This document shows positions 1 through 55,797 of a stretch of 55,797 bases of DNA, in pieces. This stretch comes from a virus (lineage: Duplodnaviria; Caudoviricetes), in IMG/VR virus record IMGVR_UViG_3300032087_002848, positions 1 to 55,797 of that record. One strand, 5' to 3'. The position numbers and the translations under genes are program-made. Position 1 is the stretch's first letter, and the number at the start of each line of letters is the position of its first letter. The notes below the pieces were generated by a model. That model was not told where the DNA came from. It saw only the letters and a list, made by a program, of their open reading frames with translations, and did no database searches.

Positions 1-563
1 ACTCGATAAGCACCACTTGCTTGAGTATTAGAAAAGACCATTGCACTACTAGTAACGCCTGTCTTTGTATTTGTTAGCGTAAGTGCTTCACCACCAGACA
101 TGCGTAACAATTCTTTACCACCAGACGTGCTTGTTCTGTCTGAGCCAATAATGAAGTCTTCACCAGAGGAAGTGTTATCGCTATCTATGTTTACAAAAAG
201 TGATGCGGGTGCATTTATGATTCCATTGTGGCTACCGTTATCATCGAGATATATAACACCGTTAGATACTTTTACGTTACCGGCACTGTCGATGGCCATG
301 CGAACATTATTATTTGTAGCAAATTCAGTGCTGCCAGAACTGGCAGTTCCGAATACGGCTGCATATCCAGATGATCCAACAAACAAACCACCTCCAGCGC
401 TTTGCTCCACACCTATAGTTGCGCGAACCGCACTACTATTTGACAAAAAGTCTTGACTTGCGTGAGAAGTTCCAGTGTCTGCAACATCTATGTTTGGATT
501 TGCGCCACTAACTGTCAAATCTGTGTCGAACGTACCGTCAGCTAGATCACGGGCTTTGGACAT
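1..563 (-). CDS. Tail fibre/receptor-binding protein (3' truncated by window edge; absent from ORF track)
   Basis: Manual translation from ATG at 563: MSKARDLADGTFDTDLTVSG...FATNNNVRMAIDSAGNV..., open to position 1; RMxIDSxGNV fibre repeat. Confidence 0.75.
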   Translation of the reverse strand, partial: MSKARDLADGTFDTDLTVSGANPNIDVADTGTSHASQDFLSNSSAVRATIGVEQSAGGGLFVGSSGYAAVFGTASSGSTEFATNNNVRMAIDSAGNVKVSNGVIYLDDNGSHNGIINAPASLFVNIDSDNTSSGEDFIIGSDRTSTSGGKELLRMSGGEALTLTNTKTGVTSSAMVFSNTQASGAYR

Positions 564-566
564 TGG

Positions 567-824
567 TTACTCTCCGAGTTGGCTACTAGCTACGTGTGCT
601 TGGTATGCAGCGATGACTTCAGCAGTGTGGACAGCGGCTACGATGGCTTGAACCTCTGCGCTTTCACCGGATACGTCGTCACCGGGGGATACCACATGGC
701 GGCTAAAGCTACGGCTGATTTCTACACCGTCGCGCTCGATGACCGTGGCTGTACGCACCTGAATGTGCTTGTAGTCGCCAACGATTTCAATTTTGTCTTC
801 AACTGTTCTCTCTGTTAGTGCCAT
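567..824 (-). CDS. Small tail-fibre-associated protein (possible chaperone)
   Basis: 85 aa with GGAG RBS; lies directly after a fibre gene. Confidence 0.55.
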   Translation of the reverse strand: MALTERTVEDKIEIVGDYKHIQVRTATVIERDGVEISRSFSRHVVSPGDDVSGESAEVQAIVAAVHTAEVIAAYQAHVASSQLGE

Positions 825-878
825 TTTTTATCTCCTATGGCTTGGACTGTCCGACCCAACTCTTGCTGGGTTATTAGG

Positions 879-1880
879 TTAGCTATCAGTTTGATACGTT
901 ATAGCCAAATACATACTATTGGCAGAATTACTAAACAAAGCGGCGTTACTAAGAGAAGTATATCCAGAGGTATCACTGTTTTCATAAAATCTTATGTAAG
1001 ATACATTAGCGGATATAAAAGTAGATATGGCAGTATTAGTATCTCTATTCTGAGCCAGAATAGTACCTATAGCGGAAGTTCCAGATGCCGCTGAAGAAGC
1101 AAACGGAAGGCCACCAATTTGCAAACTTGAAGTTGAAGTGTAATCAGATAAAACTATATTAGATATCTGTATAAATACTAAATTTCCAATCTTAGTGTAC
1201 GACGCTCTATCAACTGTAAGAGTTCCGTTGTTAGCAGTAGGCGTGAAAGTCCCCTCCTCATAGTCATCCAGATAGTTAGCCGAGCCTGTCCCGCCGAGAT
1301 ACGCACCGCCAGAGAGGTAGAGGTCTTTCCACCTATTAGTTGATCTGCCTAAATCATGTATACCGTTGGTCGGACTACCAGTGTTGTCAGTAGGAACTAA
1401 GCCTAGACTTGAAAAACTTATTCCAGAGGCTCCGGAAAAACTATTATAAGCCCCGCCGTTATCTACTACTGTGTAATTGAAATAACCTGCTCCATTTACA
1501 TCTAATTTGTAACTGCTGTTAGGCGAACTTGTCCCAATACCAACATTATTTGCGCTAGAATCAATAAACAGCGTATTACTATCAAAATTGTAATCGCCGT
1601 TAGCTTGCTTCTCAGGTATGCCTATGGTCTGCTGGGCTTTACCTTGAAACACCACATAGAAATCGTCAGTAGCGGCAATGCTTCCGGTCATAGTCAGCGA
1701 AGTGCCGGATACCGTATATGCTACAGTAGGCTCCTGTCTGACGTTATTAACGAAAACTTCGATCTCACCAGCACTACCTGCGGGGTAGTCGAGCGTGAAG
1801 CTCGTACCAGAACCACCTGTTAGGTCTTGGTAGCTTATTTGTGAGTAGGCTTCCGCCGGGGCATTACCTAAATAAGGCAT
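879..1880 (-). CDS. Tail fibre protein
   Basis: MPYLGN start, FIDSSANNVGIGTSSP repeat and LDDYEEGTFTP motif typical of marine phage fibres. Confidence 0.75.
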   Translation of the reverse strand: MPYLGNAPAEAYSQISYQDLTGGSGTSFTLDYPAGSAGEIEVFVNNVRQEPTVAYTVSGTSLTMTGSIAATDDFYVVFQGKAQQTIGIPEKQANGDYNFDSNTLFIDSSANNVGIGTSSPNSSYKLDVNGAGYFNYTVVDNGGAYNSFSGASGISFSSLGLVPTDNTGSPTNGIHDLGRSTNRWKDLYLSGGAYLGGTGSANYLDDYEEGTFTPTANNGTLTVDRASYTKIGNLVFIQISNIVLSDYTSTSSLQIGGLPFASSAASGTSAIGTILAQNRDTNTAISTFISANVSYIRFYENSDTSGYTSLSNAALFSNSANSMYLAITYQTDS

Positions 1881-2212
1881 CAGGTGATCTCCAGAATCGA
1901 CATCACAACATCTACAGAACTAGCCGTATCTGATTTTACTTTAATACTGTCACCTACCTCAAGTACCACTTTCTGATCGCCGCCGACCACGACTAACGAG
2001 CCGCCGCTTGGTATAGGCGCTTGGTAAATCAAGTATGTGTCATTCGATGCGTCATTGAGCGTGACATCAACAAGTATCTGACTAGCCGTCCGGTTAGCCA
2101 AATCCAGTCCAATAACAGTCACCTCCGTCGAAGACGGTACTGTATAAGAACCTACAGCAGTAAGCGATGTGCCAATGCTGCGAGAGAGTTTGCGTTTAAA
2201 GCTATTAGCCAT
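1880..2212 (-). CDS. Tail/fibre structural protein
   Basis: 110-aa beta-rich protein coupled to the fibre gene. Confidence 0.55.
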   Translation of the reverse strand: MANSFKRKLSRSIGTSLTAVGSYTVPSSTEVTVIGLDLANRTASQILVDVTLNDASNDTYLIYQAPIPSGGSLVVVGGDQKVVLEVGDSIKVKSDTASSVDVVMSILEIT

Positions 2213-2217
2213 CTACA

Positions 2218-2826
2218 TTACCCCAGTGCTATTGCCAGTGCGACCGCTGTACCAGCTTGGTCTACATCTAAATTGGTGCGGGCGGCAGCAGCCGTACTTG
2301 CCCCCGTACCACCGTCCGCTACCGCTAAATCGGTGATACCTGTAATTGAACCACCTGTGATTTTAGCGTTCGACATAGCTAAATTATCACCTAAACTATA
2401 AACAAGAGCCCCTGCTCCTGCGCCATCGCAATAAACGATAGCCGTTTGACCGTTTACTATGGTAGCATTACCACCAGAACCCTGTGTTACAGTAATGTCT
2501 CGGCTACCAGAAAGCGCGTTTTGGAAAAGGAAAAACGCCGCAGACGTGTTCGGACCAACAGTAAGTGTGACAGTACCACCTAGATCACCACCATCCACAA
2601 ACTTAATAGCCCTAAACATACCATCTTCGACGTTACTTGCGCCTTGTGAAGGGGTAGAGGGCCGAACGGTAAGGGTAGAACTGGTGCTGGAAAGCGTAAC
2701 CGATTTAAAACCAGCTAAACGGTCAAAAATATCAAAGTTGTAATTGGTCGTAGTGCCCCACGTACCGGACTGTTCACCAGTAGCCGGTTGCTCTATCGCA
2801 AAGTTGGTAGTAAACACACTGGGCAT
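2218..2826 (-). CDS. Tail fibre anchor/proximal fibre protein
   Basis: GEQSGTWG N-terminus; LAVADGGTGASTAAAARTNL fibre motif. Confidence 0.65.
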   Translation of the reverse strand: MPSVFTTNFAIEQPATGEQSGTWGTTTNYNFDIFDRLAGFKSVTLSSTSSTLTVRPSTPSQGASNVEDGMFRAIKFVDGGDLGGTVTLTVGPNTSAAFFLFQNALSGSRDITVTQGSGGNATIVNGQTAIVYCDGAGAGALVYSLGDNLAMSNAKITGGSITGITDLAVADGGTGASTAAAARTNLDVDQAGTAVALAIALG

Positions 2827-2835
2827 TTATGTCTC

Positions 2836-3732
2836 CTATGCGGCAATATCCGTCCAGTTTGGCGTCTGAGATGGTGTCGTCTCTGTCCAGCTTGGCGACT
2901 GCGAGGGCGAAATTCCTCCCCAACTTGGGTTCTGGCTCGGTATAATTTGACTCCAAATGAAGACGTTGCCTATTTCTCCTGTTGCAGACACGCCTGTGAC
3001 CGCTACATTTGCGTCTGCTTTTGCTGTTACAGTACCAAGATTTGCAGTTACTTGCAATCCTGTAGCTGGTATGACAGCACCCCCAGCTACAGTAACCGTA
3101 CCTAAACCGCTTGTTGCTTCTTCACCTGTAACCGCTACATTTGCATCAGCGACTACGGCAACGCTTCCTAACCCCGCTGTAGCTTGTAATCCCGTAACAG
3201 GAACAATAGCGTCAGCGACAACCGTTACGGAACCAACCGCACCCGTAGCTGAAAGGCCGGTAACAGGAACAATAGCGTCTCCTGTTACACTAACCGTACC
3301 AACCGCACCCGTAGCTGAAAGGCCGGTTACAACAACATTTGCATCAGCGGAGACTGCAACACTGCCTAGAGCTGTAGTGCCTTCAAGTCCAGTAACAGCG
3401 ACATTTGCATCCGCTGCTACCGTGACGCTGCCTACATTACCTGTACCGGCAACACCTGTAACCGCCACGTTGGCTTCCGCTACGACAGTTACAGAACCTA
3501 ATCCGGTGGTTCCCGCTTCTCCGGTTACAGCAACATTTGCATCAGCGGAGACTGTGACGCTGCCTACATTACCTGTTGCCTGTAACCCCGTAACCGGGAC
3601 ATTAGCTTCCGCTACAACGCTGACACTACCGATTGCTCCGGTGGCTGAGACCCCGGTAAGCTCAACGGGGATAGGCTCACCCCACGTTCCACTCGACCAT
3701 GTGCCCCGGCCCCAACCGGCAATGATAGCCAT
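2836..3732 (-). CDS. Repetitive fibrous structural protein
   Basis: About 11 tandem 22-aa repeats (VTGxxATGxVGSVTVxADANVx), a WG-rich N-terminus and C-terminal PSQxPxW repeats. Confidence 0.7.
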   Translation of the reverse strand: MAIIAGWGRGTWSSGTWGEPIPVELTGVSATGAIGSVSVVAEANVPVTGLQATGNVGSVTVSADANVAVTGEAGTTGLGSVTVVAEANVAVTGVAGTGNVGSVTVAADANVAVTGLEGTTALGSVAVSADANVVVTGLSATGAVGTVSVTGDAIVPVTGLSATGAVGSVTVVADAIVPVTGLQATAGLGSVAVVADANVAVTGEEATSGLGTVTVAGGAVIPATGLQVTANLGTVTAKADANVAVTGVSATGEIGNVFIWSQIIPSQNPSWGGISPSQSPSWTETTPSQTPNWTDIAA

Positions 3733-3744
3733 AACGGATCTCCG

Positions 3745-4185
3745 TTAGGCTATACGGATAATGGCGTTAGATGCGTCCGCAGTTGGGAACTGAACAGTGA
3801 AATCACCAGCGGTCGAGGTCTTATCAGCACCAAAATCTAAAACACACACCGCATCCGTGGTGCTTACACCACCGCCTGTAGTTGTGTTGTAGATGATTGC
3901 GCCCCGTGCGGTAATAGAAGCAGTGGTCCAAGTTTCATCCGCAAAGTCGGTGAACGCTGTCGTGCCACTAGTGGTTGGGTTCACATTAGTCAGCGCCTGC
4001 CCACCTGCACTATAACCGGTTCCGCTAACCTCGTTAGTTGCAGAATAGTCCGTAGTTGAGGCGTCCAGTGTAGCTGAACTTGTGTACAACGCCATATTAA
4101 AAGTATGGCCTGTTGTACGAAAATCGTGTTGAGCTTCAAGCAATTCTTGCTTGAAGGACGTACACATTGCCTGTGTAATAGCCAT
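3745..4185 (-). CDS. Virion structural protein
   Basis: MAITQAMCTSFKQELL...ITARGAIIYN...VLDFGADKTST; structural-module context. Confidence 0.6.
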   Translation of the reverse strand: MAITQAMCTSFKQELLEAQHDFRTTGHTFNMALYTSSATLDASTTDYSATNEVSGTGYSAGGQALTNVNPTTSGTTAFTDFADETWTTASITARGAIIYNTTTGGGVSTTDAVCVLDFGADKTSTAGDFTVQFPTADASNAIIRIA

Positions 4186-4187
4186 GT

Positions 4188-4481
4188 TTACAGTCTCCTT
4201 ATCGCATCAGCTAATTCAGGATGCCCTGCATCCTTCAGGTTATTATATACCGTAGTTCGGTCACTCCGGATAGCCTCCCGCATATAGTGAGCGACTACCT
4301 TTTCAATATGCTTCTGAAAAGCACGAGCCTGATCACGGATGCCCGGATGTGCGCTATCCGAAACCGATATTATTTTTGCAGCGCAACGCTCTGCTACTTC
4401 TTCCGGGGTAAATCCACGGTTTTCCGTAGTATGAACCGTTACAAACGGCTCATCCGAAAGCTCCATTTTAAAGCTAAACAC
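4188..4481 (-). CDS. Conserved hypothetical phage protein
   Basis: 97-aa ORF coupled within the structural operon. Confidence 0.55.
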   Translation of the reverse strand: MFSFKMELSDEPFVTVHTTENRGFTPEEVAERCAAKIISVSDSAHPGIRDQARAFQKHIEKVVAHYMREAIRSDRTTVYNNLKDAGHPELADAIRRL

Positions 4482-5131
4482 TAGATTTTCTCCCTAATGA
4501 TAAGCCCCGTGCGATACGCATCCGTATCTTCAAGCGCTTCACCATAGTTCTTGAGGCGTCCAATAGACTCCTGAAACTGCAACAAATAATTCTGTATGAT
4601 ATCCTGCTCACCCTTCATATAGGTATAAGCCTCAACTAAAGAACCATACAACATTGCAATTGGTGCATTGACACTAAGCCATGTCGTACCACCACCAGCG
4701 CCTGCGGTAAGGCTGGCTGGCCGATAGTAGTAATGAAGCTCTGCGGTCAAAGCGGCACTAGGAGTTGGAGCAACAATGAAATTAGAGACATCAAAATAAC
4801 CATAATACCGAGGTGTCCCAGTAGAAGAAGGGTTTGGATAAGCCGTTTGAAGAAAATTTACGTCTTTGTACTCTAAAAACTCGTTATTCCCATCGGCTTT
4901 GATTATCGACAACGAATACGGTGCCAGAAAATCAGAGGGGCAGTTTAAAAACTTGTTTCCTACAGTCAGCGTACCTGTTTGATTGCGCCTAAAAAAGTTG
5001 AGCTGCACACTCTTAAAAATACGCTCTTCTGCGCCACGAATGAAAACATTCAGGTTGTTGACGAAAGTCGTCTCCTGATTCTCTGTGTAGTCCTTAATTG
5101 CGTCTTGCAACTGTGTCAGCGTAAAACTCAT
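4481..5131 (-). CDS. Head-tail adaptor-like protein
   Basis: LQDAIKDY...AEERI, GTPRYY, VAPTP and LYGSLVEAY motifs of podoviral adaptor proteins. Confidence 0.6.
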   Translation of the reverse strand: MSFTLTQLQDAIKDYTENQETTFVNNLNVFIRGAEERIFKSVQLNFFRRNQTGTLTVGNKFLNCPSDFLAPYSLSIIKADGNNEFLEYKDVNFLQTAYPNPSSTGTPRYYGYFDVSNFIVAPTPSAALTAELHYYYRPASLTAGAGGGTTWLSVNAPIAMLYGSLVEAYTYMKGEQDIIQNYLLQFQESIGRLKNYGEALEDTDAYRTGLIIREKI

Positions 5132-5427
5132 GTCACCACCGTTACACGGCCCACAGACCCGATAAGTCTTGTTGCCACGCCTCTATCTGGATAGCCACCA
5201 CCTCCAACGGGAACGTCCATTGGCTCTACACGATCCGGTCTTGCATTTTTCAATGCCTGCGGGTCGGTAACTTTAGGAAATGGCTCTAACTGTGGTTGTT
5301 TAGGCTCCCACTCATCCTTGCCGACAAGTAAACCGTTCCACTCTCTACGCATATCTTGATACCGATACCGTAATCCGGAGCGGTCAGATATAGCATAAGA
5401 GTTTTTACCTGTAGCAAATCGCGCCAT
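5128..5427 (-). CDS. Neck-region small protein
   Basis: AISDRSG..., EWNGLLV, EPKQPQ; overlapping stop/start. Confidence 0.55.
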   Translation of the reverse strand: MARFATGKNSYAISDRSGLRYRYQDMRREWNGLLVGKDEWEPKQPQLEPFPKVTDPQALKNARPDRVEPMDVPVGGGGYPDRGVATRLIGSVGRVTVVT

Positions 5428-5429
5428 GT

Positions 5430-6095
5430 TTAAACCCTAAAATAACCTACGTCAGGGGCAATGTTAAAAGAAGCCCTGTCACGATCTTCTGATATCGCCC
5501 TTTCAAACTCTTCCTCATACATCGCCTTCAAGAGTTGTGCTCTGTTAGGAGCCCTCTTGATGGAAATATAATAGGCAAGACCCGCAGCCAAACACGGATA
5601 CAAACGGAAGGGTACTTCCATTGTATTCGTAAAATCGTCCGCGTCATCCATTCGTGTCAGAGCATCATAGTATACCACATCCGTGCTGTTCTCTGGAACC
5701 GGCCAGAGTTTTAAAACAGGTGTGATTTGACGATCTAAAAAGAACTGAGATGGTCTAGCTTGTGTAGTTTTGGTTGGAATAGACAAATAGCTGTCCCGGC
5801 TAATCCGTTCTAGCGCATAATCTGTTCCACTACGGCGTACCACTACAGACAAGATGTCGATAACATCCGTCCCAAGGTTATAATCACCCGTACCTTGCGT
5901 TAAGGCTTGGCTTCTTTGGGCTATAGTCCATGCGTTTAGACCACGGTTTGCCCATTCCGCAAGCATCAAATTCAAGGAACGCTTCGCAGTCTTAAGGTCG
6001 TAACCAGTACGAACCTCAAGCCCACAACGCTCAAACGCCTCCTCTACATAATCGGCGACATCTAGCTCAAAATTTGTGCTTCCAGAAGTAGCCAT
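5430..6095 (-). CDS. Head-tail adaptor/head completion protein
   Basis: EEAFERCG, AKRSLNLMLAEWANRG, LWPVP and LAAGLAYY motifs. Confidence 0.6.
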   Translation of the reverse strand: MATSGSTNFELDVADYVEEAFERCGLEVRTGYDLKTAKRSLNLMLAEWANRGLNAWTIAQRSQALTQGTGDYNLGTDVIDILSVVVRRSGTDYALERISRDSYLSIPTKTTQARPSQFFLDRQITPVLKLWPVPENSTDVVYYDALTRMDDADDFTNTMEVPFRLYPCLAAGLAYYISIKRAPNRAQLLKAMYEEEFERAISEDRDRASFNIAPDVGYFRV

Positions 6096-6096
6096 C

Positions 6097-6240
6097 TTAC
6101 TTCTTCTTCACCATGCCGCCGCCGCGCATTTTCTTAACCATTCCACCGCCGCGCATTTTCTTAACCATTCCACCGCCGCGCATCTTTTTGACCATGCCGC
6201 CGCCGCGCATTTTCTTAACTTTACGTGGTTTCATTGCCAT
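6097..6240 (-). CDS. 47-aa basic repeat micro-protein MAMKPRK(VKKMRGGGM)4VKKK (absent from ORF track)
   Basis: Manual translation; GGAG RBS upstream; start overlaps the previous gene end; repeat differences are synonymous. Confidence 0.75.
   Translation of the reverse strand: MAMKPRKVKKMRGGGMVKKMRGGGMVKKMRGGGMVKKMRGGGMVKKK
6109..6219. repeat. 4 x 27-bp tandem repeat encoding VKKMRGGGM
   Basis: Units accat(g/t)cc(g/a)ccgccgcgcat(t/c)tt(c/t)tt(a/g) seen directly. Confidence 0.9.
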
Positions 6241-6809
6241 TGCTGAAGTCTCCTATATAACTCTTTGCGGGTTTGGAAGATGTGTTCCGCGTCATACTCT
6301 TCCAAGTAATTATCATAATACCCTTTTTGTTCGAGTTTGTCTGCTGCTTCCTGTATCTTAGACAAACGCTGAACAAAAATCATTGCGTATTCGTCGTCTA
6401 CCATCTGCATAAAAGAGCTATCGTCAATGAAATCATTGGGTTCATCGTGAGGATGAAAGCCCATCAACCAAATATCCCTGTCAATAAAAACCCCTTCGGA
6501 TATGGCATCGTTTAGCATTTCTAGATAGTCGTGAAAATCATCCGGGTCTTTATCAAAGACCATATCTACTATGATAACTAGATCAAACGTGTCTTCCCAT
6601 TGAGATATGGTGCTATATAAACACTGCAAGTTAGTGTCATACTTAAACAAAATCGCTACCTTGTGATCTTCCCAAGCTTTTTGGGCATACGGGCACGGCG
6701 GAAGACCGTTATAAAACGGATTTGGTTTCTGCAAGGTATGAGCAGACCACGCCAAAATCTCTTGGCATATCTCCTGTTCCTTGCCTATGTAAAACCGCGT
6801 ATTCTTCAT
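6231..6809 (-). CDS. Hypothetical protein, DUF1415-like
   Basis: CPYAQKAW, LMGFHP and MIFVQR motifs; start reassigned to MKNTRF (ATGA overlap). Confidence 0.5.
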   Translation of the reverse strand: MKNTRFYIGKEQEICQEILAWSAHTLQKPNPFYNGLPPCPYAQKAWEDHKVAILFKYDTNLQCLYSTISQWEDTFDLVIIVDMVFDKDPDDFHDYLEMLNDAISEGVFIDRDIWLMGFHPHDEPNDFIDDSSFMQMVDDEYAMIFVQRLSKIQEAADKLEQKGYYDNYLEEYDAEHIFQTRKELYRRLQQWQ

Positions 6810-7192
6810 GCTTGTGTTACCGAGCCTTTTGTCCGCTTGCGGCGACCGTTCATAACCTTGCCACAACCCCTAGCTACAGCCGTTCCGGGTATACTAGTGC
6901 CGCGGAAAGGGCGTTTTGGCTTACTTTCGTAGCCAACCGCGCCCCCTAAAGCCATTTTCCTTACCTTGGCAGCTTTAGTATTCTCCACAACCTGCTGCCC
7001 TTTAGCTCCCGCTTGCTTTTTCTTACGAGCCGTTGCAGCGCGTTCCGACTTTGATAGGCTTTGAGCCTTATTTCTAGGTAAACATCTATCAGGATTTCTT
7101 TTATTCTTCGATGTACCGCACGGACCAGCGATGTTACCCGCGCTATCAATTCGCACCCAATCATCATCTAACCACTCCTTTAAGCTGCCCAT
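6806..7192 (-). CDS. Basic virion-module protein (DUF5872-like)
   Basis: SLKEWLDDDWV..CG..RCLP; K/R-rich; MALGG and ARGCG motifs. Confidence 0.55.
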   Translation of the reverse strand: MGSLKEWLDDDWVRIDSAGNIAGPCGTSKNKRNPDRCLPRNKAQSLSKSERAATARKKKQAGAKGQQVVENTKAAKVRKMALGGAVGYESKPKRPFRGTSIPGTAVARGCGKVMNGRRKRTKGSVTQA

Positions 7193-7407
7193 TACTTACC
7201 CTTTCTTTTACCACCTTTAGCCTTTTTGGCGTAATTAGGGTCTTTACAATATTTAGAGGCGGCTAAATTAGCATAAGCTGACGGGTAGGTATCAAAAGTT
7301 CTTTTAGCCCATGCTTTACCTTCAGGGCAAATAACTCCACCCTTTTTTTTACGAACTATTTTGCTTTTTCTCGCGGAAGATCCAGCACCTAAACTAACTC
7401 TTGTCAT
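7192..7407 (-). CDS. Small basic protein
   Basis: Start reassigned to MTRVSLGAG (ATGA overlap); YPSAYAN motif; K-rich. Confidence 0.6.
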   Translation of the reverse strand: MTRVSLGAGSSARKSKIVRKKKGGVICPEGKAWAKRTFDTYPSAYANLAASKYCKDPNYAKKAKGGKRKGK

Positions 7408-7601
7408 GCCAGCACCGCTACTAACGCTATGACTGTCGCCGCAAGTTGCAGAGCAATACCCCCAAGAATAGCCCAAACCTTAACATCCAAACGATCTATG
7501 TCCTTTTGCATATGAGCTAGGTGGTTTGTTTCTAACCGATTTAAAACAGTGGAGATTACTTCTACTTTTTTGTCTAAGTCAGCAACCGTGGGTCTAGTCA
7601 T
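7404..7601 (-). CDS. Small coiled-coil protein with C-terminal transmembrane helix
   Basis: LETNHLAHMQKDID followed by a hydrophobic tail. Confidence 0.55.
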   Translation of the reverse strand: MTRPTVADLDKKVEVISTVLNRLETNHLAHMQKDIDRLDVKVWAILGGIALQLAATVIALVAVLA

Positions 7602-7602
7602 C

Positions 7603-7890
7603 TTAACACTTCCATCTTTTACGAGCCTGCCTTAAACGGCTGTTTGGGTCTTTAGCCGCTTTTGGAAATTTTTTCATTTGTCCGGCAGAACGCGCACAGA
7701 AAGATTTACGACGCTTTGCATCCTTACTACCTTTTTTGACCGTGCCAGTTACAGCGGTCTTTAACTTTGATCCGGGGTTTGCGCGTCTATATGCGGCTAC
7801 TCCAGCCTTAGTCATTCCCGCCCCTTTTTCAGTAGGGCGAAAATTTTTCTTGTTGCGGGGAGGCATTTTGGCTTTTTTGCGTTCAGCCAC
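7603..7890 (-). CDS. Basic conserved phage protein (DUF6321-like)
   Basis: GMTKAGVAAYRRANPGSKLK...RRKSFCAR...DPNSRL..ARKRWKC. Confidence 0.6.
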   Translation of the reverse strand: MAERKKAKMPPRNKKNFRPTEKGAGMTKAGVAAYRRANPGSKLKTAVTGTVKKGSKDAKRRKSFCARSAGQMKKFPKAAKDPNSRLRQARKRWKC

Positions 7891-8687
7891 TACAAATTAC
7901 TCCCGTTTTGAATGTAAACAAACTCCATTGACGCGGAGACATTAAAGCTAACCGACCCTGAAGAAGAAAATGCTCTCATCTCTAAGTCTGTTTTTTCTGT
8001 AAACCTTAACGGGAAAGTATAAAACTGTTCGTGTGCGCCATCCGTAAGAGTAAATCTTTCTTTTATTTGAAATACTTCTCCGTATGGCCTAGCAACAAGA
8101 GAAGCATTTAGAATAGCAGGTGTTTGCGTTGAGGTGCCTGTAGATAAAGACATCTTTGTAAGGAACGCTGTATATCCTGCGGGAACTGTCCAAAGACCCA
8201 TCAATGTTTGGTTATCACCATCCCCATTTATGGTCAGGTAAATATTAGCAGGAACCCCAGAAGTTACTGTTCCTGTACCAGCGTAGATTACGCCCGCGTT
8301 TGCGCCACCACTACCTGCACTGCGAACAATGCCGCGATTTATACGCAGATAAGATTTTGTCGTATTAACAGCCGTTTGTCCGTTTAATGTGACAACTTCG
8401 TTTATTTCGTTGTAATCAGCGTCTAGGCCAAAAATCTCTACTGTTCTTGCACCCGTTCCTGCGGCAGTGTCGTTAGCCGAACTGCTTGATACAGTCATTA
8501 CTGTGGCTGATGCGGGGTAGGAATATAAACCACCTTGTTCCCAAATGGTTTCTTTTGTAGCTCCAACAACAGGGTTGTAACCAAACTTAAAAATAGTTTT
8601 GTGGAAGGATATTTGGCCGCGGGCAACTTGAAGCTCAAACGGCTCTGAAGTCCCTATGCGAGTGATAGAGCTTACTTCACGTGCCAT
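7890..8687 (-). CDS. Virion structural/decoration protein
   Basis: Beta-rich; SSSANDTAAGTGARTVEIFGLD motif. Confidence 0.55.
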   Translation of the reverse strand: MAREVSSITRIGTSEPFELQVARGQISFHKTIFKFGYNPVVGATKETIWEQGGLYSYPASATVMTVSSSSANDTAAGTGARTVEIFGLDADYNEINEVVTLNGQTAVNTTKSYLRINRGIVRSAGSGGANAGVIYAGTGTVTSGVPANIYLTINGDGDNQTLMGLWTVPAGYTAFLTKMSLSTGTSTQTPAILNASLVARPYGEVFQIKERFTLTDGAHEQFYTFPLRFTEKTDLEMRAFSSSGSVSFNVSASMEFVYIQNGSNL

Positions 8688-8699
8688 TTGAGCCTCCTT

Positions 8700-8972
8700 T
8701 TAGTTGTAGAAAACAGTCATGGCGGTGCAAGCAGTAAAGGTTGAGACATAAATGTCCGATACCCGTATACCTTCCGCTGGAATGTTTACTGAGTGAGAAT
8801 CAGATGCAAGAAAGTCCAAATCAAGCACCGTCGCGCCGCCATTACCGTCAGTAATAGTCAAACGCGGGGTGCCTGTTGCGGTCAAAACTTGTATCTGACG
8901 AATACGCGCAGGGCCAACACCGGCAGAGCCTGTGGCAGCTAAACGCTTCGCTTTTACGTCAGAACCAGCCAT
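8700..8972 (-). CDS. Small structural protein
   Basis: 90-aa beta-rich ORF with GGAGG RBS. Confidence 0.55.
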   Translation of the reverse strand: MAGSDVKAKRLAATGSAGVGPARIRQIQVLTATGTPRLTITDGNGGATVLDLDFLASDSHSVNIPAEGIRVSDIYVSTFTACTAMTVFYN

Positions 8973-8985
8973 AACAGCCTCCTAT

Positions 8986-9429
8986 TTACGAGAGGTTGTT
9001 ATTTTGTAGATACAGAACTGTTACCGTTGCTGCACCAGCAGAAGCTGCCGTGCCTGTCTGATTGTAAGTAACTGTAACATTAACATCGGATGTACCGATA
9101 TCAATTAGATTACCGATTTGAGACACATCAGATGTAGCAAGAACACGTGCCTGTGCGCCAACCGCTAGTGCGTCTGCATACTGGTCAGCGGTTGAGCCAT
9201 CGCCAATGTCGAATGTGTTGGTTGTACCTGCATTAAATGCAGTCGTTACGTCTACGGTGATCTGGAAAATTTGGCTGTTTGCAGGAACAGTAGCAACAAC
9301 AGTTTCAGTGCCGTTTGCACCAAAAACTACGTTTGCGCTCTGCGCCATCAAAACAAAGCCCACGTTGGCAGATGCGCCTTCGCGGATAGACCCAGCCTTA
9401 ATAGGACCGGAAAAAGTTGTAGTAGCCAT
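8986..9429 (-). CDS. Capsid decoration/spike-like protein
   Basis: MATTTFSGPI start; VDVTTAFN..T.DIG motif; first gene after the major capsid gene. Confidence 0.55.
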   Translation of the reverse strand: MATTTFSGPIKAGSIREGASANVGFVLMAQSANVVFGANGTETVVATVPANSQIFQITVDVTTAFNAGTTNTFDIGDGSTADQYADALAVGAQARVLATSDVSQIGNLIDIGTSDVNVTVTYNQTGTAASAGAATVTVLYLQNNNLS

Positions 9430-9496
9430 TTTGTACTCCTGTCGTGGCTAGTGTCAGACGCACCATGCGTCTGTCAGGATAAAAAAAATATACAGT

Positions 9497-9526
9497 AAAA
9501 AAGAAAGGGCGGCAAGAAGCCGCCCC
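9497..9526 (-). terminator. Intrinsic terminator after the major capsid gene
   Basis: GGGCGGC/GCCGCCC stem followed by a U-rich tract on the minus strand. Confidence 0.75.
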
Positions 9527-9549
9527 TCCCGTCTCGATAGGAGACCGTG

Positions 9550-10458
9550 TTATGCACCTTCGGTGCCGAACACGCTGCGCCAATCAGAAACACCGAAGCT
9601 GTAACGCTCACGGGCTTTGAAACGCATGTTACCGGTATCGAAGTCCCCTTCCATTGCCGTTTTAATAGGCGAACGGTTGAAGTACTTGAAGCCGTTTGGT
9701 GCATCCGTCTTAATGAAGAAGGCATCGGTATCGACCAAGAAGTGGTTTACAACCGCTCCTTCTGGAAGCATACCCATGTTCTTCATGGCGTTTGCATCAT
9801 TGTCGGCTGTTCCCGGACGAAGGTTCGAGTTGAGAACCCGCTCTGCAATGAATTGCAGTTCTTTCGGGATAATCAGCTTCGTACCACGAACGGCAATCTT
9901 GAGGCCGCGCTCGTCTGTAAGACCAGCAATGTCGATCAGCATTTGCTCAAGAGAAGTCTCGTTGAGGTCTGCTGCGGTAGACAGCTTGTTGCGCTGGTTA
10001 CCGGACAAAGATGGGTGAGCAGTCGAGCAAAGAGCTGCACCGTCACCAATTGCAGAAGCACCCGCAGTGAACGCATTGTTCAGGATTGCGGCAGCTTTGA
10101 TTTGCTTGGTCTGAGCCATAGAGCGGGCCAGAGCCTTGGTGTAACGCGATGCCAAACGGTCATACAAGTTGTCCTCGATAGCTTCCTCAGTGATTGAGAA
10201 GGCCAGAGCGATTGTTTCGTGTGTGTACCGAGCGGTGTATGTCTCTTGAGCGTCGTCAAAGTTGATGGCAGCGCCTTCGCCTTTAACAGGTGCCGTTGAG
10301 AACCCACCGAGCATCACTTCTTCCTCAAATGCACGATCCGAAGACTCTTCGTCGAAGATCTCCGCATGTTCATTTTCGTAGCGATCATACTCAAGACCGA
10401 ACAAGGCATTCAGGCCGGGCTCAAGCTCTTTCGCTAGTTGTGCGCGAGAAATAGCCAT
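9550..10458 (-). CDS. Major capsid protein
   Basis: MAISRAQLAKELEPGLNALFG...DFDTGNMRFKARERYSFG; follows scaffold genes; strong RBS and terminator. Confidence 0.85.
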   Translation of the reverse strand: MAISRAQLAKELEPGLNALFGLEYDRYENEHAEIFDEESSDRAFEEEVMLGGFSTAPVKGEGAAINFDDAQETYTARYTHETIALAFSITEEAIEDNLYDRLASRYTKALARSMAQTKQIKAAAILNNAFTAGASAIGDGAALCSTAHPSLSGNQRNKLSTAADLNETSLEQMLIDIAGLTDERGLKIAVRGTKLIIPKELQFIAERVLNSNLRPGTADNDANAMKNMGMLPEGAVVNHFLVDTDAFFIKTDAPNGFKYFNRSPIKTAMEGDFDTGNMRFKARERYSFGVSDWRSVFGTEGA

Positions 10459-10472
10459 TGTCTATCCCCTCC

Positions 10473-11120
10473 TTAAATGCCAGTAGACAACGAAGTCGTT
10501 TGCGAAGCCGAAGCTGCAACCGGCGCGTTGTGGTGGAAGTTGAACCGAACTACATAGTTCACACCTGCGGCATCGTAGTCAAGATTGGCTATATCGCCGG
10601 TAAGACCTACAACACGCATGAACAGAGTTGCCGTGGTGGCAACAGTAGAAATATCGAGTTCAGCAGTGGAACGACCGGTTGATGTTGAACCGGAAGTAGC
10701 TGTTGCCAAAGATGCGTTAGCAAAGATATTTGACAGTGCTGTTGCACGGTCTGTCGAGCTACCATCAGCAGCAACCATAAACAACTGGTTAGGGTTGTCT
10801 GCAACAAAAGCTTTGACAGGATGATTCGTGTCAACGCTTACGTTGTTCGCACCGGGCCAGTAGTTTTTCCAGACGCTCTTACCTGAAGAGCTATCTACAT
10901 ACTCTACACCCATCAGGACGCCGAGAGCAGGAACTGTACCACCGTTAGCATTACCAACAATATCGATAACACCAGCAGCCAGAGGAATTACTGGCGAATA
11001 CTGATATATCGCGTTTGTGTTGGTAGCTGCAATCTCATATTGAGTTACACCAGTAGTATTAGCACCTGCGCCATTGAGCCCGATAGGACGAAGACCAAAG
11101 GCAGTATCTTGGTTTGCCAT
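10473..11120 (-). CDS. Capsid cement/decoration protein
   Basis: MANQDTAFGLRP start; immediately upstream of the capsid gene. Confidence 0.6.
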   Translation of the reverse strand: MANQDTAFGLRPIGLNGAGANTTGVTQYEIAATNTNAIYQYSPVIPLAAGVIDIVGNANGGTVPALGVLMGVEYVDSSSGKSVWKNYWPGANNVSVDTNHPVKAFVADNPNQLFMVAADGSSTDRATALSNIFANASLATATSGSTSTGRSTAELDISTVATTATLFMRVVGLTGDIANLDYDAAGVNYVVRFNFHHNAPVAASASQTTSLSTGI

Positions 11121-11147
11121 TTGTTTTTCTCCAATCAGGGCGACCCC

Positions 11148-11636
11148 TTATCGTTGTGGGCCGCCAAAGGTTACACGAGATTGCCGATCAGCGTTGCTGA
11201 TCCGCATGGTTGAATGTGCGTTCTCGCGCATCATGTCGGAGTCAACAGCTTGCAACTGGTCACGGTTTCTTTCAGAGAAATAAGCCGTTCTTTCTGCTAC
11301 TGTTTCCAACGGAATCCGTGCAAGAACAAGTCCACCTACTCCAAACACACCTTCGTATTTACCTGAATCAACTACCGGGGCCTCAAAGTCCGGGTACTCG
11401 TCCTTACGAACCAGTTCCCAGCCTTCACGCATTTTAGCGCTTACGTTTTTAGTATCGTCAAAACCACGGGTTTCAGCCCTGATCCAACGATGCTTAAAAC
11501 CATCCGGTGCAGGTGGTGCGTCTAGCATAGACGGGGGAGCCCACGGCTTACGCCTTGCCGTCTTCTCCCTAGATTGGTTTGCGCGAGAAGCACGTTTGAT
11601 TCCGCCTTCAAACATTTCGTTTTGTTCTTCAGCCAT
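11148..11636 (-). CDS. Conserved head-module protein
   Basis: WAPPSMLDAP, HRWIR, REGWELV and VGGLVLARIP motifs. Confidence 0.6.
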   Translation of the reverse strand: MAEEQNEMFEGGIKRASRANQSREKTARRKPWAPPSMLDAPPAPDGFKHRWIRAETRGFDDTKNVSAKMREGWELVRKDEYPDFEAPVVDSGKYEGVFGVGGLVLARIPLETVAERTAYFSERNRDQLQAVDSDMMRENAHSTMRISNADRQSRVTFGGPQR

Positions 11637-11641
11637 CTCAC

Positions 11642-12508
11642 TTACTCCTTCACGTATTTCGCGTATTCTTCAAGCGGCACACCCAATTTCTTCGCTATCG
11701 CGACTTGGCTAGGGGTGAGTCTAACCTTTTTCCCACTACTGCGCCCAGAACTGCGGGATACAGAAGCAACCGTCTGAGCGGGCCGTTTACTTCCACCGTT
11801 TGACAGCTTATGTGGGAACTCTCCCGCCATACGTCTATCAAGCTCAGTATAATAGTCATCGGACTGCGGGTCAAACCCCTCGTCTTCGATCAACTTTTTG
11901 TGGATACCAAACGCGGCATACGTCATGGCTTCGTCTTCACCAAACCAAGCGTTTCTTTGGGCCCATCTTTCTGCTTTCGGGTCCGGCCTACGCGGTTGTT
12001 GCTGCGGCATTGGCTGGTTAACACGCGCTTCTTGCTGCGCCCGTGCTTGTTGAGCGTACCTTTCTTGCTGAACTTTTGCTTGTTGAGCTCTATCGTTTTC
12101 AATAGCCAGCTTTGTAATTTTGCGTTGAGCTTCGACAACACCGTTAGTGTCGCCCATTTCAATAGCTCTGGCAAGATCCTGCTCGGCAGTAGCCATCTGC
12201 GTTTCTACACGGCTGCTGTACTCAGACACATAGCTTGTATCCAAAGCATCCATGCGTGCTTTTAACTTCTGCGCTTCTGTTTGTACGCCTTGAGCGTACC
12301 TTAAAGCTTCTTCGCGCTGGCGTTCAGCCTCACGCATTTTCTTTGTCAGGCGGTCTATACGCTTTTGTGTGGCGCTTTCTGCCTTATCAAAGTTATCGTC
12401 ATCAGATGATGCTTCGACATCATCATTAGACGCAAGATCTACTTCCGCGTCTTCGCCCAAATCTAACTCAATCTGGTCTTCGTTTTCTAATTCTTGTGCT
12501 TCTGCCAT
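11642..12508 (-). CDS. Scaffolding protein
   Basis: Acidic N-terminus, coiled coil and C-terminal LTPSQVAIAKKLGVPLEEYAK. Confidence 0.7.
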   Translation of the reverse strand: MAEAQELENEDQIELDLGEDAEVDLASNDDVEASSDDDNFDKAESATQKRIDRLTKKMREAERQREEALRYAQGVQTEAQKLKARMDALDTSYVSEYSSRVETQMATAEQDLARAIEMGDTNGVVEAQRKITKLAIENDRAQQAKVQQERYAQQARAQQEARVNQPMPQQQPRRPDPKAERWAQRNAWFGEDEAMTYAAFGIHKKLIEDEGFDPQSDDYYTELDRRMAGEFPHKLSNGGSKRPAQTVASVSRSSGRSSGKKVRLTPSQVAIAKKLGVPLEEYAKYVKE

Positions 12509-12517
12509 AATTATCTC

Positions 12518-12970
12518 CTAGAAATGCAGAATGTCTTCAGGTTCATTAATACGTGCCAAAATCTCGTCATCGTTTAAGATGCGGACTTCACCACCATCAA
12601 TTCTGAAACGCGAACCAGCATATCGGGCAAACATCACCCAATTACCCTGCTCGCACCACGGACCAAAGGGAAATTTCTCTGTGTCCTTGTAAGCCAGAGG
12701 TCCTACTTTGAGGACATAACCAACCTGCGTGGATACTGTTTGCTCCTGAACCACCGCATCGGGTAGATATATACCGCCGTCGGTCTTACCTTTTCCGCGG
12801 TATGGCAGGATTAGCAAACGCCAGCCCGTTGGGCTTGGCATCCGTTCTAGGAGAGAACCACCGATTTTCTCGGGGTCTAATACCTTGTCAGTGACATCCT
12901 TGTAAGCTTCTGCGAGGTTCGCGACTCCCTCGGCTACACTATCAAGGTCTACTTCTTGCGCTTCAGTCAT
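12518..12970 (-). CDS. groES: Co-chaperonin GroES-like protein
   Basis: PTGWRLLI..KTDGGIYLPD..VLKVGP..VMFARYAG..ILNDDEILA matches Cpn10. Confidence 0.85.
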   Translation of the reverse strand: MTEAQEVDLDSVAEGVANLAEAYKDVTDKVLDPEKIGGSLLERMPSPTGWRLLILPYRGKGKTDGGIYLPDAVVQEQTVSTQVGYVLKVGPLAYKDTEKFPFGPWCEQGNWVMFARYAGSRFRIDGGEVRILNDDEILARINEPEDILHF

Positions 12971-13160
12971 TACTTTGCTCCTGTTTGTCTAGCAGGCTCT
13001 TGAGTTCCTGTTCCACGTGATTAAGGCATTCAAGATTGCCCATAAGCTCACGATAATGCTCCATCGATTTTACATTGCCATTCAACATATAATCGACACA
13101 ACCTTGGCGACGTTCACGGAAAATCCGAAACACCGCTTCGGCTATTTTTATCTCATCCAT
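12963..13160 (-). CDS. Hypothetical protein
   Basis: Start reassigned to MDEIKIAE; coupled to groES. Confidence 0.55.
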   Translation of the reverse strand: MDEIKIAEAVFRIFRERRQGCVDYMLNGNVKSMEHYRELMGNLECLNHVEQELKSLLDKQEQSND

Positions 13161-13240
13161 TAAGTCCCCACAGTTTATCGCATAACGTATAGTGCACCCT
13201 AGCACATATAATATAGGAGATGCTAGGAGAAACTATAAAT

Positions 13241-13693
13241 TTATGCTAATTCAAAATGAGGCCCATCTAAAAACGGGCGACGGCCCTCTGAGCGACGAAG
13301 ATCAATGTATGCGTTCATCGCTTCTTCCATTGTTCCGTCCCACTTCCGGATGTCGTAAATATGCCAAGCACATCCCCACCGGATGCCAACGTCACAAACC
13401 TCTGCGGCTCTCTTCATGGCGTCAGCCACGTCATCATATAAATTAAGCTCCCAAGAGCCTCTAGAACCGACATACGCCATCAAATCGACGGCTTTACCCT
13501 CAACGTGCTTGGATTTTAACGTCTGACTGACGCCTTTAGCCACCATTTCCTTTTGTTCTTCAAGAGTACGCAGACCCTGAATAACCCCAAAATCTATTTT
13601 GGTTTCCAAAATGGCATACTTAACAACTGTCACGAGGCGCTCATCGACGCCCTCTAAACGATCCAAACTACGCTGAGATAACTTAAAAGACAT
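13241..13693 (-). CDS. Endolysin, M15-family L-Ala-D-Glu peptidase (T5-like)
   Basis: FKLSQRSLDRLEGV, GLRTLEEQ, SKHxxGKAVD, RWG and DGPHFEL motifs. Confidence 0.85.
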   Translation of the reverse strand: MSFKLSQRSLDRLEGVDERLVTVVKYAILETKIDFGVIQGLRTLEEQKEMVAKGVSQTLKSKHVEGKAVDLMAYVGSRGSWELNLYDDVADAMKRAAEVCDVGIRWGCAWHIYDIRKWDGTMEEAMNAYIDLRRSEGRRPFLDGPHFELA

Positions 13694-13695
13694 AT

Positions 13696-13836
13696 TTACT
13701 TCCCTTGTCCGCGGTATCTTTTCCAATTCTGCCTTTTATGTTTATTGGCAGGGCGACTCAATGGAGATTGGCCAATAGAGGTTTTCTTTTTTACTGGGAT
13801 AGGACGCCATGTCGTCCCCACGGATGTTTTTGCCAT
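13696..13836 (-). CDS. 46-aa basic protein (absent from ORF track)
   Basis: MAKTSVGTTWRPIPVKKKTSIG...KRYRGQGK; exactly fills the holin-endolysin gap. Confidence 0.6.
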   Translation of the reverse strand: MAKTSVGTTWRPIPVKKKTSIGQSPLSRPANKHKRQNWKRYRGQGK

Positions 13837-14303
13837 TATTTGCCTACCCTTGCTCTAGCTTTGCTCATGGCTCTGTTACCAAACCAAAATGCGATAATTG
13901 CACTGAAAATAGCCTGCGTTTCGCTATCCCAAACAGCAACTAATCCCGCAGCTAAGTCTACACCCTCTTGGCTTACCATCGTGTATAGCGTGACCCCTTT
14001 GACCGTCGCAAACAAGATGAAGAAGGCATAAGTAATAATGGGACGAACACTACCGCGCAGAGCGTTGACAAATTTTCCAGAATCCAAGTTAGAATCATGG
14101 CTATATATAGACTGCGACTCGACTATATCGGCCTGCGCGTCCAACTCCTTTATTTTAAGCTCCGACAACTTGTCGGCATACTTAGCTTTAGCCTCAAGCA
14201 TGTCCAACTCTTGCTGATTAGCCTGACGCTGCTTGAAATATCCCAATATCTCCGGAACTATAGAAGTCCCGAAGCCGAGTAAAGTTCCTAGTAAAGATAT
14301 CAT
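13836..14303 (-). CDS. Holin (3TM, GTA-holin-like)
   Basis: LRGSVRPIITY and IIAFWFGNR motifs; TM segments; next to the endolysin. Confidence 0.65.
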   Translation of the reverse strand: MISLLGTLLGFGTSIVPEILGYFKQRQANQQELDMLEAKAKYADKLSELKIKELDAQADIVESQSIYSHDSNLDSGKFVNALRGSVRPIITYAFFILFATVKGVTLYTMVSQEGVDLAAGLVAVWDSETQAIFSAIIAFWFGNRAMSKARARVGK

Positions 14304-14521
14304 TTTTTAGCCTGCTGAAATGAAGTGGCACCAAAATACACAGCGACGAGGCCGGACAAGCCGTAGAAAATAGGCCCAAGCTCTGATCCACCGTATTTTT
14401 GCGGGTCAATTAAAAAGCACACAACGACTGCCATCATCATGCCCAAAGCAGCCCAGCACATGAGCCTTCTATTTACCTGATAAGCTGCTTTATCGGGTAC
14501 GTTATCAGTGTTCTCCGTCAT
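14300..14521 (-). CDS. Two-TM membrane protein (lysis cassette)
   Basis: Two hydrophobic helices; VAVYFG. Confidence 0.55.
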   Translation of the reverse strand: MTENTDNVPDKAAYQVNRRLMCWAALGMMMAVVVCFLIDPQKYGGSELGPIFYGLSGLVAVYFGATSFQQAKK

Positions 14522-14780
14522 TTTTTTTAGCCTCCAACAGTTTCAATCTAACTTCATGGTCATGGATAAATACCATAAAGTCCTCTCTAAGCTTTTGTCG
14601 AGCAATACTGTTTGCCGGTGATGCCACAATTTCCCCCTGTGGCGTAACCAAAAGCATTAGATAGCCTTCTGATTTCTGTATACGGTTCTCTAGATCGTTC
14701 AAGCTGACAATCAAATAACCTACCGCTGCAAATAAAACAGGTGCTAGCGCACCTATAACCGACTGCAAATTGAAATTCAT
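14505..14780 (-). CDS. Membrane-anchored coiled-coil protein
   Basis: N-terminal TM; HEVRLKLLE terminus. Confidence 0.5.
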   Translation of the reverse strand: MNFNLQSVIGALAPVLFAAVGYLIVSLNDLENRIQKSEGYLMLLVTPQGEIVASPANSIARQKLREDFMVFIHDHEVRLKLLEAKKNDGEH

Positions 14781-15139
14781 TGCGCCGTCCTCGTATTTGC
14801 TACAGGCGGATGCACTCCGTTGTGGATCTTGTGCATCCTGTCCGATTCTGCTTTTAAATAAGCAATGTCAGACTTAATTTGAGCCAATTCCATGTGGTCT
14901 CGGCGCAAATTCTCAGGGCTGTTCATCTGAGCAAGTATATCAAGCCGCTGCTTGACCACACCTTCGCCGTTTTCCAACGTATCTATCCGCTGGTCTATTT
15001 TCCGTAGACGCGCTTCAATGTCATTCAATGTATCTTGAATGACCTTAATCTGCATCTTTCCAACTGCTGCTGCACCCGCCACACTGAACAAAATCCCGCC
15101 CAAGGTGACGATGAGACGTATATCGATGGCCCCCTCCAT
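14777..15139 (-). CDS. Membrane-anchored coiled-coil protein
   Basis: N-terminal TM followed by a heptad region. Confidence 0.5.
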   Translation of the reverse strand: MEGAIDIRLIVTLGGILFSVAGAAAVGKMQIKVIQDTLNDIEARLRKIDQRIDTLENGEGVVKQRLDILAQMNSPENLRRDHMELAQIKSDIAYLKAESDRMHKIHNGVHPPVANTRTAQ

Positions 15140-15147
15140 AGGCGCAC

Positions 15148-15345
15148 CTAGAACACGCCTTTAAAGCGCTGCGGACGCGCTATGGGGCTAAAGCCCTTAA
15201 CCACGCCCCCACGCGCCATCCGCGTTACCTTGTCCTCTCCAGCCTTCGACAGGGCGATAGCAACAGCTTGGTTCTGGGGATACCCCTCAGACTTTAGCTG
15301 CTTTATGTTAGAGCCTATCGCGCGTTTGCCTCTTTTCAGAGGCAT
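15148..15345 (-). CDS. Small basic head-module protein
   Basis: MPLKRG..NIKQL..EGYPQNQAVAIALSKAG; MARGG motif. Confidence 0.65.
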   Translation of the reverse strand: MPLKRGKRAIGSNIKQLKSEGYPQNQAVAIALSKAGEDKVTRMARGGVVKGFSPIARPQRFKGVF

Positions 15346-15546
15346 TTAACAGCCCATGTAGCTCGTGCCTTTGATCGCGGCACCAGCCCCACGCATTTTC
15401 ATCTTACGCATCTTGTTACCCGCCATCGGAGGAACAGCAGTCTTGCCGTAAGGTACGCGACCCTGACCAGCAATATCAGCATATTCAACCGCTTTAGGCG
15501 GATCTTTAGGCGCAGAGCCGTTTACTTTTACTGAACGATTTTTCAT
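15346..15546 (-). CDS. Small basic protein
   Basis: MRGAGAAIKG motif; ATGA overlap with the portal stop. Confidence 0.6.
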   Translation of the reverse strand: MKNRSVKVNGSAPKDPPKAVEYADIAGQGRVPYGKTAVPPMAGNKMRKMKMRGAGAAIKGTSYMGC

Positions 15547-17990
15547 TGTGGAGAACCCCCATTCTGCTGTTTAAGTAACTCACGCTGCATTGCAGCATCA
15601 ATCCGCTGCTGCGTCTGCCGCTCTTGGCTAGCCAGCCGCTGCTGGAACTGATTAGCCCGCATCTGCTGACCTGACGCCTCAAGACTGAGCTTGGCCTGAT
15701 CCAATTGTGCGTCCGCCTGCTCGGCTTGCGCCTTGATCTGAAGCTCTTGCTCTTTAAGCTGTACCAGCGGATCGGGCCCCTGACCAGAGACTTGCTGAGA
15801 CAACTGCTTGAGCATCTGCATGCCTTCAGCAATAAACTGTGCCGTAAGTCCTTCAATTTGCAGCATTTCTTCTTCAGAAGCAGCTTGCCCACCGGCCTGC
15901 TGGCGGCTCTGAATAAACGCCACTGCCGCCTTCTCACGGGCCGCAATTCGGACATGCTCCATAATGTGCTTTTGCAAAGCCATAGCAACAGGAGGCATAC
16001 CAGATACCATCGGCGTCGAACCAAACACCATGTGCGCCATGATGTGCGCCTCATGCTCCTGACCCTCAAACGCCTTCAGAGGTATCATGTCCATCGAATC
16101 GATGTTCTCTTGCGCTGGGTCTTTAGGTGTCGGCTCGTCATCAGGTATGCGCTTCATTATGCGGTCGGTGTCACGTACACCCAACGCATCGTACATATCC
16201 CGATACACCTCATACATGTTGTGTAATTCAGGTGCCGCACCCGCCAACTGCAACTTAGTCTGCGCCAAAGCAATCCTTTGCGCCTGACTGAACACGTTCG
16301 GGTCAGAAACAGGTAACACGTCTACCCTGTCATCAAAGTCAGACCGCATAACCGAGGCATCTGCACCCTCTACAGAGTACGGATACTCCTGTGGCAAGCT
16401 CTCACTCATCACACGGGCAAGGATTTTAAACTCCTGCTTCATGCCATAGTGCAGGCGCTTGTGCACCGCACTCATCACACGAGAGCCCTGCTCCAACAGA
16501 GCGATAGTTGTGCCCACCGCAGCCTGCTGATTGCCGTCACCGACCTTCATGTCAGTGATAGTTGCAAACCTCTGACCGGCCTGAACCACAAAACCTAGTA
16601 GAGAGAACAGGGTTTGGTCTGGACCTTTGAAGGGCAGCGGCATCAGGCTGTCACGAATAGCCCCTCCGGGTGCGTCCACATCACGGAACTCACCGGGCTG
16701 AAGCGGATCATCGTCGTCTCTGATCCGTAGTCCGCGGGCCTTGAAGCCCGCCGGGAGGTTGGACAACGTACCAGCGTCGATCAACTGCCTCAGTGCCGCC
16801 GTGGCGGTGCGTGACAACCCGCCAATGGTGTGAATAAGACCTAATCCGTAAAAACCGAAGCCCGGAAGGAACTTGTAATGCACAAAATACTGAATTTTGC
16901 GCTGTAAATCGTCGTCCTCAAGATAATTCCGACGAATCGACAGGATTTGCCCGTTGTCCTGACTAATTGTGACAACATATGGTATTTTGATACCTGTAGG
17001 CTCTCCGTCCTCGTCTACATCCTCATACCCTTCCAAGTCCAAATCGACATGACACTCCAGTATGGTGCAGTCGTAGTCGATCTGACTGGGGGAAATGCCG
17101 TCAATCCGGTCTATCTCGTCCTCTACACTGTCCAATTCGGCCTGTGCAGGGATAACCGGTATGTCCAAATAGAAGCCCGCGACCTGCTTTTTCCGCAAAT
17201 CGTTCAACGACATGCGTATAACCTGCGTTATGTTCGGGCATGTATCCAAATCTGACGTTTCATACGGCACCACGAGGTTTTCAGCAGGGATAAACTTACT
17301 TACCGCACGGCCCAAGGTCTCGTCATAGTACACCTTCTTGAACGTGCTGCCCGCCAACGGCAGGTAAAACAGCATCTGGTCCATATCCGGCGTGTAGTCC
17401 TCCATCACGTTCGTGATGTAGTAATTCATAAACTGCTTCACGCGCTGCGCCTGCGACTGCTTTTCCCGCGTTTCCGCGCCCATAACAGCAGTTCTCACGG
17501 GCCCCGAAGCAGGTAACAACTCATTAAAGGCCTGCGCCTGAAATTGCGTAGCAGCTTCCGCCAACAACGGATGTGTTACCCCAGAAGCACCCCTAAACGG
17601 CTGCGTCCGCTCTTCATAAGTAAATCCAAGCAACTCCAGCCCGTTGGCATACGCATCTTCCCAATCCTGCCGACTTGCCTTATTTGCGTCATATTCCGCC
17701 AACAACTCACCAGCAATGCGGCTCAACTCACGGTCAGGCATCTCCTCCGCTAGATTAGCATAGAAATCATCCGACTCTCCGCGCTGATCCTGCGGGTCAA
17801 AATCAATAGTAACCCCGCCGTCTTCCTCCGGAGTCACCTGAATATCCATATTGTCCGCCATACCTTCAAAAGCTATGACATTGTCCATGCTGCCCGGAAC
17901 CTCTAGCTCCACCTCGGCAGCTAAATCTTCCGGATCAAGTTGTGATGGAACATTCCTGTCCACCATTCCAGCAATCGGTTCACGCGCCAT
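15543..17990 (-). CDS. Portal protein
   Basis: 815 aa; HPLLAEA, GSTFKKVYYD, GFYGLGL and LRQLIDAGTLSNLP motifs; long Q-rich C-terminal coil; downstream of terL. Confidence 0.85.
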   Translation of the reverse strand: MAREPIAGMVDRNVPSQLDPEDLAAEVELEVPGSMDNVIAFEGMADNMDIQVTPEEDGGVTIDFDPQDQRGESDDFYANLAEEMPDRELSRIAGELLAEYDANKASRQDWEDAYANGLELLGFTYEERTQPFRGASGVTHPLLAEAATQFQAQAFNELLPASGPVRTAVMGAETREKQSQAQRVKQFMNYYITNVMEDYTPDMDQMLFYLPLAGSTFKKVYYDETLGRAVSKFIPAENLVVPYETSDLDTCPNITQVIRMSLNDLRKKQVAGFYLDIPVIPAQAELDSVEDEIDRIDGISPSQIDYDCTILECHVDLDLEGYEDVDEDGEPTGIKIPYVVTISQDNGQILSIRRNYLEDDDLQRKIQYFVHYKFLPGFGFYGLGLIHTIGGLSRTATAALRQLIDAGTLSNLPAGFKARGLRIRDDDDPLQPGEFRDVDAPGGAIRDSLMPLPFKGPDQTLFSLLGFVVQAGQRFATITDMKVGDGNQQAAVGTTIALLEQGSRVMSAVHKRLHYGMKQEFKILARVMSESLPQEYPYSVEGADASVMRSDFDDRVDVLPVSDPNVFSQAQRIALAQTKLQLAGAAPELHNMYEVYRDMYDALGVRDTDRIMKRIPDDEPTPKDPAQENIDSMDMIPLKAFEGQEHEAHIMAHMVFGSTPMVSGMPPVAMALQKHIMEHVRIAAREKAAVAFIQSRQQAGGQAASEEEMLQIEGLTAQFIAEGMQMLKQLSQQVSGQGPDPLVQLKEQELQIKAQAEQADAQLDQAKLSLEASGQQMRANQFQQRLASQERQTQQRIDAAMQRELLKQQNGGSPQ

Positions 17991-18038
17991 ACATAGTCTC
18001 CTCTAGCCCAGAGTACCAGTTCCGTGGGCCGCGGTCCA

Positions 18039-20561
18039 TCAATATTGCTTCATACTCACAATTCCACCTTCCGGTGACTTAAACGAACGCTCCCCGGGCC
18101 GTCGCCCAAGGACCACGTCTAACTGCTCATAAAGCTTCGGATCAACCCGATTAGCAAGCTGACGAGGCGTCGTAGCAAGACCAGCTAACTTCAATAACTT
18201 CGCGCCAAAAGCCTCGTTGCGTTGGTCCGTGGGCCGCGGATCACGGCTCACGGGTACGGTGACGATGCCGCCTTCATCAAACTTAATGGTCCGCGAACCA
18301 TAGATCCTGTAATCGTCGGTATCCGGGTTATAGCTCCCCTCCACACGATAACCTTCTGGACTTTCATAATAGCCAGAGATGTTACCATACTCTACGCCGT
18401 CTGTGCCGTATTTGAGGCTCTCGGGGGCCCCAAAGAAACGAGCCTCATCACTAAAATCCATTTTACCTTCGAGGTAATTAGCCTCCCGACCTATACCAAA
18501 ACGCCGACCTTCTGGCGTTAAAACCTCAATCCCTAATTTTCCAAACGCCTCATCTTCTGATGTTTCCACAAAAGGGTTTCTAGATTGTTTTCCAAGATCC
18601 CCTTGAGCAAAAACCTTTGGCATTATGGCATAATCACCAACACCAAAGGACAATTGCTCTGATGGAAGGGGTGAACCTTGTCCTAAATCGACCGCAGAAC
18701 CTCCTACTTCTCCACCGCTTTCAAATACCTTTGTCGAATACCCTCGTTCAACAGGCGCGTTAAAGTTCGCAATAGATTTTTCTAAGTTCTCGAGAAGCAT
18801 TTCAGGCGTTATTTCCTCCGCCGTGAAAAGATACTCTTCCGGCACACCACGTTTCCGCTGATCCATGCGAAGAAAATGTAACATATCCTGACGCGCCCCG
18901 AGTATAACCTGTTCCCCGTAAGGCGCTTTATTATAATCTTTGGCGGGCATAGTTAGGATGTCATCTAAAACACGGAGCACAATATCTCTATTTTCAGGCG
19001 TAGGGTTATTTAAATACCTGCCTATAGGATAAAACGACTCGCGCTCTTCCTTATACTCTTCTGGAAGATTTTCCCCGCTTCTTATATGCTCACTGGCTTG
19101 CATTGATTCAATCAGAAAATGCTCTGGATTACTCGTATACGGGCTCCGGTCCTTAATGCTTCGCTCACGTATCACTTCAGACAAAATACTTAAAGGGGAG
19201 CTCTCTACCGGAGACATACCAACATCTAAAGGATCTGTTATTGATTTTATGCCAGCATGTTCCAGCTCATGCCTAATCACCCCTTTTTCCGCATCCTGAC
19301 CTACTATAATACCGCGCGAAGGTATGTTTACCGGGCCCCGCGAGCCTTCATAAGCAGTTTTGCTTGATCCCTCCCTAACAGGGACCGGAAAAGTATTCGG
19401 GTTATAAACACCCGCACTAGGAACACCCGCGATGTACAACGGGAGCTCTTCGACAGTAGCATCTCCGCCTAAGTTACGAATGAGGCTGGACAAGCCACCT
19501 TCTGAAGAACGAAGTTGAATTTCCCGTAGGCCGCGTTGCGCGAGATTTGAGGCCATGTCATCGCCAGAGCCGATAACGTCCACAACAAACTCGGTGTCGG
19601 CCAACCCAAACAAATCATCTAGCGTGAACACGTCGTTGGCGTAAGGGCCTTCGCCGACCACGCCGCCTTGGTCAAATTGTTCAAAGGGATGTAATTCCCG
19701 TCCCGTATCTGGCTTTGTATTAAAATTCATAGAGGCTTGCATCAAGCTATCAAGAAGCTGGTATGGAAGAATTTGATTAGCAATGGGTGTTTTTCTGCTA
19801 AAAACCCCGTCTTCTTTTAACATATGAATAGCGGTGTTATACACGCTGCGATCAAAAAAGTTGCTTCTACTCGGACTAGACAAAGCCTGTTGAATACGAT
19901 GTAAGGCTTGATCCCTGTTTTCATCCGAGGGATCATTCATATATTGAGCTATTGTATCAAAGCCTAACCGACCAACACTTTGTGCTTCTTTAGAAAGCTT
20001 TTCTCCTGTTTTTAATCTAGTAGAAGCATCTAAACTTTCTATTAACAAATGCTCTGCATCGGAAGAGTCGCCTTTTTCAAGGACTTTAGATAGCGCATCC
20101 ATAGGTACGGGTACTTCATATCCCCCAAGTTCCATAGAACGCCGCAAGGCATCAAAGCCACGATGGGCTAACTCATGCCTAATTCCGCCGGTGGAAATAG
20201 ACGGGTTTGTTAAAATACCACCGGGCGCAACTTCTACAACGCCACGGCTTCCAATTGAGCTAAAGGCGTGTGGTTTGAAGGGATCTTTGTTATATATAGC
20301 CCCTGCTCCGGATAAACCCGCATCTGGACCTAAATCTGCTCCTACGTTTCGTATTTTTTCCCACAAATCGCCGCGTCTAGTGCTCGCGTTAATACTCTGT
20401 ATGCCACGTTCTGCAAGACCATAGGCGGAATCGTCTCCATACCCAATAAGATCTACGGTTAACTCAGTGTCGGCCAACCCACGTAAGTGGCGTTGCTCTC
20501 TGTCTTCCAAATACCCTTGAACAGCGTCTGCGGCCCCTGTGTTAACTTTTGACTCAGCCAT
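18039..20561 (-). CDS. Multidomain putative virion cargo protein with two HExxH (zincin-like) domains
   Basis: IRHELAH and IRHELEH in duplicated domains; domains separated by FDQGG, FESGG, FDEGG and PEGG. Confidence 0.6.
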   Translation of the reverse strand: MAESKVNTGAADAVQGYLEDREQRHLRGLADTELTVDLIGYGDDSAYGLAERGIQSINASTRRGDLWEKIRNVGADLGPDAGLSGAGAIYNKDPFKPHAFSSIGSRGVVEVAPGGILTNPSISTGGIRHELAHRGFDALRRSMELGGYEVPVPMDALSKVLEKGDSSDAEHLLIESLDASTRLKTGEKLSKEAQSVGRLGFDTIAQYMNDPSDENRDQALHRIQQALSSPSRSNFFDRSVYNTAIHMLKEDGVFSRKTPIANQILPYQLLDSLMQASMNFNTKPDTGRELHPFEQFDQGGVVGEGPYANDVFTLDDLFGLADTEFVVDVIGSGDDMASNLAQRGLREIQLRSSEGGLSSLIRNLGGDATVEELPLYIAGVPSAGVYNPNTFPVPVREGSSKTAYEGSRGPVNIPSRGIIVGQDAEKGVIRHELEHAGIKSITDPLDVGMSPVESSPLSILSEVIRERSIKDRSPYTSNPEHFLIESMQASEHIRSGENLPEEYKEERESFYPIGRYLNNPTPENRDIVLRVLDDILTMPAKDYNKAPYGEQVILGARQDMLHFLRMDQRKRGVPEEYLFTAEEITPEMLLENLEKSIANFNAPVERGYSTKVFESGGEVGGSAVDLGQGSPLPSEQLSFGVGDYAIMPKVFAQGDLGKQSRNPFVETSEDEAFGKLGIEVLTPEGRRFGIGREANYLEGKMDFSDEARFFGAPESLKYGTDGVEYGNISGYYESPEGYRVEGSYNPDTDDYRIYGSRTIKFDEGGIVTVPVSRDPRPTDQRNEAFGAKLLKLAGLATTPRQLANRVDPKLYEQLDVVLGRRPGERSFKSPEGGIVSMKQY

Positions 20562-20576
20562 TAAACATCTCCGCGC

Positions 20577-21380
20577 TCATCGGCCCATTATACGCTCTAT
20601 TTGAGATAAAATCTCGGGGTTTATCATTCTATTGTCTACAGGGAGGTCTACAACGCCGCCTTCCGCCTTATTTATTTCTGGTTCTACTTCTATACGAACT
20701 GACATTGGCCTACCTTCCGGGCCCCGAACAATCAACTCTCCTTCCGCCTCATAACCAGCGAAAAGAACATCGTCCTTATCAACTTCAAAAAATCTTTTTT
20801 CTCTCCTGCCCTCTACACCAGCTTTAGGGTCCGAATAGTTTTCGGTTCTTGAAACCGGTATTTTATCACCCGGAAATGTTCTATCTAAGTTAGCTCGTAA
20901 CACATCGGCGTAATCAAGGTACTCATCCGAAGATAAGGCTTTGTTTAGTGACGTGAAATCTATGTCATAGATATATTTATTTAAGTTTTCACCAATTTCT
21001 GGGAACTCTAAAAGCGCCCCTTGATCCCCCATAGCATCAAAAAAATCTGTTTTTTCTAGGGTCCTACTTCCACGTAAAGACTTTCCTAAAGCTTGTGCAC
21101 CTTTAAGGGCTGCACCCAAAGGAGCCGTAGCCCCCATCATATACAAAGCATCTCCCGCGCCGCCTAACACCTGTAACCCGGCACCTAAATAATCGCCTTT
21201 TCCTATGTTTTCAGAAAAAGAAGGGGACATCTGACCGGGGTTAAACGGGTCCGGCATTTGGCCAAAAAGATCCGCAATACCCGCGCCGGGTACAAAACCC
21301 GCTCCCAGCGCTGCTGTAGTATGGGCCACTGACCCTACATCAACTTTACTGGTGGGCGTTTTGTCTTTTGACTCAGCCAT
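20577..21380 (-). CDS. Putative virion cargo protein: Gly-rich hydrophobic N-terminus plus ADP-ribosyltransferase-like C-terminus
   Basis: GFVPGAG...LGAGLQVLGGAG; IPVSR...FEVDKDDVLF..EAEGELIV; KAEGG. Confidence 0.45.
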   Translation of the reverse strand: MAESKDKTPTSKVDVGSVAHTTAALGAGFVPGAGIADLFGQMPDPFNPGQMSPSFSENIGKGDYLGAGLQVLGGAGDALYMMGATAPLGAALKGAQALGKSLRGSRTLEKTDFFDAMGDQGALLEFPEIGENLNKYIYDIDFTSLNKALSSDEYLDYADVLRANLDRTFPGDKIPVSRTENYSDPKAGVEGRREKRFFEVDKDDVLFAGYEAEGELIVRGPEGRPMSVRIEVEPEINKAEGGVVDLPVDNRMINPEILSQIERIMGR

Positions 21381-21394
21381 GTGACAGAAAACCC

Positions 21395-22840
21395 CTAGTA
21401 ATATGCCCGCACTTTAACAGAAGTCTCACCATCTTCCCAGTCATCTGTTGGAAGCTGTACAAAGTTACCCTGACGATAACGCATCAAGGCCTGTGTCATA
21501 CTATCAACCAAGTCGTCATGCTCCCCGTTTGGAAACGCCGCGACCTCTTCAATCATCTCATCCGCAAATACCGTGTCGGGGGCCCAAACCATGCCCGCTT
21601 CAAACAGAGGAGAAACAGAGTGTACTCGCGTTACTTTATCATTTCCCTTACTCGGGGTAAAGTTGACGACAGGTATGCCCATGTTCCGTAGTTCGTGGGT
21701 CAAGGGCAGTCCAGAGGCTTTCGCTTCCACAATTACTGTGTCGGGCTCCCAGTATTTATATTGATCCAAAGCCACCTGCTTCAACTCTGGAAAATCCCAA
21801 CGATCCTTCTTACTGTCCAAAAGTATGAGTCCCGGCGGGCCCCCTATCTCCTCTGGACGAAAAACACCCCACGTTGTTATCGCGCTAAAATCAGCCGTCT
21901 CGCGTTTACTGAACGCCGTGTCATAGCTCTGAATGACGTATTCAAGATTAGGTATGTTCTTCTTTTCCCAGCGCTGCCACCACTGGCGCGGTATAATCGC
22001 GTTCTCTTCGCCCGTCGGGTTCTGCTGATACTGCGCGTTCCATTTGCTGGGAGGTATAGATGCGCGGACCGCGGTCAGATCCTCAATGCTCCAGAACTCT
22101 GGCCAACACGGAGTGCCGTCATCAAAAATCGCAGGGAGTTCCACAACTTCCCACTGATCCGCTAGGGGGTCTTTAGCCATCGCCTTCAAAAGCTGGCCTG
22201 TCATGTCCTTTTCAGACCACCGGGTCTGTACCAGAACTATCGAGCCCCCCGGCTGGAGCCTCTGTCGGGGGCCCCCGGTGTACCAATCCCAAGCATCATC
22301 AAACCCGTTCGCTGACATAGCTGTTTGTTCAGAGTGCGGGTCATCAATAATTACCAAGTCACCACCACGACCCGCGAGGTTTGACCCAACTCCGACGGCA
22401 TAGTACATGCCGCCAGAAGAAGTGTCCCAGCGACCAGAAGCTTTACTATCCGCAGCCAGTTTAACATTTGGAAAGACCTCCTTGAACTCGTCGCTATCCA
22501 AAAGGTTTTTCGTTTTACGACCAAAGTTGACGGCTAGCTCCGTTGTGTGAGTAGCCTGAATGATCTTCATGCGCGGGTTTTTACCCATCATCCAAGCGGG
22601 AAACAAGAACGAAGCGAACTCTGACTTCGTATGACGCGGGGCCATGTTGATGATCAGGCGCTTTAAGTCGCCTTTTGCGACCCTTTCCAACTTTTCAGCA
22701 ATAATTTTGTGGTGTCGGCCCGCAATAAACTCCGGCCACATGGATTTTACAAACGTCAAAAAATCATTCTGACAAGCTTCATTCTTCTCGATTTGGGCAA
22801 GCCGTAAACGAAGCTTTAGTTCTTGATCAGAAACATCCAT
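21395..22840 (-). CDS. terL: Terminase large subunit
   Basis: INMAPRHTKS Walker A, IIDDPH Walker B, QTRW, SYDTA and HDDLVD nuclease motifs. Confidence 0.95.
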   Translation of the reverse strand: MDVSDQELKLRLRLAQIEKNEACQNDFLTFVKSMWPEFIAGRHHKIIAEKLERVAKGDLKRLIINMAPRHTKSEFASFLFPAWMMGKNPRMKIIQATHTTELAVNFGRKTKNLLDSDEFKEVFPNVKLAADSKASGRWDTSSGGMYYAVGVGSNLAGRGGDLVIIDDPHSEQTAMSANGFDDAWDWYTGGPRQRLQPGGSIVLVQTRWSEKDMTGQLLKAMAKDPLADQWEVVELPAIFDDGTPCWPEFWSIEDLTAVRASIPPSKWNAQYQQNPTGEENAIIPRQWWQRWEKKNIPNLEYVIQSYDTAFSKRETADFSAITTWGVFRPEEIGGPPGLILLDSKKDRWDFPELKQVALDQYKYWEPDTVIVEAKASGLPLTHELRNMGIPVVNFTPSKGNDKVTRVHSVSPLFEAGMVWAPDTVFADEMIEEVAAFPNGEHDDLVDSMTQALMRYRQGNFVQLPTDDWEDGETSVKVRAYY

Positions 22841-22931
22841 CGGGGGCCCCTAAATTGAAATAATATTTCAATAAATATGCCTAATTTTTAGTCAGTTAAC
22901 GATAATAAGCATTTTATCAAAAAATAAGCAA

Positions 22932-22947
22932 TGTTTCACGTGAAACA
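22932..22947. promoter_or_regulatory. parS-like palindrome TGTTTCACGTGAAACA
   Basis: Exact 16-bp match to the bacterial chromosomal parS consensus; intergenic. Confidence 0.75.
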
Positions 22948-23087
22948 ACCATATCATTTTTTGCAGTATTGTTTGTGAAAAACATGGCCCTTGCCCCCGC
23001 ACTCAACCGCTAGGGTCGATTTTCGTGGATTTTGTCGATTTTCCCAACATTTCCGGCCATTTGACCCGATAGCCCGGGGCCCCTAGC

Positions 23088-23216
23088 CATGGTCCGCGGA
23101 CCGCGGTCCGGTGCCCGGGTTTTTAGATTCCGATTCCGATTCCAATCGCCCGGTGCTCACGGCTCACGGGCCGGGGCTCATGATTGATCGCCCGGCAACC
23201 ACGGATCACGGGCCGG
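23088..23216. repeat. GC-rich heptamer/palindrome cluster
   Basis: GGTCCGCGGACCGCGGTCC, CACGGCTCACGGG, CACGGATCACGGG and (GATTCC)3 in non-coding DNA. Confidence 0.6.
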
Positions 23217-23315
23217 TGAAAATGTTGCGCGGTAAGTTTGAGAAGGTGCGGGGGCGGCGGGGCGGGGCAGCATTAACTGCTTTTAAATCGATTTAAATGG
23301 GGTCTAGGCGCGCAT

Positions 23316-23348
23316 AAAAAAAACCCGCTAGGTAGTTAGCCTAGCGGG
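23316..23348 (-). terminator. Intrinsic terminator
   Basis: CCCGCTAGG/CCTAGCGGG stem plus U8. Confidence 0.75.
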
Positions 23349-23371
23349 CGAGATAAGCGATCAGTGACGCG

Positions 23372-23602
23372 CTATTCGGCGGCGCTTTCCATTTCCGCAA
23401 CTGCCGTGGCTAAGTAGTCAATCGCAGTATCTAGATAGTCTATGGCTTGTTGCGCGGCATCGCCCCGATCGCCGTCTTGGAAGCTTTCCGGCATATTGTC
23501 GAAAGCCTCTTGTTCCGCATCGCGGATTTCTTCGACAAGAACGGCGAGCTCATCAATTTGAGCGCCTAGCCATTTTAACTTTTTTCGTCTTTCGTTGTTC
23601 AT
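23372..23602 (-). CDS. Acidic helical early protein
   Basis: MNNERRK...EQEAFDNMPESFQ..DRG; start reassigned. Confidence 0.6.
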   Translation of the reverse strand: MNNERRKKLKWLGAQIDELAVLVEEIRDAEQEAFDNMPESFQDGDRGDAAQQAIDYLDTAIDYLATAVAEMESAAE

Positions 23603-23784
23603 TAGATAGCCCCCAAAAATACGATTAAAAATGCCGCTAAAACAAAAACCCCAAAAGGAACATTGGATAGTTTTTCGTCCATGGCGTGCCAATTAAGAAA
23701 ATCCCGGCGCTGACGTTGGCGGCGGGTTAATTCAAAATCCGCGCCTTGCATAATGCTACGGTCTTTTTTGGTTAAGTAATCCAT
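23602..23784 (-). CDS. Small protein with C-terminal TM
   Basis: GGGAAGG RBS; hydrophobic tail. Confidence 0.5.
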   Translation of the reverse strand: MDYLTKKDRSIMQGADFELTRRQRQRRDFLNWHAMDEKLSNVPFGVFVLAAFLIVFLGAI

Positions 23785-23840
23785 TTTTAATCCTTCCCAT
23801 AGTTAGTTATAGGTTTTTATCTCATATAATCGCATAAATG

Positions 23841-23863
23841 AAAAGCCCCGCACGAGGCGGGGC
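23841..23863 (-). terminator. Intrinsic terminator abutting the next promoter
   Basis: GCCCCGC/GCGGGGC stem plus U4. Confidence 0.65.
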
Positions 23864-23888
23864 AATTCAGGGGTTTATGAGGGGCGGG

Positions 23889-24068
23889 TTAATCGTCGGC
23901 GGTATTGCCCCACTCTAACCAGTCTTTAAGTTCTATGGGATAGCCGCCGTTATCGCTGCATCGGATAACGTAGGCCTCATATCGTTGGAACGTTTCCAAC
24001 GATACGTGACGATTGACGCGAGCTTGCCATTTTAAAAAACGGCGGCGCTTGGAATTAGTCTTAAACAT
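23889..24068 (-). CDS. 59-aa hypothetical protein (absent from ORF track)
   Basis: MFKTNSKRRRF...WGNTADD; AAGGA RBS. Confidence 0.5.
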   Translation of the reverse strand: MFKTNSKRRRFLKWQARVNRHVSLETFQRYEAYVIRCSDNGGYPIELKDWLEWGNTADD

Positions 24069-24083
24069 ACCAAAAAATCCTTT

Positions 24084-24758
24084 CTATTGAGCTGCGACGG
24101 CGGAAGCTTTCCGCTTGTTATTCCCATGCGCCGGGAAGCCGACAATAACCTTCCGGTTAGCCTTGGCGCATAAACCGCATTCTTTACAAGAGGTGTCTTT
24201 ATATGTGGCGGGGCATTGCGCTACGAGGCGGCCTTGCGGCGTGGTAGTTTTGCGCCCGTTAAAATCGGCGGGTAAGACGGCGGCAACGGGTCCAATATCC
24301 AACGCGGCTAATTCGTCGGCATGGGCTAGGGTATTAGCCGATAGGTTAACAGTAAAACCGCCCCGGTTAGCATCGGCGATAATTTCCGCGTTATGGCCAA
24401 CGTGTGGTTCATAGTGAGTAAAAGTAAACCCGGCCTTGCCAGAGTTAGAAGATACAAGCTCGCGCATATCGTCGGGGTTTATGTTAACGCCGTCGCCCGG
24501 TAGATCGCCCGCTTGATTATGCCGCCACAATTGGCCTTCCGGCAGCGCCGCAATTTGCGCCAAAAAAGCTTTAAAGCTTCCGCCGCGCTCGCCCCGGGTC
24601 ACCTCATCCCAACGCCCCTTTAAGGGGTAGCCGTCCGCATAGCATCCATTGGATTTGAAGGGGCAAGCGTCGGGGCACGTATCCGCCGACGTGGTGGATA
24701 CCGGAATAGGTCCGGTCTTTTTGTTTTTACTTTTTACAGTCAAGAAATAGTTGCTCAT
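24084..24758 (-). CDS. Cys-rich Gp88-like (radical-SAM-derived) protein
   Basis: NKKTG, CPDACP..GCYA, RHNQAGD, FTHY and CPA...CKECGLC motifs. Confidence 0.55.
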   Translation of the reverse strand: MSNYFLTVKSKNKKTGPIPVSTTSADTCPDACPFKSNGCYADGYPLKGRWDEVTRGERGGSFKAFLAQIAALPEGQLWRHNQAGDLPGDGVNINPDDMRELVSSNSGKAGFTFTHYEPHVGHNAEIIADANRGGFTVNLSANTLAHADELAALDIGPVAAVLPADFNGRKTTTPQGRLVAQCPATYKDTSCKECGLCAKANRKVIVGFPAHGNNKRKASAVAAQ

Positions 24759-24827
24759 TGGTTAAACCTTCCCATAGAAAATTTTAAAAGTTTTCTTTAC
24801 TCGCATACAATCCCATCCAATGCAAAC

Positions 24828-24857
24828 AAAAAAAAACCCCGCCGGGTTAGGGCGGGG
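24828..24857 (-). terminator. Intrinsic terminator
   Basis: CCCCGCC/GGCGGGG stem plus U9. Confidence 0.7.
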
Positions 24858-24885
24858 CAAGTTAGGGGAAGGTGTAGGGTTTATT

Positions 24886-26007
24886 TTATGCGGCGATGCG
24901 CTGCCAGTCGGCGCGGCGCAAGTTTAACAGCTCGCCGCCCCGGCGCTGCCACGTGTCCACATCGTCGGCGTCGGCCTTGTGAGCTACCGCCGTCATTGCA
25001 TTAATAAGGGTAGCTCGAGAAAGCGGTTTTTCGCGCTCATATCCCGACTGGCCGATGGTATCAAGTAAACCATTTAGAACATCTGACGTTTCTTTTTTGG
25101 TTAACTTCATAACCGCGCCCAAGTTATCAACGACGGCGGCCTTGTCGGCGGCGGGGTCCACTACGTCGGCGGCGGCGGCCCGCATACTTTCAAGCACGCC
25201 GTCGAAAGCTTCACGGCTAGAATAAACCCCGACAAGGTCACGGATTTTCAATTCAAGCGCCCGGTTATCCGCATCTTTAGCCTGATCCGATAACAAGCCC
25301 CAGTCGTCGCTATCGCGCCCGCTAGTGATATGACTTGAGCGGGTTTGATTTTGGGTTTGTAGGCCATTTGAACATGCTAGCGTCCAACTTACTTGGTAAA
25401 CCATGATAGAGCCCGCGCCGACTTCCGAATTTTGCAAGCCAATGCCATTAGCCATAATATCGCCAACGCTAGCGCCCTGCCCGGTTTGAACCAACGACTT
25501 TAAACGCAGATACAAGCGCTTATCCGTGACAGTGGCGTTAACAACCTGAAACTGAGCCGGGTTATCCATTAATTGGGGCAATGCGGAATTAAGCAAGTTA
25601 ACGTGATCAAACGTCTTAAACTTATCGGAAACAAACGCCCGCAATGTCCCCAAGCCGTCAAGGCTATCATACGTGCGAAGCATCCGGACGGATGTTTCTT
25701 TCCGCCAGATCGCATTAACCAAATCATCAAACTGCCGCGAGTAATTAGCTTGCAGGCGACGGGCCGTTCTAACATCAATCCCGGCGTGAGCGGCTATCTG
25801 ACCGAAGGCTACTTCGTTGATATCTAAAATCTCGGTAGGTTTGCCCGCGCAAGCCTCTAAAATAATGCGAGGTTTGCCTTCTTCGGTGGTGACTTTTTGC
25901 AAGTGGTTGCTTGGTGCAATGTAGTCAACCTTTCGGGCGGCATCATCGCGGACCTTCTCTAAGAGGCGGGTCAAGGTGTTTTTACTGTCTTCGATTGAAT
26001 GTACCAT
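24886..26007 (-). CDS. DUF932-like protein
   Basis: RAFVSDKF, GIGLQNSEVGAGS, LACSNG and LINAMTAVAH motifs. Confidence 0.6.
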   Translation of the reverse strand: MVHSIEDSKNTLTRLLEKVRDDAARKVDYIAPSNHLQKVTTEEGKPRIILEACAGKPTEILDINEVAFGQIAAHAGIDVRTARRLQANYSRQFDDLVNAIWRKETSVRMLRTYDSLDGLGTLRAFVSDKFKTFDHVNLLNSALPQLMDNPAQFQVVNATVTDKRLYLRLKSLVQTGQGASVGDIMANGIGLQNSEVGAGSIMVYQVSWTLACSNGLQTQNQTRSSHITSGRDSDDWGLLSDQAKDADNRALELKIRDLVGVYSSREAFDGVLESMRAAAADVVDPAADKAAVVDNLGAVMKLTKKETSDVLNGLLDTIGQSGYEREKPLSRATLINAMTAVAHKADADDVDTWQRRGGELLNLRRADWQRIAA

Positions 26008-26123
26008 GATTAATTTTCCCATAGGTTTTAGGCTAGGTCAGCGCCTATTAAAAAAGACCTATGAGGTTTATCGTATATTTTAATATATACTGCAAGCGGA
26101 AATTTTAAAAATTTTAAGAGACC

Positions 26124-26149
26124 AAAAAAAAACCCCGCACTAGGCGGGG
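26124..26149 (-). terminator. Intrinsic terminator
   Basis: CCCCGC/GCGGGG stem plus U9. Confidence 0.7.
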
Positions 26150-26159
26150 CCTTAGTTAG

Positions 26160-26246
26160 TTATCGGCGGCGGCGTCGCCCTCGCCTAGCGTGTCTTTCCC
26201 AATCAGGTCCGTGAATAAGGCGGGCTATTAAAGATAACAAAAACAT
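26160..26246 (-). CDS. 28-aa peptide MFLLSLIARLIHGPDWERHARRGRRRRR
   Basis: TAATG overlap with the upstream stop, AGGGG RBS, ends just before a terminator. Confidence 0.45.
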   Translation of the reverse strand: MFLLSLIARLIHGPDWERHARRGRRRRR

Positions 26247-26524
26247 TAAACAGCCCCTTCTAAATCCAAAGGAACAGCCTCGCATCCGCCCTTTGAGGTA
26301 TTAAAGTAGACGTGATTAGCTTTTAAATTTTTAATTTTTTCGTTTCTAAACTTAACCCAGTTCTTAATGGCTTGGGGCTTCCACAACCCAGACAACCAAA
26401 CAAACCTATATCTTTTCTCTAATTGTGCTTCGTATGCAACTGGGTTTGCAACTGGACTCAATAGCGGTTCATCAATTTCAACCTCGTAAACGACTTGAGT
26501 CTGCTTCGAGAAATTATAACCCAT
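26246..26524 (-). CDS. Hypothetical early protein
   Basis: GGGAG RBS before MGYNF; has its own promoter-like region. Confidence 0.55.
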   Translation of the reverse strand: MGYNFSKQTQVVYEVEIDEPLLSPVANPVAYEAQLEKRYRFVWLSGLWKPQAIKNWVKFRNEKIKNLKANHVYFNTSKGGCEAVPLDLEGAV

Positions 26525-26569
26525 AGATTTTACTCCCGTATTAAACAACGATGCTGGGACATTATGCGA

Positions 26570-26998
26570 TTATGTGGGGCATATCAAGTCAAAAATAACA
26601 TCCCATTGAAATGGTTGTTCACATCGAAAAACAGGCTCGACTGCTTCCAGCCCATCCATTTTTAAATCAACGGCAGCGTTTGCAGGATACAAGAAGCACT
26701 CCGCAGGCTCTGTCGGCTTGGTTTGTTTTTTAATCAGTATCCAACAACTGGCGTGACCATGCCTTGAGAGCCACGCTACTTGAGAAGGCTGCAAAGTCAC
26801 TGCGTTGCCCGTCAGGTATTTCAATTCGACAAAATGAAAGTTTCCGTCTTCATCGCAGATCATTAGATCGGGAATACCTGCACCCACCCAGTTCTCAATC
26901 CGCGTCAGCAATAATTTCCTCTTGGTCCGCTGCGCTGCTTCCTTCACCTGTTTGTAAAAGCCTGCTTCGCGCCTTGTTGCGATTGGAGGTGTTTTCAT
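26570..26998 (-). CDS. PD-(D/E)XK nuclease (VRR-NUC/Holliday junction resolvase-like)
   Basis: REAGFY..TRIEN..GIPDL..FVELK..Q.AW. Confidence 0.75.
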   Translation of the reverse strand: MKTPPIATRREAGFYKQVKEAAQRTKRKLLLTRIENWVGAGIPDLMICDEDGNFHFVELKYLTGNAVTLQPSQVAWLSRHGHASCWILIKKQTKPTEPAECFLYPANAAVDLKMDGLEAVEPVFRCEQPFQWDVIFDLICPT

Positions 26999-27518
26999 CT
27001 TTTTCTTCGGGGGTGATGTCGATTGTAATCGGGGCATAGCTGTTCTTTATCTCTTCTAGAGCTTTCAAAACGTCTTCTTTCGACATGCTATCGATAGAGC
27101 CGTGTCGGATTTCTGATTTGCTGACATAGATGTCGCCTTGAGCTTGGCCTCGCCTATACTCTGCCTGAACAGCGGCAGAATACGCCCCGTTCTCCAAAGC
27201 TATATCACGGATCAATTGCAGATCGCGCATGTGGCGTTGGTAAGTAACCCCGTACTTCTCATCGAGCTCCCGCCTGTAGGCTTGGATAGCGGCCACGACG
27301 TGAGGGGACATATGAGGATTGGTTAGCTCATACGCCCTAGAGTGCGCCGACCCCGCGGCATAGCCCGCGTTGATCGCGGCTTCTCTCAGGGTTATCTGCC
27401 CGTCTTTAGAGACAAGCTCTTTTACAAAAAGCTCCTGTTTCCGGGTCAGAGGTTGGGTTGCGGTTATCTTCTTTCTCCCGCGCGTTTCGCTCTTCGGGAG
27501 TGCTTTTGCCCGTGGCAT
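26895..27518 (-). CDS. terS: Terminase small subunit
   Basis: LTRKQELFVKE..EAAINAGY..A...AYEL..P.V..AI HTH pattern of TerS. Confidence 0.7.
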   Translation of the reverse strand: MPRAKALPKSETRGRKKITATQPLTRKQELFVKELVSKDGQITLREAAINAGYAAGSAHSRAYELTNPHMSPHVVAAIQAYRRELDEKYGVTYQRHMRDLQLIRDIALENGAYSAAVQAEYRRGQAQGDIYVSKSEIRHGSIDSMSKEDVLKALEEIKNSYAPITIDITPEEKDENTSNRNKARSRLLQTGEGSSAADQEEIIADAD

Positions 27519-27573
27519 ACATTTGCTCCGTTAAAAAGGTCTACTTAGACCCTCTAAATAACACGGTTTCTAC

Positions 27574-27821
27574 CTATATAGGAAGAAAATTAGTTTTCAG
27601 AAAAAATATTTTTTAGCCTTAGTAAGGCCGATTTTGATTTTTGTATTAAAGGTTACACCTGTAAAAACAAATAAGTTACCTCTTATGTAACCATTAAAAA
27701 TCTCTGTATCCCTTGTATATCAACGGTTACAGAGAGTGGTTACGTTAGTTACATCAGTTACGCCTATATTTTACCTAAAAATATTTTTTTTAATTTTCTC
27801 CCTATATAGTAAATTTGTTAC
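27574..27821. other. Putative replication origin: AT-rich, GTTAC iterons between imperfect inverted repeats
   Basis: 7x GTTAC plus 1x GTAAC; arms CTATATAGG(A/G)AGAAAATTA...AAAAAATATTTTT(T)AG at 27574-27616 and inverted at 27775-27809. Confidence 0.55.
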
Positions 27822-27861
27822 TTTAAAGACTGTTTAGGCGAACCGTGAGCCGCGGTTTATG

Positions 27862-28554
27862 TTATTTGTTTAATATTTTCTGATACGTTTCCAACATCTC
27901 AACGGCCTCGGACCATTCATACACGTTGTGCTCGCAGTATGGATCGTCCTCATCCTTGATTGATGATGGAGGGTAAACAAACACGTCACCGTATGTCCGT
28001 ATAAACTGCGTATCGAGGTCTGCGCCAATTTTCTTGGCTAGTCGATAGGCTTTGGACCTAGCGGCGGCGTTTGGGTCTTTTGGTTTTGAGACATCGAGCT
28101 CTGGTCTGGTTACGTTGTCGGAGACAAGTTCCCAAACATCTGATACCCGCGCCCGGCGTTTCACCCGTTTGTCCCTGATCGAGACGATGTCTCGAATGCG
28201 ACCACAAGTGTAACGTCGTCCACTAACTAGCTGCCAGTGGTTTCCCGCTGCAACTAGGAAGACCCGACCTTCGGTTCGATCTTCTTTCGTTGCTTTGAGC
28301 CAAGCGGCTAAAGTCGATTTGTATCGAAAACCCGGTTTGTGGAAATATTTGCTTTGGATGTTACAAGCTTTGAGGGCTCGAACCACCTGTCCCGAATACG
28401 TTCCCTTAACCCGGGTCACTCGACCGTTGCTTTGCAGCCGGATCAGCCGTGCGGCTTCCCCGGTTGTTAGGCTGGTTAAAGCCGAAATCACGGATGGCCC
28501 GCAATATCGGTTTTTGTCTTTCCCATCTTTGATGGGCCGTAATTTTAATTTCAT
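27862..28554 (-). CDS. Papain-fold, C39-like cysteine peptidase candidate
   Basis: YCGPSVISAL...GTYSGQVVRAL...FLVAAGNHWQLV. Confidence 0.45.
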   Translation of the reverse strand: MKLKLRPIKDGKDKNRYCGPSVISALTSLTTGEAARLIRLQSNGRVTRVKGTYSGQVVRALKACNIQSKYFHKPGFRYKSTLAAWLKATKEDRTEGRVFLVAAGNHWQLVSGRRYTCGRIRDIVSIRDKRVKRRARVSDVWELVSDNVTRPELDVSKPKDPNAAARSKAYRLAKKIGADLDTQFIRTYGDVFVYPPSSIKDEDDPYCEHNVYEWSEAVEMLETYQKILNK

Positions 28555-28603
28555 AGTAATACCTTCCCGTTGAAGGCTCACGGCTCACCTAAACAGTCGT
28601 TCG

Positions 28604-28649
28604 ATTCACAATGTCCAATAGCGTTCTATGTTCGAGGTCTCCCTCGAAC
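28604..28649 (-). promoter_or_regulatory. GNRA hairpin followed by boxA-like sequence (possible antitermination site)
   Basis: GTTCGAGG-GAGA-CCTCGAAC then GCTATTGGACATTGTGAAT in the 5' leader. Confidence 0.45.
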
Positions 28650-28694
28650 ACGAAAAAAGTCTACCAGATATGGGATAAATCGTATATAGCTAAA

Positions 28695-28703
28695 TGTGGA
28701 TAA
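28695..28703 (-). promoter_or_regulatory. DnaA box TTATCCACA
   Basis: Perfect 9-mer, intergenic, just downstream of the DnaA-domain-IV gene. Confidence 0.35.
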
Positions 28704-28777
28704 GTCTCATAAGTCATTGATAAATAAGGAAGTTTTATTTTTATCGAGTTTTGAGGGGTGCGACAAGTTGACGCACT

Positions 28778-29086
28778 TTAGCTCCGGCCCGTGGTCCGCG
28801 CAGTCAGATCGATGACCCGTTGGAAGGAGTCGATGTCTTTTATCTTTTTGAGGGATCGAAGGACGGTGGTGTGGTTGCATCCGACGAATCGTGCGATTTG
28901 GGCTGCGGAGTAACCCATGTGTTTATGCATGACGCCCATGACGACCCACCGGGCGTGGACGGCTTCGCGTCGTTCCCGGCGGTTTTTGCGTTGGACGATA
29001 TCTTCGAGGGGCACGTCATAATATTTGGACACGAAATTAAATATGATTTCGCGCCGTTCGGCGGGGAATAGGTAGGTATCTTCCAT
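28778..29086 (-). CDS. DnaA C-terminal (domain IV)-like HTH protein
   Basis: II..VSKYYDV...R.R...ARWVVM...GYS..QIARFVGCNHTTVL..LKKI resembles Bac_DnaA_C; start reassigned to MEDTY. Confidence 0.7.
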   Translation of the reverse strand: MEDTYLFPAERREIIFNFVSKYYDVPLEDIVQRKNRRERREAVHARWVVMGVMHKHMGYSAAQIARFVGCNHTTVLRSLKKIKDIDSFQRVIDLTARTTGRS

Positions 29087-29265
29087 CAGAACGGCACGAC
29101 CAGTTCGTGATCTAGTTTTGGATCGAGGGCCGTGAGCCGCGACCTGAGTACCGCGGCCCGTGCTGCGTCGCCATTCCAATCGGCATCGCTAGCTTCGATC
29201 TCCAGTTGTCGGCGGAGCTTGGCCTGAGTAGGCCAAGTGTCCGTGTTGCGTGGGTCAATCTGCAT
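29086..29265 (-). CDS. 59-aa hypothetical protein (absent from ORF track)
   Basis: MQIDPRN...EASDADWNGD...VVPF; TGATG coupling. Confidence 0.5.
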   Translation of the reverse strand: MQIDPRNTDTWPTQAKLRRQLEIEASDADWNGDAARAAVLRSRLTALDPKLDHELVVPF

Positions 29266-29494
29266 GTTTTTTGCTTTTGGTCCTTCGCCATTTCCAAACG
29301 AGTTCCCAAGTATGGGGCTGGTTTGCTTTTTTTCGGTGGAAGAGCCAGATGTTTTCTTTTCTGGCTTCGTCTATGTATCTCTGGATGATTTTGCGAGAGT
29401 TAGCTAATCGTAAGAAGTCGCTATCATCTTTGACGCCTTGGGCTATCCAGTGATAGCCGTTTCGTGGCGATTTAAGGGCAACTACTTTCCACAT
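29255..29494 (-). CDS. Hypothetical basic protein
   Basis: Overlapping operon arrangement. Confidence 0.45.
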   Translation of the reverse strand: MWKVVALKSPRNGYHWIAQGVKDDSDFLRLANSRKIIQRYIDEARKENIWLFHRKKANQPHTWELVWKWRRTKSKKHAD

Positions 29495-29685
29495 GTCTTT
29501 TCCTCATCTTCGGCAGCGCGGCAGGCGGCGTATACCATTGGGATGAGGCCGTTGGCTACTTTCCAATGGACGGACAGTTTTAGTCCGTCGCCTACTTTGA
29601 GGATGACGTTACCGCCGACATCGTTGTCGGCAAAAATAGATACATTGCCTAGATCGTTCATCAACTTAACCCCCCAGTCGTGCAA
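29482..29685 (-). CDS. Hypothetical protein
   Basis: Operon context; start uncertain. Confidence 0.4.
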   Translation of the reverse strand: MHDWGVKLMNDLGNVSIFADNDVGGNVILKVGDGLKLSVHWKVANGLIPMVYAACRAAEDEEKTCGK

Positions 29686-29875
29686 ATACGCGACGCAGTG
29701 CGTATGACCGCACTAGCGACAATACAAAGTATGAAAGAGTTATCCATGTCGCCGCCAACGGCGTCGGTTCGAGGCCGAAGAACGGCAGACATAGATAGGT
29801 GAAAAGCCATGATACCAGAAGGCCGATTACGGCGTTAGTCTTGGCCTCAATAAAACTCATTTTTTTGCTTTGCAT
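29666..29875 (-). CDS. Small two-TM phage membrane protein
   Basis: MQSKKMSFIEA.TN...S.VRSY.LRR.F conserved pattern. Confidence 0.6.
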   Translation of the reverse strand: MQSKKMSFIEAKTNAVIGLLVSWLFTYLCLPFFGLEPTPLAATWITLSYFVLSLVRSYALRRVFARLGG

Positions 29876-30138
29876 TAGTGCAACGGCCCCTCTTCGGAAT
29901 CCATCAAGTCTACTAAGATGGTGGCTTTTTTTATAGCGTGAGCTAGTTCTGCTAACATCATGGTATTGTCTGGGTTTCTGACGATCAGGCGGGTAAGCAC
30001 CGCGGTGATTGCACCGCTGAGTGTTGCATGTTCGTCAAAGCCTTCCTCCTCCAGTTCATTAAGCAAGTCGTTTACCTTTGCTCCCGTTTCGGCAAAGTCG
30101 AGATCCGGGTTCCTCACCCCCTTTGCACTCTCAACCAT
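29875..30138 (-). CDS. Hypothetical protein
   Basis: Coupled ORF. Confidence 0.45.
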   Translation of the reverse strand: MVESAKGVRNPDLDFAETGAKVNDLLNELEEEGFDEHATLSGAITAVLTRLIVRNPDNTMMLAELAHAIKKATILVDLMDSEEGPLH

Positions 30139-30293
30139 GCGGCTTGGATTTCAACGGCCCGGTCTATGGCATCGTGACCATACTTACCATCAGTAATGAT
30201 CCGTGATGCGTGGTCATTGATTACTTTATCGACCAGAGCGGTTGCGGTTTGCCAATCGAGGTCCTTGGCCTTTTCATCAACTCTATCAGTCAT
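30114..30293 (-). CDS. 59-aa hypothetical protein (absent from ORF track)
   Basis: MTDRVDEK...AWLRVQRG; GGAGG RBS. Confidence 0.5.
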   Translation of the reverse strand: MTDRVDEKAKDLDWQTATALVDKVINDHASRIITDGKYGHDAIDRAVEIQAAWLRVQRG

Positions 30294-30414
30294 CTTTTGC
30301 CTCCTCTTTAGGTTCTGGCCCTAGGATTATAACGTGTTCATCAAGCCAAGGTTTAGCTTTTTCTCCGAACTTTTTTTCGAGAGCTTCGCGCAGTTTTTCT
30401 TCAAGTGTCGTCAT
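30286..30414 (-). CDS. 42-aa hypothetical protein
   Basis: MTTLEEKLREAL...; GGAG RBS. Confidence 0.45.
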   Translation of the reverse strand: MTTLEEKLREALEKKFGEKAKPWLDEHVIILGPEPKEEAKDD

Positions 30415-30688
30415 TTGTTTTCTCCTCATAAATGGTGTTGTCGATTTCGAGATCGATGTCATTGTATTTGCAATATCCGATAACGCCCCACATCGCCTTG
30501 GCTGGTGCAAACCAGTCATAAATTAAAACGTGTGGCTTACCTTCATCGCAGATTACTAGATGCATCCAGTAATCCTTGTCACCGCTCCAAGCCATCAAGC
30601 GCCCATTGTCGGTGCTGGCGGTAAATTCCCCTGCTATTGCAGATATGTTGCTGATGGCCCAAACGGCGTCGCTCCAGTCCTTAATCAT
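30401..30688 (-). CDS. Hypothetical protein
   Basis: 95-aa ORF in an early operon. Confidence 0.5.
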   Translation of the reverse strand: MIKDWSDAVWAISNISAIAGEFTASTDNGRLMAWSGDKDYWMHLVICDEGKPHVLIYDWFAPAKAMWGVIGYCKYNDIDLEIDNTIYEEKTNDDT

Positions 30689-30869
30689 CGGAGCGTTCCC
30701 GGTTTAAAGTTGAGCGCAAATATTGTTCAAAGCCACGCTGAAAATCACTGTCAGCGGGATCTAGTTGAAATAGGTACAGCGCACCCGGGATATCGTAGAT
30801 ATCTCCGGTCTCTACTTGTTTGCGGGCTTCTCTCGCCCCACGCACAAAATCTACACTAATTACGCTCAT
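30681..30869 (-). CDS. Hypothetical protein
   Basis: DPADSDFQRGF motif; ATGA coupling. Confidence 0.5.
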   Translation of the reverse strand: MSVISVDFVRGAREARKQVETGDIYDIPGALYLFQLDPADSDFQRGFEQYLRSTLNRERSDD

Positions 30870-31015
30870 TCCTCTAACCCCCAAAAATGAATGGTTACAG
30901 TTCCTTTTTCGTCGTACTCGCTATCGATTTGCTTGTAACCGACGCTCGTACCGCTAAGAGCTTGTAATACTTTTTGAAAAAGCTCTTCTTCGCTTATCGT
31001 TTTTCCTGAGTTCAT
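30866..31015 (-). CDS. 49-aa hypothetical protein
   Basis: GGGAG RBS; first gene after a sigma70-like promoter. Confidence 0.5.
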   Translation of the reverse strand: MNSGKTISEEELFQKVLQALSGTSVGYKQIDSEYDEKGTVTIHFWGLEE

Positions 31016-31044
31016 CTCTTTCTCCCGTGGTATGAGATAACTCT

Positions 31045-31073
31045 TATATAATTGAACCACTAAATCTTGTCAA
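31045..31073 (-). promoter_or_regulatory. Sigma70-like promoter
   Basis: TTGACA-N17-TATATA, with an upstream hairpin terminator at 31079-31110. Confidence 0.6.
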
Positions 31074-31261
31074 ACAATAAAAAAAACCCCCGGAACCATG
31101 TTCCGAGGGCTTTCTTACTACGGGAAGCGTAGAACTGGAGGGCTCTACAAGACTCAATATAAGCGATTATATGCGAATTGCAATATATTTAGGTGATTTT
31201 TAGTGGATTATTTTTCCACAAGCCGTTAAAAAATTAACTTCGCTACAACGGGAGTAGTCCT

Positions 31262-31690
31262 TTGTATGCTTTTGATGCTGGTAAGCTAGGAGAATACCTC
31301 TGTGCCGCGGGGTTAATGCGTATGGGTGTGTCTTGCGAGATTGTAACCTTGGATACAATCGACATCATCGCCAACGTAGACAGGCAGTTAGTCAGGGTGC
31401 AGGTAAAATCTAGTAGCTTGAGGTCATATAAAAACGTAAAAAAGAAAGAATATTTTGGGTATCAGTTTTCTACTTCGTTTGGGGCGTTGCGAAAAACTCT
31501 AACTAAAGAGCATTGCGATGTCTTGGCCTTTGTGTCGATTGATAATGGCAAGATATACTTTGAGCCCATAGAAAACATAAAGAGGCAGAAAGCTAAACGC
31601 TTTCCACCCCCTGTGTTTGAAGAACCTGATTTAGAAAAAAGGACGTGGTCCGAGTGCATGAAGCGCCTTAATCTAACTCCTCCGGCCTGA
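31262..31690 (+). CDS. PD-(D/E)XK endonuclease
   Basis: GKLGEY...IDII...RVQVKS; GGGAG RBS with TTG start. Confidence 0.7.
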   Translation: MYAFDAGKLGEYLCAAGLMRMGVSCEIVTLDTIDIIANVDRQLVRVQVKSSSLRSYKNVKKKEYFGYQFSTSFGALRKTLTKEHCDVLAFVSIDNGKIYFEPIENIKRQKAKRFPPPVFEEPDLEKRTWSECMKRLNLTPPA

Positions 31691-31928
31691 CCCAGCCTTT
31701 TTCGAGCGCATCCCGCACAACAGCATCAGGATTAACCCACCCATTGCGTAATTTTCTTTTCGGTCCCCGTTTATAAGCCTGAACAGGCGCAAGAACTTCC
31801 AAGGTGGCATACCGGTGAAAACACTTATAACACTCCCGGTTTCTTCTTACTGAGCCGTCGTCCGTGCGCCGACTATTATAAACTATGCTTTTTGCATCAC
31901 ATTTTGGGCAAAGCAACGTAATCTCCAA
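31668..31928 (-). CDS. NrdR-N-like zinc-ribbon protein
   Basis: CPKC...NSR..DGSVRRNRECYKCFHRYATLE. Confidence 0.65.
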   Translation of the reverse strand: MEITLLCPKCDAKSIVYNSRRTDDGSVRRNRECYKCFHRYATLEVLAPVQAYKRGPKRKLRNGWVNPDAVVRDALEKGWVRPEELD

Positions 31929-32097
31929 TTGTTAATAGACAGTTTATACAGGTCACAGAGCCGTTGTCCGCGGGCTCTGGCAACTTAACTAAGCACTTCG
32001 GACACAAGCCCGCATTGAGGCGCTTCTGAATCACGCCCGGAGCGCCGAAGGTTTGGTTCCACTCTTCAGTTTGTGATTTCTTCGTCATTTTTCCCAC
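31897..32097 (-). CDS. Small zinc-ribbon protein
   Basis: CPKC...CINC. Confidence 0.5.
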   Translation of the reverse strand: MGKMTKKSQTEEWNQTFGAPGVIQKRLNAGLCPKCLVKLPEPADNGSVTCINCLLTIGDYVALPKM

Positions 32098-32507
32098 CTA
32101 TAAAAAATGTGATCGTCAATCCGCACGGTTTTAGTTTTACTAGAAGCCCATGCGGGTGTCACATAGTGGGCATGGTAATGCGTTGCGCCCTCAGTGGGGT
32201 CCAATTCGCGGTGATTGAGGGCTTCATAGGTAGCCTCAACGGCTTTTTTCCAAGCAAAGCCACTCAGCTTGGGCTTGTCCGGCTTGCCGTCGCAATAAAA
32301 ACTAAACTGACACTTATTTCGGACAGGAAAATCCTCTGTCCAAGAGTATGTAGGTCCCTGCTTTACCACGTCACATGCGGTGTTTGGGTATCTGCGGTCC
32401 TCAACCCTGTTCAAAATAACGTGGCCTACCGCAGCTTGACCAATTGCAGGCTGATCACGGGCCTCAAAATAGATGGCGGTGGCTATACATATAAAAGCTA
32501 AAGTCAT
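32085..32507 (-). CDS. Cell wall hydrolase, SleB/Hydrolase_2 family
   Basis: AIYFEAR..GQ.AV..VILNRV..CQFS.YCDG..GATHYHA..HIFY. Confidence 0.9.
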   Translation of the reverse strand: MTLAFICIATAIYFEARDQPAIGQAAVGHVILNRVEDRRYPNTACDVVKQGPTYSWTEDFPVRNKCQFSFYCDGKPDKPKLSGFAWKKAVEATYEALNHRELDPTEGATHYHAHYVTPAWASSKTKTVRIDDHIFYRWEK

Positions 32508-32584
32508 TTTACTCCCCGTATAAGATTAAGTAGTACTTATCCCATACACGGAGTAGAAAAACCTGTCAACATATAGTGGTTAAA

Positions 32585-32722
32585 CTAGCCCAAATTTTTG
32601 TAGGCTTCCCACATCACGCGAAGTTGTCCGCTAATTGTGCGGCCCTCAGATTTGGCGAGTTTTTTGATTTCTTCGTACACTTCAATGGGTACGAGAACCG
32701 ATTTCCATTTAGTTATGTCCAT
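32585..32722 (-). CDS. 45-aa ribbon-helix-helix (Arc-like) DNA-binding protein (absent from ORF track)
   Basis: KWKSVLVPIEVYEEIKKLAKSEGRTISGQLR; own promoter TTGCAA-N17-TATATT at 32755-32783. Confidence 0.65.
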   Translation of the reverse strand: MDITKWKSVLVPIEVYEEIKKLAKSEGRTISGQLRVMWEAYKNLG

Positions 32723-32785
32723 CGAATTAACCTAGATATTGTATGCTGTAAGCGAATATATAGGAGATATAGTATGGTTGCAAGT

Positions 32786-32817
32786 AAAAAAATGGCTCTA
32801 GACATAGCCTAGAGCCA
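32786..32817 (-). terminator. Terminator downstream of the DNA polymerase gene
   Basis: TGGCTCTAG/CTAGAGCCA stem plus U-tract. Confidence 0.65.
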
Positions 32818-32938
32818 AAATTGGGGAGGTTTAACCATGCAAGAAAAACTTAACGTCGGAGACGGTAAACTATAAAAAGAAGTAATGCAAGCTGTATTGC
32901 ATCTACCCACTCTAAAACAAAGCCTCCGGATAATGTCA

Positions 32939-34834
32939 TCATTCTGTTGCCTCTCCCCAGCTAGGCCCGATTTCAATATCGCACTTGCTGGGAACCTCTA
33001 ATGGTACAGCATTTTCCATAATTTGTGAAATGTTTTCAGCATCTGCCCTATCTTTTACAGAAATTGCGATCTCGTCGTGTATCTGTATGAGCGGAATACG
33101 GCCCTGTTCATAGATGTTGACCATTGCTTGCTTGGTCATATCCGCGGCAGACGCCTGAATAAGCCTGTTTAGGGCTTTATAGGTGTAAGCCCGCTTGAGT
33201 CGGGTGGTGTCACCATACTCTTGGATCGCTTCCTTGTATGGTAACGCCTTATTCATAGCGAAAGTATCGGGCTCCCAGAGGTCAAAACGGCACTTACGGC
33301 CCAAAATAGAGCGGATGGAGCCGCTTGAGCCGCGGTCATTGAGCCGATTCTGAACTCCGTTCATCAACCCTTTTACAAACGGGACGCGGTCATGGTACTG
33401 ACGGACAAGTCCCTTGGCCTCATCTACACTAATATCTAGCTGTTCAGATAGTTTGTTGACGCCCATGCCGTACATCATGCCAAGATTAATTGTTTTGGCC
33501 TGCTTACGGGGGATAGAGGCCATCTCTGCTACCATCGTATGGAAGTCCATGTCGGGATCATTGCGATAGGCATCGACAAACTCTTCAACTCCAGCCATCT
33601 GTTTGCCGCGGGATTTGCCATATACATACGAATAATGGACCAAGATCCGTGGTTCCTGTTGCGAGAAGTCAATTGCCGCCCACTGCTCATCTTCTTCCGG
33701 GAGGAAAAGACTACGAATCATGGGGCCAAGCTCTGGATCGCGGGCCGGGATTTGCTGCAAATTGGGGTTGGACATAGAAATACGACCACTGACCGTACCG
33801 CCATCATCCGACCTAATCTGATTAATATGCGCGTGTATCCGACCATCGGAGCGGCAGTGCTTCATAATAGTATTAATAAAAGTACCGCTCGTTTTATTCA
33901 GGTTGCGGGCTTTAACTATGAGCTGCGCCAGCTCGTGCGGGTGGTCAGACAGGAACGCTTTGGTAAAAGACGGCGCACCTTTTTCCGTTTTTGGGTACGG
34001 GATGCTCAATTTATCAAAAGCTTTGGCTATTGAGGCCGCGGCCCAGAGCTCCACGTCACCACCCGCCACGCTCTTAATCCGCTTTAGGATGTCTTTTTCC
34101 TGTTTGATAAGCAGGTTTCTGGTCCGTTCGACGCGGTCTTGGTCAACGCGGACTCCGCGCCATGTCATATCGATCAGGCACGGCAGAAGATTTAATTCTA
34201 GGTTTGCTATAGGCCAGATGTCTTCTTTAGTTAGTTGTGTAGATAAGTAGTTCCATAGATCGAGCGTGATCTCAGCGTCGTTCTGAGCGTATGGCCCAAC
34301 ATACATGGCAGGCATCTTCCACATCTCTGATTTTGGATCGAGGCCAAACTCTCTGGCGGCTTCTTGTAGGGTCTTTTCCTGTTTAATTTTGCCCAAAAGA
34401 TCGTAACAGAGTGCATTTAGGCTGTAGCTGAATCGGTTTTCGTCCAATAGCGACGCGATCAGCATCGTATCAATGATACGGCCATTAATCGTGAACCCCA
34501 TGCGCCTGATCCAACCTGCATCATACTGGGCATTGTGCATGATCTTGTCGGCGGGGCATTCAAATACTTTCTTGAGCCACTTGTTGACGATGCGTTCATC
34601 TAGATTGCCGCCACCTAGATGACGGACGGGTATATAACCCGCCCAATCGGCTACCGCTATCGCATAACCCACAACCTCGCCATCACCTGTAGGCCAACCG
34701 GGGCCGTTAGATTTGATGTTGGGGTCACGGGTTTCGACATCTATTGCAATTTGCTTTGCATCAAAGATATCGGGTAGTTCTGCCGGAGGAACCCATTCGC
34801 TCTTCGGGCCGAACATCGTCATTTGAAGTGCCAT
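32939..34834 (-). CDS. polA: DNA polymerase family A with 3'-5' exonuclease
   Basis: ExoI DVET, HNAQYD, NPNLQQIP, motif A DFSQQEPR, motif B RKQAKTINLGMMYG, motif C IHDE. Confidence 0.95.
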   Translation of the reverse strand: MALQMTMFGPKSEWVPPAELPDIFDAKQIAIDVETRDPNIKSNGPGWPTGDGEVVGYAIAVADWAGYIPVRHLGGGNLDERIVNKWLKKVFECPADKIMHNAQYDAGWIRRMGFTINGRIIDTMLIASLLDENRFSYSLNALCYDLLGKIKQEKTLQEAAREFGLDPKSEMWKMPAMYVGPYAQNDAEITLDLWNYLSTQLTKEDIWPIANLELNLLPCLIDMTWRGVRVDQDRVERTRNLLIKQEKDILKRIKSVAGGDVELWAAASIAKAFDKLSIPYPKTEKGAPSFTKAFLSDHPHELAQLIVKARNLNKTSGTFINTIMKHCRSDGRIHAHINQIRSDDGGTVSGRISMSNPNLQQIPARDPELGPMIRSLFLPEEDEQWAAIDFSQQEPRILVHYSYVYGKSRGKQMAGVEEFVDAYRNDPDMDFHTMVAEMASIPRKQAKTINLGMMYGMGVNKLSEQLDISVDEAKGLVRQYHDRVPFVKGLMNGVQNRLNDRGSSGSIRSILGRKCRFDLWEPDTFAMNKALPYKEAIQEYGDTTRLKRAYTYKALNRLIQASAADMTKQAMVNIYEQGRIPLIQIHDEIAISVKDRADAENISQIMENAVPLEVPSKCDIEIGPSWGEATE

Positions 34835-35085
34835 TAGTCCTCACCACCTAGTGCCGCATAGCCACAAATATCAATCCAACTGTCTAAATGATTGGTTTTC
34901 ATCAACCGTGCGGCTTTAACCATGATCATGCAGAGAGCCACCTGCTCTAGGGTGACTTCTTTTTCTAAAATAACCGACCAAAGGTCAGCGATGTCCTGAA
35001 GGTTCTTCTGAGCATCGCCATACTCTTTGGCACGGTCTCCATTAATTAGATTTTCCGCTGTTTGCAGAATCTCTTCACGCTTCAT
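34834..35085 (-). CDS. DUF6378-like protein
   Basis: LINGDRAKEYG..IA.LWS..VALCM..K.AR..DSWIDICGYAALG. Confidence 0.7.
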   Translation of the reverse strand: MKREEILQTAENLINGDRAKEYGDAQKNLQDIADLWSVILEKEVTLEQVALCMIMVKAARLMKTNHLDSWIDICGYAALGGED

Positions 35086-35422
35086 TATTTTTTCCTTTGT
35101 ATATTTTGCTCTTCCACTGACACACGTAATTGATGTGCGTGTGCATCGTCGTAGGGACCATCATGCCTACTTTTTCTGTCCACCCACGTTTCCTCAAAGA
35201 TACAACCATCGCGCCCCACACATTGTGGTGGTGTGGTTCTGGCATCCCTTGTTCTCTACAGAAGGCACAAAGCTGACCGCCATCAAAAAACTTATTCTTG
35301 TTAAGAAATTTTAAGGCGTTGTCATAATACATCTTCTTCCAGTCGTCGTCAGCCGCGACATAGCTACGAGTTATCTCTGTTTTAATGAACTCCTCACGAT
35401 CAAATAATTCTTCCTGTGTCAT
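35075..35422 (-). CDS. Hypothetical protein
   Basis: PHHHNVWGA motif; coupled. Confidence 0.55.
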   Translation of the reverse strand: MTQEELFDREEFIKTEITRSYVAADDDWKKMYYDNALKFLNKNKFFDGGQLCAFCREQGMPEPHHHNVWGAMVVSLRKRGWTEKVGMMVPTTMHTHINYVCQWKSKIYKGKNNEA

Positions 35423-36936
35423 ATCCAGTAACTCCTCATTGTGTCATCTGGTTCAACTAAGTAGAGATTTTTCTTGGTCCGGGTGACCCCTACGTAAAAC
35501 ACCCGGTGCAAGTCGTCAGGAGCCGTCTCAGAGGCCTTTTGAGCCGCTGGTGATAGATCGGTATACAAGACGACGTTGTCGGCTTCCCCGCCCTTAGATC
35601 CGTGAATCGTGGACAGTGCTATGCGGGGGATTGCGTTAAACTTTTCCCCGCGTCGTAAGAGGGCCGTGATGTACGCTCTTTCGCCGCTGGGAAGTTTATC
35701 CATTGCCTCATGCCATATCATTTCATCCGTGGCTAAGAGACCGTGATCTTTTTGCAACACATCGAGGGTGACAGTGTCATCATCATCGAGAGTAGGAAGC
35801 TTTTTAAAGCCCCGCTTGACGCGATCATTGACAGACATATAACTGTAAATGGCTCGTGCGGCCTCGCCCGTGATGCTTCTACCTTTTCTCAGTTGCTCCC
35901 AACCGTTGATGGCCTCGCTCAACTTCTCCGAGATAGACCGTCTTCCGTTACGACTGTACAGGTAGCCCCGGCTCTTCAGGTCCTGTGTGGCGGCATCTAG
36001 AAAATATCCGGCTTGAGCTAGCACGAGCCACGATCCTTCAGAGAAATCTATATAGCTTGTACTAGGTATCCGTTGGACGCTGCCCGGATCTTTGCGGGGC
36101 AGATAGGTCTTTGGTACGCGGCGCGCGATGCGCTTTGCGATGCCTTCGGCTAGCGGGTGTACTGTAGCTGGTACGCGGTAGGATTGCTCTAGCACCTCGT
36201 ATCCACCATTGAGACCTATGAAATGCTCTACGTCTGCTCCGGCCCATCTATAGATAGCTTGATCGTCGTCGCCCGCGCAGTAGATGCGGTCAGAGTGCTG
36301 CTCTAGTACGTGGGCCACGTCCCATTGTAGGGGCGACAGGTCCTGTGCTTCGTCTATGAAGGTAATTGCTAGCCGTGGGCAGAAGTCTGCACCGTCACGC
36401 ACGAAAACTTCCAGCATGTCGGTGAAATCATACAGGTTAAACCTGTTCTTATATTCATTCATACTGTCGGAGACATATTTAATCGTGCTCCACGGTATGT
36501 TCATGTTGCTGTCGTTGTACTGTTGACGCAGGTCCACCTTGCGAAGACGTGCTAAGTTAATTAGCCCGATAATGGGGTTGTTGTTTTTGTTTAAGTCAAA
36601 AGCGTCTTCAGTGCTGGTGTCGGTAACCAGATCGTATCCAAGCGCATAACCCAGCTCTTTATAGTGTTCCGACTGCATAATCTGTTCTTGCCGGATGCCA
36701 CTTAGCTTGAGAGCAAAACTGTGAAGGGTCCTAAACCAAGGCAGTTGCGTTTTTTCTAGATTAAATCGCTGGCAAGCCCTGTCTATAGCCTCGTTTGCTG
36801 CCTGTCTGGTAAAGGCGAAGTACCCGATGTGAGCGGGATTAACACCTGCCGTGAGGGCCTCATCTACTTTGTTAAGCAGCGCGGTGGTCTTACCCGTTCC
36901 GGGTGGACCGTATATGCGGAATATCTTAGTATCCAT
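35419..36936 (-). CDS. UvrD/Rep-like SF1 helicase
   Basis: GPPGTGKT, TLHSF, IDEAQD, GDDDQAIY, STIHGSKGGE and YVGVTR motifs. Confidence 0.9.
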   Translation of the reverse strand: MDTKIFRIYGPPGTGKTTALLNKVDEALTAGVNPAHIGYFAFTRQAANEAIDRACQRFNLEKTQLPWFRTLHSFALKLSGIRQEQIMQSEHYKELGYALGYDLVTDTSTEDAFDLNKNNNPIIGLINLARLRKVDLRQQYNDSNMNIPWSTIKYVSDSMNEYKNRFNLYDFTDMLEVFVRDGADFCPRLAITFIDEAQDLSPLQWDVAHVLEQHSDRIYCAGDDDQAIYRWAGADVEHFIGLNGGYEVLEQSYRVPATVHPLAEGIAKRIARRVPKTYLPRKDPGSVQRIPSTSYIDFSEGSWLVLAQAGYFLDAATQDLKSRGYLYSRNGRRSISEKLSEAINGWEQLRKGRSITGEAARAIYSYMSVNDRVKRGFKKLPTLDDDDTVTLDVLQKDHGLLATDEMIWHEAMDKLPSGERAYITALLRRGEKFNAIPRIALSTIHGSKGGEADNVVLYTDLSPAAQKASETAPDDLHRVFYVGVTRTKKNLYLVEPDDTMRSYWI

Positions 36937-37273
36937 CAGGTAACTCAAAACCATGTTTGCCTAACTTTGTTTTAATCTCCTGCAAACGGACCTTTCCTAA
37001 GTTTGGTATTCGGCGTAGATCGTTTGTTCTGGCGTATTCAACAAACTCCGCTAAAAACATTTTTGTAAGATTTTCGTTACGTAGGCAGTTACCTGTCCCT
37101 CGAGTCCAATGAATGTTGCGGATCACGACAGGCATAGCCACCGTATCTACTATTTGTCGTACTCGCTCACGACTAATACCGTGTTTATTTGCGATTGCTT
37201 GCAGAGTACGCTGTTCAAACACACGCTCCCGCCAGATTTGATGATCTCTTGGAACAAAAGCCATAATCGACAT
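36926..37273 (-). CDS. Sigma70 region-4 HTH fused to an RNA polymerase alpha-CTD-like domain
   Basis: TLQAIANKHGISRERVRQI; NCLRNE...LRRIPNLGKVRLQEIK. Confidence 0.7.
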   Translation of the reverse strand: MSIMAFVPRDHQIWRERVFEQRTLQAIANKHGISRERVRQIVDTVAMPVVIRNIHWTRGTGNCLRNENLTKMFLAEFVEYARTNDLRRIPNLGKVRLQEIKTKLGKHGFELPDGY

Positions 37274-37296
37274 CTATCCATTCTCCGCTGATGACA

Positions 37297-38838
37297 TTAA
37301 AAGGGTGCCTCCGTCTGACCACCACCAAAGCTTGGGGTGTTAAACTCCACCTCGACACTATCAAAAGAAGGTATTTGCCATACGCGCACAGGCCGTCCTT
37401 TTATTTTGAGGACCGTGCTTTCGCCGCCCCTATCTCGCAGACGCTGGGCTATCTTGTGAGATTTGTATTCAAAGAACTTGTTACGTTTTAAGAAGGCCTC
37501 AAAGTCTTTGAGCCGGAACATGGTTTGTCCGGACTCCTCATCTGTCCAAGGCCGCTTGAGAAGGATTTCTTCTCTATCGTTGGCCTTCTGTAAGTGGACG
37601 CAGAACTCTTCAAGATAATCGTAGAATTGGCCGCTGATGCTGGCATCTTCTGCCACCTCTATGATAGCGCTCTCGTTATCCTTCATTTCATTAAGCAGAC
37701 TACCTATACGGCTTTCCCAAACAGGTTTAGCTACGGAGCGAGGCATGAAGTTCAACTGCTCCATGCAGGCCTTCTGAAAAGTAGGCTGGTTCATCAAGCC
37801 CTCGGTATCTAACTCCAGCGGCTCTCCGTTTACATCCAGAAACCAGACAGGTGGGTTGGAATTATATTTCCGCAGATTAGCTATGGCTGCACCTTGAACC
37901 GCGGCCCCTATGCCGTGCTTACGGGTCTGACATAATTCTTTATTGCAGTGCGCGTTTATCGGAGCGTCCGCGCATTTATAGGCGTATTCTTTCTTGTTAA
38001 GTTGATTCGCAACTATGTTGACCTCGCTCAAGGGCAGCGGCGGCACTAGATATTGCATATTGTAAGTCAGGATTTCGGACTCCCAGCTATCTGGGTAGGC
38101 CTTGCGTAGGTAAACACCTATGTTGAATAGGCCGTTGTTGCGTCCGCCCTCGCTGATCTTATTCCGCATAAGAAATTGCAAGCATGGTGGTCCGTCTTTC
38201 AGGTCCCCGGCCTCGGCTTCTTCGCCTATCTGTAGCTTGAGCAACTGCTCCGGCGTCTGCTTATACTTCTCGTATAGCTCAATAAACTCTGATAATTCTG
38301 CGGAGCTGCCATCATCCTTGATAGCGTAGCGCAACCCATCCTCTGCATCATAGTAAGGCAGGTTCAGGAAGTTACCCACGTCATCGCGGTCTAGCCGTAG
38401 ACGCACCTGTTTTGGAAATATCTCGCTGCCGCCGTATCCCAGCGCTGCGGATATCTGTTGCAGGGTGGCCTGCATATCTTTGGCATCTACCCACTCTGTG
38501 GTGAATAGGAAACAATGAGCACCGCCCGATTTAGAGCGACACACAACTAACGGAAGCTCTAGCTTCCTAATCTTCTCAACTAAAACCTTGTGATCTAACG
38601 GATACTGATCAACATCAACACAACCCCAGACACACTGGTTATCTTCGTTAATCGGGATAATACCAATGCCCCGGCCTTTGCCGGACAAATGGCCTTCCCA
38701 AAGGGCCGTGGTCCGCGGTTCGCGTACAATGGCGGCTCGTCCGGTATTCTTACCGTTGGCCTGCTTCTTCTCTACTTTATATGTGCCATAAGCTAACTGT
38801 AGCCCGTTAAATATGGCAGAAAACTTTTCAACAGACAT
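37297..38838 (-). CDS. DNA primase (AEP-like catalytic domain plus PriCT-like domain)
   Basis: WGCVDVD, RSKSGGAH, EIFPKQ, PPC and EGGRNNGLF motifs. Confidence 0.75.
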   Translation of the reverse strand: MSVEKFSAIFNGLQLAYGTYKVEKKQANGKNTGRAAIVREPRTTALWEGHLSGKGRGIGIIPINEDNQCVWGCVDVDQYPLDHKVLVEKIRKLELPLVVCRSKSGGAHCFLFTTEWVDAKDMQATLQQISAALGYGGSEIFPKQVRLRLDRDDVGNFLNLPYYDAEDGLRYAIKDDGSSAELSEFIELYEKYKQTPEQLLKLQIGEEAEAGDLKDGPPCLQFLMRNKISEGGRNNGLFNIGVYLRKAYPDSWESEILTYNMQYLVPPLPLSEVNIVANQLNKKEYAYKCADAPINAHCNKELCQTRKHGIGAAVQGAAIANLRKYNSNPPVWFLDVNGEPLELDTEGLMNQPTFQKACMEQLNFMPRSVAKPVWESRIGSLLNEMKDNESAIIEVAEDASISGQFYDYLEEFCVHLQKANDREEILLKRPWTDEESGQTMFRLKDFEAFLKRNKFFEYKSHKIAQRLRDRGGESTVLKIKGRPVRVWQIPSFDSVEVEFNTPSFGGGQTEAPF

Positions 38839-38848
38839 GGTTGCTCCC

Positions 38849-38885
38849 CAAAAAAGGAGGGATGACGCTATAACGCCATCCCCCT
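38849..38885 (-). terminator. Terminator after the SSB-like gene
   Basis: GGGGATG(G)CG hairpin plus U-tract. Confidence 0.55.
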
Positions 38886-38890
38886 ACACC

Positions 38891-39679
38891 TTAGAACGGT
38901 ACGTCGTCGGAGAGGTCTCCGCCAGCATTATCGTCCTGATGCTTAACAACCACATCACCTGATTGAATACTTGCGTTGAAGTCCTTGGCTCGGATATAGA
39001 GTGCCATATCCTGTACAGGCCCTTCGCGGCTCATCTCCCAACCGTGCCAGCTACCTTTGCTGTTTTCCTCAAGATTGGTCTTCAGAACATATACGTGACT
39101 AAATCGAGGCGGTGTGAACGGCCCGTTTTTGCCCTGCATAGTCAGCGAAGAGATCATGCTGTTCCATTTACGGGACTTTTTAAGCTGCGTTGATTTCATA
39201 GCAATCAAAGCAGTTTCTGCCGACCCGTCCGGGTTTAGCACAATAACGAAGTGCTGGTGCGTCTCTTCAATGTATTGACCAGAACCGTCTGTCACATAGT
39301 CCCGGTTATCATCAGGGGAGCGCTCTGTTTTCGGTCTAGCTTCTCCCGGAGCATAGATAGCCGTCGGAGCGCCCGTTCCCTCGCCTCTAGGAGCCCATTG
39401 TATGAAGCGCCGCTGGTAGGCTACCGGAATTACTCGTATGCCCTCCTTGCCCTTGTAAACGCCTCCTGTGACGGTGTTATAGATGTCTCCTTTTTTAGCA
39501 TCATCTAGGTCATCTAATTCCCTGCTCATGCCGCCTAAAATTTTCAGGAACGGCAGCGCAAGATCTTCTTGACCCATGTTTTCAAGACCGGTGCCTGCAT
39601 CTGCTTCAAACATAGAGGCATCGAACTGTACAATTTCAGCAGTTTTTTGCTCTGCTACAGCATTTTTCTTATCAGCCAT
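38891..39679 (-). CDS. Putative single-stranded DNA-binding protein
   Basis: Acidic C-terminus ending DDVPF; replication module. Confidence 0.55.
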   Translation of the reverse strand: MADKKNAVAEQKTAEIVQFDASMFEADAGTGLENMGQEDLALPFLKILGGMSRELDDLDDAKKGDIYNTVTGGVYKGKEGIRVIPVAYQRRFIQWAPRGEGTGAPTAIYAPGEARPKTERSPDDNRDYVTDGSGQYIEETHQHFVIVLNPDGSAETALIAMKSTQLKKSRKWNSMISSLTMQGKNGPFTPPRFSHVYVLKTNLEENSKGSWHGWEMSREGPVQDMALYIRAKDFNASIQSGDVVVKHQDDNAGGDLSDDVPF

Positions 39680-39681
39680 TA

Positions 39682-40260
39682 TTATTTACTCCCTTTCACA
39701 ACGGCTCGTTGTCCAACGTAAGCTCCAAAAAGACTCATGGGAAACTCTTCACCACTCTCTACCCGCTCTTTGACAAATGCACGGAGCGTCTGAGGGTGAA
39801 TTTCGGTTTTCTGTTCGGCAAAGAAGCCTTCGTTTTCAGCAAAAGCTTTAAAAGCTGATGCTTTGTCGTCTTCTCCGCGTCCAAACTGACAGGCCACCGT
39901 GTTTTTGATGATGTCATCATAGCCATTTTCGCGTAGCCACTCGTAAGCAGCCGGGCGATTATCAACTAAAATGCTTGCCCCATAAGTTTGTTTGACGGTG
40001 ACCTCCGAGCCGTCATCTAGTTTCATGCTTGATAGCCCGATTTCGGCAAGCATGGTTGGCAGGTCCTCATCCGTCATCTTCAACAGAGCTTTCTTTTCGT
40101 CCTTGAGCTTTTGCTCAAGTTCGCTAACTACTCTCTCTTTGTCACGGATTGCTCTTGCCATACCGGCAACCGTAGTAAGGTCACCCTGATCCAGTTTTTC
40201 AACTGAGGAAGCCAGACTTTCTTCAAAGTCCTGTTCCATTTGATCGAAAATATCGCTCAT
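39682..40260 (-). CDS. Conserved replication-module protein
   Basis: WLRENGYDDIIKN and IHPQTLRAFVKE motifs. Confidence 0.55.
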   Translation of the reverse strand: MSDIFDQMEQDFEESLASSVEKLDQGDLTTVAGMARAIRDKERVVSELEQKLKDEKKALLKMTDEDLPTMLAEIGLSSMKLDDGSEVTVKQTYGASILVDNRPAAYEWLRENGYDDIIKNTVACQFGRGEDDKASAFKAFAENEGFFAEQKTEIHPQTLRAFVKERVESGEEFPMSLFGAYVGQRAVVKGSK

Positions 40261-40299
40261 CGCGGTTCTCCTTTCGTCGTTAAAGACACCTTTCGGGTC

Positions 40300-40340
40300 T
40301 TGACATAATCATATATATGCCCACATAATCTTATGGTCAA
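40300..40340. promoter_or_regulatory. Overlapping divergent sigma70-like promoters
   Basis: + strand TTGACA-N18-CATAAT; - strand TTGACC-N17-TATATA. Confidence 0.6.
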
Positions 40341-40350
40341 GGAGAAATTG

Positions 40351-41799
40351 ATGCAAGGTTATAAGTTCAAGACCAAGCCGTTCGATCACCAGCATAAAGC
40401 CTTAGAAGATTCGTGGGCCGCGAACTTTTATGCGCTGTTCATGGAGATGGGAACAGGCAAGTCTAAAGTGGCTATTGACACTATTGGCGCACTTTATAAG
40501 GCAAACAAAATTAAAGCGGCACTGATCTTGGCACCAAAAGGCGTGTATGACAACTGGGTAAAGGGAGAAATACCAACACATTTACCGGACGACATTGATC
40601 GGCAGGTGGTGCGTTGGACGCCGTCCACGTCGCAGAAGTTTCAGGAAGAGATGAAAGCGCTGGTGTACGAGCCTTTTGACGGCATCAAGATTTTCGTAAT
40701 GAACATAGAAGCGTTGTCCACGCCGCGTGGTACGAAGGCCGCGTATGTCTTCCTGACGAAAAACCCCAACAACATTATGATTGTGGACGAGAGCACGACT
40801 ATTAAGAACAGAAAAGCGACACGCACAAAAAACGTGATGATGCTTGCGGATGAAGCTAAATACCGCCGCATCTTAACAGGGTCTCCTGTCACCAAGTCTC
40901 CTATGGATCTATATAGTCAGTGTGCGGTCCTATCCCCGAAAGCACTAGGTTTTAACAGCTACTACGCTTTTCAGAACCGTTATGCTTTGGTTCAAAAGCG
41001 TAAGATGGGTACTCGTGCTTTCCAAGAAATCGTCGGCTATCGGCGGTTAGATGAACTAAACAGCAAGCTAGACCGCTTCAGTAACCGCATCCTCAAAGAG
41101 GAGTGCCTTGATCTGCCGGACAAGATGTACATCCGCCGGGATGTAGCTCTGACAGATGAGCAAAAACGTGTTTACTTGCAAATGAAAAAGTTAGCTCTGG
41201 CTAAACTAGAGAATGGAGAGCTAGCTACAACAGCTAGTGTCCTGACGCAGATTATGCGTCTTCAACAGATATGTTGTGGTTTCCTCCAGCCCGATGACGG
41301 CGAGATCCAGACCTTGGATAACAACCGCTTGAAGGAGCTGCTGGAAATCACCGACGAGTTACAGGGAAAAGCTATCATTTGGGCGTCATATACACACGAC
41401 ATCCAACAGATAGCTTCGGCCCTGCGCGACCGCTTTGGGCCCGAGGCGGTCGCAACTTATTATGGGGATACCCCGCAAGACGAACGGCAGGCTATTGTCG
41501 AAAAGTTCCAAGACAAAGATAGCCCGCTTCGTTTCTTTGTTGGGCAACCACGAACAGGCGGTTATGGTATTACACTAACAGCCGCAAATACGACAGTTTA
41601 TTACAGTAATAGCTACGATCTTGAAATAAGATTACAAAGTGAGGACCGCGCACACCGGATTGGGCAGCGCAACAAGGTAACTTATATCGATCTGGTATCA
41701 CCCGATACTATCGACGAAAAGATACTTATAGCGTTGCGGGGCAAAATAGATTTAGCTGGTAAGGTGCTGGGTGAAGAGGCTAAGAACTGGTTACTTTAG
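40351..41799 (+). CDS. SNF2-family SF2 helicase
   Basis: MEMGTGKS, VDEST, LTGSP, GYGITLT and QSEDRAHRIGQ motifs; AAGGAG RBS before ATG 40351. Confidence 0.9.
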   Translation: MQGYKFKTKPFDHQHKALEDSWAANFYALFMEMGTGKSKVAIDTIGALYKANKIKAALILAPKGVYDNWVKGEIPTHLPDDIDRQVVRWTPSTSQKFQEEMKALVYEPFDGIKIFVMNIEALSTPRGTKAAYVFLTKNPNNIMIVDESTTIKNRKATRTKNVMMLADEAKYRRILTGSPVTKSPMDLYSQCAVLSPKALGFNSYYAFQNRYALVQKRKMGTRAFQEIVGYRRLDELNSKLDRFSNRILKEECLDLPDKMYIRRDVALTDEQKRVYLQMKKLALAKLENGELATTASVLTQIMRLQQICCGFLQPDDGEIQTLDNNRLKELLEITDELQGKAIIWASYTHDIQQIASALRDRFGPEAVATYYGDTPQDERQAIVEKFQDKDSPLRFFVGQPRTGGYGITLTAANTTVYYSNSYDLEIRLQSEDRAHRIGQRNKVTYIDLVSPDTIDEKILIALRGKIDLAGKVLGEEAKNWLL

Positions 41800-42207
41800 G
41801 GGTAAGTAAGCCCCTATTCCGCTTAACATAGCCGGTACATAACCCCCTTGAGCAAAGCCGAAGCTACCAAAGTTGTATTGCTGCGGATTGCGGACCACAT
41901 TCAAAGCTGTAGTCATCATGTCTCGATTACGCTCGGCACGTCGCTGCGCGTCCGCTTGAAATTGATCGACATCTTCTTGTGTAAAAGACGGGCCAGTAGG
42001 AGCCGTTGGCTCTACCCCAGTAAATTCTTCTGTTCTGGGGCCCGCGTTGTACTCTTCGATTTGCCTGTTAAAAGCATCTACGTTGGCTTGATATTGGTCG
42101 TAGGCCGTGTTGTATGCGTCGATTGCATTTTGATAGGTATCCATCTGAGCTAAATCCTCAGAGGTATACCGTGCAGGCAGGAATATGGTTCCCATTGGTA
42201 AAGGCAT
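41791..42207 (-). CDS. Putative internal virion protein
   Basis: Coiled coil; FAQGG motif; last gene of the ejection operon. Confidence 0.5.
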   Translation of the reverse strand: MPLPMGTIFLPARYTSEDLAQMDTYQNAIDAYNTAYDQYQANVDAFNRQIEEYNAGPRTEEFTGVEPTAPTGPSFTQEDVDQFQADAQRRAERNRDMMTTALNVVRNPQQYNFGSFGFAQGGYVPAMLSGIGAYLPLK

Positions 42208-42209
42208 AA

Positions 42210-42944
42210 TTACCTCCGTAACAGGCTACCGACGCCGCCAAGGGGTATCGAGTAACCCATTGTAGGGCCAGCCAGCCCGACGCCTGCCCCGAACGTGCCT
42301 CCAAATGCGGGCGTTGTAAAACCAATTCCACCTACCGCAGGAACCGCTCCGACGCTGAACGGAACCTCAGCTATCTCGAAAGAGGGTTTATTAAAAGAAG
42401 TAGTGGCTTGTTCTCTAGCCGCTTGTGGGGTTACCGGAACAGGTGAAGGCGCTAACGAAGGCGCTAATGCACGATCAATTGCGTTTGCTGATAAAAAACT
42501 AAGATCTTGTCTACCAGATACGGCTGGCATCAGTCCGGGTTGTTGTTGTGCTTGATTTTTTGCAGCGATTTCTTCTGCGACAGTAAAAGGATTATAACTT
42601 GGTGTGGACGCAACAGGAGCACGGTTCCCTATCTCCGCAAAAGTATCTACCGGAGAAATCGCGCTTATTTCCGCAAAAGTATCAACAGAGGGGGTCGCGG
42701 CTGCTGGAGCCGCAGAATAGCTGTCTACACTACCAAACATGTCGGAGTAGCTATTATCAGGAGCCGCAGAATAGCTATCTGCGCTACCAAACATGTCGGA
42801 GTAGCTATTATCAGGAGAACCGCCGCCACCGCCGTCGTCTCCGCCGTCACCACCAAAAAGACCGAACTTGCTTTCAAATTCGTCTACGTGCTCAAAATCA
42901 TTATGTAGCCCGTCTGACCATCTCTTCTTAAACAGCACAGGCAT
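42210..42944 (-). CDS. Putative internal virion protein; candidate acyltransferase substrate
   Basis: Leader then SKFGLFGGDGGDDGGGGG; low-complexity repeats; Gly-rich hydrophobic C-terminus. Confidence 0.5.
   Translation of the reverse strand: MPVLFKKRWSDGLHNDFEHVDEFESKFGLFGGDGGDDGGGGGSPDNSYSDMFGSADSYSAAPDNSYSDMFGSVDSYSAAPAAATPSVDTFAEISAISPVDTFAEIGNRAPVASTPSYNPFTVAEEIAAKNQAQQQPGLMPAVSGRQDLSFLSANAIDRALAPSLAPSPVPVTPQAAREQATTSFNKPSFEIAEVPFSVGAVPAVGGIGFTTPAFGGTFGAGVGLAGPTMGYSIPLGGVGSLLRR
42706..42817. repeat. 2 x 54-bp tandem repeat encoding PDNSYSDMFGSxDSYSAA
   Basis: Seen directly. Confidence 0.85.
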
Positions 42945-43389
42945 ATCTCCTTATATCAAGCTCGGACTGTACGCCCGTGGCATACCCAACACGCTTTCCC
43001 TTCATCTGACGGATAAAATAAGCCCCGTCATAAGGATAGGTTTCAAGATAGCGCTCCGTCAGTTTCTTTTGTGTAAATCGTGCCACTTCATAAGCGTTCT
43101 GATATGGCGCAATGAAATCTATCACATACATCGTACCATCTCTTGGTCCATTACTCCAGATCGATGCTGGTAGTTTACTAGAACCATCCCTGTATCCCTG
43201 CGCCACATCTTTAGGGAGGAAGGCGTGTGTAAAAAGACCCACGGGCCGTGGTGCGTAGGGCGCGGGCTTATACAGGATGTCCATCTTCCCGTGTGCGATA
43301 GCCGGTACAATTAAGCGATCAAGATCGTGAATATACCAATCACGGTGAAATTCAGATTTCAGCATCAATTTTATGGCGTCGGAGATCAT
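42928..43389 (-). CDS. hlyC: RTX toxin-activating lysine acyltransferase (HlyC/RtxC, TAAT family)
   Basis: SEFHRDW (cf. HlyC SPLHRNW), IVPAI (VLPAI), PVG (PVA), VIDFIAPY (FIDWIAPF), FIR (AIR). Confidence 0.8.
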   Translation of the reverse strand: MISDAIKLMLKSEFHRDWYIHDLDRLIVPAIAHGKMDILYKPAPYAPRPVGLFTHAFLPKDVAQGYRDGSSKLPASIWSNGPRDGTMYVIDFIAPYQNAYEVARFTQKKLTERYLETYPYDGAYFIRQMKGKRVGYATGVQSELDIRRYACAV

Positions 43390-46300
43390 CCCATTAAGCT
43401 TCCTATGCCCTGACCCTGCCTAATTAAGCCTGAAGCAATGTCTGTCGGGAACATCGCAGCATAACGGCTCCTGTCAACCGGGCCGCTGGCCGCGGGAGGC
43501 GGCGTAATTGGCCTCGGCTGAACAGGAGCAGCCGACGCAACACTGGTTGTGGGAGCTGCCGGTTGCGACGGTAAGTTGTTGGGTTGAAGAAGTTCTGGTC
43601 TGACTGAGCTTTGATCGTCCGAAAGGCCCATACGTTCAAGCATCTCTTCTCTAGTTATTCCAGTACCACGGTCTTCATCCTCATACATTTCACGAATGAT
43701 GTAAGGGGATTGACCTGCGGCTACTTCAAAACCTTTATCTGATAGGATGCGTTGAATACGACTTAGTTGGTTTTGCTTTTGTTTTGCGTTAGTTGCTGGT
43801 CGTAACAAAGTAGCAGCCAATTCTGGATCAGCAAAGAGCATCTGCATCGCTTCCATCCGCTTTGAGGAAGGATTGTGTTTAAACATATCTAAAATAAAGC
43901 GCTTACCTGCCGCCGCTGCACTAATTGCGCCTGTTCCCGATTCTCCACCCATCAAAGCTTTATAGGCTTTTGAACCACCTGCAAGACCAACCATTCCGAC
44001 ATAAAAATCGAAGATGGGTCCCGCCTGTTGAATCAATTCAGGATCATCTAATTTACCCGCAGCGTCTGCTGCCGCTAACCGTACCATTTGATTAGAGATG
44101 GTACGCATACGAGTAATCTGGTTTTTATCCATTATCCCGTATTGTTTAGCTATATCGACTAGAGACTGAGATCCACCACTTAACCCAGCGCCTTGTCCTT
44201 TAACTGGACTAAACATTATTTTGTGAAAAGTTATAGGATCAAAGGTTTTGATGGACTCGCCACCCGCGTTCATAAACGCATATTGCAATATAGCGTTTTC
44301 AAAACCCTCGTTTATTTTTGCCCGAATTGCATCTTGCTCTTCTTTAGGAAGAAGCTTGCCGTCGGGGCCTCTGTACTTGACCGTGGTTAAACGGAACAAA
44401 CGCTTTAGGCCGCCCACAGGGTCTTTAACAGTGCCTTTTTTAGGCACAAAATTCATAGCTTCTGAAATAGCCGCGGTTGGGGAACTGTTACCAATTAGAC
44501 CCGCAAGATAAGATTGACTGTCGGCTAATTTCTTTGATTCCGCGGAGCGAGCATCATAAACCTCAAAGGTGCGTTGAGCTGCAATTGCATTATCTAGATC
44601 CTGTTCTAGGGCCGGGAACCGCGATAGAGTTTCCGCGTTCTCTTGTTTCCACCTAGCTAAAGCGTCAGCATTTACCTGACCTTCTCTGGAGTGGCCCGGA
44701 GGAAATACGGACTTTTTCCGCGCATCACGGATAGCGCTTTCCATGATGTTGTTAATGGTTGTGAAGGTTTTTGTTGCTCCTTCAAAACCTTGTTCTTGGG
44801 CAAACTCAGCTATGCCTTGTAACTCTTGTATCCGAAGATCGGTAACATCCGGATTTCCGCGGATAAACTGTTGTGTTAAAAGCTCTGGAGGAATACGTCG
44901 CGCACCCATTGCTGTTTCGGCACGAGCTTTACCAACTATGGAACGAGTATAAACATCGTTTAATGCTGCGGAATAGCTACGTGCTACATCGTAAGCGTCA
45001 TTAACACCATCTTCAACGGTGTTCATGTCATCCAAGATAGCTTCGGCTATCTCACCAAATTGCCGAGCTTGGTTAGCCGTGCCTCGACGCGTTGTAGCAC
45101 CACTATATAAGTTAGAGGCGTCATTTAAAACTTCTCGTCTAAGTTTCACAAGTTCGTCCGCTGTTACAGGAGAAACTCTGGATGGGTCGGCTTTTGCTAT
45201 TTCTAGCTCGAGTATTTTCGCTTGTGCGCGGGCCGCAGGAAGCATTGTGCTCTTTTGAGCATTAGTGAACCTGTTACCATACAGCATTGCAAACTTAGAT
45301 TTATCTTCAAGTTGAGAAGAAATCTTTTTTGCAGCAGCTAGACGGTTTGAAAGCGATGCGCCCTCTCCCGCCTCCTGATTTATAAGCGTGTTAAGAGCGT
45401 TGACAGAATCGGCATCTTGTCTGGTTAACCGGCTAATAACACCTTTTTGTTCAGCAATACCTTGACGAATATCCAAACCAAGCCGTTGTTTCATGTTTTG
45501 TACGGTTTTATGGAGCGCTGGAGCGGCGGCTATAAACTCATCGCGATATTCGGGTAATATGTCTTGTAAAAGCTCGTCATATTTAAGGATAAAGGAAGGT
45601 GTAACACTTCCCTCAATAATTTCTTGAGGATTAAATACTGTAAATCTACCCACCTTATCCCACAGAGCTTTTTCTCTACGACGAGCAAGTTCTAACTGAC
45701 TGTCTATGGTATCCGCCAACATGCCTGAAAAAGCTTGCTGGCTTCTTTCGTTAATTGGTCCCTTTAACAATTGTTGAGCCGCTTTTATCCGCGCATCAAC
45801 GGCAGCCGTCAAACGAGTTTTAAGGGCATCATCAAACATTCCTCGGCGCAAAACAGCGGCTGTTTTTAAAGCATCCTGAGAGCCTTCTGATATTAGACCT
45901 TTGATCCAGTTATCAAAAAACTCTTTTGCGTTACGGTCAGCTTTCATTTTAGTGGCCATTAATTCAGGATTTTGTTTAGCCATTGCGGCTTCAACCATCA
46001 TCAAAAGGCCTGTATCGTCTTCTAACCGTTGACCGGCAGTAAATTCAACGTCAGGGAACACTTCGGATAAAATCGCCCGAGTTTCTGCGTTATTAAGATC
46101 GGCCATCATTTTTTCATAATTGCCGCCGTGAAGCTCGAACAACTCGTTCATCCGGTTAAAGAGCTTCCGTTGCTTACCTGTAGCAACCTTACCAATTAGA
46201 ACGTCACCAGCGTCGCCATTCTCTTTTACAATGTTGTAAGCTTTTGGCATAAGCTTACTTAAAGTAGCCGCGAAGGTATTACCCCCGATAAGTTCACTGG

Positions 46301-47201
46301 CTAACCTTGGACCTGTTTGTCCCGGATATGTTGCTTCTGCATATCTTGCACCTACACCCGACCCCAAAACAGGTACAGCTTCGCCCAAAACAGTTAAACC
46401 AGCGCCTACTTTTGAAGCTTTAGCTGATCGGCCCATGCCTTCGATCATGTTTTCGATAGCCGCCGTCATCCGTGTGGCAACAGGCGCTGAAGCATCTTCC
46501 GCTAAATTAGCAATAAAGTCCCGTGCAGCGCGATTCGTGAACTGTTTCATAAGAAAAGGGAACTGTATGCCCGCGGTACCACCGCCAAGGGTACGCACCA
46601 TTTCTACGTTGGCTTTTTGCCCCGGTAATATTGGAACATCTGGGCCAAAAATACCTTCTTCTAAAGCATCTGCACCTTCATATAAAAGCATACCACTGCC
46701 GATAAAGGCCGCTAAAGGAGGTGCGGCCTGTAAACCAAACTGTAATATACTTGTGGGCGGCTTACGAAAGGTTCTTGCAGCAGTCATTTGTGCTGCTTTT
46801 GTGCCAGCAGCCACACTAGGTGCAGTTTTGAAAAACTCAGAAAAGAAGGCTCCGGGTAAAGAGCCTATTTCAGCGTTAGATAATAGCGCGGAGATAGCAT
46901 CAGGGTTCTGAAATCGAACAGCACGTTCCGCGGGGAGCATATCGCGGATAGGCTTCTGTTCTCCATTAACTTCCATTGTGTATTGAGGTGAAAGCTGGTC
47001 AAAAAAGGTAGCTTTCCCTGATTTGATCAGGTCATAGTTGAAGAAATTGGGGTCTTCCTGAATTTGATCAGCAAAATCTACCGAAAAGGTGTTAACCAAA
47101 TCTTTGGCCAAATAATCGGAAGCTTCCTGCCCGAAGTTAAGGCGAAAATCGTCAATTATCTCAGGTTTGAGCTCAACTTTATTGATCGTGAGATCAGCCA
47201 T
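43386..47201 (-). CDS. Large DNA ejection/internal virion protein
   Basis: 1271 aa, helical, Gly-rich hydrophobic stretches; podoviral ejectosome position. Confidence 0.6.
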   Translation of the reverse strand: MADLTINKVELKPEIIDDFRLNFGQEASDYLAKDLVNTFSVDFADQIQEDPNFFNYDLIKSGKATFFDQLSPQYTMEVNGEQKPIRDMLPAERAVRFQNPDAISALLSNAEIGSLPGAFFSEFFKTAPSVAAGTKAAQMTAARTFRKPPTSILQFGLQAAPPLAAFIGSGMLLYEGADALEEGIFGPDVPILPGQKANVEMVRTLGGGTAGIQFPFLMKQFTNRAARDFIANLAEDASAPVATRMTAAIENMIEGMGRSAKASKVGAGLTVLGEAVPVLGSGVGARYAEATYPGQTGPRLASELIGGNTFAATLSKLMPKAYNIVKENGDAGDVLIGKVATGKQRKLFNRMNELFELHGGNYEKMMADLNNAETRAILSEVFPDVEFTAGQRLEDDTGLLMMVEAAMAKQNPELMATKMKADRNAKEFFDNWIKGLISEGSQDALKTAAVLRRGMFDDALKTRLTAAVDARIKAAQQLLKGPINERSQQAFSGMLADTIDSQLELARRREKALWDKVGRFTVFNPQEIIEGSVTPSFILKYDELLQDILPEYRDEFIAAAPALHKTVQNMKQRLGLDIRQGIAEQKGVISRLTRQDADSVNALNTLINQEAGEGASLSNRLAAAKKISSQLEDKSKFAMLYGNRFTNAQKSTMLPAARAQAKILELEIAKADPSRVSPVTADELVKLRREVLNDASNLYSGATTRRGTANQARQFGEIAEAILDDMNTVEDGVNDAYDVARSYSAALNDVYTRSIVGKARAETAMGARRIPPELLTQQFIRGNPDVTDLRIQELQGIAEFAQEQGFEGATKTFTTINNIMESAIRDARKKSVFPPGHSREGQVNADALARWKQENAETLSRFPALEQDLDNAIAAQRTFEVYDARSAESKKLADSQSYLAGLIGNSSPTAAISEAMNFVPKKGTVKDPVGGLKRLFRLTTVKYRGPDGKLLPKEEQDAIRAKINEGFENAILQYAFMNAGGESIKTFDPITFHKIMFSPVKGQGAGLSGGSQSLVDIAKQYGIMDKNQITRMRTISNQMVRLAAADAAGKLDDPELIQQAGPIFDFYVGMVGLAGGSKAYKALMGGESGTGAISAAAAGKRFILDMFKHNPSSKRMEAMQMLFADPELAATLLRPATNAKQKQNQLSRIQRILSDKGFEVAAGQSPYIIREMYEDEDRGTGITREEMLERMGLSDDQSSVRPELLQPNNLPSQPAAPTTSVASAAPVQPRPITPPPAASGPVDRSRYAAMFPTDIASGLIRQGQGIGSLMG

Positions 47202-47203
47202 GT

Positions 47204-49963
47204 TTAGTCGCTCCCCTCGACTGCTCCAGCACTTTTATTAACTCTTGGAAGATTACCCGTAATCCCACCACCGGAAGAGGAACTAACACCCGCGCCGCGG
47301 CCCCCGATGTTTGCTTCGTAAGCAAGAATTGCTGCGGTGTATTCAGCAATAAGTTTTTCGGTATCCATTACTGCAAGTCTAGCTTGTTCTACTGTTTCCG
47401 AACTAAATGCACCCGGTACTTGTTCGGCTCTATCTAATATATATTTCGCACGAGCATAACCGGAAGCCAAAGAATTTCTTACTGTGCGGAGTTGCTGAAG
47501 GGCACCCACATCAGACTTTGCCCCGCTTGGAAGGAAGCCCTTAACTTCTTGCATAATAAGCTCTACATCCAAAGCAAAGACTTTACCTTTAGTATCCGCT
47601 CTAAGGACATTTTGCGTCCGACGACCAAGGGACGCAAGTTCTTTATCAGCAGCACTTGTGATCTTGCTCTCTCTACCGGCATAGCCCGTACCCAGACCCA
47701 ATTCTGCAAGCTGTCCAGCAATACCATTGAAGAAGCGGTTAAGCGAAGAAACAAAACCTTGCGATTTAGTGTAATCCAAGCCCGTAATAATAAAGGTTGG
47801 ATCAGCCGTGGCCCGCTCAATATTAACCGTGCCGTCTGGGTTGATCAGAGGCACATCTTGCGACGGACCGAGCTTTTGCATCTCCTCTTGCGATAAATCC
47901 AACGTGTTAAGAGGAACAGGTGATTTAAGGTTAGAATTACCCAATATACGCTTTTTAATTGCTTCCTTAACAAAATCAGGTAGCTGTCGTTTCTGCATAA
48001 ACCCACGGGCATCCGGAACAGGGGCCGTGTAAGCTGCAATCATGCTATCCATTATCCTGTCATCACCGCCCTCGGCATAGGCATCAATAGCCTTAACACC
48101 TTCTGCAACTTCACCAAGAGAGAAATAACGAAGGGCTTTGTCAGCGCTGCCCTTGCCAAAGATATCTGGCGGAGTGTCAGCCTTTTCATAAGGACGAAAG
48201 GCATCCGCACCAAAAGCATCTTTAAGGGAACTTATTTCTTTTTCGTTGAGATAAAGAGGGGTTCCCGCAGGTATACTCTGTCCTTTAATAACCATGTCTT
48301 TGGTATTAATGACAGGCTTAGTGGACTCTGGACCTTGTGTTGTGGTAACACCACCCAGTGTACCACCAAGGCCACCTTCATCTACAGGTGTAATGGCTTT
48401 TTCGTAAGCGTCCGTGCCTTTTCTATACACTCTGCGGCTACCATCAGGGAAAACGATGTTTACGTCTTCTTTCTCTTCTGCTTTGTAAGGTTTAACCGAG
48501 GTTGCAAAACCTTCAATTTTATCCGCTTCTCCCGAATCTATTGCAATAATAGTTCCGGGCAGTTGTTGCTGACCCTCATAAAAAATAGGTTTTGTTACTT
48601 CGTAAAACTTCTTAGCTCCACCCTCACCGCTTACTTCTTTGTAGGGTTTCAAAGCATCCGGATCTATTTTGGCCACCTGATTTGGACGTAGGTTTAAAAT
48701 TTTACCTTTGGGGTATTCTACCCCATCAAGCACTATAGGCTTTTGTGTGACAAAAGCTTTGGTGGCTTTTACCTCTGTAGTTTTAGATTTAAGCCTTTGT
48801 AAGGCTCGAGCTTCTTTAGCAGCAACTTCTGCCGCCAACTTAGTTTCAGCCGACTGCAACGCAGCTAAATCAAGGGCGCGCTCTTCCTTCTTAGAAGCTT
48901 TTTCGGCCTTCGCCTGCTCCGCCACTCTAGCAGCAATAGTCTGTGGTAGCTTAGTTTGTGCCGCAACAAAAGCAAGCCGCTCTGCCGGGCTCATACCAGA
49001 TCGCTCTCCGGGCACTCCACCCGCATAAGCAAGACCCATCTGCGCTATATCAAAAAGTATTTGCGCCTGCATGGCGTCTTTATCTTTTTCGAGTTGCGCG
49101 GCGCGTTCTTCGGGATCACCTAAACCATACTTACGATAAATTGCTTTTTGAGCGTCCATCAGTTGACCAAGACGTGTTCCGTCGCCTTGAGTTGGTGCGG
49201 GCACCGCGTCGTTGTTCGCAGCTAATCCGTAAAGCGCTAAACTGTCTTCAAGGCCCAGATCAAACCCACCACCAGCTACCCGGTTCCTATTCTCTGGAGC
49301 AAAGTATTGAACCGGCTGGTTGTATCCGCGGCGGACCAGCCCGCCTTGGTTAAAATTTACGGGAGGCGGGCCCTCCATACCCATAGGAGGCATCTCTTCT
49401 GGTGGCGGTTCAGACACCGTAGACATAATACCTCCGGCCATATCGCCTTCAACCGGTTGAGTCATCTCAGCTTCGGCCAAGCCCCCAATGCCTTGGTCCA
49501 CGGCGTTCATCATCATTACCGGCTGAAGAAGAGCCAAAACAGATTCAGGGGTTTCTCCCGCATCTTCTGGACCGACTATTTCAGCAAGCTCTTCGTAGCG
49601 TGATTCTAACGGAGCCTCATCGCCCCGAATGGAGTTAATTACTGTCTCAAAGTCTTCAGCGTCATCTAAGTTACTGATGCTCTGTTGTGCAGAACCGAGC
49701 ATTTGCTCCAGAACTGCTGGGTCCATCGACTGCATAGCAACAGAAGCCGCTTCAGGAGGAACTGCATCTTGAGCCGCCATGCCGCCAGCCATGCCGGGAG
49801 CCGCAGCCATAATCCCAGCCATGCCGCCGTCCTGCATAAACTTCACACCTCGACCCATCAAGATGTCTTTTTGAGTTATCTTGCCGTCGTTATTTAAGTC
49901 GGGAAACCCGGCTGCGCCGCCATTCCGGAACATTTGACGATCCATTACACCTCGGTTCATCAT
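47204..49963 (-). CDS. Internal virion/ejection protein
   Basis: 919 aa; EF-hand-like DLNNDGKITQKD; several xxGG motifs. Confidence 0.6.
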   Translation of the reverse strand: MMNRGVMDRQMFRNGGAAGFPDLNNDGKITQKDILMGRGVKFMQDGGMAGIMAAAPGMAGGMAAQDAVPPEAASVAMQSMDPAVLEQMLGSAQQSISNLDDAEDFETVINSIRGDEAPLESRYEELAEIVGPEDAGETPESVLALLQPVMMMNAVDQGIGGLAEAEMTQPVEGDMAGGIMSTVSEPPPEEMPPMGMEGPPPVNFNQGGLVRRGYNQPVQYFAPENRNRVAGGGFDLGLEDSLALYGLAANNDAVPAPTQGDGTRLGQLMDAQKAIYRKYGLGDPEERAAQLEKDKDAMQAQILFDIAQMGLAYAGGVPGERSGMSPAERLAFVAAQTKLPQTIAARVAEQAKAEKASKKEERALDLAALQSAETKLAAEVAAKEARALQRLKSKTTEVKATKAFVTQKPIVLDGVEYPKGKILNLRPNQVAKIDPDALKPYKEVSGEGGAKKFYEVTKPIFYEGQQQLPGTIIAIDSGEADKIEGFATSVKPYKAEEKEDVNIVFPDGSRRVYRKGTDAYEKAITPVDEGGLGGTLGGVTTTQGPESTKPVINTKDMVIKGQSIPAGTPLYLNEKEISSLKDAFGADAFRPYEKADTPPDIFGKGSADKALRYFSLGEVAEGVKAIDAYAEGGDDRIMDSMIAAYTAPVPDARGFMQKRQLPDFVKEAIKKRILGNSNLKSPVPLNTLDLSQEEMQKLGPSQDVPLINPDGTVNIERATADPTFIITGLDYTKSQGFVSSLNRFFNGIAGQLAELGLGTGYAGRESKITSAADKELASLGRRTQNVLRADTKGKVFALDVELIMQEVKGFLPSGAKSDVGALQQLRTVRNSLASGYARAKYILDRAEQVPGAFSSETVEQARLAVMDTEKLIAEYTAAILAYEANIGGRGAGVSSSSGGGITGNLPRVNKSAGAVEGSD

Positions 49964-50985
49964 CCGAATAAACCCCCTGCTAATTTACTGGCACCCGCTG
50001 CTGCGGAAAGACCCGCTATACCTAAACCAAGATATTGTTGTGCGGGCGATACGTTAGGCGCGGTAGACGCTGCAATAGTCTGCTGCGTAGACGGCGCACC
50101 TTTATAAATGTCTGAAAGATACGCAAACCGTTGATAGGGCTCATACAACTGAGCAAGCTCGCTCTGCCGTTGTGCTTCCAAAGTGGCTTGCTGTTGAGCC
50201 TGCTGCTGTTTTCCAAGCTCAAATTGAGTTGTGATGTCGCGAAGAGCAGACTGTTGAGCAAGTTCGCCAAGGCTGGCCTGCTGTAGACCAAGCTGACCAA
50301 GCGCCTGACCGGTTTGCAACCCAAGCTGACCAAGCGTTTGACCGGCCTGCAAGCCCAGCGATCCAATGCCTTGAGCCGCGGCCAACCGGCGTTGCTGCTC
50401 GTTTTGTGCCGCCTGTTGCGCCTGCATAAAGTTTTGAGCCTGAGATTGAGCCAAAGCAGCCGCTTCGTTGCGCCCGATTTCCGCTTGCTGGATCGCGGCC
50501 CGTGATCCGCCGAACGCGGACGGTCCACCGGGAGCACCGACAGCGCCTAAATTGGCCGCGGCCCGTTGTTGAGCAAAACTACGGCTTATTTCGTCCTGAA
50601 CCGCCTGTTGATAGGGATTCATGTATTGAGCTATTTGCGCCCCACTTACAGGAGCGGCACCTTGCTGGTACATTTGACCAGCAGTGCCATAAGCACCTTG
50701 TATATATGGCGTAGCTGTTTGCCCTGCACCTATAAGTGTAGGTGCGGCCATACCCATTGTTTGACCAGAAGTATCAAGATAAGGCTGGTAACCCCCAATA
50801 CCGCCGGAAGCAGGAGAAGCCGCTTGAATAGCAGCCTGTTGTAGCCCAGACATCTGAGCTACTTGTTGGGTTGGAAGCGTGATCCGTTGGTTGGCTAAAC
50901 CTTTAGCGCTTTCAAGAAGCCCTAGCTTGTAAGCCTCAATTTCAGGGGCTTCACGGACTATTTGTACTTGGGTTTCAGTAGCCAT
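49960..50985 (-). CDS. DNA transfer/pilot protein
   Basis: Q/A/G-rich; YMNPYQ..V, AFGGSR; hydrophobic C-terminus. Confidence 0.65.
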   Translation of the reverse strand: MATETQVQIVREAPEIEAYKLGLLESAKGLANQRITLPTQQVAQMSGLQQAAIQAASPASGGIGGYQPYLDTSGQTMGMAAPTLIGAGQTATPYIQGAYGTAGQMYQQGAAPVSGAQIAQYMNPYQQAVQDEISRSFAQQRAAANLGAVGAPGGPSAFGGSRAAIQQAEIGRNEAAALAQSQAQNFMQAQQAAQNEQQRRLAAAQGIGSLGLQAGQTLGQLGLQTGQALGQLGLQQASLGELAQQSALRDITTQFELGKQQQAQQQATLEAQRQSELAQLYEPYQRFAYLSDIYKGAPSTQQTIAASTAPNVSPAQQYLGLGIAGLSAAAGASKLAGGLFG

Positions 50986-52805
50986 TACGCCATTCTCCGC
51001 CCGCGGGACTCAAGATTTCGCATCATCCCGTACATGTTGTTTATGCCCTGACGGACGTTCCCGTTTCCAAGCCCGCGGACTGCGTCAGTTGTCATAACGA
51101 ACTCACCCGGCATGAGCATTGCACGAACACTGTCCTTACCGGGTATACCTTCGTCAGGCATGATACCACCTACACGACGTGGGAAGATCTCTCCACCTTC
51201 GGCAGCGGCCTGAATAGGCCTATACATGTTGCGGTAACGGGCGGTTCCAAAAGGGTCTGGGTTGTAAGTGCGAGGACCGGGTAGTCCCGCGTATTGTGTA
51301 GCAACCTCATAAGGTCCTTCAGCGCTTCGGAGCTCGTAGTTAGCAAGCCTATATCTGGTAGGGTCTTGTTCGAGAAGGTCTGATCCCGAGGGTCCTTGGA
51401 TAGCGTCGATATCCAGCTCTTCCTGTGGTGGAGTATCAAAGGCCCCCGCAGCATATGCCGCGCCACCTGCTAATGCAGCGGCTGGCAAGTAAGTGCGGAT
51501 AAGGCTCGGAGCGGCTTCCGCGGCTAGTTGCTTGGCCATATCTAAGGATATCCGGCCTTGGTTAGCTTGATAAATTTCTGTAGCAGTTGGCCCGGATGGC
51601 AAGAAAGCGTTTTGTAGCCCTTCTACAAAGCCAACGTCGTCGCCGGGTGTAACAGCGCCTTTGAGGCTTTCAAAGAAGCCGGGTGTTTCTGGAACATTAA
51701 CGCTTGGAGCGGCGGGAGCGGCGGGAGCGGCGGGAGCAGTGGGGGTAGAAAGAGAAACTTGTTGGAAAGCTGCTCCACTATCTGCTACTGGCATAACCGT
51801 TCCGTCGGGGGCAACCGCATATGGCCTACCGTAAGCGTCAAGACCTGTTGAACCGGGCTGGTTAACAAGAGATGATGCAGGCTGGTTAGTGACAGATGTT
51901 GCGGCTTCCCTTACAGAAGGAACGGCGGCTTTAGGTACGTCCGAGCCGAACATGTCCATGTATCTAGTGTCTTGGTAAGCAGTTCCACCTTCTGAAGCAG
52001 GACCCGCAGTCATGTTTGACATGGAGATACCAGAGAAGTCCCCACCAAGTGCGCTACCAATGCTCTTAAATCCTGCGCTCAAGTTAGCGGGATTAGCAGC
52101 CTTACCTATAGAAGAGAAGAACCCTTGTCCGGACAGAGCCCCGGAAGCGCCAGCAAAGAGAGCACCTGTGCCACCAGAAATAAGTGCGGATTTAAATGCG
52201 TCCCCTATACTACCGCCTTGTATCAACGTCGCGATACCGGAACCCAGTGCTGCACCATAAATAGGACCAAATATAGCTGTTCCTACAATCGGTAGGACAA
52301 TCGGAGCTACCTTCTTAGCTACCTTTACAACACCTTTAACAGCCTTTTTAAGAGTTTTTGTAACCTTTTTGGCTGCCTTAGATATTGATTTAACACCTTT
52401 TTTAAACGCTCGGCCAATACTACCAAAGGAGAAAAACTCCGGCATACCGGTTTCCGGGTTGATCGAGTTAGCACCAGAACCGACAACGTAGCGTTCAGGG
52501 TCTTCAACACCTAATTCGCGTAAATGATCAAAAATAGAATCTCGAAGCTTTGGGTTGTTTTCAATCAGGGCTTTTGGAACAACCAGCTCACCGGTCTCGA
52601 CGTGAGCTACAGTGTCATCACCAAAACGACCGTATGAGGCCATTCTGTCTGCCACGTCTTGGAAATTAGCAATACCGGAAGTACCGAACTCTTCTTCGGT
52701 TTCAGCGCGTTCTAGAGCCTCTAGCTCATCGTCTTCCAGATAGAAGTTGCCAATACCACCTTCTGGAAAAGAAAACTCTTCTTGTTTAACCGCGCTTTTT
52801 GCCAT
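50985..52805 (-). CDS. Internal virion protein with membrane-active segment
   Basis: DTVAHVETGE, INPETGMPEF, Lys-rich amphipathic helix, DSVRAMLMPGEFV. Confidence 0.6.
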   Translation of the reverse strand: MAKSAVKQEEFSFPEGGIGNFYLEDDELEALERAETEEEFGTSGIANFQDVADRMASYGRFGDDTVAHVETGELVVPKALIENNPKLRDSIFDHLRELGVEDPERYVVGSGANSINPETGMPEFFSFGSIGRAFKKGVKSISKAAKKVTKTLKKAVKGVVKVAKKVAPIVLPIVGTAIFGPIYGAALGSGIATLIQGGSIGDAFKSALISGGTGALFAGASGALSGQGFFSSIGKAANPANLSAGFKSIGSALGGDFSGISMSNMTAGPASEGGTAYQDTRYMDMFGSDVPKAAVPSVREAATSVTNQPASSLVNQPGSTGLDAYGRPYAVAPDGTVMPVADSGAAFQQVSLSTPTAPAAPAAPAAPSVNVPETPGFFESLKGAVTPGDDVGFVEGLQNAFLPSGPTATEIYQANQGRISLDMAKQLAAEAAPSLIRTYLPAAALAGGAAYAAGAFDTPPQEELDIDAIQGPSGSDLLEQDPTRYRLANYELRSAEGPYEVATQYAGLPGPRTYNPDPFGTARYRNMYRPIQAAAEGGEIFPRRVGGIMPDEGIPGKDSVRAMLMPGEFVMTTDAVRGLGNGNVRQGINNMYGMMRNLESRGRRMA

Positions 52806-53039
52806 TTATCCCGCTCCACCGCCTAGTGCCTCGGGCACTGTGACTTGAATGATAGTACTTCTTTTTTCATTTCCTGTCCATGAATTGCCGCAATTAGGGC
52901 AGTTCCCGTCTGGGTAACTGGCGATTTCTTCCGGTGTATCAACCTCATTAGGACACGAAGCGCAACTTACTATGTCCCTACTTGTTGACGGACGCCAGCG
53001 GGAGTTGTCTCCCATTACAATAATTGTATCATCGCTCAT
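52806..53039 (-). CDS. Zinc-ribbon protein
   Basis: CASC...CPNCG. Confidence 0.55.
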   Translation of the reverse strand: MSDDTIIVMGDNSRWRPSTSRDIVSCASCPNEVDTPEEIASYPDGNCPNCGNSWTGNEKRSTIIQVTVPEALGGGAG

Positions 53040-53320
53040 GGAGTGCTCACCGTAACTGTTCCAACTGCGGCAGTTGCGCTAGTGCTTCCAGAAAATATAT
53101 CATTTTGGCGCACAATACGCAAAAACCCATTTTCCTCAAACAAATCGCCAACTTCCAATGTGTTAGCAACCGAGTCAGACGGGACATCTTGTATGTTTAA
53201 GAGAGGGTTCCGTTGCTCGTCTATGACCCTGTCTAAGTTCCGGGCTAACTGGTTTACAAAGTTCTGGTTATATATATCCGGAGCTACCGGTAAAATGGTA
53301 CGGACAATTTTTGTACTCAT
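53036..53320 (-). CDS. Small tail protein
   Basis: LPVAP..Y...QL.R.L pattern; follows the tail hub gene. Confidence 0.55.
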   Translation of the reverse strand: MSTKIVRTILPVAPDIYNQNFVNQLARNLDRVIDEQRNPLLNIQDVPSDSVANTLEVGDLFEENGFLRIVRQNDIFSGSTSATAAVGTVTVSTP

Positions 53321-55176
53321 CGCCTACCGTCCGGTCTCGCATCCAAACGCGGCGTCCCTAACCGCCAATTCACACCCGTGTCGGCATTGCTGATCTTGAA
53401 GTTCATGCTGCGGCCACGGGCCCGTAAGAACACCTGATTGGTATAGATGTCAGAGCTACTCTCTTCTACACTACCAGATACCGTCTCTGTAACAGCCTTT
53501 CCGTTAAAATCACGAGACTGCATGGACATAGTTACTGCCGGGGTAGCATCCGTAGACCCGTCAAAGGACAAATCAGGGATAACGCGGCGGATCAGCATGA
53601 ACTGGTCCCCGTCACCTATATCAAAATCTGCCGACTGAATATATGCCGGAACGGCACTAGCCGGAGCCGTGCTGCCGTCATCTAACCCATATTCGTGGTT
53701 ATAAAGATAATAGTCCGTGCTAGCAGACTGCGGATAGCTGCGTTGACCCGACGCTCGGTCATTCCAAGCCGTACGGGATAACGTACCGTAATACCAAATC
53801 TGCTGCCCGTAGTTATAGACAACATACCGATCAATCTCGCTTGATCCGGCAGAACAGTAGTACCACCAAACCTCTGTCTGGCTAGCTAAACTACCGGCAA
53901 AAAACTTAAAGGATTGTTGAGGGTTGATGTTGTTAAACACATACTCTCGAACAGAGCATGGAATGGGCTGTATACGACCATCATAAACATAAAAGTTCTC
54001 TTGGCCCATCCAGAAAACCAAGTCGTTCACGCTGATAGCCACGTTAGGTCCAGCAATCCTGACGTTGTCCGCTAAAAGTGCTGTTCCAAACACATACGGC
54101 GCACCGGTAAACTGTACCGAATGCAAAGTGTGGTCTGTCCAAACCAGTATCTGGCGGCTTGTACGCACCGCAGTCATAATCTCAGAGCCTTGTGACAGAC
54201 GTAAATCGCCTGCCGTATTCGTAGCTGTAGGGGTCCAATCGGTGGCCGACTCCTGACTAGACCAGCGGATAAGCAGTGGATCTTGGTCCGCGGACCCTAC
54301 AGGGTTGCACCCAAAAGCTAAAACGTGGCGATCTACTTCAGATACCAGCGTCTTTCTAGCAATAGTTGGTACGTCAGATGCACCGGACAAGCTGCTTAAA
54401 AGCACGGCACGACTGCTAGTCGTACCTGTTGCGTCCCAATAGTAGATTGCGCCGTCAGCTATATTACATATCAGGTCTTCACCAAAATCGTCTGCAAACC
54501 AAAGGCGAAGTGTCTGCCCTGCCAAAGAGCCTGCGCCCGAACCCCACGTAAAACGGCCCCATGTACCAGCACCCCAACCCGGCCCCAGAATAGTGGAGTT
54601 TAGCCCTACACTAATTTGAAACTCTGCCTGACCAGAAGAACCACCACCCGATACACCGCCGGATGTAGCCGAACCTCCAGTATCTGCTGTAAATGTCGTA
54701 GTTGTAGGTGCAGAAACAACCACAAGCTCTTGGTTTAAGTCGTCCGTAGTTAAGCCATCTACGGCGGTTAAACCAGAAAGTGTTACATAATCCCCGACCT
54801 GTGCGCCGTGGGCCGCGGACGTTGTTACGGTGATCACGCCGCTACCTGCACCACCCGAGGTGTTAATAGGGTCGGTAGGTAGGCTTACAGTCGAGCGGAT
54901 TGGTGTGATGTCATAAAGTGCGCCAGAATCCTCAAGGTAGATCTTTTTTTCGCTACCCATAAAGAGCAGGTTTTCAGAGGACAATGTAGTGAAATCGTGC
55001 ATAAACCGCACGTTGCCTGCAAATGGCGAAGAACCCGTCTTGGCCCACCCGCCAATGCGCTCCGGATACCCGTAAGTAAAGCGGATGTAGTTGCCGTCGA
55101 ACCAACCGCCTTCATTAGAGTAGTTCGTACCCTCTCTATTTATTCCGGGTTTAAATTGGAGCTTTGTTAGCGGCAT
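53317..55176 (-). CDS. Tail hub/nozzle (P22 gp10/T7 gp12-like) protein
   Basis: MPLTKLQFKPGIN, IRWSSQE..DW, beta-propeller-like repeats, C-terminal PDGRR. Confidence 0.7.
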   Translation of the reverse strand: MPLTKLQFKPGINREGTNYSNEGGWFDGNYIRFTYGYPERIGGWAKTGSSPFAGNVRFMHDFTTLSSENLLFMGSEKKIYLEDSGALYDITPIRSTVSLPTDPINTSGGAGSGVITVTTSAAHGAQVGDYVTLSGLTAVDGLTTDDLNQELVVVSAPTTTTFTADTGGSATSGGVSGGGSSGQAEFQISVGLNSTILGPGWGAGTWGRFTWGSGAGSLAGQTLRLWFADDFGEDLICNIADGAIYYWDATGTTSSRAVLLSSLSGASDVPTIARKTLVSEVDRHVLAFGCNPVGSADQDPLLIRWSSQESATDWTPTATNTAGDLRLSQGSEIMTAVRTSRQILVWTDHTLHSVQFTGAPYVFGTALLADNVRIAGPNVAISVNDLVFWMGQENFYVYDGRIQPIPCSVREYVFNNINPQQSFKFFAGSLASQTEVWWYYCSAGSSEIDRYVVYNYGQQIWYYGTLSRTAWNDRASGQRSYPQSASTDYYLYNHEYGLDDGSTAPASAVPAYIQSADFDIGDGDQFMLIRRVIPDLSFDGSTDATPAVTMSMQSRDFNGKAVTETVSGSVEESSSDIYTNQVFLRARGRSMNFKISNADTGVNWRLGTPRLDARPDGRR

Positions 55177-55179
55177 TCA

Positions 55180-55374
55180 TTACTCCGCATCAGCAATGGT
55201 TAGTGTGCCAGCCTCAACTTGGCGCAGGATCTCGGCGTAGTGACGGTTTGCTGGGTCTAAGGGTACGAACATCTCAACGCCGTCGATGGTGGCTTTTATT
55301 GAAGTGTTTTCTGATGTTCCATCAGGTAGTAGTGCTTCTATGTATTGAGCGGAAGTGATTTGCATTTCATTCAT
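55180..55374 (-). CDS. Small tail-fibre-associated protein
   Basis: VPLDPANRHY motif; follows a fibre gene. Confidence 0.6.
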   Translation of the reverse strand: MNEMQITSAQYIEALLPDGTSENTSIKATIDGVEMFVPLDPANRHYAEILRQVEAGTLTIADAE

Positions 55375-55376
55375 TT

Positions 55377-55797
55377 TTATAGCTCCGCATCTACGTCAAC
55401 AGAGGTTGTACCTGTAGAAAACAATATGGAATTACTACCCGCCGTAAGCCCAGTGTAACCACTACCGTAAACTCGACATTGTTTAGGTCCAGCAACCTGT
55501 ATGACATGACTACCAGTGGAAGATGGATAACCGCCTGTTGGGTTTAAAAAAGTAATCGTTCCGGTAGTCTGACCCGCACTGGGTAAAGTAACCGTCGGAG
55601 CAGTTCTTTTTTCTGTATAATAAAGTAAACCATTAGCTGTAGTAGTAGCCCCACCTGTTTGACCTTGTAGAACATAATCTGTGTTTAAAAAGTTAAGCCT
55701 TTCATAATACCTCTGGCACCGTGCAAGCTCATCCGCATACAGTCGATGCTCGAACGGGGTTGCCTGCGAGCCGACCTCTAGTTGAACGCCTGTGATG
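55377..55797 (-). CDS. Tail fibre-like protein, C-terminal part (5' truncated; absent from ORF track)
   Basis: Manual translation ITGVQLEVGSQATPFEHRLYADELARCQRYY...VDAEL*. Confidence 0.75.
   Translation of the reverse strand, partial: ITGVQLEVGSQATPFEHRLYADELARCQRYYERLNFLNTDYVLQGQTGGATTTANGLLYYTEKRTAPTVTLPSAGQTTGTITFLNPTGGYPSSTGSHVIQVAGPKQCRVYGSGYTGLTAGSNSILFSTGTTSVDVDAEL

What the first reader, a model, noticed from the sequence alone, without database searches (positions are those of the whole stretch)
18039..20561. Polyprotein-like cargo between terL and portal: two tandem HExxH domains plus a beta-barrel-like domain
Seen: domains 1 and 2 are diverged duplicates. Both have GLADTExxVDxIGxGDDxAxxLAxRG, IRHELxH (about 20163-20177 and 19257-19271) and EHxLIES, and share the DNA aactc(a/g)gtgtcggccaaccca. 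Domain 3 has alternating beta-strands ending RIYGSRTIKF just before DEGG, like an outer-membrane-protein C-terminal Phe signal. Every domain is bounded by an FxxGG motif. Inference: a packaged polyprotein split into injected effectors, possibly anti-defence metalloproteases and an outer-membrane protein, analogous to polyvalent proteins and MuF toxins.
Basis: partly seen in the sequence, partly recalled or inferred. Interest (0 to 1): 0.8.

Follow-up and report, generated by a model that had tools for sequence, protein, structure and literature searches.

The report
Shuffled modular cargo protein of marine phage
This 840-residue phage gene between the DNA-packaging enzyme and the head portal is a string of interchangeable modules (two zinc-protease-like units, a porin-like beta sheet and a constant tail) joined by a conserved short motif, probably a protein carried in the virion into the host.

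Summary
ORF 18039-20561 (-) encodes 840 aa. It has two diverged duplicates (33% identity, E 8e-42) with HExxH plus a conserved Glu 42-50 residues on, then a beta module ending RTIKF, then a helical tail. Each is followed by an F-x-x-GG-(I/V/E)-V junction.

The window is a nearly complete viral contig related to Pelagibacter phages HTVC027P/HTVC023P. No Pfam or PHROG family matches the protein.

AlphaFold models put both junction motifs tested in low-confidence linkers. The HExxH module weakly resembles the anthrax lethal factor catalytic domain and the ArdC protease domain (Z 5.6 and 4.0). The beta module resembles outer-membrane barrels (Z up to 9.1).

Relatives with terL 85-98% identical carry 253 to 951-aa cargo genes with different module sets. 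Whenever the tail module is present, it is last. Family members carry polyvalent-protein Pfam domains: LPD23 in one member, PBECR5 in a neighbouring gene.

Best reading: a new variant of phage polyvalent cargo proteins, addressed by the C-terminal tail. Its modules are punctuated by a motif shared with other putative internal virion proteins.

Packaging, cleavage at GG, protease activity and membrane insertion are all untested.

The parts
18039..20561 (-). 840-aa modular cargo gene (P0001)
   Evidence: Open frame. No Pfam or PHROG family matches. Homologues come only from uncultured marine sequences.
20532..20561 (-). N-terminal motif MAESKVNTGA, the N-terminal form of the punctuation motif
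   Evidence: Conserved as MA(E/D)S(K/R)V(N/D)LGAG at the N-termini of homologues. It also occurs internally after GG junctions in P0017 and P0019. pLDDT is below 50 for aa 1-18.
19677..20504 (-). Module D1, zincin-like (aa 20-295). HELAH is at 20163-20177; the conserved Glu175 lies within EHLLIES at 20034-20054.
   Evidence: AlphaFold model with pLDDT 77.4: a beta sheet, then helix 124-144 carrying HExxH, then helix 167-185 carrying E175. VIA-align matches the lethal factor catalytic domain at Z 5.6 and ArdC at Z 4.0.
19653..19676 (-). Junction 1, FDQGGVVG (aa 296-303)
   Evidence: Lies in the pLDDT<50 segment 288-310. Motif listed.
18726..19652 (-). Module D2, a paralogue of D1 (aa 304-612). 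HELEH is at 19257-19271; EHFLIES at 19104-19124.
   Evidence: 33% identity to D1, E 8e-42. HExxH and the Glu are conserved.
18702..18725 (-). Junction 2, FESGGEVG (aa 613-620), followed by GSAVDLGQGSP, an internal copy of the N-terminal motif
   Evidence: The first 18 residues of the second model have low confidence.
18279..18701 (-). Beta module (aa 621-761), a long antiparallel beta meander ending RTIKF
   Evidence: Model blocks score pLDDT 89-98 over model residues 21-140. About 45 of the 50 top VIA-align rows are transmembrane beta barrels by my reading of the titles, best KdgM at Z 9.1. Seven free-standing homologues end at this Phe.
18258..18281 (-). Junction 3, FDEGGIVT (aa 761-768)
   Evidence: IVTVPVSR is modelled as an extra strand at pLDDT about 54-77.
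18078..18257 (-). C-terminal tail module (aa 769-828), three helices; a short form of a roughly 200-aa tail found in relatives
   Evidence: Tail-type segments occur in 53 of 74 family proteins and are always last. Long forms match DUF6973 weakly in 10 of 10 scanned, with 1 above the cut-off. The window's short form does not match.
18054..18077 (-). C-terminal copy of the motif, SPEGGIVS, followed by MKQY and the stop
20577..21380 (-). Second cargo gene, 267 aa. It starts MAESK, has a Gly/Ala-rich hydrophobic N-module and a C-module, then AEGGVVDLPVDN and a short tail ending IERIMGR.
   Evidence: Its N-module is fused to the D2-beta-tail protein in relative L004/L007. Its C-module recurs in P0017 and L023.
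21395..22840 (-). Terminase large subunit, upstream boundary of the cargo locus
   Evidence: phrog_38 E 5.4e-110.
15543..17990 (-). Portal protein, downstream boundary of the cargo locus
   Evidence: SU10_portal E 9.5e-15 and phrog_1216 E 2.3e-56.

Best explanation
The gene encodes a modular cargo protein of a marine podovirus of the HTVC023P/HTVC027P kind. It is a divergent form of the phage 'polyvalent proteins'.

The polypeptide has four modules: two paralogous zincin-like (HExxH...E) metallopeptidase modules, a porin-like beta-meander module and a constant helical C-terminal tail. They are joined by disordered linkers that carry the motif [F/Y]-x-[D/E]-G-G-[I/V/E]-V. An N-terminal form of the motif (MAESKVNLGAG) opens the protein, and another copy closes it.

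Inferred mechanism:
- The C-terminal tail addresses each whole polypeptide to the procapsid, near the portal.
- The protein is ejected with the DNA.
- The linkers let each module unfold and refold separately. They are recognition sites for processing after packaging or ejection, or alternatively for docking.
- The zincin modules then cut either the linkers or host proteins.
- The beta module acts at the outer membrane.

Shown: modularity, the duplication, motif position and enrichment, variability of the locus, and fold-level resemblances.
Inferred: packaging, ejection, cleavage, enzymatic activity and membrane insertion.
For: Genome and locus
- The window is a 96% complete viral record. Its terL is 61-63% identical to Pelagibacter phage HTVC027P and phage 023Pt_psg01.
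- Those two phages, HTVC023P and DSL-LC04 also hold 1-2 unannotated genes between terL and what is annotated as the portal, or an unannotated ORF of portal size. These genes carry xGG(R/I/V/L)(V/I) motifs.

Variability among relatives
- Relatives have terL 85-98% and portal 78-98% identical where those genes are on the contig.
- Their cargo genes measure 253 aa (L012, L014), 331 aa (L024), 347 aa (L010), 522-524 aa (L015, L016), 600 aa (L009) and 951 aa (L004/L007). The window has 267 + 840 aa.
- Crude segmentation of 74 family proteins gives 9 recurrent module clusters and 20 singletons. The tail cluster is in 53 proteins and always last.

Linkers and the motif
- The motifs sit in linkers.
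- [FY]xxGG occurs 97 times against 30.2 +/- 5.5 in shuffles.
- Codons at the five copies in the window differ synonymously and share only about 10 nt. So the motif is conserved at the protein level.
- The motif also occurs at aa 12-19 of the 606-aa protein, three times in the first 210 aa of the 919-aa protein, and in a 65-aa basic protein next to the portal.

Zincin modules
- HExxH and the Glu are kept in 13 of 13 complete D modules: 12 by regex, plus P0015 read.
- The layout is sheet, then HExxH helix, then Glu helix.
- In the VIA-align top 50, the only matches covering the body of the domain are zincins: the lethal factor catalytic domain (Z 5.6, rmsd 4.5, 148 aligned) and the ArdC protease domain (Z 4.0, 130 aligned).
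- The paper that defines polyvalent proteins unifies their MPTase domain with lethal factor. It calls that domain the commonest one in such proteins (PMC5512222, passages read).

Links to polyvalent proteins
- Family member P0019 has LPD23 (75.3 bits, cut-off 27).
- A gene two places after a free-standing beta-module gene in L006 has PBECR5 (75.5 bits).

Beta module.
Against: - There is no direct evidence that the protein is in the virion. No proteomics for this phage group turned up in the papers read, and their supplements were not opened.
- P0001 itself matches no Pfam family, including MPTase-PolyVal at E<=10. It matches no PDB sequence at E<=10.
- Foldseek found nothing at E<=0.001 for either model.
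- The zincin Z scores (5.6 and 4.0) lie in the range the tool calls common. I could not inspect model coordinates to check the metal-site geometry.
- PHROGs found no prohead protease in the 24 window proteins scanned.
- Relatives with 253 to 347-aa cargo genes keep the motif but have no HExxH module. The D modules therefore cannot be the general enzyme for the motif.
- Both faces of several beta strands carry charged residues by my reading of the sequence. That is unlike a classical lipid-facing barrel.
Confidence: 0.55

Rival explanations
1. Docking motif, no cleavage. The protein stays intact. The GG(I/V)V motif is a short strand-forming peptide that anchors head-internal proteins to the capsid shell, scaffold or portal, as a capsid-targeting or cargo-loading peptide would. 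The zincin modules act only on host proteins after ejection.
For: - The motif is shared with other putative internal proteins: the 606-aa, 919-aa and 65-aa proteins, and the 244-aa protein ending GGVGSLLRR.
- GGIVTVPV is modelled as an added beta strand.
- Copies at the extreme N- and C-termini would release only tiny peptides if cut.
- Recalled, not tested: encapsulin cargo-loading peptides are Gly/Ser/Leu-rich, of the GSLxIGSLK type, and bind an HK97-fold shell. C-termini such as GGIGSMKQY and GGIGSL in homologues look similar.
Against: - No binding partner was tested.
- The motif is degenerate.
- The strand is modelled with modest confidence (pLDDT 54-77).
Confidence: 0.25
2. Assembly factor rather than cargo. 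The protein is made late and works in the infected cell. Its zincin modules would serve as the head-maturation protease that trims motif-bearing internal proteins. It is not delivered to the next host.
For: - It lies in the late packaging operon, with 14 to 48-nt gaps between terL, the two genes and the portal.
- No other protease was detected in the 24 window proteins scanned.
- The motif lies near the N-termini of internal proteins. This is where the T4 and phiKZ prohead proteases cut (recalled).
Against: - Close relatives keep the motif but lack any HExxH module (L010, L012, L014, L024).
- A core assembly enzyme should not be swapped in and out among phages with over 85% identical terL.
- The D module is very rare: 6 of the 63 hits among 1.84 billion representatives.
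Confidence: 0.1
3. The beta module is a soluble beta sheet or small barrel, for example a binding or spacer domain, and not a membrane-inserting protein. Its likeness to porins reflects only a generic antiparallel meander.
For: - Foldseek found no match at E<=0.001.
- VIA-align scores of 6.4-9.1 are close to the typical best score of 7-8 that the tool reports for models without a clear match.
- Soluble proteins (3msw, 4r03) are among the hits.
- No eight-stranded OmpX or OmpA type chain is in the top 50.
- The tip of the first hairpin is highly charged, and charged residues sit on both faces of strand 3 (read from the sequence).
Against: - By my reading of the titles, about 45 of the 50 top rows are transmembrane barrels.
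- The composition is rich in Gly, Tyr and Asp.
- The C-terminal Phe is conserved and is the last residue in 7 free-standing homologues.
- The model has no second sheet or helix to cover the hydrophobic face.
Confidence: 0.35
4. The motif mimics the GroES mobile loop. On this reading it recruits GroEL to fold each module, or to refold it after ejection.
For: - The phage's own GroES (12518..12970) has the loop KTDGGIYLPD. Relatives have KTKGGIVLAE, KTKGGVILAD and KTAGGIIRPD. Compare the cargo's DEGGIVTVPV and AEGGVVDLPV.
- GroES is a core gene of this phage group (PMC9599517, passage).
- The motif sits in disordered linkers, as a mobile loop does.
Against: - The likeness is only about four residues (GG plus two hydrophobic residues).
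- The register of the following Leu-Pro differs.
- The HTVC027P and 023Pt variants read GGR(V/I)G.
- No binding test was run.
Confidence: 0.05

Closest known systems
Phage and plasmid polyvalent proteins (Iyer, Burroughs, Anand, de Souza, Aravind 2017, PMC5512222; passages read)
   Same: - Many unrelated domains sit in one polypeptide, encoded by phages with a portal-terminase system.
- Zincin-like metallopeptidase domains are the commonest domain, sometimes in several copies, and are related to lethal factor.
- The mosaicism is extensive.
- Family members here carry LPD23, and a neighbouring gene carries PBECR5.
   Different: - P0001 matches none of the Pfam models for these proteins.
- The modules are short (about 60-310 aa) and mostly of no known family.
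- A conserved punctuation motif flanks every module. The word 'linker' has 0 occurrences in that paper.
- A constant C-terminal tail ends each protein.
- The locus sits between terL and the portal.
Anthrax lethal factor catalytic domain and ArdC metalloprotease domain (PDB 1yqy, 6sna)
   Same: - HExxH lies on a helix after a beta sheet, with a Glu on a later helix.
- These are the only body-wide structural matches in the top 50.
- The His-to-Glu spacing of 42-50 residues is close to that recalled for lethal factor (about 45).
   Different: - Sequence identity is 8-14% and Z only 5.6 and 4.0.
- There is no sequence-level match.
- A conserved N-terminal GLADTE..VD.IG.GDD segment has no counterpart that I could identify.
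Outer-membrane beta barrels such as KdgM/NanC porins, OmpG and autotransporter barrels
   Same: - Long antiparallel meander (Z 8.1-9.1, 101-142 residues aligned).
- Composition rich in Gly, Tyr and Asp.
- The last strand ends in Phe.
   Different: - There is no signal peptide: the module is internal to a phage protein, and free-standing forms start MD..FL..L with no hydrophobic stretch.
- There are only about 8-9 strands, which look like part of a larger barrel.
- No Pfam OMP family matches.
- In the papers I read, the known outer-membrane pores formed by podovirus ejection proteins (T7 gp14, DEV gp73) are helical (PMC10925440, passages).
Virion cargo and ejection proteins of podoviruses and crassviruses (crAss001 gp45; PMC10172136, passages)
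   Same: - These are proteins stored in the head and delivered before or with the DNA.
- One compact domain binds the portal.
- Passage requires partial unfolding.
   Different: - There is no sequence or fold link to them.
- The standard large internal proteins of this phage appear to be encoded elsewhere (43386..52805).
MuF-toxin fusions of temperate phages (recalled)
   Same: A constant packaging-related part is fused to variable effector parts, and the gene lies next to the portal gene.
   Different: - There is no MuF domain.
- The constant part is C-terminal here.
- There are several variable modules rather than one.

Membership tests
Polyvalent proteins (Iyer et al. 2017) | Two or more unrelated effector-type domains in one polypeptide of a phage or conjugative element | tested here: met
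   Four modules of three kinds, defined by self-comparison, homologue architecture and two AlphaFold models.
Polyvalent proteins (Iyer et al. 2017) | Presence of the signature Pfam domains (MPTase-PolyVal, LPD, PBECR and the like) | tested here: not met
   P0001 has no Pfam hit at E<=1. PF18818 finds nothing in the window at E<=10. Relatives do carry them: LPD23 in P0019 and PBECR5 in a neighbouring gene in L006.
Polyvalent proteins (Iyer et al. 2017) | Packaged in the capsid and delivered on infection | not testable with these tools
   The only evidence is position in the late operon between terL and the portal.
Zincin (gluzincin-like) metallopeptidases | HExxH on a helix, conserved across the family | tested here: met
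   HExxH lies in helix 124-144. It is kept in 13 of 13 complete D modules.
Zincin (gluzincin-like) metallopeptidases | Third zinc ligand (Glu) on a following helix, forming one metal site | tested here: inconclusive
   E175 and E485 are conserved in 13 of 13 modules and lie on helix 167-185.
Zincin (gluzincin-like) metallopeptidases | Zincin fold | tested here: inconclusive
   VIA-align: lethal factor Z 5.6, ArdC Z 4.0. Foldseek against PDB and BFVD found nothing at E<=0.001. The ESM Atlas gave weak neighbours (DUF2268, Peptidase_M78, DUF6782; TM 0.35-0.38).
Pfam MPTase-PolyVal (PF18818) | Match to the family HMM | tested here: not met
   No match in six frames of the window at E<=10. None among the 10 members of alignment A2.
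Outer-membrane beta-barrel proteins | Antiparallel beta meander that superposes on transmembrane barrels | tested here: met
   Seven chains reach Z>=8. The top rows are KdgM 9.1, VhGalP 8.8, PapC, OmpG and BrkA 8.6.
Outer-membrane beta-barrel proteins | Closed barrel with a lipid-facing hydrophobic belt | tested here: inconclusive
   No coordinates were available. The matches cover only part of 12 to 22-stranded barrels. Charged residues lie on both faces of some strands (read from the sequence).
Outer-membrane beta-barrel proteins | Sec signal peptide | tested here: not met
   The module is internal to the protein. By inspection, the 7 free-standing homologues have no signal-like N-terminus.
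Outer-membrane beta-barrel proteins | C-terminal aromatic residue ending the last strand | tested here: met
   The module ends RTIKF, and 7 free-standing homologues end in Phe.
MuF (Phage_Mu_F) toxin fusions | MuF head-morphogenesis domain | tested here: not met
   No Pfam or PHROG match in P0001 or the 267-aa protein.
Pfam DUF6973 (tail module) | Match to the family HMM | tested here: inconclusive
   The window shows no match at E<=10. The long tails of relatives match in 10 of 10 scanned (E 2e-6 to 0.04), with 1 of 10 above the 27-bit cut-off.
Viral polyproteins cut at GG-X (adenovirus and African swine fever virus type; recalled) | Dedicated cysteine protease and demonstrated cleavage after GG | tested here: inconclusive
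   No protease family appeared in the 24 window proteins scanned with PHROGs or the 8 scanned with Pfam. Cleavage itself cannot be tested here.

The most novel reading that the evidence does not exclude
The [F/Y]-x-[D/E]-GG-[I/V]-V motif is a general address-and-processing signal for head-internal proteins of the HTVC023P-type marine podoviruses. [quoted passage not shown]

On this reading, any module flanked by the motif is loaded, delivered and released. One such module is a porin-like beta protein with no signal peptide. It would reach the host periplasm from outside, through the phage tail, and be inserted into the outer membrane via its C-terminal Phe signal.
Probability: 0.15. Interest if true: 0.85.

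Novelty: new variant of a known kind. Interest (0 to 1): 0.66.

Why it matters
The relatives of this phage infect SAR11 and are reported to dominate marine viromes, yet their structural and delivered proteins are almost wholly unannotated (preprint passages).

This locus appears to be where these phages keep a rapidly exchanged set of delivered modules. That makes it a likely record of the arms race with the ocean's most abundant bacteria.

It would add several things:
- a new zincin-like family;
- a porin-like module in a phage protein that has no export signal;
- a conserved punctuation motif that gives a simple rule for finding module boundaries, and so for mining new effector domains from viromes.

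If the motif proves to be a loading or cleavage signal, it could also serve as a tag for putting foreign proteins into phage heads.

Tried and rejected
Searches that found nothing
- tblastn of P0001, a free-standing beta protein (P0021) and a long-tail protein (P0029) against 50,697 GenBank phage records: no match.
- Profile search of the D alignment against PDB sequences: 0 hits at E<=10.
- Foldseek against PDB for both models and against BFVD for the D model: nothing at E<=0.001.
- ESM Atlas for the 267-aa protein: no named neighbour.
- Word-based search for short proteins with the beta module: one 107-aa fragment only.
- Papers on HTVC023P-type phages hold nothing on these genes in the passages I searched. 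'DUF6973' appears in 0 papers.

Tests without a usable answer
- Complex prediction with two copies of the beta module (aa 621-776): verdict 'no answer', score 0.00. This counts neither for nor against oligomerisation.
- Local hhalign of a D-only profile against three other HExxH modules of the family: only short weak alignments around HExxH (probability 7-23%). This is a hint at most.
- An ADP-ribosyltransferase-like reading of the 267-aa protein's C-module was an impression from the sequence only. Nothing supports it.

Calls that failed
- The search for related loci with alignments A3 and A4 gave 'no conserved stretch' errors on two occasions. I used a smaller alignment and then a single protein instead.
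- The search of earlier findings was not open.

Readings rejected
- DNA-level recombination linkers: the five motif copies use different synonymous codons and share about 10 nt at most. The motif also persists in distant phages whose flanking modules are unrelated.
- MuF fusion: no MuF domain.
- 2A-like skipping, SEA-type or intein-type self-cleavage: the recalled signatures are not present in the motif.
Full report
**What is there**

The window is a single viral record, 96% complete by CheckV. Nearly all its genes lie on the minus strand.

ORF 18039..20561 (-) encodes 840 aa. The gene order is:
- terL (21395..22840; phrog_38, E 5e-110);
- a 267-aa gene (20577..21380);
- the 840-aa gene;
- the portal (15543..17990; SU10_portal, phrog_1216).

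The gaps between these genes are 14, 15 and 48 nt, so the four probably form one late operon. Neither cargo gene matches any Pfam or PHROG family.

**The observation**

- The two HExxH regions are real paralogues: 33% identity over 311 columns, E 8e-42.
- HELAH (aa 129-133) and HELEH (aa 431-435) map to 20163-20177 and 19257-19271.
- EHLLIES is at aa 170-176 and EHFLIES at aa 480-486.
- The shared 21-mer occurs twice against 0 expected.
- The junctions FDQGG, FESGG and FDEGG end the three N-terminal modules. A fourth GG sits eight residues from the C-terminus.

**Relatives and the locus**

terL is 61-63% identical to Pelagibacter phage HTVC027P and phage 023Pt_psg01, and 54% identical to HTVC023P. 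Like that group, the window encodes a GroES.

The same interval in other phages:

| Phage | Between terL and portal |
|---|---|
| HTVC027P | two unannotated genes (483 and 892 aa) |
| 023Pt_psg01 | two unannotated genes (615 and 751 aa) |
| HTVC023P | one gene (201 aa) |
| DSL-LC04 | one 825-aa 'PcfJ-like' gene |
| Planktothrix phage Pag-Yong1 (terL 44% identical) | none |

The portal is annotated as such only in 023Pt_psg01, DSL-LC04 and Pag-Yong1. In HTVC027P and HTVC023P the next large ORF (834 and 777 aa) is unannotated, and I took it to be the portal from its size and position.

None of these genes is BLAST-similar to P0001. All the same, they contain motifs such as ADGGRIGY, FDVGGIVN, FEDGGRVGF and MADGGLVD.

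Sequence relatives of P0001 are rare and all uncultured.
- The word-indexed search of 5.8 billion clusters found six.
- A profile search of 1.84 billion representatives found 63 at E<=0.001. Only 6 of those cover the HExxH module; the others share the beta or tail modules.

The homologues are shuffled:

| Protein | Architecture |
|---|---|
| P0004 | D1-D2-tail |
| P0005 | D1-beta-short tail |
| P0006 | D2-insert-beta-tail |
| P0003 | N-module of the 267-aa gene, two other modules, then D2-beta-tail |

Thirteen distinct loci fetched by the tail module make the point in genomic context: L007-L016 and L022-L024. Where terL (85-98% identical) and portal (78-98% identical) are on the contig, the gene or genes between them measure 253, 331, 347, 522-524, 600 or 951 aa, with different module content. 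L022 and L023 hold two cargo genes in a different order.

A crude split of 74 family proteins at the motif gave 168 segments. These fall into 9 recurrent clusters and 20 singletons. Tail-type segments occur in 53 proteins and are always last. That sample is biased, because it was collected with a profile of the D, beta and tail modules.

**The modules**

*D1 and D2.* The AlphaFold model of aa 1-310 (10-sequence alignment) has pLDDT 77.4 and pTM 0.76.
- It shows a small beta sheet (aa 70-118), then helix 124-144 carrying HELAH, then helix 167-185 carrying E175.
- aa 1-18 and 288-310 score below pLDDT 50.
- HExxH and this Glu are kept in all 13 complete D modules, including the distant P0011 and P0015. 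The His of EH.LIES is not kept in those two, so the conserved set is HExxH plus Glu.
- Foldseek found nothing.
- VIA-align against 48,161 chains put the anthrax lethal factor catalytic domain first (Z 5.6, rmsd 4.5, 148 aligned, model 24-288). The ArdC metalloprotease domain was 19th (Z 4.0, 130 aligned). The other top rows are single-helix matches to model residues 1-42.
- The ESM Atlas gave weak structural neighbours in DUF2268, Peptidase_M78 and DUF6782 (TM 0.35-0.38). I treat these as leads only.
- MPTase-PolyVal (PF18818) does not match.

I read the D module as a new zincin-like family, about 75% likely to be a metallopeptidase fold. Its activity is untested.

Other family members carry at least four further, mutually dissimilar HExxH modules: P0019, P0023, P0016 and the 744-aa protein of L022. 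This echoes the statement that zincin-like domains are the commonest domain of polyvalent proteins (PMC5512222).

*Beta module.* The model of aa 621-840 (31-sequence alignment) has pLDDT 82.7, with blocks of 89-98 over the sheet.
- It has three strands of 17-19 residues and five or six shorter ones.
- Foldseek found nothing significant.
- VIA-align found 7 chains at Z>=8 and 171 at Z>=5.
- By my reading of the titles, about 45 of the top 50 are transmembrane barrels: KdgM 9.1, VhGalP 8.8, PapC, OmpG and BrkA 8.6, and further autotransporter barrels at 8.1-8.5.
- No eight-stranded barrel is listed, and the matches cover only part of larger barrels. The sheet may therefore be open or may oligomerise.
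- Seven free-standing homologues end exactly at the Phe and have no signal-peptide-like start.
- In L006 such a gene sits two genes before a PBECR5 protein.

*Tail.* The tail forms three helices. Relatives have a longer form of about 200 aa that matches DUF6973 weakly in 10 of 10 scanned, once above the cut-off. The window's short form does not match. The 267-aa protein ends in a still shorter version (V/I-N-P...Q-I-E-R-I-M-G-R), which aligns with the end of the long tail.

**The motif**

The N-terminal MA(E/D)S(K/R)V(N/D)LGAG, the internal F-x-(D/E)-GG-(I/V/E)-V-(x)-L-(G/P), and the C-terminal SPEGGI(V/G/D) look like forms of one motif.
- P0017 and P0019 contain ...GGEVE..GMADS(K/R)V(N/D)LGAGAP..., complete with the Met of a former start codon.
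- L012 begins MNSPAVNLGAGGFVSYYEDGGATV, an 'empty' module.

Genes in this locus are therefore fused and split at the motif. The window has two genes where L004/L007 has one.

The motif is enriched, lies in linkers, and is not kept at the DNA level. It is shared with the 606-aa, 919-aa and 65-aa proteins of the same phage. Its function is open. The candidates are processing, docking and, less likely, chaperonin recruitment.

One fact constrains the timing: every polypeptide has exactly one tail, at its end. If the tail is the address, cleavage before packaging would lose the cargo. Any processing should therefore follow packaging or ejection.

**Comparison and verdict**

The closest known kind is the polyvalent proteins of phages and conjugative elements. 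The family shares their logic and some of their Pfam vocabulary: LPD23 in P0019, PBECR5 next to a beta-module gene in L006, and PcfJ in the DSL-LC04 protein, which sits in the same interval and carries the motif but is not a sequence relative.

It differs in four ways:
- module families that no library recognises;
- the punctuation motif;
- the constant tail;
- the fixed position between terL and the portal.

There is no MuF domain. In the papers I read, the known outer-membrane pores of podovirus ejection proteins are helical. A porin-like module would therefore be unusual.

I rate this a new variant of a known kind. My confidence is 0.55 in the cargo reading as a whole, about 0.3-0.35 in cleavage at GG, and about 0.3 in membrane insertion of the beta module.

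Noticed in passing
window 20577-21380 (-): The 267-aa neighbour is a second cargo gene. Its first 16 bases (MAESK) are the same as those of the 840-aa gene. It has a Gly/Ala-rich hydrophobic N-module (GAGFVPGAGIADLF...LGGAGDALYMMGATAPLGAALKGAQALG) that looks like a glycine-zipper membrane segment. Similar segments occur in P0016, P0017, P0068 and L022/L023. Its function was not tested.
   Followed up: partly
window 12518-12970 (-): The phage GroES co-chaperonin (Cpn10, E 5.5e-10) has the mobile loop KTDGGIYLPD. This resembles the GG(I/V)V junction motif of the cargo proteins.
   Followed up: partly
window 50985-52805 (-): The 606-aa putative internal protein begins MAKSAV...FSFPEGGIG (motif at aa 12-19). 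It ends with GGIMPDEGIPGKDSVRAMLMPGEFVM. A similar ending (GGPIPGG...HEGEYVIP) closes the distant D-module protein P0011.
   Followed up: no
window 47204-49963 (-): The 919-aa putative internal protein has three F-x-x-GG motifs (FRNGG, FMQDGG, FNQGG) in its first 210 residues.
   Followed up: no
window 15148-15546 (-): Two small basic ORFs (66 and 65 aa) lie just after the portal. The 65-aa one contains MARGGVVKG and ends KGVF. They may be DNA-associated head proteins.
   Followed up: no
window 42210-42944 (-): This 244-aa ORF has tandem peptide repeats (PDNSYSDMFGS.DSYSAAP twice, SPVDTFAEI twice). Its C-terminus, GGVGSLLRR, recalls encapsulin cargo-loading peptides (recalled, not tested).
   Followed up: no
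L006 5947-11653: In a more distant phage (terL 36% identical), terL is followed directly by the portal. A free-standing beta-module gene heads a cluster of large proteins, among them a PBECR5 nuclease-like protein. Several of these proteins start with A.K...G(S/A)L.
   Followed up: partly
L018 8430-10907 (phage DSL-LC04): The 825-aa 'PcfJ-like' protein between terL and the portal opens with three tandem copies of the motif (FAMGGPVG, MADGGLVD, FAEGGEVE).
   Followed up: partly
window 23323-23349 (-): A strong terminator-like hairpin (10 pairs, 7 of them G-C, followed by a run of T) lies upstream of the terL operon.
   Followed up: no

Follow-up and report, generated by a model that had tools for sequence, protein, structure and literature searches.

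A toxin-activating-type acyltransferase gene paired with an oligo-glycine-tagged partner gene in marine podophages suggests lipidation of an injected phage protein

A block of large-protein genes in an HTVC023P-type phage

The stretch of DNA analysed here (55,797 nucleotides; IMG/VR record IMGVR_UViG_3300032087_002848; hereafter the window) represents a marine podophage of the HTVC023P type in nearly complete form, and the phage group concerned is placed among the most abundant in the ocean in the available portion of a preprint (bioRxiv 10.1101/2019.12.14.876532). The genes and features that matter for the following argument are, from the head of the block to its boundary:

53317..55176, minus strand: 619-aa virion structural protein of the tail-hub or 'packaged DNA stabilization' type, heading the block (phrog_3287, E 1.7e-77)
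50985..52805, minus strand: 606-aa protein with a tape-measure-like C-terminal motif (phrog_934, E 6.5e-6, residues 541-591)
49960..50985, minus strand: 341-aa block protein (synteny; G-I-G-type motifs)
47204..49963, minus strand: 919-aa block protein (conserved synteny)
43386..47201, minus strand: 1271-aa large protein, probably of internal or ejection type (homologue annotations; fused protein of enzyme-less relatives)
42928..43389, minus strand: 153-aa predicted acyltransferase of the HlyC/TAAT family (Pfam PF02794, profile against ApxC, Foldseek)
43345-43347, minus strand: His15 of the predicted catalytic dyad
43117-43119, minus strand: Asp91 of the predicted catalytic dyad
42210..42944, minus strand: 244-aa low-complexity protein, proposed acyl acceptor, with an N-terminal leader, an oligo-Gly/Asp tag and a C-terminal G-V-G-S-L motif
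42822..42944, minus strand: leader and tag, residues 1-41 of the 244-aa protein
42840-42854, minus strand: G-G-D-G-G core of the tag
41791..42207, minus strand: 138-aa protein, last of the block, whose single lysine is its last residue, with a C-terminal G-I-G-A-Y motif
40333..41799, plus strand: SNF2 helicase gene, convergent, bounding the block (Pfam SNF2-rel_dom and Helicase_C)

On the minus strand, the 619-aa gene (phrog_3287) is followed by those for the 606-, 341-, 919- and 1271-aa proteins, and the same order is kept in relatives. The block thus lies directly after a tail-hub gene and has rising protein sizes, an arrangement that the order of the ejection genes in P22 and T7 resembles. 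In phage DSL-LC04, the gene at the position of the 619-aa gene is annotated as 'stabilization protein', the counterpart of the 606-aa protein as 'tail tape measure protein' and the homologue of the 1271-aa protein as 'DNA transfer protein'. From gene order and these annotations by others, the block would encode proteins of the virion, and the 1271-aa protein would be an ejection protein. The proteins of 1271, 919 and 341 aa match no family in Pfam or PHROG, and a relaxed Pfam search of the block proteins (E<=5) returned noise only. The fold model of the 919-aa protein is of low confidence (pLDDT 59.8), with a TM-score of about 0.1 for every fold match, and the nearest named Atlas cluster is P22 gp16 (0.92, 159 shared features), which serves as a lead only. 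The 138-aa protein belongs to a family (f31) found at only 6 survey loci and is not a constant partner of the enzyme.

As the initial annotation had stated, the window is devoid of RTX toxin and type I secretion genes. The RTX repeat PF00353 had 0 matches in the window at E<=1, and no type I secretion family (ABC, MFP, TolC) was found by Pfam among 50 window ORFs, so that the Gly/Asp nonapeptide repeats of a protoxin and the secretion genes which define an hlyCABD-type operon are both missing from the window. The carrier protein family PF00550 likewise had 0 matches in the window, and the acyl donor of a phage acyltransferase would therefore have to be supplied by the host.

The acyltransferase gene

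The proposed acyltransferase ORF is present on the minus strand and encodes 153 aa, stops interrupting a plus-strand reading. As had been suggested, it is built into the block. At its start it shares 4 nt with the stop of the 1271-aa gene, and at its stop 17 nt with the gene for the 244-aa protein. The protein matches the Pfam family HlyC (PF02794) with 50.8 bits (E 1.9e-13; cut-off 25), and a six-frame search of the whole record recovers this same single match (50.6 bits). All HlyC signatures reported in the initial annotation were found, namely S12-x-x-H15, P29-A-I, P49-V-G, I90-D-F-I-A-P95 and R127, and with the exception of I31 and V50 their residues are invariant in 36/36 aligned homologues. 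Of these residues, H15 and D91 are furthermore conserved in at least 90% of 40 diverse homologues and align with the His and with the Asp of I-D-W-I-A-P in ApxC, so that the predicted catalytic positions coincide with the ApxC dyad.

Taken as a single sequence, the enzyme reaches ApxC only at E 0.18, and a profile of the 40 homologues matches ApxC (4whn) at E 5.5e-31 with 110.5 bits over profile positions 5-143 of 148. The Foldseek comparison, which had been proposed beforehand together with the Pfam search, returned 4whn (ApxC) chains as its top three matches (E 2.7e-5, probability 1.00, TM 0.53), obtained with a model of moderate quality (pLDDT 67.7, residues 127-153 below 50), followed by GNATs at E >0.08; the model thus has the GNAT-like fold of the toxin-activating acyltransferases (TAATs). 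Judged by sequence and fold model, the 153-aa ORF is a genuine HlyC/TAAT acyltransferase with an intact dyad. It would be expected to catalyse acyl transfer as TAATs do, by means of a His/Asp dyad and with acyl-ACP as donor, as outlined in the available part of PMC8510554. Across loci, the enzymes measure 133-174 aa, compared with 183 residues in the deposited ApxC chain. Bacterial relatives at 11 loci share 24-41% identity and stand in mixed contexts which have no bearing on the phage case.

Pairing of the enzyme with a tagged protein across phage loci

The relationship of the enzyme to its neighbours was surveyed with an alignment of 8 enzyme sequences as query, since the alignment of 40 was too diverse for a locus search. 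The set comprises 80 viral contigs from four phage lineages and the cultured roseophage CRP-235, with 62 distinct enzyme sequences; many loci are closely related, and the contigs are in part shared with the second survey described below. In 75 of the 76 callable places (the window and 75/80 viral loci), the enzyme gene is followed at -53 to +10 nt by a gene on the same strand, to which it is translationally coupled. A tag is present in 68/75 genes directly downstream of HlyC homologues, as opposed to 13/686 other ORFs of at least 100 aa, by a pattern that was defined after the data had been seen; of the 13, 9 are themselves genes of the type that partners the enzyme. Among the 7/75 partners that miss the pattern, 5 look like variants by eye, and an exception is formed by L058/L092, where an untagged, lysine-rich 478-aa protein follows the enzyme. 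The tag occurs in two forms, C/L-F-G-G-D-G-G behind a leader of about 30 aa, or leaderless as M-G/S/A-G-D. In the family alignment of the 244-aa protein, conservation is limited to the first ~35 residues and the C-terminus, and in a six-frame translation of the window its G-G-D-G-G-type motif is the sole one inside a real gene. The 244-aa protein of the window is among four proteins that match no family in Pfam or PHROG.

The genomic surroundings of this pair differ between lineages. In group A (55 loci), the enzyme gene follows the big protein; in group B (7 loci), it lies amid internal-virion-type genes, behind a gp10-like hub and a phrog_308 'internal virion protein'; in group C (17 loci), it is located between portal and head genes; and in a single locus of a different phage type (L068), it precedes the terminase. 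A fifth context is provided by Roseobacter phage CRP-235, in which gp30 is the enzyme and gp29 begins M-G-G-G-G-G-D. In the GenBank phage collection, this cultured phage was reached only from the more distant enzymes of groups B and C, and neither tblastn with the window enzyme nor megablast with the region gave a match. As anticipated in the initial annotation, the phage homologues show a consistent linkage to virion genes in the four lineages and in CRP-235. The proposal that the enzyme is tied to its neighbours holds for the block context and not for the 1271-aa protein as such: the upstream neighbour varies by lineage (big protein, 199-aa protein, portal, small ORFs), and the conserved link is to the tagged gene downstream, which is constant.

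Presence and absence of the pair were followed in a second survey, anchored on the SNF2 helicase and covering 36 loci. Enzyme and tag occur together in 17/36, the enzyme alone in 1, and neither in 9 for which the sequence is sufficient; 3 further loci bear the tag and are cut by a contig end, and 6 are too short. A tag with a demonstrably absent enzyme was encountered in 0/36. The enzyme is also absent from four complete related genomes (HTVC023P, HTVC027P, 023Pt_psg01 and DSL-LC04), and gene order was read in two of these, HTVC027P and DSL-LC04, where the big protein adjoins the helicase. In the enzyme tree, L068 nests in group A beside loci with similar tags (clade support 100/99). From these patterns, enzyme and tag appear to move together as a unit.

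Comparison with enzyme-less close relatives further reveals how the pair is accommodated in the window. Three such relatives (L096, L110 and L116) encode a single fused protein of 1506-1635 aa. Residues 1-1262 of the 1271-aa protein are 56% identical to the 1506-aa protein of L096 (L096 residues 1-1270), and the family profile of the 244-aa protein aligns to L096 residues 1317-1504, which represent the C-terminal ~190 residues of the fused protein; the match is made by the family profile only, the window's own 244-aa protein having no BLASTP match to the fused proteins. By these alignments, the big protein has been split, its C-terminal module being encoded separately as the 244-aa protein, and the enzyme gene lies between the two parts.

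A possible lipidation of an internal virion protein

The tagged partners do not present the specific internal lysine of a cognate protein that serves as acceptor for TAATs. The tag families share no conserved lysine; among the group C partners, four complete ones contain 0 Lys, one group A partner has a single one, and K6 and K26 of the 244-aa protein are invariant only inside the window's own partner family. Classical internal-lysine acylation, as assumed in the initial annotation, is therefore doubtful for the tagged partners. In the four complete partners without lysine, this only documented chemistry of the family cannot apply, and the acceptor may be the N-terminal amine. Since lysine is not conserved in the tags, we consider the amine of a processed N-terminus to be a more likely acceptor than an internal lysine. 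Other candidate sites were considered and rejected: a conserved lysine before the tag, because some lineages have R or Q there instead of K; a lipoprotein-type lipobox in the tag, which comes without a hydrophobic signal peptide and has Leu or Val in place of the lipobox Cys in the window and two tag families; and the C-terminal G-I-G-S-L motif as enzyme recognition site, related motifs being found in enzyme-less phages.

Our best reading, to which we give roughly even credence, is that host acyl-ACP supplies the lipid with which the enzyme modifies the tagged module; the gene pairing suggests that a protein injected into the host is lipidated by the phage. A TAAT-type enzyme and a short N-terminal tag would have been recruited by marine podophages as a portable two-part cassette, placed inside a 1500-1600-aa internal virion protein, which would thereby have become a 1271-aa part and a 244-aa part starting with leader and tag. 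During late expression, the enzyme would move a fatty acyl chain from host acyl-ACP to the tagged protein, at or beside the tag; the lipidated protein would then be packaged alongside other internal proteins and, at infection, would help the machinery for DNA delivery to become anchored in, or inserted into, the envelope of the host. Counting against this reading, no protease to remove the tag leader was found.

Several animal viruses use N-myristoylated penetration proteins, including picornavirus VP4, reovirus mu1N and polyomavirus VP2, which rely on the N-myristoyltransferase of the host and a Met-Gly start. A bolder version of the lipidation reading, which we regard as rather doubtful, assumes a self-contained 'lipidation kit' of TAAT enzyme and oligo-Gly tag that moves horizontally and can be inserted ahead of an internal virion protein or within it. 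The acyl chain would be transferred to the alpha-amine of the Gly-rich N-terminus, exposed by Met removal in leaderless tags or by leader cleavage in the others, an acceptor chemistry that would be new for the family; the lipid would seat the injected protein in the host envelope, as a bacterial-virus counterpart of the myristoylated penetration peptides. If the reading is right, the two cases would have in common that an internal capsid protein, acylated at a glycine-type N-terminus, is released at entry to act on a membrane. In contrast to the animal viruses, the phage would bring its own enzyme, from another family, and a leader precedes many of the tags.

The large neighbours are alternative candidates for the acyl acceptor, the tagged protein being a bystander or adaptor. 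Lysine is plentiful in the 1271-aa protein (72 Lys, 7 Gly-Lys pairs) and in the 919-aa protein (58 Lys, 4 Gly-Lys pairs), the acylated lysines of HlyA occur in a Gly-Lys context according to the available text of PMC8510554, and the enzyme gene overlaps that of the 1271-aa protein. Internal-lysine acylation of these neighbours is nevertheless unlikely in our view, given that the upstream gene changes between lineages while the tagged gene does not, and that enzyme-less relatives retain the big protein. We judge it even less probable that the enzyme, either carried in the virion or produced early in infection, acylates a protein of the host and so subverts or disables the cell, in line with an idea put forward for the enzymatic domains that injected polyvalent proteins carry. 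In the metagenomic relative P0107, the enzyme domain forms the C-terminus of a 988-aa protein, a large protein of the group B loci contains DdrB-ParB, a domain characteristic of polyvalent proteins, and it has been argued that solo GNATs encoded next to late genes may be put to use in the capsid (PMC5512222, in part). However, a host target leaves the strict tag pairing and the co-transfer of enzyme and tag unexplained, and the terms 'HlyC' and 'acyltransferase' each have 0 occurrences in the available part of that source.

Similarly small is the chance we assign to a protein that has kept its fold and, transferring no acyl group, assists the tagged protein as a chaperone or in assembly. Group B does carry a phrog_308 gene beside the cassette, but the enzyme and this phrog_308-type protein show no profile similarity (hhalign probability 0.2%), and the profile of the latter matches nothing in the PDB. 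Moreover, homologues spanning 30-97% identity show little or no variation at the His/Asp dyad, Ser12 and Arg127, which would be unexpected for a non-catalytic role. A host-derived 'virulence' moron activating a host RTX toxin corresponds to how hlyC in marine viromes has been read, the gene being listed among abundant phage-encoded virulence genes in the available part of PMC7003362. This explanation is highly improbable for a gene that is translationally coupled within a late structural block, has a phage protein as its partner in each lineage and belongs to a genome in which the RTX repeat is absent.

By sequence, profile and fold, the phage enzyme belongs to one family with HlyC, CyaC and ApxC (PF02794; 4whn) and has the same His/Asp dyad, and its gene likewise lies directly upstream of the presumed substrate gene, just as hlyC precedes hlyA. 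Unlike the loci of RTX TAATs, the phage locus comprises no RTX protein or type I secretion genes, the enzymes are shorter, and the partner, a phage protein of low complexity, lacks a conserved lysine and bears an oligo-glycine tag in its N-terminal part. A TAAT with a non-RTX substrate is known in CdiC, which lipidates the receptor-binding domain of class IV CdiA and, as described in the available part of the report, puts 3-hydroxydecanoate on Lys1467 of this bacterial effector (PMC8510554). As far as that description extends, both systems would combine a TAAT with a largely unstructured substrate meant to engage the envelope of another cell, and in both the presence of the enzyme co-varies with an acceptor feature across loci; the phage case differs in its setting, in an acceptor that is putative and in the dispensability of lysine.

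The initial annotation knew of no description of such a system. HlyC genes in marine phages have in fact been annotated in print and in GenBank, no functional account of them having been found, and the word stem 'acyl' is absent from the text of a 2022 review of ejection proteins. Because the cultured phage CRP-235 carries the pair, the idea is testable. How short-tailed phages get their DNA through two membranes is only partly understood and, if true, phage-encoded lipidation of an injected protein would be a new principle in phage DNA delivery. It would also extend the substrates, and perhaps the chemistry, known for toxin-activating acyltransferases, and would provide a compact enzyme-plus-tag pair for protein lipidation in bacteria.

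The acyltransferase and its structural block

The enzyme under study is encoded on the minus strand, and the plus strand over its open reading frame contains many stops. Its gene and the other features of the window considered here are as follows.

Features of the window
43389 down to 42928, minus strand: enzyme, 153-aa acyltransferase of the HlyC or toxin-activating acyltransferase (TAAT) family
42210 to 42944, minus strand: 244-aa protein, the downstream partner
43386 to 47201, minus strand: 1271-aa protein, the big protein
40333 to 41799, plus strand: SNF2 helicase
After the tail fibres, minus strand: 619-aa structural protein (phrog_3287)
3 to 563 and 55377 to 55796, minus strand: tail-fibre-like gene crossing both record ends (phrog_4492 on a 139-aa piece)
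13241 to 13726, minus strand: endolysin-type protein (phrog_465; Peptidase_M15_4 match below threshold)
32085 to 32507, minus strand: second cell-wall hydrolase gene, SleB-type Hydrolase_2, outside the structural module
36926 to 37273, minus strand: 115-aa protein with sigma-70 region 4 (E 9.8e-8) and RNA polymerase alpha C-terminal domain (E 3.4e-5), flanked by the genes for primase and UvrD helicase

The enzyme scores 50.8 bits against Pfam HlyC (PF02794; cut-off 25), a match unique to it within the whole record. The HlyC motifs described in the initial annotation, S12-x-x-H15, PAI, PVG, IDFIAP and R127, are all present, and their residues, I31 and V50 excepted, do not vary among 36 aligned homologues (54-79% identity); the reported gene overlaps are also real, amounting to 4 nt between the enzyme start and the stop of the 1271-aa gene and 17 nt between the enzyme stop and the next gene. 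That annotation had made its case depend beforehand on a TAAT fold with aligned catalytic residues, and both were found. As a single sequence the enzyme matches ApxC (PDB 4whn) only at E 0.18, with H15 and D91 placed on the ApxC His and Asp; a profile built from 40 diverse homologues reaches E 5.5e-31 against ApxC over almost its full length, with these columns aligned in the same way. The top three PDB matches of the AlphaFold model, which is of moderate confidence (pLDDT 67.7; last 27 residues disordered), are ApxC chains (E 2.7e-5, TM 0.53); the next matches, at E > 0.08, are ordinary GNATs.

The window is the entire IMG/VR virus record, with an estimated completeness of 96%. Because a tail-fibre-like gene continues past both of its ends, the linear record is probably a complete, circularly permuted genome that was opened within this gene. 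Its portal and adaptors are of SU10 type, and other genes encode GroES, a family A polymerase and the convergent SNF2 helicase. The terminase shares 54-63% identity with its counterparts in the Pelagibacter phages HTVC027P and HTVC023P and in phage 023Pt_psg01, which by sequence places the window in the HTVC023P-type group, called globally abundant in section 7 of a pelagiphage preprint (bioRxiv 10.1101/2019.12.14.876532).

Across the record ends, the minus strand encodes tail fibres, proteins of 619, 606, 341, 919 and 1271 aa, the enzyme, and proteins of 244 and 138 aa. The 341-, 919-, 1271- and 244-aa proteins have no Pfam or PHROG family match; their designation as ejection proteins, presumably located in the virion, therefore relies on position, size and the annotations of syntenic genes in phage DSL-LC04 ('stabilization protein', 'tail tape measure protein' and 'DNA transfer protein'). 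A short motif, [Q/G]-G-I-G-[S/N/G/A]-[L/F/Y], recurs in each of the six non-enzyme proteins of the block from 606 to 138 aa (41791-52805, minus strand), at the extreme C-terminus in three of them. Of 13 other structural proteins checked, only two (162 and 298 aa) match the looser pattern that the scan used, and enzyme-less relatives have related F-A-K-G-G...G-I-G-S motifs. The short motif may be a packaging or interaction signal of internal proteins.

Gene contexts and the tagged downstream partner

Relatives of the enzyme comprise 65 proteins in a metagenome protein set (52-97% identity, all 136-170 aa) and 122 more distant ones in a representative library. A search of viral contigs with an eight-sequence alignment confirmed 94 places, of which 80 were kept; open reading frames were called with our own simple script and clustered into families by BLASTP, and the enzyme gene was picked in 75 of the 80 loci. 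The contigs are related to one another and hold 62 distinct enzyme sequences. Four gene contexts were found. Group A (55 loci) has the gene order of the window. In the 7 loci of group B, the enzyme is preceded by a 199-aa protein and followed by a 260-360-aa paralogue of that protein. Upstream of these three lie genes for portal, head and adaptor proteins, for a hub protein of 690 aa and for a phrog_308 'internal virion protein'; downstream come proteins of 194, about 500 and at least 1221 aa, the largest of which has a DdrB-ParB domain. Profile comparison of the enzyme with the phrog_308-type protein gave no similarity. Group C (17 loci) carries the enzyme between head genes and a portal like those of Mx8, Mx9 and Brucella phages, and in a single further locus, L068, it lies two genes upstream of the terminase. 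A fifth, cultured context is Roseobacter phage CRP-235, whose gp30, annotated 'putative toxin-activating lysine-acyltransferase', lies in the structural module ahead of a 491-aa protein, a lysozyme and three proteins of 844-1304 aa. The expected linkage of homologues to virion genes thus holds in all contexts.

Other architectures were seen among metagenomic proteins, with the enzyme domain fused to a methyltransferase and a QueC-like region (P0147, 633 aa), present as a tandem pair (P0096, 412 aa) or C-terminal in a 988-aa protein weakly matching a giant phage 'endolysin' family (P0107). Among bacterial distant homologues, small open reading frames adjoining the enzyme gene of a Pseudomonadota MAG (L127; 6608-6859 and 11272-11454) resemble double-glycine leader peptides, and in Roseobacter-group genomes (L129, L130, L134, L135, L137; about 4950-6440) a protein of about 320 aa starting M-G-Y/F lies directly upstream.

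The upstream neighbour changes with the group: 41 loci of group A have the big protein there, group B has the 199-aa protein and group C the portal. The downstream neighbour is constant and shares the strand of the enzyme in 75 of 76 cases, at a spacing of -53 to +10 nt. These partners form at least eight BLASTP families with dissimilar low-complexity bodies, and nearly all share a similar N-terminus. Leader-bearing partners have a leader of 12-45 residues ending in a hydrophobic pair, then a glycine run with Asp (C-F-G-G-D-G-G, L-L-G-G-D-G-G, C-Y-Q-G-D-G-G, C-F-D-G-D-G-D); leaderless ones begin M-G-G-D, M-S-G-D or M-A-G-D, and CRP-235 gp29 begins M-G-G-G-G-G-D. An ad hoc pattern for this tag, composed after the data were seen, matches 68 of 75 partners and 13 of 686 other open reading frames of at least 100 aa. 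Four of the 13 are true partners where the enzyme had been missed, five are group B upstream paralogues starting M-C-M-G-G-G-G-G-D-G-G, which leaves only four that are unrelated, acidic proteins. The window has one occurrence of the motif within a real gene, and in the 21 sequences of its partner family conservation is confined to the first ~35 residues and the C-terminus.

Around the well-conserved SNF2 helicase, 36 loci were fetched, which overlap the first survey and are not independent evidence.

Enzyme and tag at SNF2-anchored loci
Enzyme present, tag present: 17 loci
Enzyme present, tag absent: 1 locus (same contig as L058; partner Lys-rich)
Enzyme absent, tag absent: 9 loci (sequence past the helicase long enough to judge)
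Enzyme site cut off, tag present: 3 loci (contig ends exactly at the expected enzyme gene position)
Neither scored: 6 loci (too short)

A tag with the enzyme demonstrably missing was found in none of the 36. The enzyme was not found in four complete related phage genomes, and in the two whose gene order was read, DSL-LC04 and HTVC027P, the big protein extends to the helicase. Three enzyme-less loci with helicases 87-88% identical to that of the window encode a single protein beside it (1506 aa in L096, 1635 aa in L110, 1524 aa in L116). Of the L096 protein, residues 1-1270 align with the 1271-aa protein (56% identity) and residues 1317-1504 with the 244-aa family profile; several family members have BLASTP matches to the last 45-230 residues of the three fused proteins, the window's own copy has none, and both fused proteins and family end in F-A-K-G-G-x-V-x-x-G-I-G-S. 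These alignments and the shared ending indicate that in enzyme-bearing phages the big protein was cut at a linker, with the enzyme gene in the cut, and that the detached C-terminal module gained a leader and tag.

A maximum-likelihood tree built from 71 enzyme sequences recovers groups B (99/95) and C (95/98) as one branch each. L068, from a different phage type, nests in group A on a long branch of unsure exact place, in a clade (100/99) whose other members carry R-W-C-F-G-G-D-G-G and R-W-V-L-G-G-D-G-G tags; its own R-W-C-F-D-G-D-G tag and W-x-D-x-L leader resemble theirs. Enzyme and tag thus appear to travel together.

Candidate acceptor and proposed role of the acyl chain

Known members of the family transfer the acyl chain of acyl-ACP to the epsilon-amine of specific lysines, often in Gly-Lys, by recognition rules called poorly understood (PMC8510554, in part). 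In the partners, the basic position a few residues ahead of the glycine run varies among K, R and Q from lineage to lineage; four complete group C partners (L076, L077, L079, L085) contain no lysine, and L036 contains one. Leu or Val takes the place of the Cys ahead of the run in the window and two tag families. The glycine/Asp run, at the very N-terminus or right behind the hydrophobic pair, is the sole feature common to all forms. One partner family holds leaderless (L060-L063) and leader-bearing (L057, L064) forms, so the run may well be where the mature protein begins. We therefore favour the N-terminal amine as the acceptor. This amine would be exposed through Met removal or leader cleavage; no leader-removing protease was found. 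To our knowledge, no TAAT acylates an N-terminal amine. At one locus only, L058 (9443-10879, same contig as L092), the enzyme precedes an untagged and very lysine-rich protein (478 aa, 50 Lys), which is followed by a 221-aa protein ending G-I-G-S-M; here lysine might be acylated in the classical way.

The initial annotation proposed that the phage fatty-acylates its own ejection or pilot proteins. Acylation of lysines in the big neighbour proteins would keep to the known reaction, and these neighbours change between contexts; we consider it unlikely. Slightly less probable, and equal to each other, are an enzyme injected or made early that acts on host proteins, and a non-catalytic role in assembly, the latter to be set beside the invariance of nearly all motif residues. 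A moron activating a host toxin is very improbable. In its favour, hlyC has been listed as an abundant phage-borne 'toxin' gene (PMC7003362, in part); against it, as the initial annotation had observed, RTX toxin and type I secretion genes are absent, with no RTX repeats in the window and no secretion family among 50 open reading frames scanned.

Existing mentions of such genes also include the legend of a figure in the preprint, where 'HlyC, toxin-activating lysine-acyltransferase' is named (bioRxiv 10.1101/2019.12.14.876532, in part), a gene absent from HTVC023P and HTVC027P themselves; the GenBank annotation of CRP-235 is a third kind. In the literature searched, which excludes most subscription journals, we found no functional account of a phage HlyC or acyltransferase at ejection genes, of lipidated or acylated ejection proteins, or of an internal virion protein with an acetyltransferase. 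A review of ejection proteins has no word starting 'acyl' (PMC8954989), and the available part of a paper on polyvalent proteins discusses GNATs and not the HlyC family (PMC5512222).

We give even chances to lipidation of the tagged module by the enzyme with an acyl chain from the host, the window having no carrier-protein gene. The lipid would then serve the role of this module among the internal proteins during DNA delivery.
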